In this document: piece after piece, positions 1-64,000 of the stretch
Layout of the letters: every line of letters begins with the position of its first letter
Numbering within the stretch: the first letter of the stretch is position 1
Origin: Escherichia coli
GTDB lineage: Bacteria > Pseudomonadota > Gammaproteobacteria > Enterobacterales > Enterobacteriaceae
Direction: 5' to 3' (one strand)
DNA length: 64,000 nt
Assembly (NCBI RefSeq): GCF_024223415.1
Contig: NZ_CP100500.1
Program-made: the position numbers and the translations under genes
The notes under the pieces: model-generated
Seen by the model: only the letters and a program-made list of their open reading frames with translations
What the model was told of the DNA's origin: nothing
Database searches by the model: none

Positions 1-482
1 ATGCGATCGGCATGGCTGAGAACAAACAGAAAACGCGAGGGATCGGCACCTTCATTCAGTAAAAACTGATGCATGGCGATGTCGGCAGCATACGCACGTT
101 CATCAGCCCGCAGGATCCAGATAATCAGATCCAGTTCGGGCAGTAACTGACTGTAAAGTGCCCGGTATTCCTGATCATGCTGTGGTGTTTCGCCAGTGCC
201 GGGCAGATCGACCAGCGTCATTCTTCGTTCACCGGGCTGAAAGGTAAGACGATGAGCCTGACGGGTGCAGCCGTTCAGCGGATGCGTGGCGCAGACACGG
301 GACTGAAAAATGGCATTGCACAGGCTGCTTTTTCCGGCACCGGATTTACCCATAATGCCAATAACGGGTTCGTACTGAATGACGCTGCGAAGATGTTCAA
401 GGATTTTCTGGCGAATTTCTTCAGGAAGAAAGGTCAGATGTGACTTTACGTGTGCGGAGAGGGAAGAATGGCTGAATGACAT
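1..482 (-). CDS. YeeP/YfjP/YkfA-family GTPase, N-terminal part (3' end lies beyond window start)
   Basis: Minus-strand translation from ATG at 480-482: MSFSHSSLSAHVKSHLTFLPEEIRQKILEHLRSVIQYEPVIGIMGKSGAGKSSLCNAIF...LVDLPGTGE; P-loop GKSGAGKSS and DLPG G3 motif; family typical of CP4-type islands. Confidence 0.75.
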   Translation of the reverse strand, partial: MSFSHSSLSAHVKSHLTFLPEEIRQKILEHLRSVIQYEPVIGIMGKSGAGKSSLCNAIFQSRVCATHPLNGCTRQAHRLTFQPGERRMTLVDLPGTGETPQHDQEYRALYSQLLPELDLIIWILRADERAYAADIAMHQFLLNEGADPSRFLFVLSHADR

Positions 483-582
483 ACCGTTATCCTGTTGATT
501 TCACTGAACCGGATCACATTAATCCGGCCTATCAGTCAGGTAATATGGACGTGAAAATTTTTCCATTGACGGGAAGAAGAGT

Positions 583-1806
583 ATGGCTAAAAACAAAGGT
601 ATCTGTCGGAATAAAAAATGCAGCAATCCTGTTTCAGAATTTGATGAGGCAAATGCCCTGAGGTTATGTGATGATCATTATCAGTTATGGAAACGAAATA
701 AAGAGAACCGTCGGGTCAGGAATATTTGTCGTATAATCAGTAAATATGACAAAAGTCTGGACCGGGAGATATTTGACAGAGTAATAGATGCTGCAAGAAA
801 TCAAACGGGAAAGAGAATTGTTGAGGACGCAAAAATATTACATCAATTGCGCAATTCAAAGCAAGTAAGAAAAAGTCTTCATAATGGAGTACTCCGGTCA
901 CGGGAATGGCTCAATACACAGGAGTTACTGAGAAGAAAAAATATATCTGTTACAGGTGACTCATTTAAATCTTACATAAAGGATATTGTCAGATTATATT
1001 GCTATAAGTTTCTCTACAGCAGAGAATATCTTAATGAAAACGCATGCAAAAAACAATATCAGAGAGTTATTAACCCCAGAGAATTTAATGTTCCGATACT
1101 TCAACTTGAAGTTGCATGGATCAATAATAATTGCCGTTCAAGTGATTCAAGCTCTGATATTATCATCCTTCCCAGGATGATAAGAAGAATGGTTGTATTT
1201 AATGATACGAAGATAAATAAACAATTAGAGGAAATGTTGGGGGGGATAGCACGAAAAAAAGTCGCAGTAAGGAATAAAGGCGGTCTCTATACCAGAATAA
1301 AAAAAGAAAATGATTTTCGTTCTATGGATAGATTTATGGTGGAAATCGAAAATATCATAAGACCTGAAATATTTCCGACATCAATTTACCCGCCTTTTTC
1401 ACTTTCATTTATCGAGAGAGAATTGCCACTACTGAATCTGGCGCACTCACAGTACAAAAGAGCAATAAGTAAAAAAGTGGCGAATTCAATTTTTTATACT
1501 TTGCGAAAAACTCACGTGGCATTATGGCTGCATCTTGAAATGTTTGCTCTTGTGGCATTCATCAAACTGTATACAGGAAAAGGGTTTGAATTCATGAAAA
1601 ACATGTGTGTATTTATAGATTATGATAAAGGGATAATAAAATCCACGCATGAAGAACTGCTGAGTGAAATTAAGTGTAACATTCAGTTGAATTTAAAGGT
1701 GAATTCTGATAATTTTCCTGAATTAATAGAAGTATACAATTCATGCTTTAGTAAAAATATATTGTTGTATGATGTTCAGGATGATGGTTTTAAATGGTGT
1801 TTATGA
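583..1806 (+). CDS. hypothetical protein, 407 aa, AT-rich orphan; N-terminal Cys/His cluster (CRNKKCSNP...CDDH)
   Basis: Long uninterrupted ORF in a markedly AT-rich segment, divergent from the GTPase gene; no recognisable catalytic motif. Confidence 0.5.
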   Translation: MAKNKGICRNKKCSNPVSEFDEANALRLCDDHYQLWKRNKENRRVRNICRIISKYDKSLDREIFDRVIDAARNQTGKRIVEDAKILHQLRNSKQVRKSLHNGVLRSREWLNTQELLRRKNISVTGDSFKSYIKDIVRLYCYKFLYSREYLNENACKKQYQRVINPREFNVPILQLEVAWINNNCRSSDSSSDIIILPRMIRRMVVFNDTKINKQLEEMLGGIARKKVAVRNKGGLYTRIKKENDFRSMDRFMVEIENIIRPEIFPTSIYPPFSLSFIERELPLLNLAHSQYKRAISKKVANSIFYTLRKTHVALWLHLEMFALVAFIKLYTGKGFEFMKNMCVFIDYDKGIIKSTHEELLSEIKCNIQLNLKVNSDNFPELIEVYNSCFSKNILLYDVQDDGFKWCL

Positions 1807-3389
1807 TGTGAAAATATTAAATTTATATTACATTTTAATTATCGACAAAAAACACATAAAGAAATCTAAAGGGAATGAGCGTCAAATGAGCTGATATAGC
1901 GCCAGTTTGGTATGGTCATGTGATTTGATGATTAAAGCTTACGGATAATAACACTCCTCTGTGAGCCATATAAATGAGCATGCCATAATCGTCAGTTCAG
2001 AGATAAAACTGACTGAATGATCTTATGTTATAGTAAGCAGTGTTTACCGGATACGATGACTTATCTCTCTCACATCATATGGATTCACTTTCATGGGGTA
2101 AAGCGATGGGACTACAGACGCTGATTATGATGGTTTGCTGTAAAGTTAGCACAAGTTTTTGCTGTACAGAATACGGAGTAAGAAAAATAATTCCAGAGTA
2201 AATCTGCTCTGCTTTTGAACAGAAAAGATTCATGCTTACCGTGAAAAACTGAAACCAACATTCAGTCTGCATGGATGTCTTAAGATGTTGAGAATGTCGG
2301 ATATGGTATTATATACACCTTTTCCATTAGGTCCTTTTATGTTTTCATTAAGTCGTTTTGTATGTATTCCTCCAGTGATTCATTAGTGCCTGTTTACGCA
2401 TTTACACACTTTTCCCATTAATCTCCTTTAAATGTGTTTCATTACGCATTGCTGTACACATTTTTGAACTGATACACATCCAAGTTAGTAAACCTGTCAG
2501 TTCTGATTTTACGTTAACTAAATCAGTTTAATGCTGCTGTAAAACAATCCTTCCTGTTTAAGCAATCAATCTGCTATTCGATTTTACTGATGTGACGTTT
2601 AACCTTTCCTGAGCTTTGGTTGTTTGTGGTTTTTGGTTTGTGTTTCGACGTTAAGCTGAGAAAAGTATCTTTACGCTAAATCAACCCGAACTTTCCTGAG
2701 GTGATCTGACGTTCTTTTCGATGTGCTTACGACGATTCTGTTAAACGACTTTCTGGATGTTTTGATAACAATCAGATTGAGGCATTAACGATTCCTGACG
2801 TTTTGCTTTTTCATGTAAGGTCATTGTTTTCGTCATGATGTGGTTTTTCTTCTTGCATTGCGAAAGTGTGATGATTGGTTTTGGTTTTTTGATTCAGATG
2901 AGATTTACGTTATCGATGGTTAATCGTTTTTATGGTGAGTAGTGAAACGTAACATTTTCGGGATGAGAAAATCGATTCTGATGGTGATGGGGATGATCGT
3001 GTTACGGCGTTATCTGTAAACAGGTTTTAAACGTGTCATTCGCATTCGTGATTGAGTTGTGTGATTAAGCTGTAGGTTTTGGCGTTGTTGTTGATTTGCA
3101 TTGCCAGGAAGCGTTCTGGTTGCGTTTCTGGTGTTTTGTTCGAATGTTCTGTGGATCCTTTTCCCTTCAGGCTTTTCTCGTCGTCCATGTCGTTTTTAAA
3201 TCCATTCATGCTGTTGTTGCGTGTTTTGCTGCTGTGTGCAGGATTATCTTTTCGTTCCGGGATGGTTTGTTCCGTTTCAATCACTCTTAATCAGAGAGTT
3301 GTAGCATTGCTTAATGACATGATGCCGTAAAGTTTTACCGCGGTGATTAATGATGTGAAGTCAATCCAAATCAACGGAGATCTCTCATC

Positions 3390-4121
3390 ATGAATCAACC
3401 AATACACAATGCTTACTGGTTATCCCGTTTTGACAGCCTTCTCGACAGTGCCCTGTCGCAGCACCGTGCCGTCTCGTTAATCCGGGTGGATTTACGTTTC
3501 CCTGAGTATATGCCTGTCACCATCATGGATCCCGATCCGGATTCAGCGGTGATTTCTCGTTTTTTCGAATCCCTGAAAGCCAAAATCCAGGCTTACCAGC
3601 GGAAAAAACGACGTGCCAACAAGCGTGTGCGTGCAACCACTCTGCGTTATTTCTGGTGTCGGGAGTTTGGCAAGGAAAAAGGCAGGAAACATTATCACGT
3701 GATATTGCTGCTCAACAAAGATACCTGGTGCTCGCCAGGGGATTTCAGCGAACCATCTTCGCTGGCGACGATGATCCTGGAGGCATGGTGCAGCGCCCTG
3801 CATCTTGAGGCCTGGCAGGGTAATGGACTGGTTCATTTTTCCAGGCGGACGCCTTTCCGTAAACCGACATCATCTGATGCTCGCCCTTCTTCCGATGATA
3901 CGCCTTTGTCGGGTGGATGTTCTGATACCAGGAAGGCTTCAGACAAAAAGCCGGGTGAAGCCGCTGTTCTCTGGATCAAGCGTGGTGATGTGGCAGCGAT
4001 GCAGAAAGCCCGGAAAAGAGCCCGTTATCTCGTGAAAAATCAAACGAAGCAGCATAATGGTTCCGGTCAACGTAATTATGGTTGCAGCCGTGGGCCGGGG
4101 CGTCTGCTGGATGGCAGGTGA
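3390..4121 (+). CDS. inovirus Gp2-family protein (YagK/YfjJ-like)
   Basis: 243 aa ORF MNQPIHNAYWLSRFDSLLDSAL...RVDLRFPEY...HYHVILLLNKD, pattern of YfjJ/YagK island proteins; preceded by conserved upstream motif. Confidence 0.65.
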   Translation: MNQPIHNAYWLSRFDSLLDSALSQHRAVSLIRVDLRFPEYMPVTIMDPDPDSAVISRFFESLKAKIQAYQRKKRRANKRVRATTLRYFWCREFGKEKGRKHYHVILLLNKDTWCSPGDFSEPSSLATMILEAWCSALHLEAWQGNGLVHFSRRTPFRKPTSSDARPSSDDTPLSGGCSDTRKASDKKPGEAAVLWIKRGDVAAMQKARKRARYLVKNQTKQHNGSGQRNYGCSRGPGRLLDGR

Positions 4122-4631
4122 AGTCTGTAAAACGGTATCCGGTGCCAGGGGGGGGATATCACGGTAAGGGCGTCAGCCAACGTCTTTCGCTCGTATTCTG
4201 ATAACCCGTCCTGAAGTCATGTATCTGCTTCCATTCTCATGTTCATATTTCTCTTACGCTTTCACTGTCTGTCATCGGAAGTACCGATTTATTTTGGTGC
4301 TGCGCACTTACGGCCATTCACGGAAGAGGATTGTGGTGAACAGTAGGAGTCTGGCTGCTGGCGAGGGAAGGTTCAGGACTGGTATGGGGTTTAGTGCTGG
4401 AGGATGACTTTGAATCCCGGATTGACCAGTGAGGGGGCAGTGAGAGGATGCTCTGGTGTAACAGGTCTGGATTACAAAATATAAAACCGGTTGTACACTC
4501 GTAACGGGTAAAAGGATACGGGCAATAACACGTGGTACCCGGTGAGACTGGCTCTTGTATCACATTACCGGGAATATTCTGGCAGGTGAAATGTTCTGAT
4601 AAGAATCATCCTGAGGGAGGATACAACGGAT

Positions 4632-5084
4632 ATGAACGTTATTGACAGCCGCATTCGTGATGTGAAATTTGGTGAAAATGTGAAAGTCGTCATGCCAGTA
4701 AACCTCTATGAATGTGAACTGGGGGATGATGTTTTTATCGGTCCCTTTGTGGAAATACAGAAGGGATGCATCATTGGCAACCGGAGCCGAATTCAGTCCC
4801 ACAGTTTCATCTGTGAGAACGTCATTTTAGGTGATGCCTGTTTCATCGGTCATGGCGTAACTTTTCCTAATGATCTGTTTAAGTGTGGTGGTCCCGATAC
4901 CTCTGCAGAAAGCTGGATACGCATCGTATTAGGTAACACTGTAACAGTGGGTAGTGGAGCGACCATTTTAACAACAGAAATTTGCAGTGGAGCTGTGATT
5001 GGTGCTGGTAGTGTGGTTACAAAGCCCGTGCTGGTAAAAGGCGTGTATGCGGGTAATCCGGCCAGACTTTTGAGAACGCTTTAA
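4632..5084 (+). CDS. hexapeptide-repeat (left-handed beta-helix) acyl/acetyltransferase
   Basis: 150 aa with repeated [LIV]-G-x-x-x-x hexapeptides (VFIGPFVEI, CIIGNRSRI, VILGDACFIGHGV, VLGNTVTVGSGATI, AVIGAGSVV). Confidence 0.7.
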   Translation: MNVIDSRIRDVKFGENVKVVMPVNLYECELGDDVFIGPFVEIQKGCIIGNRSRIQSHSFICENVILGDACFIGHGVTFPNDLFKCGGPDTSAESWIRIVLGNTVTVGSGATILTTEICSGAVIGAGSVVTKPVLVKGVYAGNPARLLRTL

Positions 5085-5335
5085 TTATTGAATCCAATAT
5101 TAAACCAGACAGACAGTAAACATAATACTGTTCCGGATATCGCTTGCCGCAGGAACCTCCTTAACATTCAGGAAAATAAAGCTTTTATTGCTGCTATGTA
5201 CCATAAGAGACAGAAGTAATTGATTTACCAGTATTACACCTGTTGAAGCTATGGTTATTCACCTTTTATTTTTTGAGCAGCGTATTTATACTTCCCGGAG
5301 CATTGTTTAAATATAATCGCCCGGGATTGATTCGT

Positions 5336-6241
5336 ATGGCTCTTGAACAGGAAATCGCAAACCTTGTAAACGAGTTTGTCGCGGCTGGTCGTCCATCCTG
5401 TCGTGACCAGACCTTTGATGAACGCCGTGCCGGATATATCGCAAGTACTGCTCTGGCCGGCGATACAGAAACCCGCGTAAACATCAGTGATGTGATTATT
5501 GACGATGTTTTATTGCGCATATTTTCGCCTTTAAACGATGATGGGGTGTTATCCGCAATTGTCTATTATCATGGTGGCTGTTTTGTCAGTGGTGGTTTTG
5601 TAACCCATGATAATCAGTTGCGACAGCTTGCTTTCCTGAGCGGTTGTCGTGTCATTGCTGTACAATATCGATTAACGCCGGAACATATTTATCCTGCGGC
5701 ACATGACGATGCTGAACATGCCGCTAATATTGTGTGGCAACACGCAGAAATGTTGAAAGTTGATCGCAACAGAATAACGTTAATGGGGGATAGCGCTGGG
5801 GGACATCTTGCACTGATAACAGCACTGCGGGTTAAAAACATCGGTCAGTGGTTACCGCGAAAATTAATACTTATTTACCCTATGCTGGATGCCACAGCAT
5901 CATGTGATAGTTACAAATTAAACGGTAGTGACTATGTGCTGACAGCAGACACGTTTCTTAGTGGTTATGAGGCTTATTTTTCCGGTCAGGATTTAGAACA
6001 TCCGGAAGTGAGTCCATTATTCAGGAATGATTTCAATGGGTTACCACCTGTTCATGTCATCACAGCGGAATATGACCCATTACGCGATGAAGGTGAGGAA
6101 CTGTTTTCCCGTATGATTCAACAAGGAGTAAAGTGTACCGCCCAGCGTTATCTCGGTGTCATTCACGGTTTTTTCCAGCTTGGCGGCATTAGCCAGACAG
6201 CCCGTAATCTGATGCAGGATATTTGTGGGATTGTTAAATAA
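5336..6241 (+). CDS. alpha/beta-hydrolase esterase/lipase (family IV, HSL-like)
   Basis: HGGC/HGGG oxyanion motif (YYHGGCF) and GDSAGG nucleophile elbow; start placed at MALEQE, the 5243 start adds a hydrophobic extension and is uncertain. Confidence 0.7.
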   Translation: MALEQEIANLVNEFVAAGRPSCRDQTFDERRAGYIASTALAGDTETRVNISDVIIDDVLLRIFSPLNDDGVLSAIVYYHGGCFVSGGFVTHDNQLRQLAFLSGCRVIAVQYRLTPEHIYPAAHDDAEHAANIVWQHAEMLKVDRNRITLMGDSAGGHLALITALRVKNIGQWLPRKLILIYPMLDATASCDSYKLNGSDYVLTADTFLSGYEAYFSGQDLEHPEVSPLFRNDFNGLPPVHVITAEYDPLRDEGEELFSRMIQQGVKCTAQRYLGVIHGFFQLGGISQTARNLMQDICGIVK

Positions 6242-6487
6242 TCACGTAACAAGCAGCTACAGGTAAATTAGCTGAGCATGCATCCATCATTTGTCGCTGC
6301 GATGCCAGACTTCCGGATGCTCATATGTTGTTTTACTTTTGTCAGCATAAATGCTGCGTCGGGACTGGTGAATGGAGATAAGCCATTTTATTATCGACGT
6401 CAGAGAACATACTCACAATGTCGGTATGTTTCTGAAATTAAGGGTAAGTTTTGCGCTGATTACAGTATGCGAAGGAGATCTGGCACA

Positions 6488-8080
6488 ATGAATCCCGCTT
6501 ATATGCAATCCCCCCATTTCCCGGCAGATTTAACATACAGATTATTTCCTCGTAAGCTTGCGTATCTCATTGACGACTTATATGAAAGTACCCAACTTCC
6601 GCTGGATCTCATTTTTAATACTGTACTGGCAACGCTCTCACTCTCCTGTCAGTCATTGGTTGACGTTGTTCATCCTCACACCAACATGCCGGAACCCTGC
6701 TCACTTTATCTGTTGACAATCGCAGAGCCAGGCGCGGGAAAAACAACGATAAACAGACTGGTGATGAACCCCTGTTACGACTTTGCCGATCGACTCATTC
6801 AACAATACGAAGAGAGAAACAAAGATTATAAAACTGAACTACAGATCTGGAATACCCGACAGAAAGCTCTTTCTGCCAGTTTAAGAAAGGCTATTAACCG
6901 GGGGTATCCGGGAGAACAGGAAGAAGAGGCGCTGCGTAATCACGAAAGAAATAAACCGACACGTCCGGTTCGACCGAATTTTATCTATGAAGATGTTTCA
7001 CTTAAAGCGCTTGTGGAAGGACTCAACGAGCATCCGGAGGCGGGAGTTATTTCTGATGAAGCGGTAACTTTTTTCAGAAGCTATCTGAAAAATAGTCCTG
7101 GTCTGTTGAATAAAGCATGGAGTGGACAACCGTTTGATTTTGGACGGGCTGACGAGAAATATCATATCACTCCACGCCTGACATTTTCGCTAATGTCCCA
7201 ACCGGATGTTTTTACGGCTTATATAAATAAAAATGATGTACTGGCCAGGGGAAGCGGATTTCTTTCCCGGTTTCTGTTCAGTCAGGTTGTAAGTTCTTCC
7301 TGGATACGTGATTATACGAGAGGTGAGTTCAGAACAATACCAACCCTGGAGAATTTTCATAAAAAGATTAACGGATTTCTGTTAAGCCATAACATTAATT
7401 CCCCCGGCATGAGCACCGAAAGGAAGACATTAAAACTTGCGAAGAAAGCGTTGGGGGAGTGGCAGGAAAACCAGAGTAAGATTGAAAGCAAAGCGCTTGC
7501 AGGAGGGGAGTGGGAACACATCAGAGATATTGTTCTGAAAGCAGGTTCTAATATACTGAGGATAGCGGGTTTATTCACCTTCTATGGCAATAAAGATGCT
7601 GAGGAAATTGAATCAATTGCGCTTTTTAACGCCATGCATCTCATGGACTGGTATCTGGAGGAGGCAAGCGCAATATTTTATCCCATGTCTGAGCGACGCC
7701 AGTTTGAGCAGGATGCCTGTGAACTGTATGCATGGATTATGACCCGAATCAGGCAGAATAACTGGTGTGCTATCAGGAAAACAGATATTGAAAGATATGG
7801 TCCCAATCGACTGAGAAGAGCAGAAAAGCTTACACCTGTACTCAATCAGTTAATTGCTCAGAATTATTTCTGTATCATCAAAATGCGCTCGCATCAGGCA
7901 CTTTATGTTTCTGTTCGTAACAATAATGGTTACCTCCTTCCTTTCGGCACAATGTCTTACGAACCGTTTGATGTTGTACCCTCCTTGTATAGTCATAATG
8001 CGAAAATATATCCCGTTAATATTCCACCGGAATTAATCCAGTCATTTGCGTTACCTTTTTCAGCCTATAACTTATTCTGA
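6488..8080 (+). CDS. DUF3987-type protein (YfjI-like, primase C-terminal-like) with P-loop-like AEPGAGKTT
   Basis: ORF with IAEPGAGKTT motif; family recognised by similarity to YfjI of CP4-57-type islands; start at MNPAYMQ chosen over upstream 6278 start. Confidence 0.6.
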   Translation: MNPAYMQSPHFPADLTYRLFPRKLAYLIDDLYESTQLPLDLIFNTVLATLSLSCQSLVDVVHPHTNMPEPCSLYLLTIAEPGAGKTTINRLVMNPCYDFADRLIQQYEERNKDYKTELQIWNTRQKALSASLRKAINRGYPGEQEEEALRNHERNKPTRPVRPNFIYEDVSLKALVEGLNEHPEAGVISDEAVTFFRSYLKNSPGLLNKAWSGQPFDFGRADEKYHITPRLTFSLMSQPDVFTAYINKNDVLARGSGFLSRFLFSQVVSSSWIRDYTRGEFRTIPTLENFHKKINGFLLSHNINSPGMSTERKTLKLAKKALGEWQENQSKIESKALAGGEWEHIRDIVLKAGSNILRIAGLFTFYGNKDAEEIESIALFNAMHLMDWYLEEASAIFYPMSERRQFEQDACELYAWIMTRIRQNNWCAIRKTDIERYGPNRLRRAEKLTPVLNQLIAQNYFCIIKMRSHQALYVSVRNNNGYLLPFGTMSYEPFDVVPSLYSHNAKIYPVNIPPELIQSFALPFSAYNLF

Positions 8081-8860
8081 AATAAACCAACACAGATGAA
8101 ACGAAAAAAAACAACATTCATTCGAAGGTTGGTGGTAAGGAGTTTGCATATCCTGCATCTGTGCAAATATTCACCAGTTATGGGGCGCGAACGAAAATTT
8201 CTCTGAAAAAATCGCTACGGTAGCAACAGTAGCAGCACATGCACCATGTCTGTTATTTGATTTTGTTTTCATAATGACCTGTTGTCAAAGCTGATTGAAT
8301 ACAGGAGTGTGCGCACTGGTGGAAGAGTGGCTTTCGTTTTTGGTTATTCGAAAGAAAATCGAAATATTGTTTTTAACATAGCTGAAGCTAATCATATAAC
8401 CATATTTTTTGAGTTTTTATATATAACTTTGTTTGATTCTTGTCGTAATGAGTGCTGGCGTATATGACGATGTCGCTCTCTTTCTGAATAACGAAAGGTT
8501 ATCAGTCTTTTACTGACAAGAGATGCTGTTCAGGTTTCAATGGGAGATTGAAGAAAAACGATTTGATATTTTCCGTGAGAGAATGTCTTGTCAGGTTCAT
8601 ATTCATAACGGATAATTTCTTATTTTCACTCATCAGACATGGATAATTTTAATTTAGGTTTATTACTATAATTAGTATCTGTTCCTTTATTTTTATCCAT
8701 CTATCCCTTTATTTTTCATCTATCTATCCTTTTATTATTAGTATCTGTATTTTTATTATTGGCATCTGTCTATTTATTTTTATCATTCTCTCCTCTCTGT
8801 CTTTACTCTCATTGCTCTTACTCTCATTCTGTTATTTCTACTCGTGTTATCGTGTTCACT

Positions 8861-8940
8861 CTATCACTCTATCACTCTATCACTCTATCACTCTATCACT
8901 CTATCACTCTATCACTCTATCACTCTATCACTCTATCACT
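8861..8940. repeat. octanucleotide microsatellite (CTATCACT) x10 perfect copies, with degenerate CT-rich flanks 8681-8950
   Basis: Counted directly: 10 head-to-tail copies of ctatcact from 8861 to 8940, 11th copy degenerate (ctatccat). Confidence 0.95.
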
Positions 8941-9689
8941 CTATCCATCTCTCAATCATAACGATTGTCACTCATATGATACTCAGCCATGTTATTTTCT
9001 ACTGCTCTGCTGAGCTTATCTGTCTGTTCTCATCTTCAGTGAAACAGCACCTGATTTTACTCTTATCCATCATGAACTGTCTTTGTTCAACGATGATGGT
9101 ATGTCTGATATGTGTTAACCATTTTGATGGGTATCGTTGATTATCCGATGGTTAAGCTTCGATAAGGTTATCCATAGAACAGTGTGGGGTAAGCAACATG
9201 ATCCCTGATGATATTTGTTCCGTGTTGTCTTGTTGTTTAAGCGACAGGAAATATGTCAATGGCATGTTTTATTCTGCTGCCGTGAGCCATGCATGTTCTG
9301 AAGAACAGATTGAATGAGCGCATGTGAGTTTATTACGTTGGCCTTGTACACGTTTTTTTAGAACCACTGAGAGCAAGTTTGTAGTTTATGATGCTATTGG
9401 TCGTAATATGTTTCTTGAACTTTTGATCGTGGGTTTTTATCTCGTATTTTTCAGCATTTCTCGGTGTTGTATTGCGTCGATATTTTCTTTATTCCCGTTA
9501 ATATCATCTCGTCAGTGTCCATTCCTTTCATCACAATGCGTATCGTTAATAATCTGTTGTATCCATCCGCCTACAGCATGCCTGATAAATACCGTCTGTC
9601 AGTTATTACCGTTTTAGATCTGATTATGAGCGAAGGTATTCATTCGCTGACAGAACTTAAAACGTCATTAACTTACAGGAGTTATCAGC

Positions 9690-10259
9690 ATGCCTCAGTC
9701 TTACACACCAGACTGGTTTTTTACCGCCTTACTTGACCATCACATCGATCAAATGATGGCTCGCTATTCCTGTCTGCGGGCCTTACGGATGGATTTCTTC
9801 TACAGGAAAGAGACGCCTGATTTCTTACAACCTGATCACCGCTGGCTTGAATTGCAGTTGCGTATGCTGCTGGACCAGGTTGAACGGTTTGAAAATATGG
9901 TTGGTTTCTTCTGGGTGATTGAATGGACGGCTGATCATGGTTTTCATGCGCATGTGGTTTTCTGGATCGATCGTCAGAGGGTGAAAAAATATATCCCTTT
10001 GCGGAGCGGATAACCGAATGCTGGCGGGCTATTACGTATAACTGTGGTTCGGCGCACCGCTGTACATACCAGCCGCATTATGCATACAACATCAACATTC
10101 CCGTGCGCCACAACGATCCTGAAAGCATCGATAATATTCGCGGTGCCCTGCATTATCTGGCGAAAGAAGAGCAAAAAGACGGACTGTGTGCATACGGCTG
10201 CAGCGAAGTGCCTGAACGTCCTGCTGCAGGGCGACCACGCAAGCTTCACGTCTGAAGCT
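9690..10259 (+). pseudogene. inovirus Gp2-family gene, frameshifted
   Basis: N-terminal 107 aa ORF (…FWVIEWTADHGFHAHVVFWIDRQ…) stops at 10013; family-like continuation (ITYNCGSAHRCTYQPHYAYNINIPV...ALHYLAKEEQ) runs in a different frame to 10259. Confidence 0.55.
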
Positions 10260-10493
10260 TAAACCCTGAACCTCCGCACCTGGAAACAAGCCATCGGTAA
10301 AAACTTACCGCATTGCTTAATGATGTGAACCGAAGTCAACGGAGTTCATTCACCCTGAATGTTCTTTCCTGATATTCCCGCTCAGCGTCGGTTCTTCACC
10401 TGTTCCATCAACCTCATCCGCAGCCTGTAACCCGTCAGCCCATCCATCCCCGGGCAGGACGCGTTGTGGGCTGCGCATAACGGAGCATATCCT

Positions 10494-31113: not shown

Positions 31114-32619
31114 ATGGAGACGGTAGCGAATTTTATTCACGGCGAATGTGTCACCGGTTCAGGCCAGCGCATTCAGGCGATCTTCAACCCGGCCACTGGC
31201 GAGCAGATTCGCCAGGTGGTGATGAGTACGGCACAGGAAACCGAACAGGCGATTGCCGCAGCACAGTTGGCGTTTCCCGCGTGGGCACGTTTTGCTCCAC
31301 TCAAGCGCGCGCGTGTGATGTTCCGCTTCAAAGCGTTGCTTGAAGAGAATATGGAGCGTCTGGCCCGTATTATCAGTGAAGAACACGGTAAGGTCTTCTC
31401 AGATGCAGTAGGTGAACTGACCCGTGGTCTGGAAGTGGTAGAATTCGCCTGCGGCATCCCACATCTGCAAAAAGGCGAACACTCTGCGAACGTTGGCACA
31501 GGTGTCGACAGCCACTCACTGATGCAGCCGCTCGGGGTCTGCGCCGGGATCACGCCGTTTAACTTCCCGGCGATGGTGCCAATGTGGATGTTCCCGATAG
31601 CTCTGGCGACAGGCAACACCTTCGTGCTGAAACCGTCGGAAAAAGATCCGTCTCTGGCGCTCGCGCTGGCGAAACTGCTGAAAGAGGCAGGCCTGCCGGA
31701 CGGCGTATTCAACGTGGTGCAGGGCGATAAAGAATCCGTTGATGTGCTCCTGACCGACCCGCGCGTGCAGGCCGTCAGTTTTGTCGGTTCAACACCGATT
31801 GCCGAATACATGTACCTGACTGCGTCCGCCCACGGTAAGCGCTGTCAGGCGCTCGGCGGTGCGAAAAACCACTGCATTTTAATGCCGGATGCCGATATGG
31901 ATATGGCGACAAACGCCATAATGGGCGCAGCTTATGGTGCGGCAGGAGAACGCTGCATGGCGCTTTCCGTGGTGGTGGCGGTTGGCGATAAAACGGCTGA
32001 TGAACTCTGCGCCCGGCTGGAAAAAAAGATCGCTTCGTTGCGCGTCGGACCTGGCCTGAACCAGACGCCAGAAAACGAGATGGGGCCGCTGATCTCCGCC
32101 GCACACCGCAGCAAAGTGTTGGGCTATATCGACAGTGGCGAAGCTCAGGGGGCTAACCTGCGTGTGGACGGGCGTGGCCTCAGAGTGAAAGGGCACGAGC
32201 AGGGCTATTTCGTTGGGCCGACTCTGTTCGATAACGTCACCCCGGAGATGACCATCTATAAAGAAGAAATTTTCGGACCGGTGCTTTCTGTGGTGCGCGT
32301 AGCAGATTACGCCAGCGCGGTGGATCTGATTAACCGACACGAATATGGTAATGGCTCGGCCATTTTCACCCGTGACGGTGGCTGCGCACGCCGCTTTTGT
32401 GAAGAGGTGCAGGCGGGTATGGTGGGGGTCAACGTGCCGATCCCGGTGCCAATGGCATTCCACTGTTTCGGTGGCTGGAAACGTTCCATTTTTGGCGCGC
32501 TCAATGTTCACGGGAACGATGGCGTGCGTTTCTACACCCGAATGAAAACCATCACTGCACGCTGGCCGGAAATGCAGCAGGAGACAGGTGCAGCGTTCTC
32601 CATGCCGACGCTGGGCTGA
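31114..32619 (+). CDS. iolA: CoA-acylating methylmalonate-semialdehyde dehydrogenase (IolA/MmsA)
   Basis: 501 aa aldehyde dehydrogenase; …[10 protein letters not shown]… and catalytic Cys region GERCMA. Confidence 0.85.
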
Positions 32620-32630
32620 CAGGGGGTTTT

Positions 32631-34556
32631 ATGCAAACCGAACGTATGACTATGGCCCAGGCGCTGGTCAGATTTCTTAACCAACAATATGTTAGCGTTG
32701 ATGGTAAAGAAACGCCCTTTGTGGAGGGCGTGGCAACGATCTTTGGGCACGGTAACGTGCTCGGTATCGGCCAGGCGCTGGAGCAGGATCCTGGTCATCT
32801 GCAGGTGATGCAAGGCTGTAACGAGCAGGGGATTGCCCATATGGCGACGGGATTCGCCAAACAGCATCGCCGTCAGCGTATTTTTGCTGTCACCTCATCC
32901 GTTGGGCCTGGCGCTGCCAATATGGTGACGGCGGCAGCGACGGCCACGGCGAACCGCATTCCACTGCTGCTACTGCCAGGGGATATCTACGCCTGCCGCC
33001 AGCCTGACCCCGTGTTGCAGCAGATCGAGCAGTATCACGATCTCAGCATCAGTACCAACGATTGCTTCCGCCCGGTTTCCCGCTACTGGGACCGCATCAA
33101 CCGTCCTGAACAGCTTATGAGCGCGATGTTAAGTGCGATGCGAACGCTTACTGACCCCGCAAATACAGGAGCGGTGACCATTTGCCTACCTCAGGATGTG
33201 CAGGGGGAGGCCTGGGATTACCCCCTGAGTTTCTTTGCGCGTCGGGTGCATCATATTGAACGCCGTCCGCCTGACCCGCAGCGACTGGCGCAGGCTCATG
33301 CATTGATTTCCCGCAAGCGCCGTCCACTGGTGGTGTGCGGCGGTGGCGTGCGTTACTCCGGTGCGCATGAGGCGTTACGGGAATTTGTTGAAGTGCTGCA
33401 ATTGCCGTTTGCCGAAACCCAGGCCGGTAAGGGGGCGCTGGTAAGTGACCACCCGCTTAATCTGGGCGGGGTGGGCGTGACGGGCGGAATGGCTGCCAAC
33501 CAGCTTGCGCCGCAGGCTGACTTAGTGATTGGCATCGGCACGCGCCTGACGGATTTTACTACCGGCTCTAAGGCGCTCTTTTCTCATCCCGACGTCGAGT
33601 TCCTGCTGCTGAACGTGGCTGAGTTTGACTCCCTGAAGCTGGATGCCACCGCGCTCATTGCCGATGCCCGAACTGGTCTGACAGCGTTGACCCACGCACT
33701 GAAAGATTATCGTAGTGGCTGGGGGGAGGCGATTGCCCATGCGAAATCCGCTTGGCACGATGAATGCTGTCGACTGTGGGAACGCCAGTGGCATCCTGAC
33801 GACGTTCCCGAAGTGGCAGGGCACCTTGATGCACAGCTAATGGAATACGGTGAAACGCTCAACACACACCTGACCCAGACGCGGGTGTTGGGGCTCATTA
33901 ACCAGCATATTGAGGATAACGCCATTGTGGTGGGGGCGGCCGGATCGCTGCCAGGGGATTTGCAACGCCTCTGGCAGGTTAAAACGCCTGACAGTTACCA
34001 TCTGGAGTATGGTTACTCCTGCATGGGGTATGAGGTCGCAGCGGCTATTGGTGCGAAGCTGGCAAAACCTCAGCAGCCGGTGTATGCCATGGTAGGCGAT
34101 GGTTCGTACATGATGCTGCACTCAGAGCTGCAAACTGCCGTACAGGAGGGAATTAAGGTCACCATTCTGCTGTTTGATAACGCCAGCTTCGGCTGCATTA
34201 ATAACCTGCAGATGGGGCACGGAATGGGGAGTTTTGGCACAGAAAATCGTTACCGTAATCCGAAAACAGGTCAGCTTGACGGGCCGTTGGTGAAGGTCGA
34301 TTTTGCGCAAAACGCGGAAAGCTACGGTTGCCGCGCATGGCGGGTACATAATGAGAAAAGCCTGCTGGCGGCGCTGGAAGCCTCGCGCGCTCACCCGGGA
34401 CCGACGCTCCTCGATATCAAAGTGCTACCAAAAACCATGACCCATGATTACGCGTCATGGTGGCGAACCGGCAACGCACAGGTGGCAGAGTCGCCAGCAG
34501 TGCGCCAGGCCGCCGAGCAAACACAGGCTCAGGTGAAAAAAGCTCGTCAGTATTGA
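32631..34556 (+). CDS. iolD: 3D-(3,5/4)-trihydroxycyclohexane-1,2-dione hydrolase (IolD, TPP-dependent)
   Basis: 641 aa TPP enzyme; …GDGSYMM… TPP-binding motif; [11 protein letters not shown] start typical of IolD. Confidence 0.85.
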
Positions 34557-34607
34557 GTTTTCCTGTCGTAACGAAATTTTCATTTCATTTTTCTTTTTTC
34601 CCCTCAC

Positions 34608-34650
34608 CCATCCCCTCTCCCAACGGGAGAGGGGATGGTACAGTTTTTAT
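34608..34650 (+). terminator. GC-rich hairpin followed by T-run after iolD (probable intrinsic terminator)
   Basis: ccatcccctctcc-caac-gggagaggggatgg (13-bp perfect stem) then tacagttttta. Confidence 0.5.
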
Positions 34651-34840
34651 TCCCTCCCCCCCTTGTAATGGAGGGACATATCTTCCTCGGCGTTGTGAGA
34701 TTGATAACAAAATTTATCTAATACATCTCAAAAGTGTTAACTGGCACTCAAAATATAATTTTCACTATTTATAAAAATGAAATAAATGTTTTATTTGTAG
34801 TGTCGTTAGTTCACCGCATTCATCAACACCGGGAGCCGTT

Positions 34841-35827
34841 ATGTTTAACATTGCTTTACTGGGCGCTGGCCGAATTGGCCAGGTACATGCAGCTAACATC
34901 GCCAGCCATAGTGCGACCACGCTCTGGTCTGTGGTAGACCCGAATCAGGAGTTCGCCACGCGTCTAGCGACACAGTATCAGGCGCGCCAGCAGAGCCTGG
35001 ATGAGGCGATGACCGATCCGAACGTTCATGCCGTATTGATCGCCTCCGCGACCGACACCCACGCGGATCTGATTGAAATGGCCGCCCGTTACGGCAAAGC
35101 CATTTTCTGTGAAAAACCGGTACACCTTGATCTTGCCCGCGTACGCGACTGCCTGAAAGTGGTCAAAGAGTATGACGTACCGCTGTTTATCGGTTTTAAC
35201 CGCCGCTTTGACCCACAGTTCCGTCGCGTGAAAACCGACACTCAGGCCGGGCGTATCGGCAAACCGGAATCACTGCTGATCATCTCCCGCGATCCGTCTC
35301 CACCGCCTGCGGAGTACGTGCGTGTTTCCGGCGGCATGTTCCGTGATATGACCATCCACGACTTTGACATGGCACGCTTCATCATGGGTGAAGAGCCGGT
35401 GTCGGTGTATGCCCAGGGCAGCAATCTGGTGGATCCGGCGATTGGCGAAGCGGGAGATATCGACACCGCATTTATCGTTCTGAAATATGCCTCCGGCGCG
35501 ATGGCGACCATCGTCAACAGTCGCCGTTCTTCATACGGCTACGACCAGCGCCTGGAGCTACACGGTTCCGAAGGGCTGCTGTGCGCGGGCAATATCCTTG
35601 AAAACCAGGTGCAGCACTACGGCAAACAGGGTTGCACCAGCGCGCTGCCGGAACACTTCTTCCTGCAACGCTACAAATCCGCTTACGCAGCGGAATGGGA
35701 GCACTTTGTTGCGGTTCTGCGCGGCGAAGCGGTGCCTGATTGCAGCGGCGATGATGGTGAACGTGCGCTGTACCTCGCGGATAAAGCGCTGGAATCACTG
35801 CGTTGCCAGCGTGAGATCGTCCTCTAA
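34841..35827 (+). CDS. iolG: myo-inositol 2-dehydrogenase (Gfo/Idh/MocA family, IolG)
   Basis: N-terminal Rossmann motif LGAGRIG, …EKP… motif, 328 aa. Confidence 0.8.
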   Translation: MFNIALLGAGRIGQVHAANIASHSATTLWSVVDPNQEFATRLATQYQARQQSLDEAMTDPNVHAVLIASATDTHADLIEMAARYGKAIFCEKPVHLDLARVRDCLKVVKEYDVPLFIGFNRRFDPQFRRVKTDTQAGRIGKPESLLIISRDPSPPPAEYVRVSGGMFRDMTIHDFDMARFIMGEEPVSVYAQGSNLVDPAIGEAGDIDTAFIVLKYASGAMATIVNSRRSSYGYDQRLELHGSEGLLCAGNILENQVQHYGKQGCTSALPEHFFLQRYKSAYAAEWEHFVAVLRGEAVPDCSGDDGERALYLADKALESLRCQREIVL

Positions 35828-35858
35828 ACACAACAACCCTACACAGAGAGACATAATA

Positions 35859-36788
35859 ATGAAAAAACTGATCTTAGCCGCCCTAATCGCCATGACATCC
35901 GGGGCCGCCATAGCCGAAAACGAGCAAATTGTTTTCAGTACGCCAAACCTGGCCATGCCGTTTGAAGTTCACATGCAGCGCACGGCGGTGAAAGCCGCAA
36001 AAGAGATGGGGGTGAAACTTCAGGTACTGGACGGTCAGGGCAGCTCACCGAAGCAGGTGGCTGACCTGGAAAACGCCATCACCCGTGGTGCGCAGGGCTT
36101 TATCGTCTCCCCGAACGATGTGAACGCGGTCTCCAGTGTGGTAGATGAAATTCAGGATACGAAGCTGCCGGTCGTTACGCTTGACCGCTCTGTCGACAGC
36201 CAGAAAAAAGTGCCGCACTTTGGTGCCAACAACTACAAGGGCGGCCAGGCGATTGGCGACTTCGTCAAAACCAAATTCCCCAACGGCGCGGAGATCATTC
36301 TGTTGACCGGTCAACCGGGTTCCTCCTCCAACATTGAACGCACCAAAGGGATCCGTGACAGCCTGAAGGCTGGCGGGGATATGTACAAGATCGTCGCCGA
36401 TCAGACCGGCAACTGGATGCGCTCGGAAGGGATGCGCATTGTCGAAAGCGTTTTGCCGTCGCTGCCAAAACGTCCTCAGGTGATCCTCTCTGCCAACGAT
36501 GATATGGCGCTGGGGGCGATTGAAGCGCTGCAGAGTCAGGGTGTGAAACCGGGTGAAATCCTGGTCACCGGTTTTGATGCGGTACCGGAAGCACTGGCCC
36601 GCGTGCGCGACGGCTGGCTGGCGGTTACGGCGGATCAGCGTCCCGGCTTTGCGGTGACCACGGCGATGAGCCAACTGGTGGCTAACGTGCGTGAGAAAAA
36701 AACTATCACCGGGGCGGACTATCCGCCGACGCTGATCACCAAAGAGAACCTGCAACAGGCTGAGCGTATTGCTGAGGCCGGTAACTGA
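35859..36788 (+). CDS. periplasmic sugar-binding protein of ABC transporter (ribose/inositol type)
   Basis: Signal peptide MKKLILAALIAMTSGAAIA, type-I PBP fold pattern; start 35859 has upstream RBS; the longer 35487 ORF overlaps iolG and is rejected. Confidence 0.8.
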   Translation: MKKLILAALIAMTSGAAIAENEQIVFSTPNLAMPFEVHMQRTAVKAAKEMGVKLQVLDGQGSSPKQVADLENAITRGAQGFIVSPNDVNAVSSVVDEIQDTKLPVVTLDRSVDSQKKVPHFGANNYKGGQAIGDFVKTKFPNGAEIILLTGQPGSSSNIERTKGIRDSLKAGGDMYKIVADQTGNWMRSEGMRIVESVLPSLPKRPQVILSANDDMALGAIEALQSQGVKPGEILVTGFDAVPEALARVRDGWLAVTADQRPGFAVTTAMSQLVANVREKKTITGADYPPTLITKENLQQAERIAEAGN

Positions 36789-36839
36789 TTTGTCTGGAGC
36801 CGCCGTACGGGCGGCTCCCCATAAATAAGGAGCAGGCTG

Positions 36840-38062
36840 ATGTCGCAACCCTTACTGAAAGTAACCGACCTGGCAAAAAGCTTTTCCGGCGTATGGGCGC
36901 TGAGCAGCGCCCAGCTCACCGTCGGCACGGGTGAAATTCACGCTTTGCTGGGCGAAAACGGCGCTGGGAAATCCACGCTGTTGAAGGCACTCGCGGGCGC
37001 ACAGCCACAAACGCGCGGGGAGATCTGGTTCAATGGCGAAACGCTGCCGGTGGACGACTCCCCGGTAGAACGGCAGAACAAGGGCATTATCACCATCTAT
37101 CAGGAATTCAACCTGCTGCCCAATATGACCGTTGCGGAAAACATGTTTCTCGGACGCGAACCGCGTAAACGTAACCTGATCGTCGACGAAAAAGCGGTCA
37201 ATCAGGAAGCGCAGGTGATTCTCGATTATCTGCAGCTGAATGTCGCACCCACCACGCCAGTCGCCCGTCTGAGCGTGGCCCAGCAGCAGATGGTGGAGAT
37301 TGCCCGGGCGCTGACCCTCAATGCCAGGCTGATCATCATGGATGAACCCTCCGCCGCCCTGAGTGACAGCGAGGTGGAAAGCCTGCACCGCGTGGTGCGG
37401 GAGCTTAAAAACCGCGGCGTGAGCATTATTTACGTTACTCACCGTCTGCATGAAGTTTTCCAGCTTTGCGATCGTTTCACCGTTTTCCAGGATGGCCGTT
37501 TCACCGGCACCGGCGCAGTGACGGAGACGAACGTAGAGCAGTTGATCCGCCTGATGGTAGGGCGTGATGTGGCCTTTAACCGCCGCCCTGCCAGCGAAAC
37601 CCACCATGAAGACAAACCTGTCCGTTTGTCGGTGAAGGGGTTAAGCCGGGAAAAACCGCCGCTGGATCCACACGGCATCGCCCTGCATGACATCAGTTTT
37701 CACGTCCATGCAGGGGAAGTTCTGGGTATCGCTGGGCTGGTGGGGGCTGGTCGTACTGAGGTAGCGCGCTGCCTGTTTGGCGCCGACGCCTTTACCACCG
37801 GCAGCTTTGAGCTGGACGGCGTGCCGTACCAGCCGCGTGACCCACTTTATGCGCTGGAGCAAGGGCTGGCGCTGGTGCCGGAAGATCGCAAAAAAGAGGG
37901 GGCGGTGCTGGGTCTGTCGATTCGCGACAACCTGTCGCTCTCCTGCCTCTCCTCGCTGTTGCAGTGGCGCTGGTTTGTGAATACCCGCAAAGAGGACGAC
38001 CTGATTGAGTCCTACCGCCAGGCGCTGCAGATCAAAATGGTCAACAGCACGCAAGAGGTGCG
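36840..38062 (+). pseudogene. sugar ABC transporter ATP-binding protein (two-domain, RbsA-like), 3'-truncated by Mu-like prophage insertion
   Basis: First ABC domain complete (GENGAGKST…LSVAQQQMVEIARAL…IIMDEPSAAL); second domain stops after …QIKMVNSTQEV, before the expected LSGGNQQK signature; sequence from about 38063 is phage end. Confidence 0.75.
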
Positions 38063-38110
38063 TGATGCGCCGCGCGATAAATGCGCTCTATCTTGTGCGA
38101 TAAATGACAA
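38063..38110. repeat. Mu-type prophage end: terminal TG followed by two CGATAAATG-containing repeats (putative transposase-binding sites)
   Basis: tgatgcgccgcgcgataaatgcgctctatcttgtgcgataaatgaca; resembles recalled Mu attR terminus TGAAGCGGCGCACGAAAAACGCG and R-site core CGATAAATGCG. Confidence 0.5.
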
Positions 38111-38140
38111 CCAATCGGCGTTTCATTATTTGAAAAAGAA

Positions 38141-38520
38141 TTACATTTCAGGTTGCGTTATGACTGTCCCAGCGGGGTGATAGCGGTAGATCGTTGACAG
38201 TCCAATATCATAGATAATTACCAGCCGCTTTCTGTCATACCCTTTCTGGAGCAATCTTGCGATCTGCTCATGCTGCTCCTTCGTCAGTTTCGGGCGACGC
38301 CCTCCAACTCTCCCTTGTGCTCGCGCAGCAGTCAGTCCTGCCAGCGTGCGCTCAACTATCAGTTCACGTTCCATTTCTGCCAGTGCACCCATCATATGAA
38401 AAAAAGAACCTTCCCATCGGAGTGCTGGTATCGATTAAATCCGTCAGACTGCGAAAATTGACACCTTTTGCGCGTAGCTCTTCTGTGAGCGAAATGAGGT
38501 GTTTCATTCTTCTACCCAAC
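38141..38520 (-). pseudogene. Gin/Pin/Hin-family serine DNA invertase, N-terminally truncated and frameshifted
   Basis: …LISLTEELRAKGVNFRSLTDLIDTSTPMGRFFF then frame slips at A7 tract (38389-38395), continuing …MMGALAEMERELIVERTLAGLTAARAQGRVGGRRPKLT…; catalytic N-terminal about 60 aa missing. Confidence 0.7.
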
Positions 38521-38815
38521 CGTTACAGCTTCCAGACCACCAATGTATCCCCTCTTTTAAGGCACCTTAAAGCGCGTTTCAGGCCTGGTCGTTGCGACTT
38601 AGTTCCGCTCATTTGTCCTCAAAAATTTGTTCACATCCTGCGCACATTAATACATTGCGTTTTGGTCATTTGTTGACACACGTATGTAGCCAATCAGCAT
38701 CAAAAACACTCCCTTTTGAGTGGTTAAAGTAGTGAGATAATGTGGGGAAGATTTGAGAGATAACCCGCCCCCGCAATATCGCATTTAACTATATTGTGAG
38801 GGCGCGTGATACCGT

Positions 38816-39430
38816 TCAGCCAGCAAGCGCCAGTGGCGCTTCCGGCCAGCTGATTTCAGGTGCCTTGCTGATATCCAGTGCGTTCAGATCGTCGATATAA
38901 TCCAGCACGGCATTCAGTTTTGCCGTTTCTTCTGGTGTCAGACTGCGACCTGCCCGCAACTTAAGGTTGATGAGGTCGATGGACTTCATCGCCTGATCCA
39001 CCCGTTCCTGGCGTTGCTGTCTGGCAACCTCCAGCTCTTCGGCTTGCTGCCGTTCTGTATCGGTTACCCACGCCTCACCGTTCCAGGTATCCCATGGTGT
39101 GGCAGGCTGTTTTGTCGTTGTCCCTTCCGGGTAGTCACCTGGTTGGGTAATCTGGACCGGATTACCGTTCTCTGTGCTGTATACCGTCTCTCCACGATGA
39201 TCGGGGACATACTCCCACCCGTCCAGCGTGGACGTCCGGCAAATCACGTAACCCGGCATTGCCTCTGGCGGGGCATCGGCGCATGAATGTGCCGGGGTAC
39301 CCACCCCCAGGGCCAGATACTCCACAGAGGATGAGGTGTATTCCCGGGTTTCCTCATCATAGTGATATACAGTGATATCGCCTGCGAAAGTGGCGATACC
39401 GTTTTCATCCAGAACTGCAGTGTTACTCAT
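38816..39430 (-). CDS. phage tail fiber assembly protein (Tfa, Mu U-like)
   Basis: 204 aa immediately downstream of tail fiber gene with ATGA-type overlap; typical Tfa position. Confidence 0.7.
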   Translation of the reverse strand: MSNTAVLDENGIATFAGDITVYHYDEETREYTSSSVEYLALGVGTPAHSCADAPPEAMPGYVICRTSTLDGWEYVPDHRGETVYSTENGNPVQITQPGDYPEGTTTKQPATPWDTWNGEAWVTDTERQQAEELEVARQQRQERVDQAMKSIDLINLKLRAGRSLTPEETAKLNAVLDYIDDLNALDISKAPEISWPEAPLALAG

Positions 39431-41274
39431 TAAACTGCCCTCACAATATAATTAAAAGCGATATTGCGCGGTCTGATCGCTATCCATCTGTCTTTTTCAT
39501 TACTCACCAGCTTACCGGCTCTGGCTATTGCCCATCTGTCAACTGGTTTTGTGCCGTACAGGATGCCGTTACCGGTTCTGGGTTGATCAGGGGTTATGTT
39601 TATGATGTCGTTATCATGTGATGCAAATGAAATCCCTGCCTGAATATCTGCACCTCCCGCTACGCCGTGGTACGCCTGTATGGAGGTACAAATATATGTT
39701 GCTTCCTGTGTGGATAACAATAAGCGTCCCCTGTCAATCATTCGCAGGTCATCCCATCCACGAATAAATTCCCCGCGCAAATCTGGTAGCCTGAGGTCAG
39801 GGTAGGCCACCGCCAGTTTTGGGTATTTTGTACGCGTGAATGCGGCACCGTTGCACTGTAACCACCCCTCAGGTGGTCTTGACGAAGGCCACGGAACGGG
39901 TACGCCAACTGGCAGCGTCGAGCCTTCTCCTAAACCAAGGTAATCAAGAATATCTTTTATGCTTTGTTTACCCATGATGACGCGGGCAACAGACGAAAAA
40001 ACAGGGGCGTCTGTGATCTGAGCCCAGCGATGAGTGTGGGCTGCCGAGGCTTTGCTGTTGGCAAGGTCATACGCAGCTTTAACAGCTTTTGGTGTGGCCG
40101 CCAGCATTTCGGAATTGCTGTTTGTGGCGCTGCTTAGCTGTACGATGCCTTTGCGTCCGGTGGTTGCATCCTGTCCTGTATACTTGCTCGTCAGCATATC
40201 GTGTAAGGCTTTAACCGCTTTGGGGGTGGCGGCCTCAGTCTCTGACTCACTGTTTGTGGCACTGCTCAGCTGTACGGTGCCTTTTGCCGTCAGCGAGGCT
40301 GATGGCACACCTGTTATCTGATTCCACGGGTGGGTGTGGCTGGCGGGTGCTTTACCGGCTGCAAGGTCATATGCAGCCTTGACGGCTTTTGGTGTGGCCG
40401 CCAGCGTTTCGGAATTGCTGTTTGTGGCGCTGCTCAGCTGTACGATGCCTTTGCGTCCGGTGGTTGCATCCTGTCCTGTATACTTGCTCGTCACCATATC
40501 GTGTAAGGCTTTAACCGCTTTGGGGGTGGCGGCCTCAGTCTCTGACTCACTGTTTGTGGCACTGCTCAGCTGTACGGTGCCTTTTGCCGTCAGCGAGGCT
40601 GATGGCACACCTGTTATCTGATTCCACGGGTGGGTGTGGCTGGCGGGTGCTTTACCGGCTGCAAGGTCATATGCAGCCTTGACGGCTTTTGGTGTGGCCG
40701 CCAGCGTTTCGGAATTGCTGTTTGTGGCGCTGCTCAGCTGTACGATGCCTTTGCGTCCGGTGGTTGCATCCTGTCCTGTATACTTGCTCGTCACCATATC
40801 GTGTAAGGCTTTAACCGCTTTGGGGGTGGCGGCCTCAGTCTCTGACTCACTGTTTGTGGCACTGCTCAGCTGTACGGTGCCTTTTGCCGTCAGCGAGGCT
40901 GATGGCACACCTGTTATCTGATTCCACGGGTGGGTGTGGCTGGCGGGTGCTTTACCGGCTGCAAGGTCATATGCAGCCTTGACGGCCTTCGGTGTGGCGG
41001 CCAGTGTTTCAGAAGTGCTGTTTGTGGCGCTGCTCAGTTGGGTGAATCCTTTTTCTGTCAGTGTCGCGTCAGGGTGGTTACGGGAACGTGCGTGTTCAGC
41101 CAGTGACTGTGCGACTTCCTCCGTTTTCTTCTTCAGCCATTTCGTCCTGTTTGCCAGTTGCCGGGGGGCTCGATTTGATATCCCGTCTGCACCACCCAGA
41201 ACCGGATCTGATGTCTCCAGTTGATAGATATTTTCTTCCCACTTTTCTGTTTCATTCAGGTTTCCCATAATCAA
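39430..41274 (-). CDS. phage tail fiber protein (Mu S-like) with internal 100-aa tandem repeats and C-terminal tail-collar-like domain
   Basis: 614 aa; repeated block …GTVQLSSATNSESETEAATPKAVKA…; C-terminal …PDLRGEFIRGWDD… collar-like motif. Confidence 0.8.
   Translation of the reverse strand: MIMGNLNETEKWEENIYQLETSDPVLGGADGISNRAPRQLANRTKWLKKKTEEVAQSLAEHARSRNHPDATLTEKGFTQLSSATNSTSETLAATPKAVKAAYDLAAGKAPASHTHPWNQITGVPSASLTAKGTVQLSSATNSESETEAATPKAVKALHDMVTSKYTGQDATTGRKGIVQLSSATNSNSETLAATPKAVKAAYDLAAGKAPASHTHPWNQITGVPSASLTAKGTVQLSSATNSESETEAATPKAVKALHDMVTSKYTGQDATTGRKGIVQLSSATNSNSETLAATPKAVKAAYDLAAGKAPASHTHPWNQITGVPSASLTAKGTVQLSSATNSESETEAATPKAVKALHDMLTSKYTGQDATTGRKGIVQLSSATNSNSEMLAATPKAVKAAYDLANSKASAAHTHRWAQITDAPVFSSVARVIMGKQSIKDILDYLGLGEGSTLPVGVPVPWPSSRPPEGWLQCNGAAFTRTKYPKLAVAYPDLRLPDLRGEFIRGWDDLRMIDRGRLLLSTQEATYICTSIQAYHGVAGGADIQAGISFASHDNDIINITPDQPRTGNGILYGTKPVDRWAIARAGKLVSNEKDRWIAIRPRNIAFNYIVRAV
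40021..41045. repeat. 300-bp tandem repeat, about 3.4 copies, inside tail fiber gene
   Basis: Rows 40321-40620 and 40621-40920 are identical as read; 40021-40320 near-identical; plus-strand shadow ORFs recur at 300-bp spacing (40034, 40334, 40634, 40934). Confidence 0.85.
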
Positions 41275-41849
41275 CTTCTCCCGTGGTTATAACTGCCATC
41301 ATGGATGGCGGTATTGTTATAGCGAATGGCCACAGACTGATACTCCAGGCTGGCCAGATGGCAGCGGGCCGGTGCAAATGCAGTGAGCGTCTGACGCAGC
41401 ATCGCGGCCTGATCGTTAGTAATGGGCTGTTTCAGAATAACGCGATAAACCGCCCAGCCTGCTGTATCTCCATGAACAAACAGTCCGTTATGGCTGCGAT
41501 TGCCGTCGTAACTGAGACGACCTGTGCCTTCAATCAGATCCACTTCACCAAAGCCAAAACGGCGGATAACTTCCCGGATTGACCACGGCGTCCCTTTATA
41601 CCGGTGCAGTTCGATGGCTGCTTTTATAAGCATGCGGCGAACATCGTCCGATTCCGCCAGCTCCCAGCCATCGCCAGACAGTGAGAACTGCTCGCCCAGC
41701 CATGGCAGCGCGGAACTGTCGACGATATCGACGAGAAAGACCATCAGTACGCTCAGGTCGATGTTATCCAGCCGTCCTGCCAGTCTTCCCAGCGTCCTGA
41801 GACTGATATCACCCTCAAGCGGTGGCGGGAGTTGTAATGGCTCAGTCAT
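41271..41849 (-). CDS. phage tail protein I-like (Mu gp48-like)
   Basis: 192 aa between baseplate J-like gene and tail fiber, conserved synteny. Confidence 0.65.
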   Translation of the reverse strand: MTEPLQLPPPLEGDISLRTLGRLAGRLDNIDLSVLMVFLVDIVDSSALPWLGEQFSLSGDGWELAESDDVRRMLIKAAIELHRYKGTPWSIREVIRRFGFGEVDLIEGTGRLSYDGNRSHNGLFVHGDTAGWAVYRVILKQPITNDQAAMLRQTLTAFAPARCHLASLEYQSVAIRYNNTAIHDGSYNHGRS

Positions 41850-42945
41850 CAGACACTCCAGTCATGTTAAGTGTGATCGCCGTACAGTTTGCCCATTCGT
41901 TTTCTGCCACCACCCTCAGTGCCGGTGTCACCAGCTCAACCTGGTACACCCCGGAAACGGACAATGCACTGATAATCTGGCTGGGGACAATATCACGCCC
42001 CAGCGCGGTGGCACGTGATGCCACCCAGTTCTGTATGGCGCTGTTAGCGTTGTCCTTTACCAGCCTTGCATCCTGGTCACGATAGATCGTAATCCTGGCT
42101 TCAATGGTGTAATCCACCTTCACTGGTGTTTTAGCCCGCACGGTATCAGTGAGTGGTCTGACTTTTTCGTCCGAACAGAAACTCTCTACCAGCGTCAGAA
42201 CACCGCTGTCCGGCAGGCCGGTGCTCAGCAGCGGATAAATTTCTACTGTGCCGGGAACCGGGGAAAGTACAGCAACATCGACAATGCCGGGATGGGCCTG
42301 CATGGCATGAAAGCGGTATGCGCCACGGCTTCCGGCATTGGTGAATGACTCCGGGGCCAGCCTGATACGCTCCCGGAGCCTGTCATCGTCTTCCTGTTCT
42401 GAACCGCCGGAGCTGGCCGTCAGATTGCTCACCAGCAGGTCGACGTTATCAATCTCATCGAGTAACTGACTGACCTGCGCAGGTTGCCAGCCGTTACCAG
42501 CAGTACCGGGTTCGGTACAGGTGGCCGTGACATTGACCAGTAGCAATCCGGCCTTCAGTACCACATCTGTATCGGTGGCAAAAATAACGCTGTCGGAAGC
42601 GCTGACGCGGGTGCCTGCCGGGATCAGCACATCAATGGCCAGTGCCTCATCCACAGAGAACTGGAGCGTGGTGGTGGCAGGCTGCGCGGCAAGGCGGTAT
42701 ACACCGACCAGTTCACCGAGGTAATCAATCATCGGCTCACGGGCAAAGGCGACAAGATTCTGCTTTGCTGCCTCCTGTACCGCAACCCTGACCAGCATTT
42801 CGCGATAGGCCCACAGGTCAATCAGCAGACGTTCTGCCTGTGCCGGGTACAACGTTTTGCCGGTATCCGCTTCATATTTCGCAATTATTTCTGCCGTGAT
42901 TTTATCGGCATCGCGTTCAATAAAATCGGGTTCTGTCAGCGCCAT
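41842..42945 (-). CDS. baseplate J-like protein (Mu gp47-like)
   Basis: 367 aa, position and size match baseplate J family. Confidence 0.75.
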   Translation of the reverse strand: MALTEPDFIERDADKITAEIIAKYEADTGKTLYPAQAERLLIDLWAYREMLVRVAVQEAAKQNLVAFAREPMIDYLGELVGVYRLAAQPATTTLQFSVDEALAIDVLIPAGTRVSASDSVIFATDTDVVLKAGLLLVNVTATCTEPGTAGNGWQPAQVSQLLDEIDNVDLLVSNLTASSGGSEQEDDDRLRERIRLAPESFTNAGSRGAYRFHAMQAHPGIVDVAVLSPVPGTVEIYPLLSTGLPDSGVLTLVESFCSDEKVRPLTDTVRAKTPVKVDYTIEARITIYRDQDARLVKDNANSAIQNWVASRATALGRDIVPSQIISALSVSGVYQVELVTPALRVVAENEWANCTAITLNMTGVSDD

Positions 42946-43283
42946 AGCAGCTCCTGAGTCCGGGTCTGTCCGTCTGAGCCTTTCCAGCTCACCCGGAGCG
43001 TAAGATGTTCGCCGTCGACGGCGGGTTTAACCGACATAAGCTGGCAGCGGGGTTCCCAGCGCCGGATGGCATCGACGGATTCGCGCACCACATGCGGAAT
43101 GGCCCGGTCTACAGGCCAGTCGATATAAAGATGCAGATTGCTGCCGAACTCCGGGCGATGCGGGTCGCTGCCGCGGGGAGTCCGCAGGATAATTTGAATC
43201 GCCTGCCGGATATCATCCAGCCCCCGGACAATTTCGCCGGGAGCCTGCAGGGCTGGTTGCCAGAATACTGAGGTGGTTTTCAT
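42936..43283 (-). CDS. baseplate assembly protein W (GPW/gp25-like)
   Basis: 115 aa, synteny and size. Confidence 0.7.
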   Translation of the reverse strand: MKTTSVFWQPALQAPGEIVRGLDDIRQAIQIILRTPRGSDPHRPEFGSNLHLYIDWPVDRAIPHVVRESVDAIRRWEPRCQLMSVKPAVDGEHLTLRVSWKGSDGQTRTQELLWR

Positions 43284-43339
43284 GGGGGCAGTATTGCCCC
43301 CGGGAAGTAAGCGCCGATATTAAAGGCGTTTAAGAAGGT

Positions 43340-43867
43340 TCAATGGGAATGGTGATTAGAGTTCTGACCATCAGCAAATATGTCACCCGTTGCATGGGCG
43401 CTTCCGTTGATTTCCAGATCACCATTGAGTGTCGCGTTGCCGTTGATTGTGGTAACTCCCGTGAGGTCAATGTCTTTCCCTTTGAGAGAGATATCAGCGG
43501 CAACCTCCACCACGATACGCTCAATACCTCCTCTGACCGTCAGCGTATGGGTCGCGCGGTTATAACTGAACTCCGCGCCATCAGCGTATTTCGTACCCCG
43601 GACGCTTTTATCACTGAACGGCGGTTTATCGACGTCTGAGTACACCGCGCCCAGAATAACACCGTCCTCGCCGTTGGCATCGAGCAGCACCTCAACCTGC
43701 TCCCCCACGTCAGGGAGCCAGTAATCCTTGTTATCCTGGGTATTGCGCTGCAGCACGTTAAGCCAGTTTGTGCGCAGGTTATCGCATTCAGGCAGACGAA
43801 CGCGGGCCTGAACCCTGTCGGCATCAACGGCACTGACCGTACCGACCTGACGAGTGACACCAGTCAT
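43340..43867 (-). CDS. baseplate spike/assembly protein V-like (Mu gp45-like)
   Basis: 175 aa with C-terminal …NGDLEINGSAHATGD… spike-like repeats. Confidence 0.7.
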   Translation of the reverse strand: MTGVTRQVGTVSAVDADRVQARVRLPECDNLRTNWLNVLQRNTQDNKDYWLPDVGEQVEVLLDANGEDGVILGAVYSDVDKPPFSDKSVRGTKYADGAEFSYNRATHTLTVRGGIERIVVEVAADISLKGKDIDLTGVTTINGNATLNGDLEINGSAHATGDIFADGQNSNHHSH

Positions 43868-45018
43868 TTTTTCTTCTCCTTAATCACCGTCGATGTACTG
43901 CCATCCGGGTGATAAACCGTGAGTTTCTGAGTTTTTTGTTTTTTCCCTCTTGTGACTGGCCCCCGTGCCACTTCCAGCTCTGTGGTGTAGCCGCTGTTAC
44001 GGTCAAACGCATGGCGGGCAGTGGTTATGAGCCATGGCCCGGATAACTGCCCAAAACCCACCAGTTCAATTTTGTTGCCTGCTGTCAGTTGAGGCGTTCC
44101 CGTCAGCGTCAGGGAGCCGTTCTGCTGGTATTCGTTATGTCTGGCCAGTGCTGAATCCGCTTTAATCCGGGCACTGTCCGGGTCGCTGACGCGGCTGTTA
44201 ACTTTAAGTGAGTCAGCGCTGGTAACCTTACCACCTTTGAGCTTTTTGTCGCTTTCACGGGTACCACCATCAGCTTCGTAGACGATCAGTTTTTTACTGC
44301 TGCTTTTCTGGTGTTTTACCTTTGCAGATTTATAGACCCGGTTGATGGTGTCACGCAGGGAAAAGCGGGCCACATCCTGCGGTTTTAACTGCCTGACCGG
44401 CTCCTGACTGCGCAGTGTGGCCAGATGAGAAAAAATCAACTGGTCACTGACCACTTTCACTGCATAACCATACTCGCTGGCCAGCCGGCGCAGAAAACCC
44501 ACGTCGGTTTCAGCATACTGGGTCACCCGGTCGATTCTGATGGACTCAATGCTGCCCACCAGTTTCAGTCGGTGCTTTCTGGCAATCCGCCCCGCAACAG
44601 CTGCCAGAGTGGTGTTCTCAAAACCACGGCTGGATTTAGTCCGCAGAGCACTGTTAACCGAGGTGGCCACCCCACGGATAGCGACAACGGACGCGGGCGA
44701 ACTCACTTCGATCTCGTCTATTGAGAATGTACCGCAGGACAGCAGTTTCTCGCCCTGATAACCCATTTTCAGCGTCAGCGTGTCACCCTTGCCCGGATAC
44801 CACTTATCCAGCCAGCGGCCATCGGTGTCGTCCAGCTCCACCTCAATGGTATCGGACTCATTTTTGATGTTATCGCTCCAGACCACACGGGTGACATAAG
44901 GCGCGATATCAGAGGTGATGTTTTTCTGCAGATACCACATAGTGAACACCGGCGTCAGCACCTCGCTGACGCCGGTTAACGCTGATGTGGCTTGCGCAGT
45001 GCTGTTTATCTCAGCCAT
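43864..45018 (-). CDS. phage late control D-like / baseplate hub protein (Mu gp44-like)
   Basis: 384 aa, synteny downstream of tape measure and gpU-like genes. Confidence 0.7.
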   Translation of the reverse strand: MAEINSTAQATSALTGVSEVLTPVFTMWYLQKNITSDIAPYVTRVVWSDNIKNESDTIEVELDDTDGRWLDKWYPGKGDTLTLKMGYQGEKLLSCGTFSIDEIEVSSPASVVAIRGVATSVNSALRTKSSRGFENTTLAAVAGRIARKHRLKLVGSIESIRIDRVTQYAETDVGFLRRLASEYGYAVKVVSDQLIFSHLATLRSQEPVRQLKPQDVARFSLRDTINRVYKSAKVKHQKSSSKKLIVYEADGGTRESDKKLKGGKVTSADSLKVNSRVSDPDSARIKADSALARHNEYQQNGSLTLTGTPQLTAGNKIELVGFGQLSGPWLITTARHAFDRNSGYTTELEVARGPVTRGKKQKTQKLTVYHPDGSTSTVIKEKKK

Positions 45019-45221
45019 GGGGCAATATCCTCTTCTGTACGGGCATCTTCAGCCTCAATAACCGGGATCAGTAACAACAACCCGGAGGGCAGCACCGGCG
45101 TGATAGCCACGTGCGGATTGGCTGCAATAATCCGGGGATAGCCCAGCGGGTCACCGTAGTACTGCCATGCCAGCGAATCCCAGCGCTCTCCGTCACGGGT
45201 AATATGTTCAAGAAACATCAC
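45006..45221 (-). CDS. phage tail protein X-like (LysM-like)
   Basis: 71 aa, …WDSLAWQYYGDPLGYPRIIAANPHV… resembles P2 gpX pattern. Confidence 0.6.
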   Translation of the reverse strand: MMFLEHITRDGERWDSLAWQYYGDPLGYPRIIAANPHVAITPVLPSGLLLLIPVIEAEDARTEEDIAPWLR

Positions 45222-46102
45222 ACACTCCTCGTCAGTATTCTGGCGGCCATTGCACTTAATCGCGGAGACATGCGGTTGAATGCTGTGCCGGCGGCGTTAA
45301 GCTGCCCGGAAACGGTATCCAGAGCACCTGCAATATTTCTTTTGTCCACACCACTCAGCGCAGACTGTGCCTGCTGTATATACGTGGCTGCTTCGCTGGC
45401 TGTTCTGGCCAGACTGATGGCATCGGGCATGGATTCAGAGAGTGCATTAAATGCCGGCACACTTTTCCCCAGAGCGCCGGATATATTACCCAGTCCGCTC
45501 ATCAGTCCCGGCACACGGGTCAGCGCGACAACGGGGTTATCCTTCATTTTCTGCGCCACCCGAACGGCACTGATGGTGGTCTGGAGTACAGACTGCGCCT
45601 GTTTCGCATAGTTGACACCGTTGCGGATGAACTGTGCCCCCCCGGAAGGCGATGGAACGGCACCAGATACGGCCCCGGCACCGGGAACCTGCCTGCGTAT
45701 TGCCGGTGGTTTCAGGGGATTCTTCGGGTCACCGGTGTATTCCCGGAGAGACACGGTTGCGCTGACAGCCAGTACGTTGCCGGTACTGTCAGTCTGCTCG
45801 CTGGTTGCAGTCACATCGGTAATCACGAACCAGGCGCGATAGTCACCGTTGCCGAAGACCAGCGCCAGTGCCTGATGGGCTTTCATGGCTGCCCGAAGTC
45901 TCGCCAGCTCCACGTCGGGCACACAATAATGCTGATGGAAGACCAGACTTATCTGGATTTCGTCCAGCCTGTCGCCGACGAACTGCAGACCGGGCTTACT
46001 CCCGATGCGGGCATGCTCCGCATAATCGACGCCAGACGTGGCCTCGAAGCCGTCCCAGTAGGTAATCAGCTCAAACTCAATATCACCCAGTACGGCAAAC
46101 AT
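45218..46102 (-). CDS. phage tail protein U-like / DNA circulation protein (Mu gp43-like)
   Basis: 294 aa directly downstream of tape measure gene; N-terminus MFAVLGDIEFELITY… gpU-like. Confidence 0.6.
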   Translation of the reverse strand: MFAVLGDIEFELITYWDGFEATSGVDYAEHARIGSKPGLQFVGDRLDEIQISLVFHQHYCVPDVELARLRAAMKAHQALALVFGNGDYRAWFVITDVTATSEQTDSTGNVLAVSATVSLREYTGDPKNPLKPPAIRRQVPGAGAVSGAVPSPSGGAQFIRNGVNYAKQAQSVLQTTISAVRVAQKMKDNPVVALTRVPGLMSGLGNISGALGKSVPAFNALSESMPDAISLARTASEAATYIQQAQSALSGVDKRNIAGALDTVSGQLNAAGTAFNRMSPRLSAMAARILTRSV

Positions 46103-49100
46103 CAGCGGTACTCCTTACGTTGTTTCTGAGCCAGCAGACGCTCCAGCATTTTTTCCAGCTCATGCAGACTCATATTCAGGGCACCAGTCAGTCCTGCAGG
46201 CGCTGTGGTTTCCCTGCCATTGAGGAAAAACTGAGGATTAAAGCTGACCTGGATACCACCAGACGTTCCACCGCCGGTTGCAGCTGCACCACGGCCTGAA
46301 TATCCGGCAGCCAGGATTTCAGGCGAGGGGATACGGGGAATATCCGGTGCCATCTCATTTGCCAGACGTTGCCCTGGTAAAATCGATGCCCGGGTGGAGA
46401 GCGGAATAGCGGGCATGGAAGACAAACTATTGATTACGGCTCCGATCGCATTTTTAGCAGACGACATAAACCCATTGATATCGGGCAACGGCATACTGAA
46501 GCGAACACCTGAAGTGTTATCCCGTATTTCTGGCCCCTGAATGCTCACGGGCATTTTGGGGAGCAGTTCACTGGCCATTCGCTGCCCGGCCAGAGCTGCA
46601 AGCGGAGTAGTCCGCTGCAGGCCAATGGCGGCCCCCTGCGCGATATTGTCGCCAAAGACCATAAACACGCGGCTCGGCGAATGAATGCCCAGCTTTTCGC
46701 TGAACCAGCCACTGATGCTGTCACCCATTCCGGTTACACTGGATTTGAGCGACTCCCATTTGTTTTTGATACCGTTAATCAGACCATCGACAAGATGGCC
46801 ACCGAAGTCGGTAAACTTTGCCGGCAGATCAACACCAAGATATTTCATCGCAGCTGCAAAGGCTTTATAGAGCAGACCTGCCGGCGACCAGTTAATCAGC
46901 AACTTACCAGTTCCCACAATGCCGCCGTTAAAGGCTTCCTGAATGTCAGCCCAGCACTGTTTAAACCAGCTACTGATGCTGTCACCCATTCCGGTTACAC
47001 TGGATTTGAGCGACCCCCATTTGTTTTTGATACCGTTAATCAGACCGTCGACAAGATGGCCACCGAAGTCGGTGAACTTTGCCGGCAGAGCAACGCCGAA
47101 ATATTTCAGCGCAGCTGCAAAGGCTTTATAGAGCAGGCCTGCCGGCGACCAGTTAATCAGCAACTTACCAGTTCCCACAATGCCGCCGTTAAAGGCTTCC
47201 TGAATGTCAGCCCAGCACTGTTTAAACCAGCTACTGATGCTGTCACCCATTCCGGTTACACTGGATTTGAGCGACCCCCATTTGTTTTTGATACCGTTAA
47301 TCAGACCGTCGACAAGATGGCCACCGAAGTCGGTGAACTTTGCCGGCAGAGCAACGCCGAAATATTTCAGCGCAGCTGCAAAGGCTTTATAGAGCAGGCC
47401 TGCCGGCGACCAGTTAATCAGCAACTTACCAGTTCCCACAATGCCGCCGTTAAAGGCTTCCTGAATGTCAGCCCAGCACTGTTTAAACCAGCTACTGATG
47501 CTGTCACCCATTCCGGTTACACTGGATTTGAGCGACCCCCATTTGTTTTTGATACCGTTAATCAGACCGTCGATAAGATGGCCACCGAAGTCGGTGAACT
47601 TTGCCGGCAGAGCAACGCCGAAATATTTCAGCGCAGCTGCAAAGGCTTTATAGAGCAGACCTGCCGGCGACCAGTTAATCAGCAGCTTACCAGTTCCCGC
47701 GATACCGCCGTTAAAGGCTTCCTGAATGTCAGCCCAGCGCTGTTTAAACCAGCCACTGACTGCCCCCCAGTTGCGGTAGATAAGGTAAGCTGCTGCCGCG
47801 ACAGCGGTGATAACGAGACCGATGGGATTCATCATCAGCGCCCGGCCAATCCAGAGAACGGCACGCCCGGCGATCATAATGCCGCGAACCAGTCCCCCGG
47901 AGAGCACACCACCCAGTGTTCTGACTCCTCTGGCGACGGCACCAAAGCCGGTCACCAACCAGCGAAGCTTACCGCCTTCCCCCAGTGCAAGCGTCAGACG
48001 AAGCCAGTTGGTCCGGAGTAAAACAGCAGTTTTCCAGACGTTCACAAAGGGGGAAATAAGGAGATTCAGCCCCAGTTTGAGACCAATAGTCGCTATCTTA
48101 ATCGCAAGGAGCGCACTGATGAGCTTAAAAGCCCCACTGACAAATTGCGGGTGAGTCGCCACCCAGTGTTTTGCCCCCTGAATGACTGGGATCAGCTCCT
48201 GAGTCAGAGAAATAAAAGAAGGGGCGAGCTGATCGCCCAGCGTAATAGCCAGATCGCGACTGCTGACCATAAGCGCTTTAGTGGCTTCAAGGGGAGATTT
48301 CAGCCGCTGATCGTAAGCACTGGCAAGCAAATCGTTATCCGCAGCCCTGAGAGCACCGGCACGGATCTCGCGATATCTGTCCATGTTGGCCAGCATCGGG
48401 CGGATAAATGCCATGACCTGCATATCCGCGAACATATCGCCCAGACCAAAGTTTTTCGCCAGAGCCTGAAGTGCCTCATCTCTTGCCGTATCATTCTTTA
48501 TTTTCATGGCGGATTTGAAGCCGGCCAGCGCTTCGGGGCTTTTGGCATTGAGGTAACGTTCTATAACACTCAACATCCCTTCAATCGGAGAGATCCCCGC
48601 AGCCTTATAACTCGCAACAGAACCCTGCAAATCAATACCCAGATCAGCAAACTGTTTCTGAGTATCGCGGGCAAAAATTTTGGTAAGAAAGTTTTTAAAA
48701 TTATTGGCTGCTTCGTCGGTGGAGCCCGCACCGATTTTTGCTACCTGGAGACTGGCCCCGATTTCAGCAACAGCCTCTTTTCCACTGGCAATACCCGCCA
48801 TCATTGGGGCCAGGGACTGCATCCACTTGACCTGATCCGGGATTTCAAATGACCCCTGGTCACCGGCATAAGCCATAATATTCTGGACGGCACTAAAATC
48901 TCTGGCGGCACCTTTCAGGGAGTTTTGCCAGACTGCGGCCACTTTTGCCCAGTCCTGAGATGACGTGCGTGTTGCCGTTGCCGCGCGGGCAATATCCGGC
49001 ATCAGAAAACCGATATCTGACAAGTTATCAATATTGTCGCTGATGAGCGAACCCACCGCCTCCTGCAGTTCATCCTGATACTGATTGTATTTTAGCGCCC

Positions 49101-49575
49101 AGCCTTTTATCTGTCCGGCAAGTGCATCCCGCGTTTTATTGTCATATTTTGCGGTGATCGACATATCAATCATTTTGTCCTGAAAAGACATGGACTGCTG
49201 AACGGCAGGGGAAACCGTATGATAAACAGTCTGTGCCATGCCATACGCTTCAATCCCCTGACCATACAGCGCCATGCGGTTAGCTTTCAGCGCATCACTG
49301 GTGGCTGATGCCGCTGACAGACGGCGCTGCTGGCGCTCAATTTGCTCCATGGTGCGGCTTACCCGCAGCAGCTCGCTGTTGAGATGCTGCATCCGGGAAG
49401 AGCCCAGTTGACCATAACGTTCTGTTGCACGGGTTAAAGCGTTCTGACGTTCCTGCAGGCGGCGTGAGGTATCGCTCAGGGAATCAAGCGCACGGCGGGT
49501 ACCGCTCATTGCAGAACGGAATGTGCTGCCAATCATCCCGCCGATAACAACGCCGACTGAAAACTGTCCCGACAT
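46102..49575 (-). CDS. tail tape measure protein with 87-aa internal tandem repeats
   Basis: 1158 aa from ATG 49573-49575 (GGAGG RBS 8 nt upstream); coiled-coil N-terminus, TM-like segments, repeats WFKQCWADIQEAFNGGIVGTGKLLINW…. Confidence 0.85.
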   Translation of the reverse strand: MSGQFSVGVVIGGMIGSTFRSAMSGTRRALDSLSDTSRRLQERQNALTRATERYGQLGSSRMQHLNSELLRVSRTMEQIERQQRRLSAASATSDALKANRMALYGQGIEAYGMAQTVYHTVSPAVQQSMSFQDKMIDMSITAKYDNKTRDALAGQIKGWALKYNQYQDELQEAVGSLISDNIDNLSDIGFLMPDIARAATATRTSSQDWAKVAAVWQNSLKGAARDFSAVQNIMAYAGDQGSFEIPDQVKWMQSLAPMMAGIASGKEAVAEIGASLQVAKIGAGSTDEAANNFKNFLTKIFARDTQKQFADLGIDLQGSVASYKAAGISPIEGMLSVIERYLNAKSPEALAGFKSAMKIKNDTARDEALQALAKNFGLGDMFADMQVMAFIRPMLANMDRYREIRAGALRAADNDLLASAYDQRLKSPLEATKALMVSSRDLAITLGDQLAPSFISLTQELIPVIQGAKHWVATHPQFVSGAFKLISALLAIKIATIGLKLGLNLLISPFVNVWKTAVLLRTNWLRLTLALGEGGKLRWLVTGFGAVARGVRTLGGVLSGGLVRGIMIAGRAVLWIGRALMMNPIGLVITAVAAAAYLIYRNWGAVSGWFKQRWADIQEAFNGGIAGTGKLLINWSPAGLLYKAFAAALKYFGVALPAKFTDFGGHLIDGLINGIKNKWGSLKSSVTGMGDSISSWFKQCWADIQEAFNGGIVGTGKLLINWSPAGLLYKAFAAALKYFGVALPAKFTDFGGHLVDGLINGIKNKWGSLKSSVTGMGDSISSWFKQCWADIQEAFNGGIVGTGKLLINWSPAGLLYKAFAAALKYFGVALPAKFTDFGGHLVDGLINGIKNKWGSLKSSVTGMGDSISSWFKQCWADIQEAFNGGIVGTGKLLINWSPAGLLYKAFAAAMKYLGVDLPAKFTDFGGHLVDGLINGIKNKWESLKSSVTGMGDSISGWFSEKLGIHSPSRVFMVFGDNIAQGAAIGLQRTTPLAALAGQRMASELLPKMPVSIQGPEIRDNTSGVRFSMPLPDINGFMSSAKNAIGAVINSLSSMPAIPLSTRASILPGQRLANEMAPDIPRIPSPEILAAGYSGRGAAATGGGTSGGIQVSFNPQFFLNGRETTAPAGLTGALNMSLHELEKMLERLLAQKQRKEYR
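46700..47760. repeat. 261-bp tandem repeat, about 4 copies, inside tape measure gene
   Basis: Near-identical 87-aa protein repeats; plus-strand shadow ORFs recur at 258-261 bp spacing (46685, 46943, 47204, 47465). Confidence 0.8.
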
Positions 49576-49650
49576 AGTGGTTAACCTCCGGGGAAGGTGA
49601 AAAGACGTGAGGGGATAACGCAGAACAGCCGCCACTGGCGGCTGTCTGTA

Positions 49651-49908
49651 CTACGATTTGTCGCCGTACTCGCTTTTGATTTGCTCTTCAGCCTGCTCCA
49701 GCCACATCTCCAGATCGTCAGTATCGAGGGCATCAATCTCCCCCGGCTGAAACCGGAACCATCTCGCCAGCAGCCCCTGCGCCTGCGTCAGCGCCCTGGT
49801 TGCTCTCACCCATCCCCGTGATGAGCTGAAATCGTTTCTGTAACTGCAGGTAATCAGCCAGATCCATATTGTCGAGATCTTCCGGGAGAAGACCAGTACT
49901 GCGGGCAA
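49651..49908 (-). CDS. frameshift extension ORF of tail assembly chaperone (GT/E'-like)
   Basis: Overlaps 49733-50068 in +1/-2 frame; C-terminal …EIDALDTDDLEMWLEQAEEQIKSEYGDKS ends 75 bp before tape measure start; G5 run at overlap end. Confidence 0.4.
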   Translation of the reverse strand: MPAVLVFSRKISTIWIWLITCSYRNDFSSSRGWVRATRALTQAQGLLARWFRFQPGEIDALDTDDLEMWLEQAEEQIKSEYGDKS

Positions 49909-50068
49909 TCAGCGGTTCGTCCCAGTCTGCCGGGTTTTTGCTGATTTTGCGCACCTGCTTCAGGTCTTTTACCGTCAGGCGTTTCAGTTCAACCTGCTCA
50001 ATTCTGGTGCCTGCAGCAGTGGTGAAGGGATAAGACAATTTAAAAGTATCGGATGGGGTCTGTGACAT
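49733..50068 (-). CDS. tail assembly chaperone (G/E-like)
   Basis: 111 aa acidic protein immediately upstream of tape measure gene; overlapped by ORF 49651-49908 in another frame. Confidence 0.55.
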   Translation of the reverse strand: MSQTPSDTFKLSYPFTTAAGTRIEQVELKRLTVKDLKQVRKISKNPADWDEPLIARSTGLLPEDLDNMDLADYLQLQKRFQLITGMGESNQGADAGAGAAGEMVPVSAGGD

Positions 50069-50165
50069 GATTGTGCTCCTGTGTAAGTTCAGGGCAGTAT
50101 GTCGGGAGAAGCGCGTGACGGATATTAAAGGAGATTAAGAAGAAGGGGCCGGAGCCCCTGTGATG

Positions 50166-50447
50166 TCAGCAAGTGCGAAAACCCTTGCAGTTACGCAGGA
50201 AAGCGATGAGAAGCGTCTTTCCCTCAGATTTGCCGGTGCCGGAGAACCAGTGGTCAGGCGGCTCCCATGCTTCAATCAAATCGGCCAGTTTGCGGGCCTT
50301 TGAACGTGTGCAGTCAATCGGGTCATTCGTTTTCTGTGTATTAAACAGCGTTTCAACCCCGGGAATATCCAGGATTGCAAACCACGTACCGTTTGACATG
50401 CCCAGTGACGCACAGCGCCCCCCTTTGTCAGTCAGTTCAACGCTCAC
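50166..50447 (-). CDS. hypothetical phage protein
   Basis: 93 aa ORF between tube and chaperone genes, co-oriented. Confidence 0.45.
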   Translation of the reverse strand: MSVELTDKGGRCASLGMSNGTWFAILDIPGVETLFNTQKTNDPIDCTRSKARKLADLIEAWEPPDHWFSGTGKSEGKTLLIAFLRNCKGFRTC

Positions 50448-50449
50448 CG

Positions 50450-50971
50450 TCAGCCTCCGATATTGATACGGTAGTCAGTCAGTTGATCAACGCCACCGAC
50501 GCGGAAGATGTTAGCCAGGTAGTCCAGTTGCAGCAGCTCTTCACCATCCAGTACCTGTCTGATATACGTGCAGGTGAAGCTACTGGAGAACTCGGCGTTC
50601 TCGTGCTGTTTGAACGTCCCCAGCGGGTTCTTCTTGAACATAATCGTCAGGAAGGTGACCAGCGGGATTTCGTCAATCAGCCCCTGCGAGCTGTAGCGCT
50701 GGACGCTGGAGCGACACTGCAGTGCCAGAGACCTGTACGGGTTCGCGACAGACAGCATCGCATCGCGGTAAAAGCTGTTCCATTTGATTTCGCCTTCCAG
50801 TTTGTCAAAACCAGCCGGGAGTTCCACCTTACCCACCATCCCCAGCGCCTTGTGTTCCTGCATAATCATGGAGACATCGGGGAGTTTAACTTCCTCAGCC
50901 CGTCCCAGCAGGTTAGTACCATCCAGATAGATGTTGGCATTCGTGATGCGGTTTATCTCAATCTTTGACAT
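50450..50971 (-). CDS. major tail tube protein
   Basis: 173 aa directly downstream of sheath gene (stop/start overlap), size and synteny of contractile-tail tube proteins. Confidence 0.8.
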   Translation of the reverse strand: MSKIEINRITNANIYLDGTNLLGRAEEVKLPDVSMIMQEHKALGMVGKVELPAGFDKLEGEIKWNSFYRDAMLSVANPYRSLALQCRSSVQRYSSQGLIDEIPLVTFLTIMFKKNPLGTFKQHENAEFSSSFTCTYIRQVLDGEELLQLDYLANIFRVGGVDQLTDYRINIGG

Positions 50972-52398
50972 CAGTTGCCCCCTTTCAGGGTTAACAGGTA
51001 TTCCGAGGTGATCTCAGTCTCATACGTCAGTCGCTCCAGCGGTGGCGGCGGCGTGTATTTGTAGCTCAGCAACAGGTGACCGGCTGCCAGTTCCGTCTCC
51101 GGATTACGGGCCGGATCAAACCAGCAGTTGAAACCCAGCAGCGCACCATCACTAATCATCTTTCGACCGTAGGCGTTGACCGACTCCGTCAGTGCATCAA
51201 TCAGCGCCTGAGTAATCGGCATGTCGATGTACTGCTGACTGAAGTAACGAATGGACTCGTTGATCACATCACCGGTGCGGCGAACGTTCTCAAAGTTACG
51301 CATATGGGTGACCGTTGGCCATGCTGCCGTCCGGTTACCCCACAGACGAAGGCCGCTGCCATAACTGCTGAATACCGTGGTGATCCCCTGTTCGTTAAGC
51401 AGGTTCACCTCACTCTGCGGGTCATCAATCATCGCGGACAGCTGGCGCTCCACACCGGTGATCCCCAGAATCTCCTGATTGGAGGACGACCACCAGTAGC
51501 CCTTGTCCAGATCGACTCTGGCACGCAGACCTGCTGCACGCTGGCTGAGCGGCTCCAGACGCTCCGTGTTTGTCACCGGGTCATATACCTTCACATGCGG
51601 ATAGCACAGACGGACGCGGTCGGAGCTGGTATTGAAGTTAATGGTGCCTTCCGGGCCACGACCTGCCAGAGCCTGTGCAAAGGTGGTACCGACAGGCGCA
51701 TCAATGTAGGTTACCGCGCCCAGCTTCTCTGTCATGGCGATAAGCTCAACTGCGACACTCTTCTGGGTGCAGAACACCGGCGCAATCAGAATTTTGGCAA
51801 AATAGCCGTACAGGTTGAAGCTGTCGTTAAGCAGCTTCATGCCGGTTCGGTTTCCGGCGCTGTTCACCCCGCCGATGATGTCCGCCGCAGTCACCTTCGA
51901 CGGGTCCGCGTACTCATAGCTCACCTTCACGCTGCCACTGGCCTCAATAGCCTTGCCCAGGTTCGTGAGCACACCCGTCTGCGCATCAACACGGTAGTCC
52001 GTGTTCGCCGTGTGGGTGGTGCTGCCTTCACTGTTTTTCACCACCACATTAGCGACAACCGGATGCGCCAGTCTGGCCTGCCCTGTCGATTTGTCAAAGG
52101 TAACCACTTCACCCTGGATCGCCGTTTTATGTTTCGCCGGGTCGAGGACGTTAATGACCAGAACGGTGCCTGCACCATGGTCATAAATCGCATCCAGCGC
52201 CTGCGGAATGGTAAAGCCGGTGAACTGGCTGCCAAATGCCGCTGCGTCTTTCTCAGACAGGCACTGTACCAGCGTATTGACGTCCCCCATCGGGGCGGTA
52301 CCAATCAGGCCAATAACGGCAGATTTCACCGTTTTAACCGGGCGGGCTCCGTTTTCCACCTCAATGGTTTCGACGCCATGCAGATAGTTAGCTGCCAT
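50971..52398 (-). CDS. tail sheath protein
   Basis: 475 aa, synteny and size. Confidence 0.85.
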   Translation of the reverse strand: MAANYLHGVETIEVENGARPVKTVKSAVIGLIGTAPMGDVNTLVQCLSEKDAAAFGSQFTGFTIPQALDAIYDHGAGTVLVINVLDPAKHKTAIQGEVVTFDKSTGQARLAHPVVANVVVKNSEGSTTHTANTDYRVDAQTGVLTNLGKAIEASGSVKVSYEYADPSKVTAADIIGGVNSAGNRTGMKLLNDSFNLYGYFAKILIAPVFCTQKSVAVELIAMTEKLGAVTYIDAPVGTTFAQALAGRGPEGTINFNTSSDRVRLCYPHVKVYDPVTNTERLEPLSQRAAGLRARVDLDKGYWWSSSNQEILGITGVERQLSAMIDDPQSEVNLLNEQGITTVFSSYGSGLRLWGNRTAAWPTVTHMRNFENVRRTGDVINESIRYFSQQYIDMPITQALIDALTESVNAYGRKMISDGALLGFNCWFDPARNPETELAAGHLLLSYKYTPPPPLERLTYETEITSEYLLTLKGGN

Positions 52399-52642
52399 GG
52401 GAGTCCTCCGTTTTCACTTCGCTGTCACTGCTGCTTCTGCGCTTTGGTGACTGCACAGCCGGTGCGCCGGCGGGTTTAGTCTCTTCTGGTACCGGCGTCA
52501 GGTGCTTCAGTGCCACCAGTACCTTCACATAGTCATGCTCCTCCGGCAGGGAAACAGTCTTCCCCGGCCAGAGCAGGATTTCGGTTCCGTCCGACAGCGT
52601 GACGCCGCTGGCCGGGCCGGAATAGCGGTATGCTTTCATCAC
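52388..52642 (-). CDS. small Mu-like protein (DUF2635-like)
   Basis: 84 aa upstream of sheath, overlapping starts/stops with neighbours. Confidence 0.5.
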   Translation of the reverse strand: MMKAYRYSGPASGVTLSDGTEILLWPGKTVSLPEEHDYVKVLVALKHLTPVPEETKPAGAPAVQSPKRRSSSDSEVKTEDSHGS

Positions 52643-53103
52643 TCGCTTTCCTCATAGTTCACTTCGGTTAACAGCGGGCCGGACGGTAAATCGCTGTCTT
52701 CGATAAAGACGCTTTCAGTCGCGAAGTCGAGGGCGTATTGCCACAGCCCCCTGACTTCACCGATAAACACCTCGCGGGTCAGCCAGATACGACGGCGGCA
52801 GCCGGGCGGGGTGTAGCCACCGAGAATGCGGCGGACAGCATCCAGGACATTAATCGCCCCTTTTTTACCGTTGAGCTGGCGGAAGACCACCGTGACGCAG
52901 AGCTGGATAGTCTGAGGCTGGATCACCGCACCGGTATCATCCGGCCTGTCAAAGCGCGAACCGGCATAGCTCAGCAGCAACGCGCCAACCGGATGGTTCA
53001 GGCGATATTCAGCCGGTTTCTCCGGGAAGTACTCCACCTGCAGTTGCGGCAGCTTCTCGCGTAACCGGGCCAGTACCGCATCAAGGACGGGCAGAACGTT
53101 CAT
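52639..53103 (-). CDS. Mu gp37-like head-tail joining protein
   Basis: 154 aa, synteny. Confidence 0.55.
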   Translation of the reverse strand: MNVLPVLDAVLARLREKLPQLQVEYFPEKPAEYRLNHPVGALLLSYAGSRFDRPDDTGAVIQPQTIQLCVTVVFRQLNGKKGAINVLDAVRRILGGYTPPGCRRRIWLTREVFIGEVRGLWQYALDFATESVFIEDSDLPSGPLLTEVNYEESE

Positions 53104-53549
53104 CAGTATTTCTCCAGTAAACCGTCACGACCGCCGAAAGTGGCCGGGCGACTGCGTACACGAAACTCTCCTGGCTCAGGCACATCTTTCTGAGTGGACG
53201 GCAGCCCCAGCGTGAGCCTGTTATCACGTAACTCCCTGAGTTGCCGCAGCGCTTCTTTGTGGTCATCCTTCACCGTATCCGGGAGGTCACCTTCCGGGCG
53301 GCGGGCGTAGAGCCGGTAACGGACCAGCGTGATGGCAATGTCCCGCAGAACGGTCGGTATCTCCGCCAGCGGCAGGATATAGCGTCCGCGCAGATGGGCA
53401 TCAATCAGCTCGTCGGCATAGCGGATACAGCTGTCCACCACACGGGTATTCACTGTTGCAGGCGAGTCGAAGTCCATATCTTCACTGGTGAGCTCGATCA
53501 GCGTTCGTTCCGGCACCTGCGCAAGCAAATCCTCCAGGGTGCAGTACAT
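53103..53549 (-). CDS. Mu gp36-like protein (DUF1320-like)
   Basis: Start placed at MYCTLEDLL to avoid 160-nt overlap with upstream gene. Confidence 0.55.
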   Translation of the reverse strand: MYCTLEDLLAQVPERTLIELTSEDMDFDSPATVNTRVVDSCIRYADELIDAHLRGRYILPLAEIPTVLRDIAITLVRYRLYARRPEGDLPDTVKDDHKEALRQLRELRDNRLTLGLPSTQKDVPEPGEFRVRSRPATFGGRDGLLEKY

Positions 53550-53550
53550 C

Positions 53551-53886
53551 TCACACCCCGCGCAGGATACGGATGATGTCGCCTTCGGCCTTTGCCTCAT
53601 CCAGTGCAATGCCACAGGATTTACCACTGTCAGCCTGAGGAACAGCCCTTGATTTGGCATCAGACTGTACCAGTGCCCCTCTGGAAACTGCCGCTCCCGT
53701 TTCAACTGCAAGGATCCCAGTCACACTCACCGGGGTCAGATCACCTGCACGGGCATCCACCTGGGCGACACCGACGGCAACGGCACCCTGCTTACATGCG
53801 CCGTTATCTGCTCCCACAAACCTCTGCTGAGTAAGTGCAGTACTGGCTGTGACTGTCATGGTCAGAGTGACCTGCTGTGTAGTCAT
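53551..53886 (-). CDS. small head-associated protein (DUF2190-like)
   Basis: 111 aa, Ala/Gly/Thr-rich, between major head and gp36-like genes. Confidence 0.5.
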   Translation of the reverse strand: MTTQQVTLTMTVTASTALTQQRFVGADNGACKQGAVAVGVAQVDARAGDLTPVSVTGILAVETGAAVSRGALVQSDAKSRAVPQADSGKSCGIALDEAKAEGDIIRILRGV

Positions 53887-53896
53887 AGACTTCTCC

Positions 53897-54850
53897 TTAC
53901 TTCACTATATTTGTAACGAGATAACCGGCATCCCCGCCCACGACCGCCACCTTATAGATGTCGGTATAACGGCAGTACTTCACCTTTCCGCCCACTCCAT
54001 CGTATTTATCTGCCACCGGCATCCCCTTACGTCGCAGGGTATACCCGAACGATGGTTCATTTTCGTCGGCACTTTCGGCACCTTCTCGCGGTGGAGTGAC
54101 ATAGAAGAGCATGAGATTATCTCCCCAGATGTCCACCGGATATTTGTTCCGGTTGCCTGCATCAGTCATGGATGCCATGGAAACAGGCTCACCCACAATG
54201 ACCTTGTCCAGACCAAAAAGCTCCCTGAGGATTTGCGGGGTGATCCGTTTTCTCTCATTAAGTCCCAGAGCAGTGGTGATGGCTGGATGATATCTCAGCA
54301 GGGGCATCACACTGGCTCCCATGACCATCAGATTGGGTCTGACCCCGATCTTACTTCGCACAGCTTCAATGCCTCCCTCAATGACCTCAACAGGATCACC
54401 ATGGCCTCCTTCCCAGCGTTCAACAGACGTCATCGTCTTTACCGAAGATGCCGGGTACACTTTTTTGTCCTGCGCAAGACGGGCAGCAATAAGCTCACGG
54501 CGAAGATGAATGCCATTTGTCACCCGCCGGATTGCCTTGGCCTCTTCGTTGAACATTGACTCCGTCTGTTCACGGTAGTCCACAGGTGCAGCAAGATCGT
54601 GCTCATGCAACACCAGATCCAGCGTACTGCTCTTTTCCCTGATCAGAACATTACTGTCTGCCCCCACAGCACGGACGGTATCAACTTCCACAAACGCTGA
54701 TCTCCCGAAAACGGGGACCGTTACCGCTTCTTTGTCCGTATACACAACCGGAAATATATGTTCTCCGATGAAGGCTGCATTCCTGTAGCCACGCGCGATG
54801 CTGGTCATAACAGGATCAACAACGCGTTTACTTTTTAAGTAATCAGACAT
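53897..54850 (-). CDS. major head subunit (Mu T-like)
   Basis: 317 aa, downstream of protease/scaffold gene. Confidence 0.8.
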   Translation of the reverse strand: MSDYLKSKRVVDPVMTSIARGYRNAAFIGEHIFPVVYTDKEAVTVPVFGRSAFVEVDTVRAVGADSNVLIREKSSTLDLVLHEHDLAAPVDYREQTESMFNEEAKAIRRVTNGIHLRRELIAARLAQDKKVYPASSVKTMTSVERWEGGHGDPVEVIEGGIEAVRSKIGVRPNLMVMGASVMPLLRYHPAITTALGLNERKRITPQILRELFGLDKVIVGEPVSMASMTDAGNRNKYPVDIWGDNLMLFYVTPPREGAESADENEPSFGYTLRRKGMPVADKYDGVGGKVKYCRYTDIYKVAVVGGDAGYLVTNIVK

Positions 54851-54859
54851 GCTTTCTCC

Positions 54860-55975
54860 TTACAGGCAGCGTGTGACAGCAGCCTCATAGCTGATGCCTT
54901 CTTTTTTCGACAGTTCCACAGCCTTCTGGTGCAGTGCCAGACGGTCAGGGTCGGCTTCTGCAAACTCCGTCACATCCACTTTCACCGTGTCGCCGACACG
55001 CTCCTTCGTGGCCTGTTCGGCGAAGTTCATCACCGGCTCCCCGTCGGAGAGCAGCGAACGGAAGGCGGTGGCCAGCGGTGTGCGGCTTTCCCCCTCAGCA
55101 AACTCCACCGGCTTGTCGCCACCGGCGACGGCATCCAGCAGGGCAACCACCACGGAGGAGGCGCGGGGAGCCAGACGGCCCTCTGCGACCAGTTTTTCTG
55201 CAAAGGCCACATTGTCCTTATGCAGTTGCTCCTGTCTGACCTGTGCATCACGCGCATCGCGATCAGCAGCCTGCTGCTTCAGGCGGCGGTTCTCCGCCTG
55301 AAGGGCTTCAATCTCTTCTTTTGTCATCGATGATTCCTCGTTACTTGCGGAAGACGGCACCTGGCCTGTCTCACTGAATTGCGCACCTGCTGCATCCTGC
55401 GACGGTGTGTCGCGGTACGCCTCTTCGCGCAGACTGTTGAGCTGCCATTCCGGCAGAACTTTTTCTGCTTCGTCCAGACTGAAGCGGGCGATCAGAAAAT
55501 CGCGCAGCTTTCCCCACAGTGAGGCATTCGTGATGGCCTGCCAGTCGGCGAACTCCACCACACCTTCTTCCTGCTCACTGAAGGAGACCTGTTTCAGCCC
55601 CTTGACGGAAGGTGGCTGTGCCCCGAGAAAGCCCACATGGCGCAGGTAGAGCACGCCGGGCTTCGGATTGGACGGTGAATCCGGGAGGTAGAAAGAGGCA
55701 GACACTTTTTTGAATCGTCCGTCGGTGACCATCTCAGCAAACTGCGGGTCCAGCTGGGCAGGCTCTGCCATCAGATCGACGCCGCTGAGCGACAGGGCTT
55801 TCACCCAGCCCCACGCCGGGTCTTCCGTTCTGGGATGACCAATCACGAGTGGTGCTTCATGGACGGACGGGTCATAGGCTTTCACGCAGGCGGCAAGATC
55901 GTCTGGCGTGAACGGCAGTTTTTTGCCGTGCATATCGGTATGAGTACCGGCTTTAAAAATGTGAATGGCTGACAT
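54860..55975 (-). CDS. head maturation protease/scaffold (Mu I-like)
   Basis: 371 aa; N-terminal protease-like domain, C-terminal coiled-coil (…EEIEALQAENRRLKQQAADRDARDAQVRQEQ…). Confidence 0.75.
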   Translation of the reverse strand: MSAIHIFKAGTHTDMHGKKLPFTPDDLAACVKAYDPSVHEAPLVIGHPRTEDPAWGWVKALSLSGVDLMAEPAQLDPQFAEMVTDGRFKKVSASFYLPDSPSNPKPGVLYLRHVGFLGAQPPSVKGLKQVSFSEQEEGVVEFADWQAITNASLWGKLRDFLIARFSLDEAEKVLPEWQLNSLREEAYRDTPSQDAAGAQFSETGQVPSSASNEESSMTKEEIEALQAENRRLKQQAADRDARDAQVRQEQLHKDNVAFAEKLVAEGRLAPRASSVVVALLDAVAGGDKPVEFAEGESRTPLATAFRSLLSDGEPVMNFAEQATKERVGDTVKVDVTEFAEADPDRLALHQKAVELSKKEGISYEAAVTRCL

Positions 55976-56189
55976 TTTGCTGTCCCGCGTTATGTTGTCG
56001 GAGACAGTTTGTGAGAAATGCGGGCCCGGCGATTTTAATCTGCTTTAGAAAACATCAGGGGAGAAGGACAGGGAAAGCAATGTGGTGAACCGGAGGCAGT
56101 TATAAAACAGAGGCTGTAAAGCCTTTATAAAGGTAATACAGCCCCTCATTCGCTGGCAATGATAAATCACCCGCCTGAAGAGAGAAAAC

Positions 56190-56648
56190 TCAGCGACGGG
56201 CCGCTGATTCAAGATGGCGGACAATGGTATCGAGGATGGGGATTACCACTTCAGGCTGTAGTTCTCCATCCCCCGTCACCGGCAGGAACGGGCGGGCCGG
56301 AAGTTCAACAGACTCATTACGCCCCGTTTTACCCCCGAACTGGTGAATGGCACCGTAAACAACGTTGGTCCCCACAACCGCCTGCCGGTCGTCATGGTCG
56401 GTTGATACTGACCCCATCAGACGCCCGGTATCCTGCAGTGTCTGTCCGTCACGTTCTTCCGCTGCCAGCGAGGGCATCCACCCCGGACGCCCCTCATCAA
56501 GAAAGTTAAACTGTGTTTCCGCCAGCAGGGTTCCGGCGATTTTGCGCATCGCGGGCTCCATGTCTGTGGCAGCCAGATCCAGCGCACGGAGGCTCCGGCG
56601 CAGGGATTTATCATTAATGGTGATACTGACCAGGTTATCGGAAGCCAT
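56190..56648 (-). CDS. virion morphogenesis protein (Mu G-like)
   Basis: 152 aa, synteny. Confidence 0.65.
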   Translation of the reverse strand: MASDNLVSITINDKSLRRSLRALDLAATDMEPAMRKIAGTLLAETQFNFLDEGRPGWMPSLAAEERDGQTLQDTGRLMGSVSTDHDDRQAVVGTNVVYGAIHQFGGKTGRNESVELPARPFLPVTGDGELQPEVVIPILDTIVRHLESAARR

Positions 56649-56650
56649 TG

Positions 56651-57472
56651 TTATCCTCTCAGTTCCTGTTGTGCCAGTGTCTGAAGCGTACCCTGATAGC
56701 GGGCCAGGTCGGGACGGTATGCTGCCCCCGGTGCATAAGACCAGCCGACGTCGGTGGTCACCTTCGTGGTGCCGGTATTAAAGGTGGCCACGTTCCGCAT
56801 TTCGCCGGTTTTCTCTGAGACCAGTTTCAGTTCCTGGCCCATGGCAGAGCCGGAGCTGATAACCTTCAGGCCACGGGCACGTACATCCGCCGCACTCAGG
56901 GCAATTACACTACAGCGGCAGCGCCAGCCGTTCGGCGGGTAAAATGCCTGCCAGAACGGGTCATCCCAGCGCAGCACCAGACCATGCAGCGCCAGATGGC
57001 TCCTGCGGGTATGGCTGTCGTTGATGCCGGTATACATCCAGTACGGCCTGTCGTCGACGTTTTCCATCTGCTCCGCCCAACGACCGGCGCTGTAGAGTAC
57101 GGACATATTGGTGCGAAAGATGGTATCGAGCCGCCACGGACTGCCCTGCTGAATGGTGACCGGCTCACCCGTTACCGGGTCAGTCGTGTCACGCGGTCCC
57201 CACCATCCCCTGCGCTTCAGCGCCGGCTCCAGCTCCTGCCGGAACCAGCGATCGGTTTTTCCTTCATCAACAGCCTGCTGCAGTGTCCCGCGAATATCTT
57301 CCAGAATATCCAGGCGGGTCACTTTAGCGACGGTAAAGGCGCGGGCATGGGCTTCCTGCCACATTTCTTCCTGGTCCCAGGTAATCTGATACCCTTTGGA
57401 CTTCAGGTAGCTGACTGCCCGCTTCGGGGGAAGCGTCATGCAGTACGCCAGTTCAGCCGTTGTCACGCTCAT
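56651..57472 (-). CDS. head morphogenesis protein (Mu F-like, SPP1 gp7 family)
   Basis: Start at MSVTTAEL; downstream of portal with short overlap. Confidence 0.7.
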   Translation of the reverse strand: MSVTTAELAYCMTLPPKRAVSYLKSKGYQITWDQEEMWQEAHARAFTVAKVTRLDILEDIRGTLQQAVDEGKTDRWFRQELEPALKRRGWWGPRDTTDPVTGEPVTIQQGSPWRLDTIFRTNMSVLYSAGRWAEQMENVDDRPYWMYTGINDSHTRRSHLALHGLVLRWDDPFWQAFYPPNGWRCRCSVIALSAADVRARGLKVISSGSAMGQELKLVSEKTGEMRNVATFNTGTTKVTTDVGWSYAPGAAYRPDLARYQGTLQTLAQQELRG

Positions 57473-58949
57473 GCAGATGCCCCCAGATATTTGCCACAAA
57501 GAGAATGCGGGCCAGCCGCTCCTGCAGATCGTCCGTGTTCATCTGAGGGTAGAGCTCCGCCAGTTCGCCCAGCAGCTCAGACGGGTTAACCCCGTTTTCG
57601 ACCCGTCTGAACAGAGGTGCCAGGACGGGTTCCAGCGTGCCATTTAACACACCTCCGTTCATCAGAATGTCCAGCGCGTCGTCAAGCTGCTGCTGAGCCT
57701 GAATATCGGCATCAATCGCCTCGGCAAATGACAGCGGCAGCATGTTCTTCTCGCATTCTGACGGTGGTGTCTCGTCAATATCGCCGTCCTGCAGCTGGTA
57801 CTCACGCTTGAAGTATTGCGGGGTCAGACGCAGACCCGCCCGGGTGAGTTTTTCATCGCGGGTGGCACGGGTGTCATCAATGGCCTCCTGTTCCCACATG
57901 GCCCAGACCGGACACGGCACATCGCCGAAGTTCAGGGTGACCACCGTTCTTATGACCTGATTCACTGCCGCCTGAATGATGTCCGCATCCGCATCGCGGA
58001 TATCAGCCGTCACCTCCAGCCCGGCCTGTGCAGAGGCCTTGTTACTGTTCGCTTCCGTGGTCTGATTCTGACCGAGTAATGCAATGGAGATCTCACTGCG
58101 TGACAGTGTGATCAGCTCGCGGAATACCTCGCTGCTGTCCGCCTTGCCATCCGCTGCTTTGAGTTCGATGCTGCTGTCATCAGGGATGGCGGCCACCGCG
58201 TCCTCCACCATCTGCTCCATGGAGTCCAGCAGTTTTTCAATCTCTGCATCATTTGCACCCCTCGGGTGCTTACCGATGACCCAGGGGGAGCCAAACTTTT
58301 CGGCAAAGCGGAGCCAGAATTTCATCCCGCCTTTCTTGAAGGCGACCGGCCAGAAGCACATGGACAGGTCCGGGAAACCGTAAGGATTGTCATACGAGGC
58401 ATCCTGTGCCGGCACCACGAATTTTGACGGTGACAGCAGCTCACCCTCCACACCCGCATCACGAGCCCGGAAGCGCAGGCAGTTGTCCGTATCAAACTGA
58501 AACCACTCAGGCGGTTTGCCGACAATATCCGTCACCGTCCACGCCCTGACCGAACGGCCCCACATGATTTCACAGGGCTGATACCCGTAGAGCACGGCAT
58601 CGCTCATCTCACCGATGATGCGGGACAGATCCAGATCGTCGAGCATGTCGCGGATGAAACGGAAGACCCGGGCAGAAGCGTGACCGCGCTCCAGTCCACG
58701 CTCCAGTGATTTGAGCGCTGCTTTACGTCTGCGGATACAGCCCCCGACCAGCGGGTCGGTGCGCAGTTCGCGGTAGATACGGATATCCCGTCCCTGAGCC
58801 TTGAGAATGGGATCAGGATTGGGCAGATACATGCCCAGAGCGTAAAAATCAATGGCTCGACTGCGGGAGGCAATCTGCGCGGTCAGTGATTTTTTGGGTT
58901 CGGCGAACGCCACGAACTCATCGGGTGAAACCCAGATGCCTTTTGCCAT
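57453..58949 (-). CDS. portal protein (Mu H-like, DUF935)
   Basis: 498 aa directly downstream of large terminase. Confidence 0.8.
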   Translation of the reverse strand: MAKGIWVSPDEFVAFAEPKKSLTAQIASRSRAIDFYALGMYLPNPDPILKAQGRDIRIYRELRTDPLVGGCIRRRKAALKSLERGLERGHASARVFRFIRDMLDDLDLSRIIGEMSDAVLYGYQPCEIMWGRSVRAWTVTDIVGKPPEWFQFDTDNCLRFRARDAGVEGELLSPSKFVVPAQDASYDNPYGFPDLSMCFWPVAFKKGGMKFWLRFAEKFGSPWVIGKHPRGANDAEIEKLLDSMEQMVEDAVAAIPDDSSIELKAADGKADSSEVFRELITLSRSEISIALLGQNQTTEANSNKASAQAGLEVTADIRDADADIIQAAVNQVIRTVVTLNFGDVPCPVWAMWEQEAIDDTRATRDEKLTRAGLRLTPQYFKREYQLQDGDIDETPPSECEKNMLPLSFAEAIDADIQAQQQLDDALDILMNGGVLNGTLEPVLAPLFRRVENGVNPSELLGELAELYPQMNTDDLQERLARILFVANIWGHLHERDNG

Positions 58950-60265
58950 CAGAATCCCTCCAGCATGCGGGCGGCTTCACGGCGGCGGCGCGAACGCGCC
59001 ACTACCGGCCCTGACGGTCCGTCAGTGGCGTTAATAGCCAGAAAACAGGCCCATGTACGGTCGGCGTGACCTGCTGCATCACTTTCCGCCACAAAGCGAG
59101 GCGCTCCGGTAGGTCCGGTGATCTTACGGAGCTTATGCAGATCACTGCGCAGTACCACATCTCCCGCGGGAATACGCAGGCGGCGGTCCTCAAACATCTC
59201 CCTGCCACGGGTCGCGAGGGTGAGCTTGTTCGGGCTGTTAAATATCACCCCCTCCACACGACTCCTGCCGTGGCGCTCCTGAGCATCTTCCACAGGCTTT
59301 TCCCCCATTCCTGTCTGATCCATACAGCAGCGCAGCACGCGATAACGGAAAAATACGTCATCCAGCAAAGCATCCTGCTCAGCAAAGGTGGCCCGTTTAC
59401 GGGTGATGATTTCCCGGGTCCAGTAGACATCCCCCACCTGTTCAAGCACCCAGATGACAAACAGGTCATTACGAACAGCAATATCCACCCCCACAAAGCA
59501 GGGGCCACCCGTATAGTGCACCGGCAGCCCGGCAGCATCGTGCTCCACGCCGTCAATCAGTTCAAACGTCAGCCAGGCCGATGCCTCATCCAGCCACTTC
59601 AGTTCAAACTCCTGTGCCCAGGCGTCATCATCGTTGAGCGCCTGTCGCATCTGTGCAATATCACGCGGAAGGCCGTCGCGCACGGCACGGTAAATATCCA
59701 CGATGTGACGTGACCAGACATTTTCAAGGGCGTTGCTGGTCATCAGTTCATAAAACTTGTTTCCCTTGCCGTTCGGCGTCGATGTCACACGCAGTCTGTA
59801 GCCGTTGGAAATGACCGGAAACAGAGCGGTCCAGATTTTGCGACTGTCGGCATGGAAGGCGAACTCATCCAGAAAGACGTTAGCCGCAAACCCACGGGCC
59901 GTGTCGGCATTGGCCGGCAGGGCCGTGATACGGGAGCCACCGGGTAACTCCACCTCAAGCATGGTATAGCGTTCGCCACTTTCGGCCCTGTAATAACTCT
60001 CCATTTCACGGGCTGCCATCCGGTAGGCGCTGCAGTGTTTTTTCACCCCCTCCACCATGGCTTCTTTTGCCTGGCGCTCCCCGCGCGAGAGGATCACCCA
60101 GCGTGTACGTCCCCCTGAGGCCTCCGTTTCAAAACAGTCATCAACCAGCTCCAGCGTGGTGGTGAACGTCTTGCCCGTCTGACGGGCAAACATACCAATC
60201 TTGAAACGGGCACGATCCAGAAACCACGACTGCTGATAGGGATACAGCTGAATGGCCGCTGTCAT
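58949..60265 (-). CDS. terminase large subunit
   Basis: 438 aa; ATPase Walker A ARQTGKTF, nuclease C-terminus; synteny. Confidence 0.85.
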   Translation of the reverse strand: MTAAIQLYPYQQSWFLDRARFKIGMFARQTGKTFTTTLELVDDCFETEASGGRTRWVILSRGERQAKEAMVEGVKKHCSAYRMAAREMESYYRAESGERYTMLEVELPGGSRITALPANADTARGFAANVFLDEFAFHADSRKIWTALFPVISNGYRLRVTSTPNGKGNKFYELMTSNALENVWSRHIVDIYRAVRDGLPRDIAQMRQALNDDDAWAQEFELKWLDEASAWLTFELIDGVEHDAAGLPVHYTGGPCFVGVDIAVRNDLFVIWVLEQVGDVYWTREIITRKRATFAEQDALLDDVFFRYRVLRCCMDQTGMGEKPVEDAQERHGRSRVEGVIFNSPNKLTLATRGREMFEDRRLRIPAGDVVLRSDLHKLRKITGPTGAPRFVAESDAAGHADRTWACFLAINATDGPSGPVVARSRRRREAARMLEGF

Positions 60266-60816
60266 GAGATCACCCCGTAAATCTGTTCCCGCACCATCTT
60301 CAGGGTTTCCAGACTCAGGCGGGTGTCGCCGGACTTCGCCTGTTTTTCCAGAGCATTCATCCGTGCCTCAATTTTTGCCAGCACCTCGGCCCGGAATCGC
60401 TTGTGGGTCACCGAAGCACGGACAAGAGTGGCTATGCTTTCCGAAGCAGTGGCCAGCAGTTTTGCGCGTTTTGCAGGATCATCACTTTCTCCGATTTCCT
60501 GCAGACGCATCAGAACATCCAGCATCTCGGTCTGAATCAATGCCATCATCCCGGCAGAACGATCGTCCGCCTCGTCACCGGCTTCCTGCGCCATCAGACG
60601 CGCGGCCTCGGTGGCGGCGCGGATGCGGGCCAGTTGTCGCTCCATTTTGTACCCGAACCGCTGCAGGGAGGAACGGGTGATGACGTATCCCTTCTCCTTC
60701 AGCAGGGCTTCCAGCCGGGCGTAGCCGCTGAAGTTATTCTCCGTCAGGGCTCGCTCCAGCCAGCGGCTCACCTCTGTCGGGAGGGTATCAATGCTGCTGC
60801 GACGTCCCATAATCAC
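60262..60816 (-). CDS. terminase small subunit-like protein (Mu gp27-like, DUF3486)
   Basis: 184 aa immediately upstream of large terminase. Confidence 0.6.
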   Translation of the reverse strand: MIMGRRSSIDTLPTEVSRWLERALTENNFSGYARLEALLKEKGYVITRSSLQRFGYKMERQLARIRAATEAARLMAQEAGDEADDRSAGMMALIQTEMLDVLMRLQEIGESDDPAKRAKLLATASESIATLVRASVTHKRFRAEVLAKIEARMNALEKQAKSGDTRLSLETLKMVREQIYGVIS

Positions 60817-61124
60817 TCACTCCAGTACTTTTCCGGGCGGGCAATACCCGGGCCGCATTCCACGGTGTATTCCACAATATCCACACCAAGGCGACTCAGA
60901 TCGGCAAACCAGTCACCGGAAGGTCTCTTCTCCAGCTCCACCATTTTGCGATCTGCCAGATAATCAAGCTCCCGGCGCAGCTCCAGTTGCGTGGTGTCCG
61001 GGTAGATGGCGCGGGACACTTCCAGCAGCAACGTCTCGCTGGCGGTGTAAGGGCGGGTTTTGTTAAGGGCAACCAGCAGACTCCAGCGCAGGGATTCACG
61101 GCGTACCCGGGTAATATCGACCAT
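60813..61124 (-). CDS. hypothetical phage protein (Mu gp26 position)
   Basis: 103 aa, co-oriented, overlapping stops/starts. Confidence 0.45.
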   Translation of the reverse strand: MVDITRVRRESLRWSLLVALNKTRPYTASETLLLEVSRAIYPDTTQLELRRELDYLADRKMVELEKRPSGDWFADLSRLGVDIVEYTVECGPGIARPEKYWSE

Positions 61125-61450
61125 TATTGACCTCCGGTATTGCGGTACTGCTGTACCACTTCCAGTTTGTTGTAAAGCGCGTCCAGTTTGGCCTCGATGA
61201 CTGTCTGGCCACGGATATAATCCTCGCGACGGACATAATTCAGCGGTAAATCCGCTTTAAATCGCATCAATTCTTTTTCCAGCTCGCCCCAACTGGAGGC
61301 GGACTGCTGCAGTGACTGCTCAAGAGAGGCAAAACGTGCAGCCTGACGTTCCTCCGCTTTACTGAACAGCCATTTGGCCATACCGCCAACAAAGCTCATG
61401 AAGGTGATGAGAAAGCCCACCACCGTCCAGAATTCAACCTGCAGTGTCAT
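61124..61450 (-). CDS. membrane-anchored phage protein (DUF2730-like)
   Basis: N-terminal TM segment FWTVVGFLITFMSFVGG, coiled-coil C-terminus. Confidence 0.5.
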   Translation of the reverse strand: MTLQVEFWTVVGFLITFMSFVGGMAKWLFSKAEERQAARFASLEQSLQQSASSWGELEKELMRFKADLPLNYVRREDYIRGQTVIEAKLDALYNKLEVVQQYRNTGGQ

Positions 61451-62100
61451 TTATGTAATCCTTCCCGTTCATCCAGCAACGCGTTTATCTGGTTCCGCCA
61501 GCGACGACATTGTCCTGCGTTGTCGATGATGTTGGCGAGAACGTCACGCTGGGAGACACCCGAATCGCGTAACCGGGTATCAGCGGTTTCAGGTTGCCCG
61601 GTCGCTGCGCCAGTGCCGGTGCCAGCGGTGGCAGTTGCGTCTGAATGACCGGTGTCGACGGATGCGTTGTCATATCCGAGTGCGGCGTTGTACTGGCGCA
61701 CGAAACCGCGAGTAAACACGCACTCAATGGGATGGCTCTTACCTTTTTCATCAATCCAGCGCTGTGTGACATCGTTAATTTGCCCCTGTAGTTGTTTGTT
61801 CCGGCTCTCCAGTTGAGCAATCTGCTCAAGGTAACTGGCTTCAGCCCGTTGCCCGGCGGCTACCTGCTCCTGATACCGTTTTGCCCATGCTCGCAATGCA
61901 GCGTTCTCAAGCATTGCCTGCTCCGTTTTGTATGTGTCGAATGCTGACTGCAACTCACTGATCGCCTTATCGCCGTTGCGCGTGGCGTTTTCATGCCCGC
62001 TTTTGTAGCCCAGGTAATAAAGTCCAATCAGAAAAGCATTTATGAGCACTGCCAGCAGCAGACTGCGCCACGGCAGATTTTTTAGCAGGTTAGTCCACAC
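61447..62100 (-). CDS. i-spanin (Rz-like)
   Basis: N-terminal TM LLLAVLINAFLIGLYYLGY, coiled-coil periplasmic domain, downstream of endolysin. Confidence 0.6.
   Translation of the reverse strand: MWTNLLKNLPWRSLLLAVLINAFLIGLYYLGYKSGHENATRNGDKAISELQSAFDTYKTEQAMLENAALRAWAKRYQEQVAAGQRAEASYLEQIAQLESRNKQLQGQINDVTQRWIDEKGKSHPIECVFTRGFVRQYNAALGYDNASVDTGHSDATATAGTGTGAATGQPETADTRLRDSGVSQRDVLANIIDNAGQCRRWRNQINALLDEREGLHK
61485..61751 (-). CDS. o-spanin (Rz1-like lipoprotein) embedded in alternate frame of the i-spanin gene
   Basis: MKKVRAIPLSACLLAVSCAST… lipobox (LAVSC) followed by Pro-rich segment, entirely inside Rz-like gene. Confidence 0.5.
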   Translation of the reverse strand: MKKVRAIPLSACLLAVSCASTTPHSDMTTHPSTPVIQTQLPPLAPALAQRPGNLKPLIPGYAIRVSPSVTFSPTSSTTQDNVVAGGTR

Positions 62101-62704
62101 AGCTGCCGCCCCCCCATGTCAGATAACGGGGGGCCAGTTCGTGCAGGATGCGCTGCGGATAATGACGGTTCTCCCGCCAGCTGGCAGCATTGCGTCCGGC
62201 ATTCACCGTGGCGACATGTCCGAACCAGCGCTGACTGTCCAGCCCCAGATTTGCGGCGAGCCGCTGGTCACGACGCACCCAGCCCGGGCCACCGTTATAG
62301 CCCGACAGTGTCATGGCCATACGCTCGCAGTCACTGGCGGCGCTGATGCGCTGCCACAGCCAGCGGTCATAGCTGACCAGCGCCCGGATGGCCCATGCCG
62401 GATTAAACGGCTCACGACTGCTCAGCGCCGGCATCAACTGGCTTATCCAGTCAGCGGTGGCGGGCATAAACTGCGCCAGCCCCTGAGCGCCCACCGGCGA
62501 GACCGCATCAGGCCGCCAGCCGCTTTCCTGATGCAGTTGCGCGGCGAAATCGGCCACCGGCGCAGACAGCCCCCATTCAAGCCGGGCATTACGGATCACA
62601 TCATCGCGATACTGCAGCGCAGCCTGCGGAGGCTGCGCTGCGCGGGCCTGACTGAAGAAGCCGCCACACCAGAGCAACATTGCGACAAAGAATACCCATG
62701 CCAT
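62090..62704 (-). CDS. endolysin, lytic transglycosylase (SLT domain) with N-terminal signal-anchor
   Basis: …ESGWRPDAVSPVGAQGLAQFMPATADW… SLT catalytic motif; hydrophobic N-terminus MAWVFFVAMLLWCGGFF. Confidence 0.75.
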   Translation of the reverse strand: MAWVFFVAMLLWCGGFFSQARAAQPPQAALQYRDDVIRNARLEWGLSAPVADFAAQLHQESGWRPDAVSPVGAQGLAQFMPATADWISQLMPALSSREPFNPAWAIRALVSYDRWLWQRISAASDCERMAMTLSGYNGGPGWVRRDQRLAANLGLDSQRWFGHVATVNAGRNAASWRENRHYPQRILHELAPRYLTWGGGSCVD

Positions 62705-62826
62705 ATGAACCAGAAAGGTCCCGACACGGACTGACAGGCGTTCGGTTCTGATGAAGACCAGAAAGGCTTCGAAAGCCAGTTTCAGGGACATGCATACAAT
62801 CCAGGTGCTCTGTGGCCAGTTCATGA

Positions 62827-63177
62827 TTAAAGCCCCATCGCAACAGCCAGACAGACAGCTGCAACAATCAGTGCACGGCGGATTAACGCAGCAGAAAAAA
62901 CCAGGTGAAGGCCGGTCTGTACGGGCCAGCGCCCCTCAGCCATGAGGCGCTCGTCATGCTTCAGGTACTGCCCCGGACGGGCCTTCGGGAAGAGTGAGCG
63001 GTCCAGCCAGTAGCCGAGCACGGCGGCGAGGGAGATGAGAGAGAGCTTGTACACCACCACCGGCAACTGCTGGGGCGAGACCAGCGCGATGATGAGGAGT
63101 AGCAGCACGGCCGCAACAAGCCATCCACGCAGGCGGGTTTTTTGTACGTCAGCGATAAGGGAAGTGAATGGTTTCAT
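62827..63177 (-). CDS. holin-like membrane protein
   Basis: 116 aa, hydrophobic TM segments, immediately upstream of endolysin. Confidence 0.5.
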   Translation of the reverse strand: MKPFTSLIADVQKTRLRGWLVAAVLLLLIIALVSPQQLPVVVYKLSLISLAAVLGYWLDRSLFPKARPGQYLKHDERLMAEGRWPVQTGLHLVFSAALIRRALIVAAVCLAVAMGL

Positions 63178-63308
63178 GAAAATGTCTCCTTGTTGTGTGG
63201 AGACAGCATGGCAAAAGCGTGGCGCGGAGGATTTTAAAGCGCGTTAAGAGAGAGGCGTGTTCGGGGTATGCAGAATACACGCTGGATCACTCACAAAGGA
63301 GATACAGA

Positions 63309-63857
63309 ATGACAGTCACACCGAAGCCGACCATCACCGTCAGAGTGTCCGGGCCTGTGGGCAGCGGTAAAAGTTACGTTCTGACGCGTATAAAAGAGAT
63401 GGTGAAAAAGGAATTTGGAAAAAGCGTCATTGTCGATGCCGCAGTTGTGGACGACGAGCGTATCTGTCGGACGAATGAGCTGCTTCAGGAGCAACTCATG
63501 AAGGTGTTACGCAAACTCACCGGTCAGACAACAAAATGTTTTTCAGCCCCGGAGTACGGGATACAGGAACACATCCCGGTGAACATGCCCCCCGTTAACC
63601 AGCCTCCCCGGTTCTTCGACGAATACATTCTGACACCGGAAAATAAAGCTGAGCATGAAGAGATCAAAGCGGCGTTGTTCCGGGAAATCAGGAAGATTGC
63701 TGAAATGCAGCTGGAGGGCGGGCTGGACAGAGTGATGGCGAGAGGAGAATGGGAATCGCTGTTTGAAAGAGTTTCCCCGGAATTGCTTCCCCTCGCACTG
63801 GCTATCGGGATTATGCAGACAGCGGATAAACCTCACTTACGTTCATTAAACACGTAA
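63309..63857 (+). CDS. hypothetical P-loop protein (GPVGSGKS), oriented opposite to phage late genes
   Basis: 182 aa from ATG 63309 with AAGGAG RBS; Walker A-like VSGPVGSGKSYVL; no Walker B obvious. Confidence 0.5.
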   Translation: MTVTPKPTITVRVSGPVGSGKSYVLTRIKEMVKKEFGKSVIVDAAVVDDERICRTNELLQEQLMKVLRKLTGQTTKCFSAPEYGIQEHIPVNMPPVNQPPRFFDEYILTPENKAEHEEIKAALFREIRKIAEMQLEGGLDRVMARGEWESLFERVSPELLPLALAIGIMQTADKPHLRSLNT

Positions 63858-64000
63858 CGCATAATCCGGGATACGCATTCAGCGATGACTGCATTTTCAC
63901 CGGTTTTTACTGCATCCAGAAGTGACTCTTTAAATGGTACGGGCCGGGGCTGCAGAAAGGTCGGCATGGCATTGAGCAGACAGAGCGTTTTTTCCGTGAG

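Follow-up and report, generated by a model that had tools for sequence, protein, structure and literature searches.

Variation in the number of in-frame 87-residue modules within the tape measure protein of a Mu-like Escherichia coli prophage, with a probable effect on tail length

In phage lambda, a shorter or longer tail tape measure protein (TMP) gives a proportional change of the tail, as Katsura and Hendrix's results are summarized in a later paper (PMC3271669). For TP901-1, deletion or insertion of 29% of the TMP gave tails about 30% shorter or longer, and a deletion series that included the hydrophobic region brought the tails from 118 nm down to 65 nm; some of the repeat deletions in this phage cut infectivity, so length changes are not always neutral (PMC5099701). 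In T4, the tube polymerizes around gp29 (PMC8718954). Repeats inside TMPs have also been described, as 11-residue units marked by aromatic residues, which vary in number and evolve as units are duplicated and lost (Belcaid, Bergeron and Poisson 2011; PMC3271669), and tandem repeats of TMPs have been proposed to let tail length change (PMC3271669; for TP901-1, PMC5099701). The alleles described here for a prophage of E. coli are natural and known from sequence alone, whereas those of lambda gpH, the TP901-1 TMP and T4 gp29 were made in the laboratory and their tails measured; the engineered changes are nevertheless in-frame and internal, and the natural series of two, three and four copies is their equivalent. 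The repeats themselves also differ: those of Belcaid et al. and of TP901-1 have units of 11 or 18 residues and are ancient and degenerate, while the present unit has 87 residues and its copies are recent (0–15 nt apart). Patterns of the kind reported by Belcaid et al. ([FW]-x10 seven times; 11-11-18) have zero matches in the TMP studied here, in which even a run of three [FW]-x10 is absent.

The gene lies in what we call the window, i.e., the whole stretch of 64,000 nucleotides of E. coli DNA that was analyzed (contig NZ_CP100500.1 of assembly GCF_024223415.1). Its product shares the N-terminal core domain of TMPs of the TP901/P2 gpT type (PF10145, TIGR01760), which occupy the same place, after a frameshifted chaperone and before gpU and gpD, and are also long, with internal hydrophobic segments and a mostly alpha-helical make-up that the product may share. 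With 1157 residues it exceeds the 842–988 residues of its nearest isolated relatives, and the excess is accounted for by three extra, nearly identical copies of one module. Myophages of Burkholderia and Ralstonia (phiE255, a Bcepmuvirus, and the P2-like KS14 and phiE12-2) carry the same module, of 84–87 residues, in the same relative place, once in full and followed by a weak, degenerate half-module and a C-terminal region that are also found in the window TMP, where the half-module comes after the fourth copy (phmmer against phiE255, E=1.7e-199). In contrast to these phages, the E. coli lineage has amplified the module to 2–4 copies that are 94–100% identical. Among isolated phages the closest is Escherichia phage PhiKM (PQ738613), a Bcepmuvirus isolated from uropathogenic E. 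coli, whose genes stand in the same order and whose late-region DNA is 94–96% identical; its TMP record, unlike that of the window, is interrupted within the array by a sequencing gap. The literature was searched without finding a paper on PhiKM or an earlier description of a copy-number series of an 87-residue unit in Mu-like prophages of E. coli. We conclude, with a probability of about 0.8, that the array is a heritable in-frame copy-number polymorphism of an 87-residue TMP module in a Mu-like, contractile-tailed temperate phage, one that would have arisen by exchange between units and would act on the tail through the ruler function of the protein. The features of the locus are collected in Table 1.

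Table 1. Coordinates of the tape measure gene, its repeat array and neighboring features in the window
Feature	Position	Strand	Basis or remarks
Mu-like (Bcepmuvirus-like) prophage, continuing beyond the window end	38064..64000	-	Host homology ends at 38063
Gene for a gpU-like tail protein, directly downstream of the TMP gene	45218..46102	-	PF06995
Tail tape measure protein gene, 1157 aa	46102..49575	-	ORF, Pfam, NCBIfam, PHROG, gene order
C-terminal duplication of about 70 aa, older and diverged	46315..46611	-	Local alignment; similarity of aa 989-1017 to aa 1060-1087
Tandem array, 4 x 261 bp plus terminal 13 bp	46703..47759	-	aa 609-956 of the TMP
Unit 4, last-type (aa 870-956)	46708..46968	-	10 nt and 5 aa different from units 2 and 3
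Unit 3 (aa 783-869)	46969..47229	-	DNA identical to unit 2
Unit 2, mosaic middle unit (aa 696-782)	47230..47490	-	DNA identical to unit 3
Unit 1, first-type (aa 609-695)	47491..47751	-	7 nt and 3 aa different from units 2 and 3
Region with two hydrophobic segments (aa 478-508 and 579-600), directly preceding the array	47776..48144	-	Kyte-Doolittle scan
Tail assembly chaperone gene (Phage_TAC_7)	49733..50068	-	Pfam
Tail tube gene	50450..50971	-	Pfam (PF04985, PF04984 and PF17482 found over tube and sheath)
Tail sheath gene	50971..52398	-	Pfam (PF04985, PF04984 and PF17482 found over tube and sheath)

The assignment of the host gene to the tape measure proteins, already made in the first-pass annotation, is backed by several family models. 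PF10145 matches residues 159–345 with 72.4 bits and TIGR01760 residues 120–493 with 57.6 bits, above their curated cut-offs of 33.2 and 28.8, respectively, and the tape measure families 28, 794 and 5690 of PHROG match as well (E=1.5e-131 for PHROG 28). Its place between the chaperone and the gpU-like gene, given by the Pfam order and by the annotation of relatives, is that of a TMP in a tail module. Translation likely starts at the ATG at 49575, with a GGAGG ribosome-binding site 9 nt upstream; the same extent of 1157 residues is annotated by RefSeq for the orthologue of strain LR-31, and the exact protein is on record as WP_180200967.1. The array begins 9 residues past the second hydrophobic segment. 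The C-terminal duplication has a local alignment score of 56, against a mean of 26.9 (sd 5.1, maximum 45) for shuffled sequences, and the one-copy allele of the type found in strain 8178 lacks this 70-residue segment, which shows as a gap in the TMP alignment.

Tandem Repeats Finder reported a single array, with a period of 261, 4.0 copies, 97% matches, no indels and a score of 1988, and a separate repeat search placed the four copies exactly 261 bp apart, so that the first-pass annotation, which had noticed about four near-perfect tandem copies of a 261-bp unit at 46700–47760, was accurate, including in the 87-residue sequence that it gave (WFKQCWADIQ...GMGDSISS), to which units 2 and 3 indeed translate. 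Read in frame on the minus strand, the array falls within the ORF 46102–49635; units are numbered here in gene order, and the longest exact repeat measures 436 bp. The 13-mer TCAGTGGCTGGTT stands at both borders, at 46703–46715 and 47747–47759, and the sequence at all three internal unit junctions is TCAGTAGCTGGTT; these border and junction 13-mers amount to five matches, with zero expected by chance. Chance cannot account for the array. On the opposite strand, an ORF of 446 codons (46681–48021, plus strand) gave Pfam E-values down to 5.6e-10, and we rejected it as a gene: the values are sums of weak matches over the four repeats, no single stretch of this ORF has a significant Pfam match, and the ORF is an artifact of a repeated frame free of stops.

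By Pfam, the genes around the array are ordered sheath, tube, TAC_7, TMP, GpU, X and GPD, followed past gpD by the baseplate genes V, W, J and I and then by a tail fiber and a fiber assembly protein, all on the minus strand. The presence of tube and sheath genes indicates a contractile tail. An ORF at 49651–49908 overlaps the chaperone gene in the downstream frame, like E and E+E' of P2, and in relatives the overlapping ORF is annotated as 'GpE family'. Host DNA, the iol cluster, reaches position 38063, and the prophage begins at 38064 with TGATGCGCCGCGCGATAAATGC. This TG-initiated phage end (TGATGCG...) is conserved next to four unrelated host flanks, in the window and in the lysogens L019, L008 and LR-31, and several insertion sites with one phage end are as expected for a transposable phage.

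The 87-residue unit matched 583 representative proteins at E<=1e-3, out of 1.84 billion, with the conserved pattern F..W....AF.GGI.G...LI.NWSPLGLFY.AFA.V...FG..LP..FT.FG...I.GL..GI, in which two prolines are invariant. The strong conservation of the motifs NWSP.GL and LP.KF..FG suggests that the module makes a specific interaction instead of serving as a plain spacer. In phages, the module was found in 136 records (Burkholderia 74, Ralstonia 47, Pseudomonas 8), once per TMP, and some distant TMPs have from two to five full or partial modules. Partial HMM matches spaced 42–46 residues apart in these distant proteins had raised the idea that the unit consists of two homologous halves, which we discarded: the halves of the window unit align no better than shuffled sequences (score 24; shuffles, mean 21, sd 4). 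The spaced partial matches therefore mean that in other lineages half-modules can be duplicated on their own. Modeled with AlphaFold, the unit is about 85% helical, at low confidence (pLDDT 58).

The TMP gene was present in 635 of the 5426 complete E. coli genomes, and copy number was read in 60 of the 635 matching records, taken systematically down the ranking. Two copies (span 3009–3013 bp) were by far the commonest state in this sample, with 40 records, followed by three copies (3270–3273 bp) with 13 and the one-copy type (2454 bp) with four, whereas four copies (3534 bp) were seen in a single record; two more were partial. Because four copies are so rare and two so common among complete genomes, the four-copy state may carry a mild cost. 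The comparison of homologous TMP genes, which the first-pass annotation had proposed as a check, thus returned natural alleles with one, two, three and four copies. The one-copy state is represented by strain 8178, with a TMP of 821 residues whose unit is 86% identical to that of the window. Closely similar genes also differ in copy number: SCU-101, with three copies, differs outside the array from Ecol_745 and CE10, with two, at 8–9 of 2430 nt, and EC11, with three, differs from the ST131 strain 5506, with two, at 12 of 2430 nt. The claim of variation rests on complete genomes, and the two- and three-copy drafts of the window's own sub-lineage were left out of this evidence as possibly collapsed. 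Protein-database lengths were tried as a census of copy number and abandoned, given that a first search listed only representatives with two and three copies, a misleading picture, as the four-copy members are hidden in a cluster represented by a 983-residue protein.

The composition of the units suggests how these alleles were formed. Middle units are mosaics of the neighboring or outer units, and such mosaicism is the mark of unequal crossing-over. In SCU-101, for instance, the middle unit joins the 5' part of a last-type unit to the 3' part of a first-type unit, which is the expected product of an unequal crossover between misaligned two-copy arrays. More than ten distinct three-copy architectures can be told apart in the protein sequences; each is composed of the outer units of its own lineage, and some differ in the crossover point only. 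At unit position 93, a change from C to T is shared by both middle units of L019, found in one of those of L020 and absent from those of the window, a pattern that points to gene conversion or repeated exchange. In the one-copy allele, the flanking 13-mer is imperfect (TCAGTAGCTGGTT and TCAGTGACTGGTT), and it is a candidate site of the first, illegitimate duplication. The module is a conserved part of this TMP family, ancestrally a single copy, and is placed just after the hydrophobic segments. The first duplication probably took place between the short direct repeats flanking it, and the comparative pattern shows that the count has since moved among two, three and four as 261-bp units underwent gene conversion and unequal homologous recombination with each other.

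With the TMP acting as a ruler, around which tail tube and sheath would polymerize, these counts should be visible in the virion. The contractile tail of phiE12-2, about 152 nm long (PMC2920897), together with its 988-residue, module-bearing TMP, gives a calibration of 1.54 Å per residue, at which one unit corresponds to about 13.4 nm; at 1.5 Å per residue, the weakly supported assumption of an extended helix, and with published ring rises of 38.5–42.8 Å, one unit equals 3.0–3.4 tube rings. Each extra copy would then probably lengthen the tail by about 13 nm, or some three rings of tube and sheath, and we infer tails of about 126, 151, 165 and 178 nm for one, two, three and four copies. Four-copy phages of near-identical sequence are found at different chromosomal sites, which would imply recent lysogenization, and hence workable virions.

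It could be argued that the true copy number of this strain is not four, the repeat having been expanded or collapsed in assembly. The longest exact repeat exceeds short reads and units 2 and 3 do not differ, the array is known to defeat assemblies (the sequencing gap of PhiKM falls exactly here), and in eleven draft contigs, which outside the array match the window at 100% identity, the units are exactly 1-2-4 or 1-4, as collapse would give. Drafts of this type, the source of the alleles P0018 and P0011, also break in the tail-fiber repeat and their unit sets are the expected product of graph collapse; removal of unit 3 from the window TMP gives exactly the 1070-residue allele P0011. We dropped these two- and three-copy alleles, otherwise identical to that of the window, as a clean recent allelic series, since all come from fragmented drafts. 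However, the usual error at such an array is collapse, not expansion, and collapse lowers the count, which makes four a minimum rather than an excess. Four copies moreover recur in independent assemblies, which answers the concern over an artifact raised in the first-pass annotation. The complete genome of LR-31, whose prophage sits in yejF and carries a tail fiber different from that of the window, has four units that are all distinct; in L020 (GCA_958326765.1) two sites distinguish unit 2 from unit 3; L019 (GCA_013421655.1, a 1.37-Mb contig) encodes the identical 1157-residue protein in a different host flank, with 10 SNPs in 21.5 kb relative to the window; and WP_180200967.1 is recorded from three contigs, one of which is a 5.56-Mb chromosome. 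A divergent four-copy allele, WP_113383342.1, differs at 41 amino acids and has a middle unit of a type of its own, so that four copies arose at least twice. On these sequence comparisons, we consider an artifactual count of four very unlikely. Even less probable, to the point of being nearly negligible, is that the locus encodes a headless particle of the R-type bacteriocin kind (a tailocin) instead of a phage tail. Its tail module is P2-like, of the kind from which R-type pyocins derive, and the early region of the prophage lies outside the window, but genes for a portal (Portal_Mu, E=1.7e-90), a Mu F-like protein, the capsid region and terminase adjoin the tail module directly upstream in the same orientation, and Phage_Mu_F and Mu_Gp36 are found in identical relatives; the LR-31 relative has a DDE transposase and the full Mu-like layout; PhiKM, a classified Bcepmuvirus, was isolated as a phage; and the different insertion sites share the conserved TG end. 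As far as the window shows, the element is a complete Mu-like myovirus prophage, not a tailocin. Of the first-pass statement that TMP length sets tail length and that a change in copy number would alter the virion or a tailocin, the former part stands as a ruler effect inferred from lambda, TP901-1 and T4, and the tailocin is discarded.

A different objection accepts the array as real and denies its effect on tail length: the module would act elsewhere, and extra copies would be packed or tolerated with the number of tube rings unchanged. It might conceivably be a chaperone-binding unit, or part of a conduit through membrane and periplasm after ejection. The module is indeed strongly conserved across hundreds of TMP families, with its invariant prolines and its WSP motif, it comes directly after hydrophobic segments thought to act at the membrane, TMPs have been proposed to form a conduit into the cell (PMC8718954), and the structure model of the unit is uninformative. 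Against this, internal in-frame deletions and duplications altered tail length proportionally in every system tested, and the TP901-1 series included deletions in the hydrophobic region beside the repeats (PMC5099701). About 810 of the 937 residues of the TP901-1 protein count towards length, and the window array, 200 residues from the C-terminus, falls within the equivalent span. An array without effect on length is for these reasons unlikely, and a contribution of the units to the ruler is the reading that we prefer.

Length change of TMPs driven by repeats is established, and annotations commonly label the gene as a TMP; for a specialist the window array is a well-resolved further instance of this kind, and no surprise. 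About a tenth of complete E. coli genomes, including ST131, carry the phage. At this locus the array collapses or breaks short-read assemblies, and the NCBI annotation pipeline labels intact three-copy genes as pseudogenes; calls of prophage intactness are therefore unreliable here. It is also conceivable, if quite unlikely, that the array works as a fast-switching dial of tail length, in which recombination between units, especially during Mu-type replicative growth, would yield mixed populations with two, three and four copies and the thickness of capsule or O-antigen would select among them in each lineage; were this true, the locus would amount to a natural experiment, spanning the population, on why the length of a tail matters. 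Independently of such a dial, what supports the ruler role of TMPs comes from a few engineered mutants, nearly all of them in non-contractile phages, and the natural series of one, two, three and four copies in a contractile-tailed phage would allow tail length to be measured against TMP length without engineering.

In the gene for the tape measure protein (TMP), outside the array, eleven draft E. coli contigs (L008-L018) differ from the window by 0-1 SNPs, and their unit sets correspond exactly to window units 1-2-4 or units 1-4, the pattern expected if assembly from short reads had collapsed a four-copy array. Array copy numbers taken from drafts are unreliable. Most of these contigs also stop about 280 nt inside the tail-fibre gene. 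In PhiKM (PQ738613), the only isolated phage closely related to the window prophage, the TMP is interrupted by a 'sequencing gap' exactly within the array (L001 12627-12953, equivalent to window 46954-47661).

The three-copy TMP gene has been split by RefSeq (PGAP) into two 'incomplete' pseudogene fragments in both SCU-101 (L004 1001-4213) and AVS0754 (L025 501-3713). The ORF is intact in both strains, at 3213 nt with a single, terminal stop, and the pseudogene calls look like an annotation artefact caused by the variable repeat. A different caution applies to the antisense ORF running across the array, for which Pfam whole-protein E-values were as low as 5.6e-10 (IpaB_EvcA, over its cut-off). 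As no individual stretch of this ORF was significant in the Pfam search, the matches were rejected as an artefact of summing over repeats, and such scores could mislead automated annotation.

Features in and around the prophage (window coordinates unless stated)
Feature	Position	Strand
Prophage end (38064) and interrupted host ORF	36840-38180	+
Gin/Hin-type serine invertase remnant adjoining tail-fibre genes	38141-38784	-
Older second length polymorphism, TMP aa 989-1087	46315-46611	-
Antisense ORF across array, 446 aa	46681-48021	+
Tail assembly chaperone gene and overlapping downstream-frame ORF	49651-50068	-
C-to-T, unit position 93	nt 2178 (window 47398) and nt 2439 (window 47137) of the L019/L020 gene	

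The prophage end falls in an iol-cluster gene for a sugar ABC-transporter ATPase, whose ORF continues across the junction and terminates within phage DNA; related phages are inserted in yejF (LR-31) and at other sites. The nearby invertase remnant consists of three out-of-frame pieces (an N-terminus beginning MLIGYIRVSTNDQ, a middle part and an HTH_7 C-terminus), and the same fragments are present in one of the drafts (L008) and in the four-copy assembly GCA_013421655.1 (L019). A fibre-switching system at the window prophage, if any existed, is probably dead. The ORF overlapping the chaperone gene resembles the P2 E/E+E' arrangement, which in P2 involves programmed frameshifting.

The second length polymorphism of the TMP concerns a segment of about 70 aa bounded by the similar motifs GQRMASELLPKMPVSIQGPEI and GQRLANEMAPDIPRIPSPEI, which the one-copy TMP of the 8178 type lacks. 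Within the array, the four-copy LR-31 gene has non-synonymous changes private to its own middle units: unit 2 shows Y34C, F44L and A47E, and unit 3 shows P49L, at a residue invariant across the family alignment. They could be genuine, or they could be consensus errors from long reads. The C-to-T at unit position 93 is found in both middle units of L019, only in the third unit of GCA_958326765.1 (L020, also four-copy) and in neither middle unit of the window, a minor instance of concerted evolution, or of repeated exchange, inside the array.

Follow-up and report, generated by a model that had tools for sequence, protein, structure and literature searches.

We conclude that a BcepMu-like (Bcepmuvirus) myovirus prophage carries the genes of its two tail assembly chaperones at this locus, and that the longer of the two is made by a +1 ribosomal frameshift at UUU_C, a reading to which we assign a probability of roughly two in three. 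The window, a 64,000-nucleotide stretch of an Escherichia coli genome (contig NZ_CP100500.1 of assembly GCF_024223415.1), carries a chaperone open reading frame (ORF; frame 0) overlapped by a second ORF in the +1 frame. The chaperone domain, the homology of the second ORF to the E' part of phage P2, the position between the tail tube and tape measure genes and the spread of the prophage together make programmed frameshifting well supported. The shift site is most likely a conserved UUU_C about 87 bases upstream of a run of five G's near the frame-0 stop; we infer a +1 rather than a -2 direction, the exact codon and a low efficiency.

The tail genes lie on the minus strand in the order sheath, tube, 93-aa ORF, chaperone, tape measure and gpU-like gene, which places the chaperone locus between the tube and tape measure genes. 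The sheath gene (50971-52398) matches PF04984 and PF17482, the tube gene (50450-50971) matches PF04985 (E = 2.6e-53), and the 93-aa ORF (50447-50166) separates the tube from the chaperone. The frame-0 chaperone ORF, the counterpart of P2 gpE and BcepMu gp41, spans 49733-50068 including its stop and encodes 111 aa from an ATG at 50068 to a TGA at 49735-49733. The overlapping +1-frame ORF ends in a TAG at 49653-49651. Next downstream is the tape measure gene (46102-49575; PF10145, E = 5e-20), whose ATG at 49575-49573 is the same start as that given by RefSeq in strain LR-31, followed by a P2 gpU-like gene (46102-45218). On rechecking, every coordinate given by an earlier, sequence-only reading of this DNA was correct on the minus strand, and the overlapping ORF that it described, in the +1 (equivalently -2) frame and ending 75 nt ahead of the tape measure ATG, is real.

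Within the overlap, the proposed shift signal AAA CGA TTT C occupies 49828-49837, with the P-site UUU at 49831-49829 and the following C at 49828. Shifted ribosomes would read a +1-frame extension that covers 49651-49827 (58 codons plus the TAG, SSSRGWVRATRALTQAQGLLARWFRFQPGEIDALDTDDLEMWLEQAEEQIKSEYGDKS) and contains an E'/GpE-like core at 49672-49770, corresponding to residues 100-132 of the predicted fusion. Overlapping this extension is the Gly/Ala-rich C-terminal tail of the short frame-0 product (49736-49828; residues 81-111), a tail of variable length in relatives, in which the frame-0 stop falls +18 to +108 nt past the TTT. The G5 run, at 49740-49744, is read in frame 0 as GCC GGG GGA GAT TGA.

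Residues 8-81 of the 111-aa protein match the Pfam family PF10109 (Phage_TAC_7), described there as "E, or 41 or 14," with E = 3.5e-22 and 78.7 bits (cut-off, 25 bits), and the protein also matches phrog_166, "tail protein" (E = 3e-33). The last 52 aa of the extension match phrog_8286 (E = 8e-34). Against PF06528 (Phage_P2_GpE) the extension of the window reaches E = 0.0016 and 18.3 bits, under the 23-bit cut-off, but 18 of 31 diverse family extensions (alignment A3) match this model, the best with E = 3.3e-10, which places an E'/GpE domain in the overlapping alternative frame at the level of the family profile. When the A3 profile was compared by hhalign with the E' part of P2 E+E' (residues 101-136), the probability was 94.4% (E = 9e-8). 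Within P2 gpE+E', PF10109 covers residues 7-85 and PF06528 residues 104-139, and the PF10109 and E' profile matches therefore identify the window locus as a homologue of P2 E/E+E'. The suggestion that the overlap is a G/GT-type tail assembly chaperone arrangement is accordingly borne out, the more exact description being P2 E/E+E'-type. An NCBIfam scan of the fusion and the extension gave no match, and a PDB sequence search gave no relative.

The DNA of the window is 100% identical to a prophage of E. coli strain LR-31, and its closest phage record is Escherichia phage PhiKM, 99.3% identical and classified in Bcepmuvirus. This prophage is present in 640 of 5,426 complete E. coli genomes (∼12%), ST131 strains included. 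Since the element is a resident prophage and some E. coli copies carry a frame-0 nonsense codon, the overlap could in principle be the decaying remnant of a defective prophage, functionless in the strain of the window. We consider this extremely improbable given that purifying selection acts in the expected segments of both frames across many lineages, that the tail module of the window is wholly intact and that a near-identical element has been deposited as phage PhiKM.

Current annotation does not describe the arrangement in full. RefSeq names the 111-aa protein "phage tail assembly protein" and does not annotate the extension there; for a small number of genomes, PGAP predicts an additional 46-aa "GpE family phage tail protein" with CTG as its start, so that the extension is either left out or begun at a CTG. 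Copies with a frame-0 nonsense codon 3' of the proposed site are called pseudogenes by PGAP, and yet the fusion would still be possible in these. BcepMu has the same arrangement, gp41 followed by a +1-frame ORF, and its GenBank annotation assigns "G" and "T" to other ORFs. In none of the records examined (RefSeq/PGAP entries of E. coli; GenBank entries of PhiKM, KP12 and BcepMu) are the two ORFs joined.

The sequence-only reading had made its case depend on conservation of the downstream ORF in related phages, and the ORF is kept. Among 80 loci from viral contigs collected with a chaperone-only query (alignment A1), the +1 frame stays open past the frame-0 stop in all 80, running on for 55-151 nt, or for 82-151 nt without one locus (L026) that is ended by the end of its contig. 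A second, more distant and GC-rich set (A2), seeded with BcepMu, the Pseudomonas phages Komp_PAO1_1 and Bise and Ralstonia phage YO107_2, was searched with a hidden Markov model of the E' peptide built in this analysis; 76 of the 80 returned loci matched, and the peptide lies in the +1 frame at 72 of these and in the -1 frame at the other 4. The +1-frame peptide, [QE]A..LLARWFRFQP[GS]E[IL]D.L..[DE][LF]..WL..A..QI, is far more conserved than the frame-0 tail that it overlaps. Chance does not account for the overlap. A Trp and a Leu of the +1 frame are also conserved family-wide in the linker, upstream of a 21-nt stretch, GCAGGCGCAGGGGCTGCTGGC.

An E'-like ORF kept in this way might also be translated independently, from an internal start or by termination-reinitiation, with no frameshift at all. 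The 46-aa protein annotated by PGAP in some E. coli genomes is of this kind, phrog_8286 is a family of ∼54-aa stand-alone gene calls, and some relatives have an ATG just ahead of the E' core (QAMALLARW, TLMQAQG). The extension nevertheless lacks a conserved start codon, the window having ACG where others have ATG, and the CTG to which PGAP resorted is without a convincing Shine-Dalgarno sequence. Independent initiation would also leave unexplained why the +1 frame is open all the way back to the TTT in 126 of 126 loci, and +1-frame constraint and conserved residues begin shortly after the TTT. Reinitiation at the frame-0 stop of the window could not give a whole E' domain, because that stop lies inside the E' core, and the homologous P2 system produces E' solely within the E+E' fusion (P2 annotation; PMC3931495). 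We regard independent translation as quite improbable.

Frameshifting in the neighborhood of the TTT is supported by a switch in the frame under purifying selection. We calculated sliding-window Nei-Gojobori pN/pS ratios (omega) over 52 distinct ungapped relatives, with positions counted from the codon for Phe-80. Upstream, from -105 nt, omega was 0.21-0.29 in frame 0 and 1.0-2.5 in the +1 frame; over the first 60 nt downstream it was 0.81-1.43 in frame 0 and 0.45-0.57 in the +1 frame, and in the E' core it rose to as much as 3.1 in frame 0 and fell to 0.08-0.25 in the +1 frame. Selection thus crosses from frame 0 to the +1 frame within ∼15 nt of Phe-80, 87 nt upstream of the G5 run. The first ∼45 nt past the TTT show clear third-position periodicity in neither frame and behave as a loose linker, for which reason selection alone cannot pin the site to a codon. 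Its localization rests instead on the invariance of TTT_C and on the intersection of the permitted windows, on the assumption that all lineages share one homologous site.

The invariance is pronounced. A TTT_C is present at the Phe that ends the chaperone domain in 126 of 128 distinct +1-type loci, from 45 to 68% GC; an exception is a duplicated, +1-type chaperone (L170) that has Leu in place of the Phe and no TTT_C. Across the 126 loci, no upstream stop in the +1 frame starts closer than -11 and no downstream stop in frame 0 closer than +18, and intersecting the permitted windows therefore confines a single homologous site to ∼29 nt around the TTT_C. These counts overstate independence because the relatives are phylogenetically related, the chaperones falling into ∼18 clusters at 70% identity, but the lineages are nonetheless many. 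Among the 52 relatives, from which no sequence was removed for carrying TTC, Phe-80 is TTT in every case and the following codon always begins with C (CAG, CAA, CAT or CGT), while Arg-79 is CGA in 51 of 51 Arg codons and Lys-78 is AAA in 43 of 43 Lys codons. Other conserved frame-0 codons vary synonymously, as at the Arg at -50 (CGC, CGT or CGG) and at Asp, Tyr, Glu and Leu positions. The absence of the synonymous TTC points to a constraint beyond the protein code, and the C after the frame-0 UUU is a pyrimidine, which offers tRNA-Phe a UUC codon in the +1 frame.

The GC-rich set shows the same pattern against its own codon usage. A frame-0 TTT_C occurs at a Phe within the permitted window in 60 of 61 distinct +1-type loci, all but L170, and the codon is TTT at all 61 TTT_C occurrences, compared with a TTT share of 34% among the remaining Phe codons in these loci; the C follows the TTT irrespective of which residue (Q, R, H or L) is encoded next. 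Over the 126 loci, the codon before the TTT takes 13 forms (CGA, 79; GTG, 13; TCC, 10; TGG, 8; GCC, 6; and others), and the codon after it is CAG (59), CGC (23), CAA (22), CGG (15), CGT, CAT or CTG.

Around this site we found neither a slow A-site codon nor an upstream Shine-Dalgarno stimulator. The frame-0 A-site codons after the UUU (CAG, CAA, CGC and CGG) are not rare, no conserved Shine-Dalgarno-like or purine-rich element was seen upstream of the site in aligned relatives, and RNAalifold gave no conserved structure and no consensus helix 3' of the site in 31 diverse sequences (-1.2 kcal/mol). Such an absence of conserved downstream structure fits a +1 slip in the P site, but with no Shine-Dalgarno-like element and with A-site codons that are not rare, no known stimulator accounts for the efficiency.

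The sequence-only reading had instead proposed the G5 run as the slip site, which the relatives do not support, as in about half of them the frame-0 stop lies upstream of the run. A shift there, -2 as in Mu or +1, would occur on GGG_GGA just before the frame-0 stop and would yield ...VPVSAG(G)EIDALD..., that is, FQLITGMGESNQGADAGAGAAGEMVPVSAG(G)EIDALD..., with no GWVR or ALTQAQGLLAR and with a length of ∼138 aa, like the product of a shift at UUU_C. Besides the window, 37 fetched loci have the run present and in frame, perfect re-pairing is possible on GGG_G, and the verified -2 site of Mu is likewise a G5 run, although its phase there is CGG GGG, compared with GGG GGA in the window. The run is 3' of the frame-0 stop, however, in KP12-type and many other relatives; in the KP12-type relatives (82-87% DNA identity) a frame-0 TAG stands seven codons before the run and the +1 peptide is kept. 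The KP12 type comprises KP12, Phi06_2974 B and many E. coli and IMG/VR relatives, and its +1 peptide is identical.

Nor is the G5 run itself conserved, being replaced by TGGGG, AGGGG, GAGTG or CAGTG with changes that are synonymous or conservative in the +1 frame. Its first G becomes T, A or C, the synonymous third position of a Pro codon in the +1 frame, and more distant relatives have GCC GAG TGA or GCC CAG TGA at the position of the run. Substitutions from GCT GGC to the run (for example, GAG/AAG, ATG/GTG, CCG/CAG/TAG and GTT/ATT) are all nonsynonymous in frame 0 and synonymous in the +1 frame. The subgroup of the window itself follows this pattern: among 14 sequences with the stop position of the window, variable columns in the 36 nt before the run number 1, 1 and 6 by +1 codon position (P = 0.044, from small numbers). 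This segment encodes LLARWFRFQP, the most conserved half of the E' domain, upstream of the run, and +1-frame constraint acts on it; the product of a shift on the G5 run would not contain it. Taken together, the stops that end frame 0 early and the synonymous changes within the run require that the shift precede it. The simplest account of the G5 run is that it represents the codons CCG GGG GAG (Pro-Gly-Glu) of the +1 frame, and the run is probably not the shift site; a model that places the productive shift on it we judge very improbable, although some slippage may occur there as a by-product. The homopolymer nearest the stop need not be the slip site.

We discarded as sequencing artifacts the 138-aa in-frame fusions present in protein databases, which might otherwise serve as "Rosetta stone" evidence. 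Their junctions fall at G, A or GGG homopolymers, their source is short Logan contigs with single-base gaps, and those that fuse at the G5 run are single-base homopolymer errors of noisy assemblies. The L181 locus differs from the window by 0 mismatches and 3 gaps in 2.6 kb. A G4 run was found at none of the 177 loci fetched.

A further alternative places the shift at some other point of the linker that joins the TTT to the E' core, with sites specific to each lineage, and one candidate in the window would be a +1 slip at GCA_GGG_GCT (49776-49768). Perfect +1 re-pairing is possible on this GGG_G, the 21-nt stretch described above is almost invariant in close relatives, and codon periodicity is uninformative over the first ∼45 nt after the TTT. 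The GGG_G is unconserved, though, being GGG_C in L009-type and GGC AAT GGC in Salmonella-type relatives, and the conserved +1-frame Trp and Leu lie upstream of it. In addition, a frame-0 stop precedes the candidate in two loci (L090 and L091), and in many GC-rich relatives frame 0 is over 18-36 nt after the TTT. We consider a linker site unlikely.

For the preferred site at UUU_C, we propose that most ribosomes would stay in frame 0 and make the 111-aa short form, a Phage_TAC_7 domain with a poorly constrained Gly/Ala-rich tail. A minority would shift by +1 with tRNA-Phe in the P site on the UUU of codon 80 (49831-49829). E. coli has a single tRNA-Phe isoacceptor, with anticodon GAA; this tRNA would move to the overlapping UUC, where a G:C pair takes the place of the G:U wobble, and UUU-pyrimidine sites have reportedly been found to be prone to +1 shifts in E. 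coli (Schwartz and Curran, 1997). A -2 event at the UUU would need UUU paired with GAU and is implausible. Reading would then continue from AGC (49827) to the TAG (49651), and the predicted product, 138 aa long, joins the chaperone domain through a ∼20-aa linker to the E'/GpE domain (...LQKRF-SSSRGWVRATRALTQAQGLLARWFRFQPGEIDALDTDDLEMWLEQAEEQIKSEYGDKS), with the tryptic peptides ...LQKR, FSSSR, GWVR, ATR, ALTQAQGLLAR, WFR and FQPGEIDALDTDDLEMWLEQAEEQIK. The codon CGA is decoded via I:A wobble, and one might speculate that the invariant CGA in the E site acts as a helper in enterobacterial members. Transcriptional slippage on the T3 or G5 run was set aside as a source of the fusion, the runs being too short; we know of no case in which runs of this length support it.

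The efficiency of the proposed shift is probably low, since there is no conserved structure, Shine-Dalgarno-like element or rare A-site codon. A low value, perhaps of a few percent, would suit a chaperone pair, as lambda makes gpG and gpGT at 30:1 (PMC5009743) and Mu shifts by -2 in the equivalent gene, where the event is verified, at ∼2% efficiency (PMC5009743; PMC3498833). On the model of lambda, whose gpG and gpGT would be the functional equivalents, the short and the long form would each coat the tape measure protein, the E' domain alone would recruit tail tube subunits, and neither form would stay in the virion.

The kind of system is well known, and the proposed UUU_C +1 signal would be its new part. 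We lean slightly toward the view that a dedicated, stimulator-free +1 signal consisting of little beyond UUU_C is common to the BcepMu-like myoviruses of Enterobacteriaceae, Burkholderia, Ralstonia and Pseudomonas. If so, this signal would work without a stop codon, a rare codon, a Shine-Dalgarno element or structured RNA, with the preceding CGA and AAA also invariant in the enterobacterial members. To our knowledge, natural bacterial +1 programmed frameshift sites are few, mainly prfB and a handful of phage genes. The E. coli prfB (RF2) site, CUU_UGA, resembles our proposal in being a bacterial programmed +1 slip in the P site, but it needs a stop codon in the A site and an upstream Shine-Dalgarno sequence, neither of which is present or conserved in the window family. 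A site present in more than 120 distinct loci, from hosts of 45-68% GC, and lacking an evident stimulator would be a compact system in which to study how tRNA-Phe slips in the P site, and effects of the E site, such as that of the invariant CGA, could also be tested there. In the literature, of which our coverage was incomplete, no +1 site, UUU_C or other, turned up for BcepMu-like phages, and the authors of the KS10 study found no frameshift site in their Mu-like phage.

A parallel to the proposed signal itself is the proven +1 site of influenza A PA-X, UCC_UUU_CGU (PMC3498833), at which a P-site UUU and a 3' C likewise let tRNA-Phe re-pair to UUC; BcepMu reads UCC_UUU_CGC at its site. The window family differs from such UUU_C(GN) sites in that its A-site codon is usually CAG, CAA or CGC, which are not rare, and from PA-X in that it belongs to a bacterial host and would serve as a device for setting a ratio in phage assembly.

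Among tail chaperones, P2 is a relative by protein homology. Its gpE and gpE+E' are said to have been shown by Christie et al. in 2002 to arise through a programmed -1 frameshift. The PF10109 N terminus and the PF06528/E' extension are homologous in the window and P2, both loci lie between the tube and tape measure genes, the shift site (proposed, in the window) coincides with a Phe codon where the TAC_7 domain ends on its C-terminal side, the second ORF lacks its own start and no RNA structure follows downstream. P2, however, makes E+E' by a -1 shift at T_TTT_TTG (PMC3931495; PMC3091744), whereas the window extension is in the +1 frame and has no T6G, and a single-tRNA P-site slip on UUU_C is proposed for it in place of the tandem slip of P2. 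The likeness to lambda gpG/gpGT is one of organization: a shared N terminus, a low-level frameshift extension and a position just upstream of the tape measure gene, with a -1 shift at G_GGA_AAG in lambda compared with +1 in the window and no sequence similarity to be expected.

The comparison with Mu suggested by the sequence-only reading holds for the frame relation (+1 = -2) and not for the G5 site or the Gp41_Mu family. Xu, Hendrix and Duda reportedly described in 2004 a conserved frameshift in tail assembly chaperone genes, with the -2 shift of Mu (gp41/Mu_56) on a G5 run. Genomic position, function and frame relation are alike in Mu and the window, and Mu gp41 scores 23.8 bits on PF10109, just under the cut-off, a distant relationship. 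The Mu protein matches PF23746 (Gp41_Mu; E = 8e-34), whereas that of the window matches only PF10109, and the Mu extension is not recognizably E'-like. Mu shifts on CGG_GGG_C, whereas the G5 run of the window family is in another phase, is unconserved and is often 3' of the stop, so that no conserved G5 slip site precedes the frame-0 stop. The remark that a frame other than -1 is unusual was fair but not new, as -1, -2 and +1 shifts are all on record for tail chaperone genes (PMC5009743). If our reading is true, one chaperone family has adopted several recoding solutions, UUU_C (+1), the T6G of P2 (-1), G_GGA_AAG (-1) and, distantly, that of Mu (-2). The loci L150-L156, of the same family as the window chaperone, have their extension in the -1 frame with G_GGA_AAG, and Pasteurella phage AFS-2018a uses the -1 frame as well.

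Within the chaperone/E' family, some members depart from the +1 arrangement with its proposed UUU_C shift site at the conserved phenylalanine. The extension lies in the -1 frame in loci L150-L156 (IMG/VR) and in L094 (Pasteurella phage AFS-2018a). L150 has the canonical heptamer G_GGA_AAG, the sequence used in lambda G/T, directly before its frame-0 stop, and the base after its phenylalanine codon is A, not C. Among the 61 distinct GC-rich loci, the only +1-type exception to TTT_C is L170 (IMG/VR 3300003320_000475, 901-1440), a single 178-aa ORF in which the TAC_7 chaperone domain is tandemly duplicated, the conserved phenylalanine is replaced by leucine, and TTT_C is missing.

Several E. coli copies of the chaperone gene carry a nonsense codon in frame 0 and are flagged by PGAP as pseudogenes ("internal stop"). 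These include a CAG-to-TAG change at codon 91 (L007, 900-905), two further loci with a frame-0 nonsense codon (L029 and L030), and a pair in which the frame-0 stop follows codon 88 (L090/L091). In the flagged copies the nonsense codon comes after the proposed UUU_C site. The chaperone-extension fusion protein could therefore still be produced from them, and the short form would lose only its Gly/Ala-rich tail. The public protein collection also includes 138-aa sequences in which the two ORFs are "fused" in frame (proteins P0001-P0009; loci L178-L183). We ruled these out as natural products, as they originate from indels of one base at homopolymers, in assemblies that are short and error-prone; such artefacts could misguide homology-based annotation.

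The GenBank record of BcepMu (AY539836, 4859-5364) labels gp42 as the "lambda G" analogue and gp43 as the slippage product of gp42. Homology instead identifies gp41 as the BcepMu chaperone and the gp42 ORF as its E' extension in the +1 frame. On the other strand, a 200-aa ORF overlaps that of gp43.

Between the tube and chaperone genes, the minus strand of the window encodes a 93-aa ORF (50166-50447) that matches phrog_1239, a family labelled as unknown function (E 6e-48), and more weakly DUF7739. This ORF is kept in enterobacterial relatives and is not present in BcepMu, where the gap from the tube gene to gp41 is only ~120 nt. It is separated from the chaperone gene by a GC-rich terminator-like hairpin on the minus strand, AGGGGCTCCGGCCCCT followed by TCTTCTT (50159-50144), which places it inside a presumed single late operon. 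A perfect 9-bp minus-strand hairpin, ACAGCCGCC-AGT-GGCGGCTGT (49645-49625), lies after the stop codon of the extension and upstream of the tape measure start; no T-run follows it in the window sequence, and close relatives also have a hairpin at this position, with changed stem and loop sequences.

The tape measure gene itself contains a minus-strand tandem repeat (46703-47759) of 4.0 copies of a 261-bp unit at 97% identity, corresponding to four 87-aa repeats in the protein. Among relatives the gene measures 3474, 2691, or 2466 nt, and the difference between the first two is exactly 3 x 261, which suggests that repeat copy number drives tail-length polymorphism.

Follow-up and report, generated by a model that had tools for sequence, protein, structure and literature searches.

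The i-spanin gene located at positions 61447..62100 of the window and a lipoprotein ORF embedded in it very probably encode, as judged from sequence comparisons, a two-component spanin; the pair is carried by a transposable (Mu-type) E. coli prophage related to the phages BcepMu and B3. The window, i.e. the whole stretch of 64,000 nucleotides that was analysed, belongs to an E. coli chromosome and cuts the prophage, whose length is about 37 kb and which looks largely intact. The genes for lysis, packaging, head and tail are all intact, and NZ_CP158426 also encodes the transposase, its ATPase partner, Gam and Mor, the activator. The full genome further shows a frameshift in an invertase-like recombinase gene and, at the tail-fibre end, a fragment of YadA-C. 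Near relatives have been deposited as phages (PhiKM, the KP12 clone and Phi06_2974 B), and DNA related to the cassette was detected in 637 of 5426 complete genomes. A promoter scan of positions 60700-63500 revealed no sigma-70-like site, so that expression of the cassette would depend on phage activators; the terminator-like hairpins of this region are weak, intragenic and uninformative.

The i-spanin gene was recovered exactly as claimed in the earlier note. It is encoded on the minus strand, is given in the ORF list with a GTG start and corresponds to a protein of 217 amino acids that matches phrog_1403, annotated as "Rz-like spanin", over its full length (PHROG profile search, E 3e-88). With Pfam at E <= 0.01, only a weak sub-threshold match to OmpH was obtained. 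The hydropathy profile displays a single N-terminal transmembrane segment comprised approximately between residues 13 and 31 (19-residue window from residue 13, mean Kyte-Doolittle value 2.03), flanked on its N-terminal side by Lys7 and Arg12; according to the positive-inside rule, the bulk of the protein would be located in the periplasm. In the AlphaFold2 model, a continuous helix (residues 11-119) is followed by a non-helical or disordered stretch (141-173) and by a second helix (184-215); the pLDDT is of 72-85 for residues 11-100 and below 50 past residue 122, the model being weak beyond residue 120. Hydropathy and AlphaFold2 together indicate one N-terminal transmembrane segment and helical segments joined by a linker, which are the features of an i-spanin. 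The linker (about 141-173) is rich in Gly, Thr and Ala and is the most variable stretch in the i-spanin frame. The conserved motif PIECVFTRGFVRQYNAALG is situated between the long helix (which extends to about residue 119) and this linker, and two cysteines, Cys127 and Cys198, are predicted to be periplasmic.

The o-spanin gene (61485..61772, minus strand) is wholly included in the i-spanin gene, in the +1 frame. The ORF ends at 61485, 38 nucleotides ahead of the i-spanin stop codon, and three candidate starts are present, TTG 61829, ATG 61772 (MSHSAGLMKK...) and ATG 61751 (MKKVRAIPLSACLLAVSC...). The protein would have either 95 amino acids, from ATG 61772, or 88, from ATG 61751. The shorter form spans nucleotides 350-615 of the 654 of the i-spanin gene, i.e. 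0.53-0.94 L (with ATG 61772 as start, 0.50 L), while embedded o-spanins typically begin at 0.4-0.5 L and finish at 0.9-1 L (PMC6139136). The predicted signal is MKKVRAIPLSACLLAVS|C followed by AS, with the lipobox L-A-V-S-C; the cysteine predicted to be lipidated is Cys18 of the 88-residue form, and the residue at +2 is Ala and not Asp. The SPII cleavage is predicted here by a pattern rule of the PROSITE PS51257 style, which the 88-residue protein satisfies and which is satisfied by no other embedded ORF of the i-spanin gene. At position -3, the lipobox has Ala (AVSC), a residue conserved in the family and allowed by the PROSITE rule, but AVSC falls outside the narrow consensus [LVI][ASTVI][GAS]C (PMC6139136). 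The mature protein would contain 71 residues, of which 11 are Pro (15.5%; 10 within the first 50) and 19 are Ser or Thr, with no periplasmic Cys; its conserved core is LPPLAPALAQRPGNLKPLIPGY, and the last 21 residues or so are poorly constrained. The Pro-rich ORF with the lipobox LAVSC, wholly inside the i-spanin gene and in another frame, is thus confirmed as it had been described. The lack of a lipobox, or a lack of conservation of the embedded ORF, had been named beforehand as what would speak against this assignment; the box passes the pattern rule and is kept in all 85 full-length related loci.

No family model was matched by the o-spanin in Pfam, PHROGs or NCBIfam. A tblastn search against phages returned three close relatives only, and the search of a large protein database yielded just 6 matching proteins. 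Consequently, the homology with BcepMu, B3 and JBD25 was shown by direct translation of the embedded frames. The o-spanin is not annotated in RefSeq for the source genome, and no o-spanin appears in the product names of related E. coli genomes among the matches listed. The annotations of two deposited phages wrongly name the i-spanin "putative lipoprotein".

BcepMu/phiE255 and B3/JBD25/JBD18/JBD67 both figure as families of embedded two-component spanins in the curated 2018 survey (PMC6139136), so that the comparison with curated spanins that had been advised agrees with the assignment. Genes 21-28 of the Burkholderia phage BcepMu (holin, SLT endolysin, Rz/Rz1, gp25, gp26, gp27 TerS and TerL) have their counterparts in the same order in the E. 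coli prophage, genes 21-25 being the BcepMu lysis cassette, with identities of 58% for the holin (gp21), 62.5% for the endolysin (gp22), 46% for gp25 and 57% for gp26. The spanins of BcepMu are strongly diverged from the E. coli pair: gp23 displays 27% identity with the i-spanin (pairwise E 1e-14), and gp24, annotated as "Rz1, out of frame, embedded proline-rich protein", displays 36% identity with the o-spanin over 75 amino acids (pairwise E 7e-12). The core ...LPP.L..RP....PLIPGYA is common to the two o-spanins. In BcepMu, a periplasmic Cys is found in the o-spanin and the second Cys of the i-spanin is absent, whereas in the E. coli prophage the i-spanin has two and the o-spanin none. Compensation between the cysteines of the two proteins across the family was considered and is not claimed, the counts giving no clean covariation. 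ORF27 of B3 shares 31% identity with the i-spanin (pairwise E 9e-21); for this protein and gp0028 of JBD25, the full-length identities are of 29-31%, and the motifs CVFTRGW/FVR, SGV..D.LA and QLN.LL are common to all. B3 and JBD25 also carry, embedded in the +1 frame, a lipobox ORF whose core is similar. These phages differ from the E. coli prophage in that they are Pseudomonas siphoviruses with an additional small gene between the endolysin and the spanin.

The open +1 frame in this single sequence is statistically unremarkable: when the i-spanin gene is reshuffled synonymously, the +1 frame is as open or more open in 18% of the reshuffles, and an ORF with a lipoprotein signal arises in 2%. 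The length of the alternative frame was therefore dropped as evidence, and the case rests on comparative data. In 43 of 43 distinct related genes, the 88-codon +1 ORF is kept with its ATG, both Cys codons and the stop context invariant. The o-spanin stop of these genes overlies an invariant ATA codon (Ile) of the i-spanin; ATA is a rare codon in E. coli. In the i-spanin codons 141-183, the diversity peaks at position 1, which is the wobble position of the o-spanin, and is lowest at positions 2 and 3, whereas outside these codons position 3 is the most diverse (Fisher p=1.2e-4 for the flip). Under neutrality of the +1 frame, the probability that at least 139 substitutions introduce no stop into it would be, by a rough estimate, about 0.01. 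Each of the 85 full-length related loci, whose i-spanin identities range over 40-100%, has the +1 lipobox ORF, as have B3, JBD25 and BcepMu, and the motif LPPLxPxLAxRPxxLxPLxPGY is common to all these embedded ORFs. In the 23 loci with 40-73% identity and in B3, JBD25 and BcepMu (about 30%), the ORF is localized at 0.48-0.56 L. The frames are not kept open automatically, since one decaying copy (L062) contains stops in both the i-spanin and the endolysin. The comparative evidence for purifying selection on the embedded frame is thus strong. The constraint is divided along the gene: the part that encodes the o-spanin signal, where the i-spanin motif CVFTRGFVR is also encoded, is constrained in both frames; in the part that encodes the i-spanin linker, the o-spanin frame is dominant; and in that of the C-terminal helix, the i-spanin frame is dominant, the o-spanin tail being a passenger.

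These data bear directly on the possibility that the embedded ORF arises from the amino-acid composition of the i-spanin as a by-product and yields no functional protein, the 217-residue protein acting alone or with a partner in the outer membrane encoded elsewhere. An open +1 frame is indeed common among synonymous reshuffles, the ORF is almost never called by gene callers (six database proteins, absent from RefSeq) and it is covered by no family model. However, a by-product accounts poorly for start, Cys and stop codons that are invariant at constant length in 43 distinct genes, for a wobble pattern that tracks the embedded frame across 43 codons, for a homologous lipobox ORF that persists down to 30% i-spanin identity and for the stops of the decaying copy L062, and we regard this explanation as extremely improbable. 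It is also very unlikely that Cys12 of the 88-residue form, the first cysteine (LSAC), is lipidated instead of Cys18, which would give a mature protein six residues longer. Although LSAC matches the narrow lipobox consensus better than AVSC (PMC6139136), and although Cys12 becomes residue 19, at an acceptable distance, when the protein starts at ATG 61772, the hydrophobic core ahead of it is merely AIPL(S)A. Moreover, all relatives keep the second Cys, the first position is occupied by Tyr in one locus (L086), and B3 and JBD25 carry the distal Cys box only.

Another reading accepts the genuine spanin pair and supposes that the cassette is no longer used, in a prophage that is cryptic or non-inducible. 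The truncation of the prophage by the window, the frameshifted recombinase, the YadA-C fragment and the lack of a sigma-70-like promoter in 60700-63500 are in its favour, but the integrity of the lysis, packaging, head and tail genes, the transposase, ATPase partner, Gam and Mor of NZ_CP158426, the near relatives deposited as phages and the purifying selection evident on both spanin frames make it unlikely. Intact reading frames in a largely intact prophage suggest that the capacity for lysis has been retained by the prophage.

The label "Rz/Rz1-type" holds for the architecture and the presumed mechanism, and by sequence the pair falls outside the lambda Rz/Rz1 Pfam families: neither the i-spanin nor the o-spanin matched, at E <= 0.01, PF03245 and PF06085, which we take to be the Pfam models for lambda Rz and Rz1. 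The relatives in sequence are gp23/gp24 of BcepMu and ORF27 of B3. As in lambda, the pair consists of an inner-membrane protein of type II, whose two helical regions are joined by a linker, and of a Pro-rich lipoprotein of the outer membrane encoded in the +1 frame, the constrained core of the o-spanin is encoded over the i-spanin linker and the i-spanin has periplasmic Cys (PMC6139136). The mature o-spanin of lambda is, however, of 40 residues compared to 71 here, and the o-spanin of the E. coli prophage has neither a periplasmic Cys nor a penta-proline run. In Mu, the lysis module of this transposable phage is likewise located right before gp26, gp27 and TerL, and the spanins follow a membrane-targeted endolysin, but there is no holin and the endolysin is a muramidase of the SAR type (PMC9239132). 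The similarity between Mu gp23 and the i-spanin is marginal (32% over 66 amino acids, pairwise E=0.01).

The holin and the endolysin are encoded directly upstream of the spanins, on the same strand and with overlapping stop and start codons. The holin-like gene that had been reported upstream was verified: it is located at 62827..63177 (minus strand), encodes 116 amino acids with three hydrophobic peaks in the hydropathy profile, and matches PF13272 (Holin_2-3, 1.7e-41) and phrog_1528 (8.7e-51). The endolysin gene (62090..62824, minus strand), whose ATG overlaps the holin stop (ATGA), encodes 244 amino acids and matches phrog_669 (1.5e-67). The SLT lytic transglycosylase domain that had been recognised is present at about residues 97-192 (PF01464, 4e-15), but the N-terminus appears to be more than the simple signal anchor proposed at the same time. 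It contains two hydrophobic segments (approximately residues 7-25 and 34-57, mean Kyte-Doolittle values 1.86 and 1.99), the second of which ends with CGGFF and is followed by SQARA|AQPP, an A-x-A motif of the signal peptidase I type. SAR endolysins have a single, weakly hydrophobic, Gly/Ala-rich anchor that stays uncleaved; for the present enzyme, both release and cleavage would be compatible with the sequence. An inner start at Met41, which would leave a single signal as in BcepMu, was rejected: most relatives lack this Met, and the 40 upstream codons are kept as hydrophobic coding sequence. The B3 endolysin also displays a two-segment N-terminus ending with GGFF and A-x-A, whereas that of BcepMu has a single, short, signal-like N-terminus and JBD25 encodes the two-helix module in a gene apart, of 52 amino acids, the SLT enzyme having its own signal. 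The N-terminal two-helix module of the E. coli prophage endolysin is a match to phrog_5479, fused to the SLT domain; the free-standing module of the JBD25-like phages is the phrog_5479 membrane protein of 52 amino acids.

All components of the complete holin-endolysin-spanin cassette announced in the earlier note are therefore found, but the cassette includes at least one further conserved membrane protein, encoded in the gp25 slot. The corresponding gene (61124..61450, minus strand; 108 amino acids; phrog_462, 6.6e-35) directly follows the spanins with an ATGA overlap and is the second gene after the endolysin. Its product shares 46% identity with BcepMu gp25 and 40% with ORF28 of B3. The gene holds the position of the DUF2730 releasin in Mu and JBD25, the post-spanin gene of JBD25 being, unlike the present one, a DUF2730 member (PF10805). 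Releasins are recognised by an N-terminal transmembrane segment, a charged remainder of the coiled-coil type and a location within five genes downstream of the endolysin (PMC9239132). The gp25-slot protein has this architecture and position, with an N-terminal transmembrane segment (19-residue window from residue 7) followed by a charged, helical-type remainder that would be cytoplasmic. Its identification as a DUF2730 releasin is nevertheless not supported, since it does not match PF10805 even at E <= 10, whereas Mu gp25 scores 2.5e-13, and since hhalign with a profile of 7 gp25-slot sequences gave probabilities of 0.4% with Mu gp25 and 2.4% with the PF10805 protein of JBD25; it is a positional and architectural analogue only. 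We propose tentatively, as a possibility of rather low probability, that the cassette is more than a plain holin/endolysin/spanin set and that the two-helix module and the gp25-slot protein act on the release of the endolysin. If so, this widespread family of E. coli prophages would place a membrane-tethered transglycosylase under two controls, that of the holin and a second one that is releasin-like or based on a hairpin, and the gp25-slot protein would represent an unrecognised releasin family.

Rz and Rz1 of lambda are the established model for spanin action. In the present pair, the i-spanin would be anchored in the inner membrane by its single N-terminal helix, with a mostly helical periplasmic part, and the o-spanin would be exported, would receive its lipid on the Cys of ...LLAVS|C and, with Ala at +2, would be sorted to the outer membrane. 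By analogy with lambda, the two proteins would bind through their periplasmic ends, forming a bridge that runs through the meshwork of the cell wall. After degradation of the wall by the SLT endolysin, the freed bridges would fuse or disrupt the outer membrane and so complete lysis. The analysis shows the anatomy of the genes, their families, their synteny and the purifying selection on the embedded frame, from which we infer that the o-spanin is lipidated, that the complex forms and disrupts the membrane, and that the prophage expresses the pair.

The knowledge of spanins in general is unchanged, embedded pairs having already been described for the relatives BcepMu and B3. The main value of the finding concerns annotation, the embedded gene completing the lysis module. 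The alignment of the family also illustrates how constraints are shared out between two overlapping genes, and the completed lysis module is an argument for regarding this Mu-type E. coli prophage as potentially lytic.

The gene at 61447-62100 on the minus strand opens with a GTG codon and encodes the i-spanin, a protein of 217 amino acids. Its +1 frame is open over 124 codons and contains the o-spanin ORF, whose stop at 61485 is located 38 nt ahead of the end of the i-spanin gene; the embedded spanin described in the earlier note, a lipoprotein ORF lying wholly inside the i-spanin gene in another frame, is thus confirmed. Two in-frame ATG codons, 7 codons apart, at 61772 (MSHSAGLMKK...) and 61751 (MKKVRAIPLSACLLAVSCASTT...), define precursors of 95 and 88 amino acids, respectively. 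The 88-aa form agrees with a lipoprotein rule in the style of PROSITE PS51257 (a Lys or Arg within the first 7 residues and six uncharged positions before the box), with the box L-A-V-S-C and its Cys at position 18. No other alternative-frame ORF of the i-spanin gene agrees with this rule. The mature protein contains 71 residues, including 11 Pro (10 in the first 50) and 19 Ser/Thr, so that the lipobox LAVSC and the proline-rich character first read from the sequence are both recovered. The sorting of a lipoprotein is set by the residue after the lipidated Cys (+2 rule); since an Ala directly follows the lipobox Cys, outer-membrane sorting would follow.

Taken by itself, the sequence of the window does not clearly place the embedded ORF beyond chance: among 5000 synonymous redraws of the i-spanin gene, the +1 frame was at least as open in 18%, and an ORF with a lipoprotein signal was created in 2%. 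The deciding evidence is comparative. A sample of 58 loci from viral contigs containing the i-spanin protein, together with PhiKM, KP12 and Phi06, gave a comparison set of 43 distinct genes (i-spanin identity of 68-100%). The 88-codon +1 ORF is present in all 43, without any variation in the o-spanin ATG, the two Cys codons or the stop context CAGATAAAC. This stop rests on an ATA Ile codon of the i-spanin frame, a codon that is rare in E. coli. Outside the overlap, the i-spanin codon positions show the usual pattern of diversity, with position 3 highest. In codons 141-183, the nucleotide diversity is 0.18-0.21 at position 1, 0.03-0.07 at position 2 and 0.04-0.10 at position 3; since position 1 of the i-spanin codons corresponds to the wobble position in the embedded frame, the latter is the more constrained in this region. 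The position contrast in minimum substitution counts is 110/177 vs 44/24 (Fisher p=1.2e-4). Codons 117-140, which encode the o-spanin signal and lipobox as well as the i-spanin motif DEKGKSHPIECVFTRGFVRQYNAA, are almost frozen in both frames. In codons 184-205 the i-spanin frame is dominant, and drift affects the last 21 residues of the o-spanin (mean identity to the window o-spanin of 72%, vs 92% for residues 1-67). Finally, a +1 stop would result from about 3.3% of the point changes possible in the overlap, and at least 139 substitution events include none, an outcome with a rough probability of ~0.01 if the embedded frame were neutral. One related locus (L062, IMGVR_UViG_2898975184_000011, 2501-3154) is a decaying copy, with in-frame stops in the endolysin (HSF*W) and in the i-spanin (CRI*RS), where the embedded o-spanin frame is still open.

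A second scan with an i-spanin alignment recovered 23 further loci (40-73% identity). In each of them, an ORF embedded in the +1 frame begins 0.48-0.56 of the way along the gene, runs for 67-93 codons and has the common sequence ...CLL[VAL][AV]SC[SA].TTP and the core LPPLxPxLAxRPxxLxPLxPGY. The embedded lipobox ORF, whose conservation the earlier note had taken as a test, is kept in 85/85 full-length loci, the one listed exception being a truncated contig. The phages B3, JBD25 and BcepMu (~30% i-spanin identity to the window) also possess +1 lipobox ORFs with the same core. BcepMu gp24, annotated as "Rz1, out of frame, embedded proline-rich protein", shares 36% identity with the window o-spanin over 75 residues (pairwise E 7e-12). 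The window cassette matches BcepMu genes 21-28 in order and in proteins, with identities of 58% for the holin, 62.5% for the endolysin, 27% for the i-spanin, 36% for the o-spanin, 46% for gp25 and 57% for gp26. Among curated spanins, (BcepMu, phiE255) and (B3, JBD25, JBD18, JBD67) are listed as embedded two-component families in a 2018 survey (PMC6139136), so this kind of spanin, and even the wider family, has already been described.

Both o-spanin ATGs are invariant among close relatives and each is absent from some distant ones. The downstream Met is absent from six related loci (L076-L079, L091 and L092) and the upstream Met from two (L075 and L077), so that in the window either 61772 or 61751 could be the start. 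Conservation is broader for the upstream Met, and the invariant nucleotide stretch of the family starts precisely at its ATG; both starts may be in use. In another relative, L086, the first signal Cys is replaced by a Tyr and the second is retained, a pattern that points to the second Cys (Cys18 in the window) as the probable lipidation site.

The i-spanin matches PHROG 1403 ("Rz-like spanin") over its full length (3e-88). It has a single hydrophobic segment near the N-terminus, with K7 and R12 ahead of it, and Cys residues at 127 and 198. The AlphaFold2 model, based on an input alignment of 15 sequences, displays a continuous helix from 11 to 119 (pLDDT 72-85 to about residue 100) and, at low confidence past residue 120, a non-helical region (141-173) and a helix (184-215). 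This plan (membrane anchor, helix, linker, helix) is that of lambda Rz. Another trait common to the window and lambda is that the DNA for the i-spanin linker also encodes the constrained part of the o-spanin (PMC6139136). The Pfam search found no sequence relationship with lambda Rz/Rz1, the only i-spanin match being a sub-threshold OmpH; the term "Rz/Rz1-type" used at first therefore holds for the architecture and the presumed mechanism, but not for the sequence. The i-spanin has two periplasmic Cys, and the o-spanin lacks them. In the survey, 124 of 526 o-spanins have no periplasmic Cys, and the o-spanin Cys is less needed as the i-spanin Cys count goes from 0 to 2 (PMC6139136).

As proposed from the sequence, the spanin pair is preceded on the same strand by a holin (62827-63177, minus strand; PF13272, 1.7e-41), with three hydrophobic peaks, and directly by an SLT-domain endolysin (62090-62824, minus strand; PF01464, 4e-15; phrog_669, 1.5e-67). 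The N-terminus of the latter, initially called signal-anchor-like, is indeed hydrophobic but does not read as a simple signal anchor: it contains two hydrophobic segments (residues ~7-25 and ~34-57), the second ending in CGGFF and followed by the signal-peptidase-I-type motif SQARA|AQPP. The endolysin may be released, cleaved or gated by the holin. In most relatives there is no inner Met, and codons 1-40 remain hydrophobic coding sequence; translation thus starts at the ATG overlapping the holin stop, and the inner Met was ruled out. The N-terminal module (62650-62824, minus strand; first ~58 codons) matches phrog_5479, a free-standing two-helix protein of 52-53 aa and of unknown function, over the whole length in relatives (3.9e-15) and weakly in the window (7.6e-4, over the GGFF end). 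JBD25 encodes this type of module in a gene of its own, placed between the holin and an SLT enzyme with its own signal; in the window and in B3 the module and the SLT enzyme form one in-frame fusion. Within the E. coli clade the module occurs in three variants of very different sequence, that of the window being the most divergent.

Downstream, the gene 61124-61450 (minus strand), in ATGA overlap with the i-spanin stop, encodes a membrane/coiled-coil protein of 108 aa whose N-terminal TMD is followed by a charged, helical part. This homologue of BcepMu gp25 (46%) and B3 ORF28 (40%) lies at the position taken in Mu by the gp25 releasin (PMC9239132). The JBD25 gene at this position is a DUF2730 member; hmmscan and hhalign detected no DUF2730 similarity, either for the window protein or for the homologues in BcepMu and B3. 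The family is labelled "lipoprotein" in PHROG 462; the window protein has no Cys, and no lipobox was noted. It is followed by a gp26 homologue, a Mu gp27-type small terminase and the large terminase. Divergent from the holin, the gene 63195-63857 on the plus strand (63309-63857 in RefSeq) matches phrog_3787 (unknown function; 1.2e-88) and, weakly and below threshold, P-loop/AAA domains. No sigma-70-like promoter was found in the 131-bp gap between the gene 63309-63857 and the holin start.

The window is E. coli chromosomal DNA, and its lysis region is part of a Mu-type transposable prophage, with its late genes on the minus strand, that extends in the full genome roughly over record positions 4539500-4576700 (window ~37400 to past the right end). 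The prophage contains a DDE transposase, its ATPase partner, Gam, Mor, a terminase and a full head and tail gene set. Its only pseudogenes are two that RefSeq marks at the tail-fibre end: the first (37900-38280) is a fragment of a YadA C-terminal domain, the second (38355-38926) a gene of the recombinase family that is disrupted by a frameshift and probably represents a Gin-type invertase. A tandem repeat (40061-41037; 300-bp unit, 3.3 copies, 98% matching) lies inside the tail-fibre gene (WP_192459778, minus strand, ~40092-41723) and therefore corresponds to a repeat of 100 amino acids. The region 61000-63300 is 100% identical in NZ_CP158426 (strain NRZ14408) and NZ_LT599825. Among 5426 complete E. 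coli genomes, 637 contain cassette-related DNA, in most cases with 80-90% identity. The nearest deposited phages are Escherichia phage PhiKM (classed as Bcepmuvirus), a Klebsiella phage KP12 clone and Phi06_2974 B. RefSeq annotates the i-spanin as "hypothetical protein" and leaves the o-spanin out of the E. coli annotation; inside the matched region, the name "MreC domain-containing protein" appears in one RefSeq record. PhiKM and KP12 have the i-spanin as a "putative lipoprotein" (loci L002, 3199-3849, and L003, 3134-3787).

Anatomy, family, synteny and selection are shown by the analysis and support the interpretation of the pair as a spanin, the steps of its action following the established lambda paradigm. 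By analogy, the i-spanin would reside in the inner membrane, and the o-spanin would be lipidated and then sorted to the outer membrane, both joining across the periplasm. Once the wall is degraded by the SLT enzyme, the spanin complexes would disrupt the outer membrane via fusion with the inner membrane, as summarised for lambda (PMC6139136). From the intact frames and the apparently largely intact prophage, it is reasonable to infer that the prophage retains lysis capacity, as had been suggested. The E. coli clade is a new, unannotated addition to a spanin family that is already known, and its lysis cassette is of a known type as well.

What the first reader, a model, noticed from the sequence alone, without database searches (positions are those of the whole stretch)
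63178..63857. Divergently oriented P-loop gene between the lysis cassette and the upstream prophage region
This 182-aa ORF has a strong RBS and a GPVGSGKS Walker A motif, and is encoded on the opposite strand to all late genes. A hairpin-containing divergent promoter region lies at 63178-63308. Inverted-orientation genes in such positions are typically morons (lysogenic-conversion or anti-phage genes expressed from the prophage).
Basis: inference. Interest (0 to 1): 0.55.

Follow-up and report, generated by a model that had tools for sequence, protein, structure and literature searches.

The report
Truncated orphan phage gene with P-loop motif
This is a real but uncharacterised accessory gene in a variable cargo slot of a Mu-like (BcepMu-type) E. 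coli prophage; it has only the motif of a P-loop ATPase, not the fold, and this copy has lost part of its one conserved domain.

Summary
The ORF is real: 63309-63857 (+), 182 aa, AAGGAG 7 nt upstream, GPVGSGKS at residues 15-22, opposite in strand to the late genes. The element is a ~37.6-kb BcepMu-like transposable prophage that continues about 12 kb past the gene, so this is not a host gene.

The window allele is a rare variant, found in about 14 of 582 E. coli carriers. Two in-frame deletions of 36 and 29 aa remove W61, P64 and the module's last third.

The gene opens a 1.24-kb, lower-GC cassette. A related phage has 27 nt at this site, and another has unrelated genes. Cargo status is therefore supported. 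A defence function, NTPase activity and expression in lysogens are not. No sigma-70-like promoter was found. The conserved "hairpin" sequesters the holin Shine-Dalgarno sequence.

I propose a small phosphate- or nucleotide-binding protein used in phage-host conflict, leaning towards counter-defence. This rests on weak, contextual evidence. Interest is low to moderate.

The parts
63309..63857 (+). CDS of 182 aa including the stop codon. Member of PHROG 3787 and identical to RefSeq WP_021537374.1 'hypothetical protein'.
   Evidence: (phrog_3787, E = 5.9e-89)
63296..63301 (+). Shine-Dalgarno sequence AAGGAG, 7 nt before the ATG
   Evidence: read directly from the sequence
63351..63374 (+). Codons for GPVGSGKS (residues 15-22), the Walker-A-like motif. 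G15, G20 and K21 are invariant in the N-module alignment.
63309..63461 (+). Remnant (residues 1-51) of the ~78-aa conserved N-terminal module. It keeps strand-P-loop-helix-VIVDA and E50 but lacks W61, P64 and the TVIRLEE segment.
   Evidence: AF2 pLDDT (per-residue confidence) is 58-76 here, against 93-96 in the full-length form.
63452..63453 (+). Junction of in-frame deletion 1 (108 nt, 36 codons, relative to the 242-247-aa alleles). It lies between short GAGCG repeats, and its exact position is ambiguous by a few nt.
63485..63486 (+). Junction of in-frame deletion 2 (87 nt, 29 codons)
63609..63854 (+). C-terminal helical module (residues 101-182), preceded by a Pro-rich linker. It is nearly identical in all alleles that have it (dS 0.04-0.055). 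It belongs to the same high-identity block as the two downstream genes.
63256..64000 (.). Left part of a 1,241-bp cargo cassette (window 63256 to about 64496, so it runs past the window end). The cassette holds this gene, a 134-aa gene on the minus strand and a 71-aa gene on the plus strand. It is replaced by 27 nt in phage Phi06_2974 B and by a different 925-bp cassette in KP12.
   Evidence: 48.3% GC
63833..64000 (-). 3' end of a convergent 134-aa gene (phrog_2266). It overlaps the last 25 nt of the CDS and is cut by the window end.
63183..63205 (-). Inverted repeat GUCUCC-N9-GGAGAC in the holin mRNA leader. The 3' arm is the holin Shine-Dalgarno sequence. The stem is invariant in 6 loci while the loop varies.
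63231..63236 (-). Candidate -10 hexamer TAAAAT of the late (holin) promoter, inside an invariant block. There is no -35 match (CACGCC), which is what activator-dependent Mor/C-type promoters look like. This is an inference.
63255..63282 (.). Dyad GCGTGT-N16-ACACGC, about -31 to -58 from the inferred late transcription start. The dyad itself is not conserved in relatives. Only a GCAGRAT core (63270-63276) recurs.
62827..63177 (-). Holin gene, the first gene of the late/lysis operon, divergent from the ORF
   Evidence: (phrog_1528)

Best explanation
The ORF is a genuine protein-coding accessory gene. It sits first in a variable cargo slot of a BcepMu-type transposable prophage, between the activator-dependent late/holin promoter and the Dam-repressor region.

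It belongs to an orphan, phage-restricted family (PHROG 3787). The only conserved part of that family is a ~78-aa N-terminal mini-module: a strand, then G-x4-GK[S/N], then a helix, then a conserved Glu, Trp and Pro. Interchangeable, mostly helical C-terminal modules are attached to it.

Shown here:
- The module is not a recognisable P-loop NTPase domain.
- It can exist on its own as a 75-90-aa phage protein.
- It is under purifying selection in full-length alleles.
- The window copy carries two in-frame deletions that remove its last third.

Inferred:
- The module is a small phosphate- or nucleotide-binding unit.
- The C-terminal helical bundle mediates a protein contact.
- The protein acts in phage-host conflict during phage development, with counter-defence or host takeover more likely than lysogen defence.
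- In this allele the N-module function is weakened or lost. The frame, and with it the C-terminal module, has been kept.
For: A real gene:
- PHROG match with E = 5.9e-89 and a strong Shine-Dalgarno sequence.
- dN/dS is 0.06-0.23 for the N part among long alleles, and 0.2-0.5 over the whole gene.

Cargo slot:
- An empty site and alternative contents exist in relatives.
- GC is 48% in the cassette against 54-56% in the backbone.
- The prophage extends about 12 kb beyond the gene.

Conserved slot and module, mosaic C-termini:
- Salmonella and Citrobacter homologues of 291-343 aa sit in the same position divergent from the holin gene.
- E. coli alleles of 158, 182, 242 and 247 aa exist.
- The deep search returned 62 hits that share only residues 1-78.

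Not a canonical NTPase:
- The best Pfam hit is AAA_35, i-E = 5.7e-4, and it covers the motif region only.
- NCBIfam scores of 10-18 bits compare with cut-offs of 180-875.
- The PDB profile search matches only 20-40 residues, at E >= 0.024.
- Foldseek against AFDB50 finds only the family's own members, and BFVD finds nothing.
- The Walker-B-like D43 is not conserved across the family.

Autonomous module in diverse phages. Two phage types carry it in small-gene clusters that also hold an Acb2/Tad1-hairpin gene.

Deleted allele:
- Searches show the deletions.
- AF2 confidence for the N part falls from 93-96 to 58-76.
- dN for the N part is 0.14-0.15 against long alleles, compared with 0.01-0.04 among long alleles.
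- Both deletions are in frame and are shared by a second 182-aa allele 84% identical in protein, with no stop codon acquired.
Against: - No experiment or homology links the family to any activity. Ligand binding is inferred from a motif.
- The counter-defence leaning rests on gene neighbourhoods in a handful of loci, and its enrichment was not tested statistically.
- The gene is present in about 582 of the roughly 633 E. coli genomes that carry this lysis cassette. This could instead mean a backbone function, although the sample is highly clonal (many ST131).
- The AF2 model reports high confidence for the N-module yet no beta strands. I could not inspect the coordinates, so the 'no fold match' result depends on a model I cannot verify.
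- The excess dN in the short alleles is based on small counts (about 15 nonsynonymous against 7.5-13 synonymous differences) and is not statistically secure.
- Expression timing is unknown.
Confidence: 0.5

Rival explanations
1. The gene is a moron expressed from the prophage in lysogens. It encodes a P-loop NTPase that gives the host superinfection exclusion, abortive infection or another lysogenic-conversion trait.
For: - The slot is variable, has lower GC and shows an empty site in a relative.
- It lies beside the immunity region.
- The C-terminal mosaicism could reflect an arms race.
- Frequent truncated or frameshifted copies in genomes suggest it is dispensable to the prophage.
- The neighbouring 134/71-aa gene pair recurs in the variable region of P2-like phages.
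Against: - There is no PADLOC hit beyond motif-level noise.
- No effector domain is present and no NTPase fold was found.
- No sigma-70-like promoter or terminator was detected.
- The conserved module occurs as a stand-alone 75-90-aa protein in 79-258-kb phage-like contigs and in early or accessory small-gene clusters of lambdoid prophages. A single-protein lysogen defence is not expected there.
- The window allele lacks invariant residues of the module.
Confidence: 0.2
2. The gene is a backbone function of enterobacterial BcepMu-like phages tied to the adjacent late promoter or lysis cassette. Examples would be a modulator of Mor-dependent late transcription, of lysis timing or of Dam expression. 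It would be transcribed divergently from the same control region.
For: - The position immediately divergent from the holin gene is fixed in E. coli, Salmonella and Citrobacter prophages, even when everything downstream differs.
- It is present in about 92% of E. coli genomes that carry the lysis cassette.
- The N-module is under purifying selection.
- The intergenic control region is highly conserved.
Against: - The gene is absent from related functional or packaged phages Phi06_2974 B and KP12, and from Burkholderia BcepMu and phiE255.
- The module also occurs in unrelated phage types that have no such promoter context.
- No DNA-binding or membrane feature was predicted.
- The E. coli prevalence is inflated by clonal sampling.
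Confidence: 0.12
3. The window allele is a decaying, functionless remnant. It would be an in-frame-deleted pseudogene that is still annotated as a CDS.
For: - The allele has lost 65 aa, including the invariant W61 and P64.
- AF2 confidence for the N part drops.
- dN/dS rises to 0.3-0.7 in the N and middle parts.
- It is a rare allele, with 14-15 of 582 carriers at >=95% identity.
- Many other genomes carry frameshifted or truncated copies.
Against: - Both deletions are in frame.
- A second short allele has diverged by dS of about 0.16 without gaining a stop codon or frameshift.
- dN/dS is still below 1.
- The Walker A motif and the strong Shine-Dalgarno sequence are retained.
- The C-terminal module is intact and nearly identical to that of the long alleles.
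Confidence: 0.18

Closest known systems
PHROG 3787 and RefSeq WP_021537374.1 / WP_000194951.1 / WP_000149908.1. These are 'hypothetical protein' entries; some copies are auto-named 'ABC transporter ATPase', 'KAP family NTPase' or 'P-loop NTPase family protein'.
   Same: The ORF is a member (E = 5.9e-89). It occupies the same slot next to the holin gene in BcepMu-like prophages of E. coli and in phage PhiKM.
   Different: The window copy is 182 aa instead of 242-247 aa, because of two in-frame deletions. The family has no known function. The automatic names rest on the Walker A stretch alone.
P-loop NTPases (ABC-type ATPases, nucleotide kinases, KAP/AAA families)
   Same: The motif GPxGSGKS follows a hydrophobic strand and precedes a helix, as in Walker A. 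A VIVD stretch resembles Walker B.
   Different: The conserved unit is only about 78 aa. The Walker-B Asp is not conserved, and there is no ABC signature, Q-loop or H-loop. No significant profile hit was found and no structural match.
Morons and cargo genes of temperate phages, such as P2 old/tin/fun and Mu mom (from general knowledge of the concept)
   Same: The cassette is inserted between genes that are adjacent in a relative. The alternative occupants are unrelated, and GC is lower than in the backbone.
   Different: No own promoter or terminator was detected. The first 230 nt of the gene stay fixed while its 3' part and the downstream genes are swapped. No conferred phenotype is known.
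Small phage counter-defence proteins, such as the Acb2/Tad1 nucleotide-signal sponges (PF24729)
   Same: The proteins are small and restricted to phages, and they lie in early or accessory small-gene clusters. Three N-module loci (representing two phage types) have an Acb2/Tad1-hairpin gene nearby, at two genes' distance in two loci and at about 4.4 kb in the third.
   Different: There is no sequence or fold similarity. No ligand binding has been shown. The association was not tested for enrichment.
Minimal designed beta-(P-loop)-alpha 'prototype' proteins (recalled from the literature on ancestral P-loop reconstruction, not checked here)
   Same: These are units of comparable size, built around one Walker A loop, that bind phosphate-bearing ligands without a full NTPase fold.
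   Different: Those are laboratory designs. Here the unit is natural, its ligand is unknown and its structure is only predicted.

Membership tests
P-loop NTPase superfamily | Walker A motif G-x4-GK[ST] between a beta strand and a helix | tested here: met
   GPVGSGKS lies at residues 15-22. G15, G20 and K21 are invariant. S22 is nearly invariant and is Asn in some members.
P-loop NTPase superfamily | Conserved Walker B acidic residue at the end of a hydrophobic strand | tested here: inconclusive
   VIVD43 is present in E. coli alleles, but position 43 is D, V, I, E, G or K across the family. E50 is the conserved acidic residue.
P-loop NTPase superfamily | Three-layer alpha/beta fold with a parallel sheet of 5 or more strands, recognisable by structure comparison | tested here: not met
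P-loop NTPase superfamily | Significant profile match to a curated NTPase family | tested here: not met
   The best Pfam hit is AAA_35, i-E = 5.7e-4 and 19 bits, over residues 6-71. NCBIfam hits fall far below the curated cut-offs. PDB profile hits cover only 20-40 residues, at E >= 0.024.
ABC transporter ATPase (the name given to some alleles in RefSeq) | ABC signature LSGGQ, Q-loop and H-loop in a nucleotide-binding domain of about 200 aa | tested here: not met
   LSGGQ is absent. The GlnQ model matches only residues 11-54, at 13 bits against a cut-off of 379.
Moron (independent cargo transcription unit in a phage genome) | Present between genes that are adjacent in related phages | tested here: met
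   Phi06_2974 B has 27 nt in place of L001 12457-13697, and KP12 has a different cassette there.
Moron (independent cargo transcription unit in a phage genome) | Base composition different from the phage backbone | tested here: met
   The cassette is 48.3% GC and this gene 51.0%. The late region is 55.9% and the early region 53.8%.
Moron (independent cargo transcription unit in a phage genome) | Own promoter and terminator, and expression from the repressed prophage | tested here: not met
   No sigma-70-like site and no terminator after the gene were found in 62700-64000. The 3' end overlaps a convergent gene. This was a consensus scan only, and expression itself cannot be tested with these tools.
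Known anti-phage defence systems (PADLOC-DB v2) | Significant match to a defence-system protein model | tested here: not met
   The best hit is SngB at E = 3.8e-4 and 17.6 bits for the short allele, and only E = 0.026 over residues 13-56 for the long allele. This is motif-level similarity. The neighbouring genes give no hits.
PHROG 3787 | Significant match to the family profile | tested here: met
   E = 5.9e-89 in two stretches, because of the internal deletions.

The most novel reading that the evidence does not exclude
The ~78-aa N-terminal unit is a previously undescribed natural mini P-loop domain. It functions on its own (75-90-aa phage proteins) or fused to swappable helical adaptors. 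It binds a nucleotide or nucleotide-derived immune signal, or a host ATPase, to counter bacterial defences. BcepMu-like prophages keep it at a fixed site next to their late promoter.
Probability: 0.15. Interest if true: 0.7.

Novelty: new member of a known kind. Interest (0 to 1): 0.3.

Why it matters
As it stands, this is one more hypothetical prophage cargo gene. Its database names ('ABC transporter ATPase', 'KAP family NTPase', 'P-loop NTPase') over-interpret an 8-residue motif, and correcting that is useful for annotation.

The family could be worth a small experimental effort for three reasons:
- It is common, occurring in about 10% of complete E. coli genomes, including ST131.
- Its conserved unit is unusually small for a Walker-A protein and has no structural neighbour.
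- A culturable phage, PhiKM, carries the full-length form.

If the unit proves to bind nucleotides or immune signals, it would be a new minimal phosphate-binding fold used in phage-host conflict.

Tried and rejected
Searches on the protein that led nowhere:
- Pfam, NCBIfam and PADLOC gave only motif-level, sub-threshold hits.
- The PDB sequence profile search matched only the Walker A stretch.

Other searches with no useful result:
- tblastn against 50,697 phage records found only PhiKM, both for the whole protein and for the C-terminal module.
- Rfam found nothing in 62500-64000.
- Literature searches by RefSeq accession returned no papers. Searches on BcepMu and Mu-like prophage topics found nothing on this gene.
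- The sigma-70 promoter and terminator scan found no promoter and only two terminator-like hits, both inside the holin gene.
- Searching the window for a second copy of the conserved late-promoter block found only the one site.

Ideas rejected:
- A chance ORF: rejected on the PHROG hit, the Shine-Dalgarno sequence and dN/dS below 1.
- A host gene beyond a prophage end near 63190: rejected because the prophage continues to about window 75.9 kb.
- The GTG start at 63195: rejected because the homologues start at the ATG.
- A three-gene system with the 134/71-aa pair: rejected because that pair travels without this gene in P2-like phages, and this gene occurs without the pair in other prophages.
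- The 1,264-aa hit P0047 from the deep search: dismissed as a repeat-driven artefact from a Gram-positive surface protein.

Full report
**The observation.**
The sequence shows an ORF from ATG 63309 to the stop codon at 63855-63857 on the + strand, encoding 182 aa. AAGGAG lies at 63296-63301, 7 nt upstream. The only G-x4-GK[ST] match is GPVGSGKS at residues 15-22. By my own estimate, a chance match in a protein of this size has a probability of roughly 0.5%, and the motif is conserved in relatives. All late genes, from the tail genes near 38.8 kb to the holin gene ending at 63177, are on the minus strand. The ORF, ribosome-binding site, motif and orientation are therefore confirmed. The ORF finder's longer GTG start at 63195 is not supported, because every homologue starts at the same methionine.

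**Genomic setting.**
- The window is E. coli chromosome, 100% identical to strain NRZ14408.
- The prophage is a BcepMu-type (Bcepmuvirus-like) transposable phage. Its closest sequenced phage is Escherichia phage PhiKM, at 86% identity.
- Past the ORF, the annotated record continues with a 134-aa gene (-), a 71-aa gene (+), Dam methylase (+) and an HTH repressor (-).
- A + strand early operon follows, with DDE transposase, a MuB-like ExeA-family protein, Gam, gp16 and Mor. It ends about 12 kb further on.
- The prophage spans about 37.6 kb. It interrupts an eib-like gene for an immunoglobulin-binding protein with a YadA C-terminal domain, belonging to another prophage remnant next to prfC.
- The alternative of a host gene beyond a prophage end at about 63190 is therefore refuted.
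- BcepMu-type genomes consist of two divergent arms. The ORF is opposite to the late arm but co-oriented with Dam and the early arm.

**The intergenic region.**
I aligned the holin-upstream region of six related loci. Several blocks are invariant regardless of which gene lies on the other side.
- The first is the inverted repeat TGTCTCC/GGAGACA at 63183-63205. On the holin mRNA strand, its 3' arm is the holin Shine-Dalgarno sequence. The leader folds at -13.7 kcal/mol with z = -2.3. This is a holin translational-control hairpin and does not belong to the + strand gene.
- The second is GATTTTAAAG.GC.TTAA. On the minus strand it reads TAAAAT (63236-63231) with no -35 match. That is the architecture expected of an activator-dependent late promoter in Mu-like phages (an inference from established knowledge of Mor/C promoters).
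- The consensus scan found no sigma-70-like promoter on either strand and no terminator after the gene.
- How the ORF is transcribed therefore remains unknown.

**A cargo slot.**
- Pairwise blastn shows that phage Phi06_2974 B has 27 nt where this prophage has 1,241 bp (L001 12457-13697, which is window 63256 to about 64496). In that phage, Dam sits directly beside the holin gene.
- Klebsiella phage KP12 has an unrelated 925-bp cassette at the same site. It holds an unannotated 107-aa + ORF and a 188-aa - gene.
- Burkholderia BcepMu has three other genes there, co-oriented with the late arm.
- The cassette is 48.3% GC, against 55.9% for the late region and 53.8% for the early region.
- The downstream pair of 134 aa (-) and 71 aa (+) has overlapping divergent start codons. 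It recurs in the variable region of P2-like phages without the P-loop gene. The pair is therefore separate cargo.

**The protein family.**
- The protein matches PHROG 3787, a family of unknown function, at E = 5.9e-89.
- The common E. coli form is 242-247 aa. The window form lacks 36 and 29 residues through two in-frame deletions of 108 and 87 nt.
- About 582 of 5,426 complete E. coli genomes carry the gene, but only 14-15 carry this short allele at >=95% identity.
- About 633 genomes carry the adjacent lysis cassette over at least 80% of its length. The sample is strongly clonal, with many ST131 genomes.
- An exhaustive HMMER search found 62 relatives that share only the first ~78 residues.
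- In Salmonella and Citrobacter, homologues of 291-343 aa with unrelated or reshuffled C-termini occupy exactly the same position divergent from the holin gene.
- In other E. coli prophages a 158-aa form is followed by entirely different genes.
- A profile built from the N-module also finds stand-alone proteins of 75-90 aa.
- In the N-module alignment, G15, G20, K21 and P64 are invariant. V13, G18, S22, I28, L32, E50 and W61 are nearly invariant. The Walker-B-like D43 is not conserved.

**Is it a P-loop NTPase?**
- Pfam, NCBIfam and the PDB sequence search give only sub-threshold matches to many unrelated NTPase classes. All are confined to the strand-loop-helix stretch.
- AlphaFold2 models the N-module of the long form with pLDDT (per-residue confidence) of 93-96 and the remainder poorly.
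- Foldseek against AFDB50 finds only the family's own E. coli and Salmonella members. BFVD finds nothing.
- The motif is therefore real and conserved, but membership of the NTPase superfamily is not established. The RefSeq names 'ABC transporter ATPase' and 'KAP family NTPase' are motif artefacts.
- One oddity remains: the secondary-structure assignment reports no beta strands in the high-confidence N-module. I could not inspect the coordinates.

**State of the window allele.**
- The first deletion removes W61, P64 and the TVIRLEE segment. AF2 confidence for the N part drops to 58-76.
- dN/dS for residues 1-51 is 0.06-0.23 among long alleles. It is 0.31-0.73 between short and long alleles, with dN of 0.14-0.15 against 0.01-0.04. 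This suggests relaxed constraint, but the counts are small.
- Against outright decay: both deletions are in frame. A second 182-aa allele has diverged to 84% protein identity (dS of about 0.16) without acquiring a stop codon. The C-terminal helical module is nearly identical in all carriers.

**Clues to function.**
There is no PADLOC match for this protein or its neighbours. The N-module occurs in several contexts:
- In a Pseudomonas fluorescens prophage, it is the first of a run of small early genes upstream of ERF/YqaJ recombination genes.
- In a lambdoid Pseudomonas prophage, it lies two genes away from an Acb2/Tad1-hairpin protein, just before the terminase genes.
- In a 79-kb phage-like contig, it lies about 4.4 kb from another Acb2/Tad1-hairpin gene and a 'Sequestin' gene.
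- In 141-258-kb phage-like contigs, it lies beside virion genes.

This distribution is that of a small phage-serving accessory protein. I therefore lean towards a counter-defence or host-takeover role built on phosphate or nucleotide binding. The case is contextual and untested. A lysogen-defence moron, a backbone regulatory role and a decaying remnant all remain open.

**Verdict.**
This is a real gene and real cargo, but an ordinary kind of object: an uncharacterised prophage accessory gene, here in a damaged allele. No paper on this gene was found, either by accession searches or by BcepMu/Mu-like prophage topic searches. Interest is low to moderate. The only feature that could raise it is the orphan mini P-loop module.

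Noticed in passing
window 63183-63205 (minus strand): A 7-bp stem with a 9-nt loop lies in the holin mRNA leader, and its 3' arm is the holin Shine-Dalgarno sequence. The stem is invariant in six BcepMu-like loci from E. coli, Klebsiella, Salmonella and Citrobacter, while the loop varies. It probably controls holin translation.
   Followed up: partly
window 63229-63259 (minus strand): An invariant block contains a TAAAAT -10-like hexamer with no -35 match. This is a candidate Mor-dependent late promoter. No second copy of the block exists in the window.
   Followed up: partly
L001 13034-13652 (window 63833 to about 64451, mostly outside the window): A 134-aa (-) gene (phrog_2266) and a 71-aa (+) gene (phrog_4490) have overlapping divergent ATGs (CATG). 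The same arrangement recurs in P2-like phages (Midge, ST147-VIM1phi7.1, FSL SP-004) in their variable region. The Midge record notes HHpred similarity of the larger protein to T7 gp5.5/5.7.
   Followed up: partly
window about 37900-38280, and record NZ_CP158426.1 4578051-4578863 (beyond the window): The ~37.6-kb Mu-like prophage splits an eib-like gene for an immunoglobulin-binding protein with a YadA C-terminal domain. That gene belongs to another prophage remnant next to prfC, so this is a transposition into a prophage-borne virulence-type gene.
   Followed up: partly
window 38355-38926 (minus strand): A recombinase (Gin-like) gene is annotated as frameshifted at the tail-fibre end of the prophage. 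This suggests a disabled tail-fibre inversion switch.
   Followed up: no
L001 13698-13845; also L003 about 8368-8560 and L005: A segment of about 150-200 nt upstream of the Dam methylase gene is conserved in all loci, including the empty-site phage. It gives rise to a spurious conserved ORF (MKERPARC...). It may be a regulatory leader for Dam.
   Followed up: no
L003 7506-7829 (Klebsiella phage KP12): An unannotated 107-aa + ORF with a GGGGAG ribosome-binding site lies at the position equivalent to the P-loop gene. It is convergent with the annotated 188-aa gene (phrog_5663).
   Followed up: no
L013 3015-5131 (E. coli AR_0015): In prophages that carry the 158-aa allele, the repressor is followed on its own strand by 328-aa and 193-aa genes, and no Dam is present. 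This is another variant of the cargo region, possibly expressed in lysogens.
   Followed up: no
AF2 model of P0008: The N-terminal module has pLDDT of 93-96, yet the secondary-structure assignment reports no beta strands where ITVTVS, VIVDA and LIRLEE would be expected to form a sheet.
   Followed up: no
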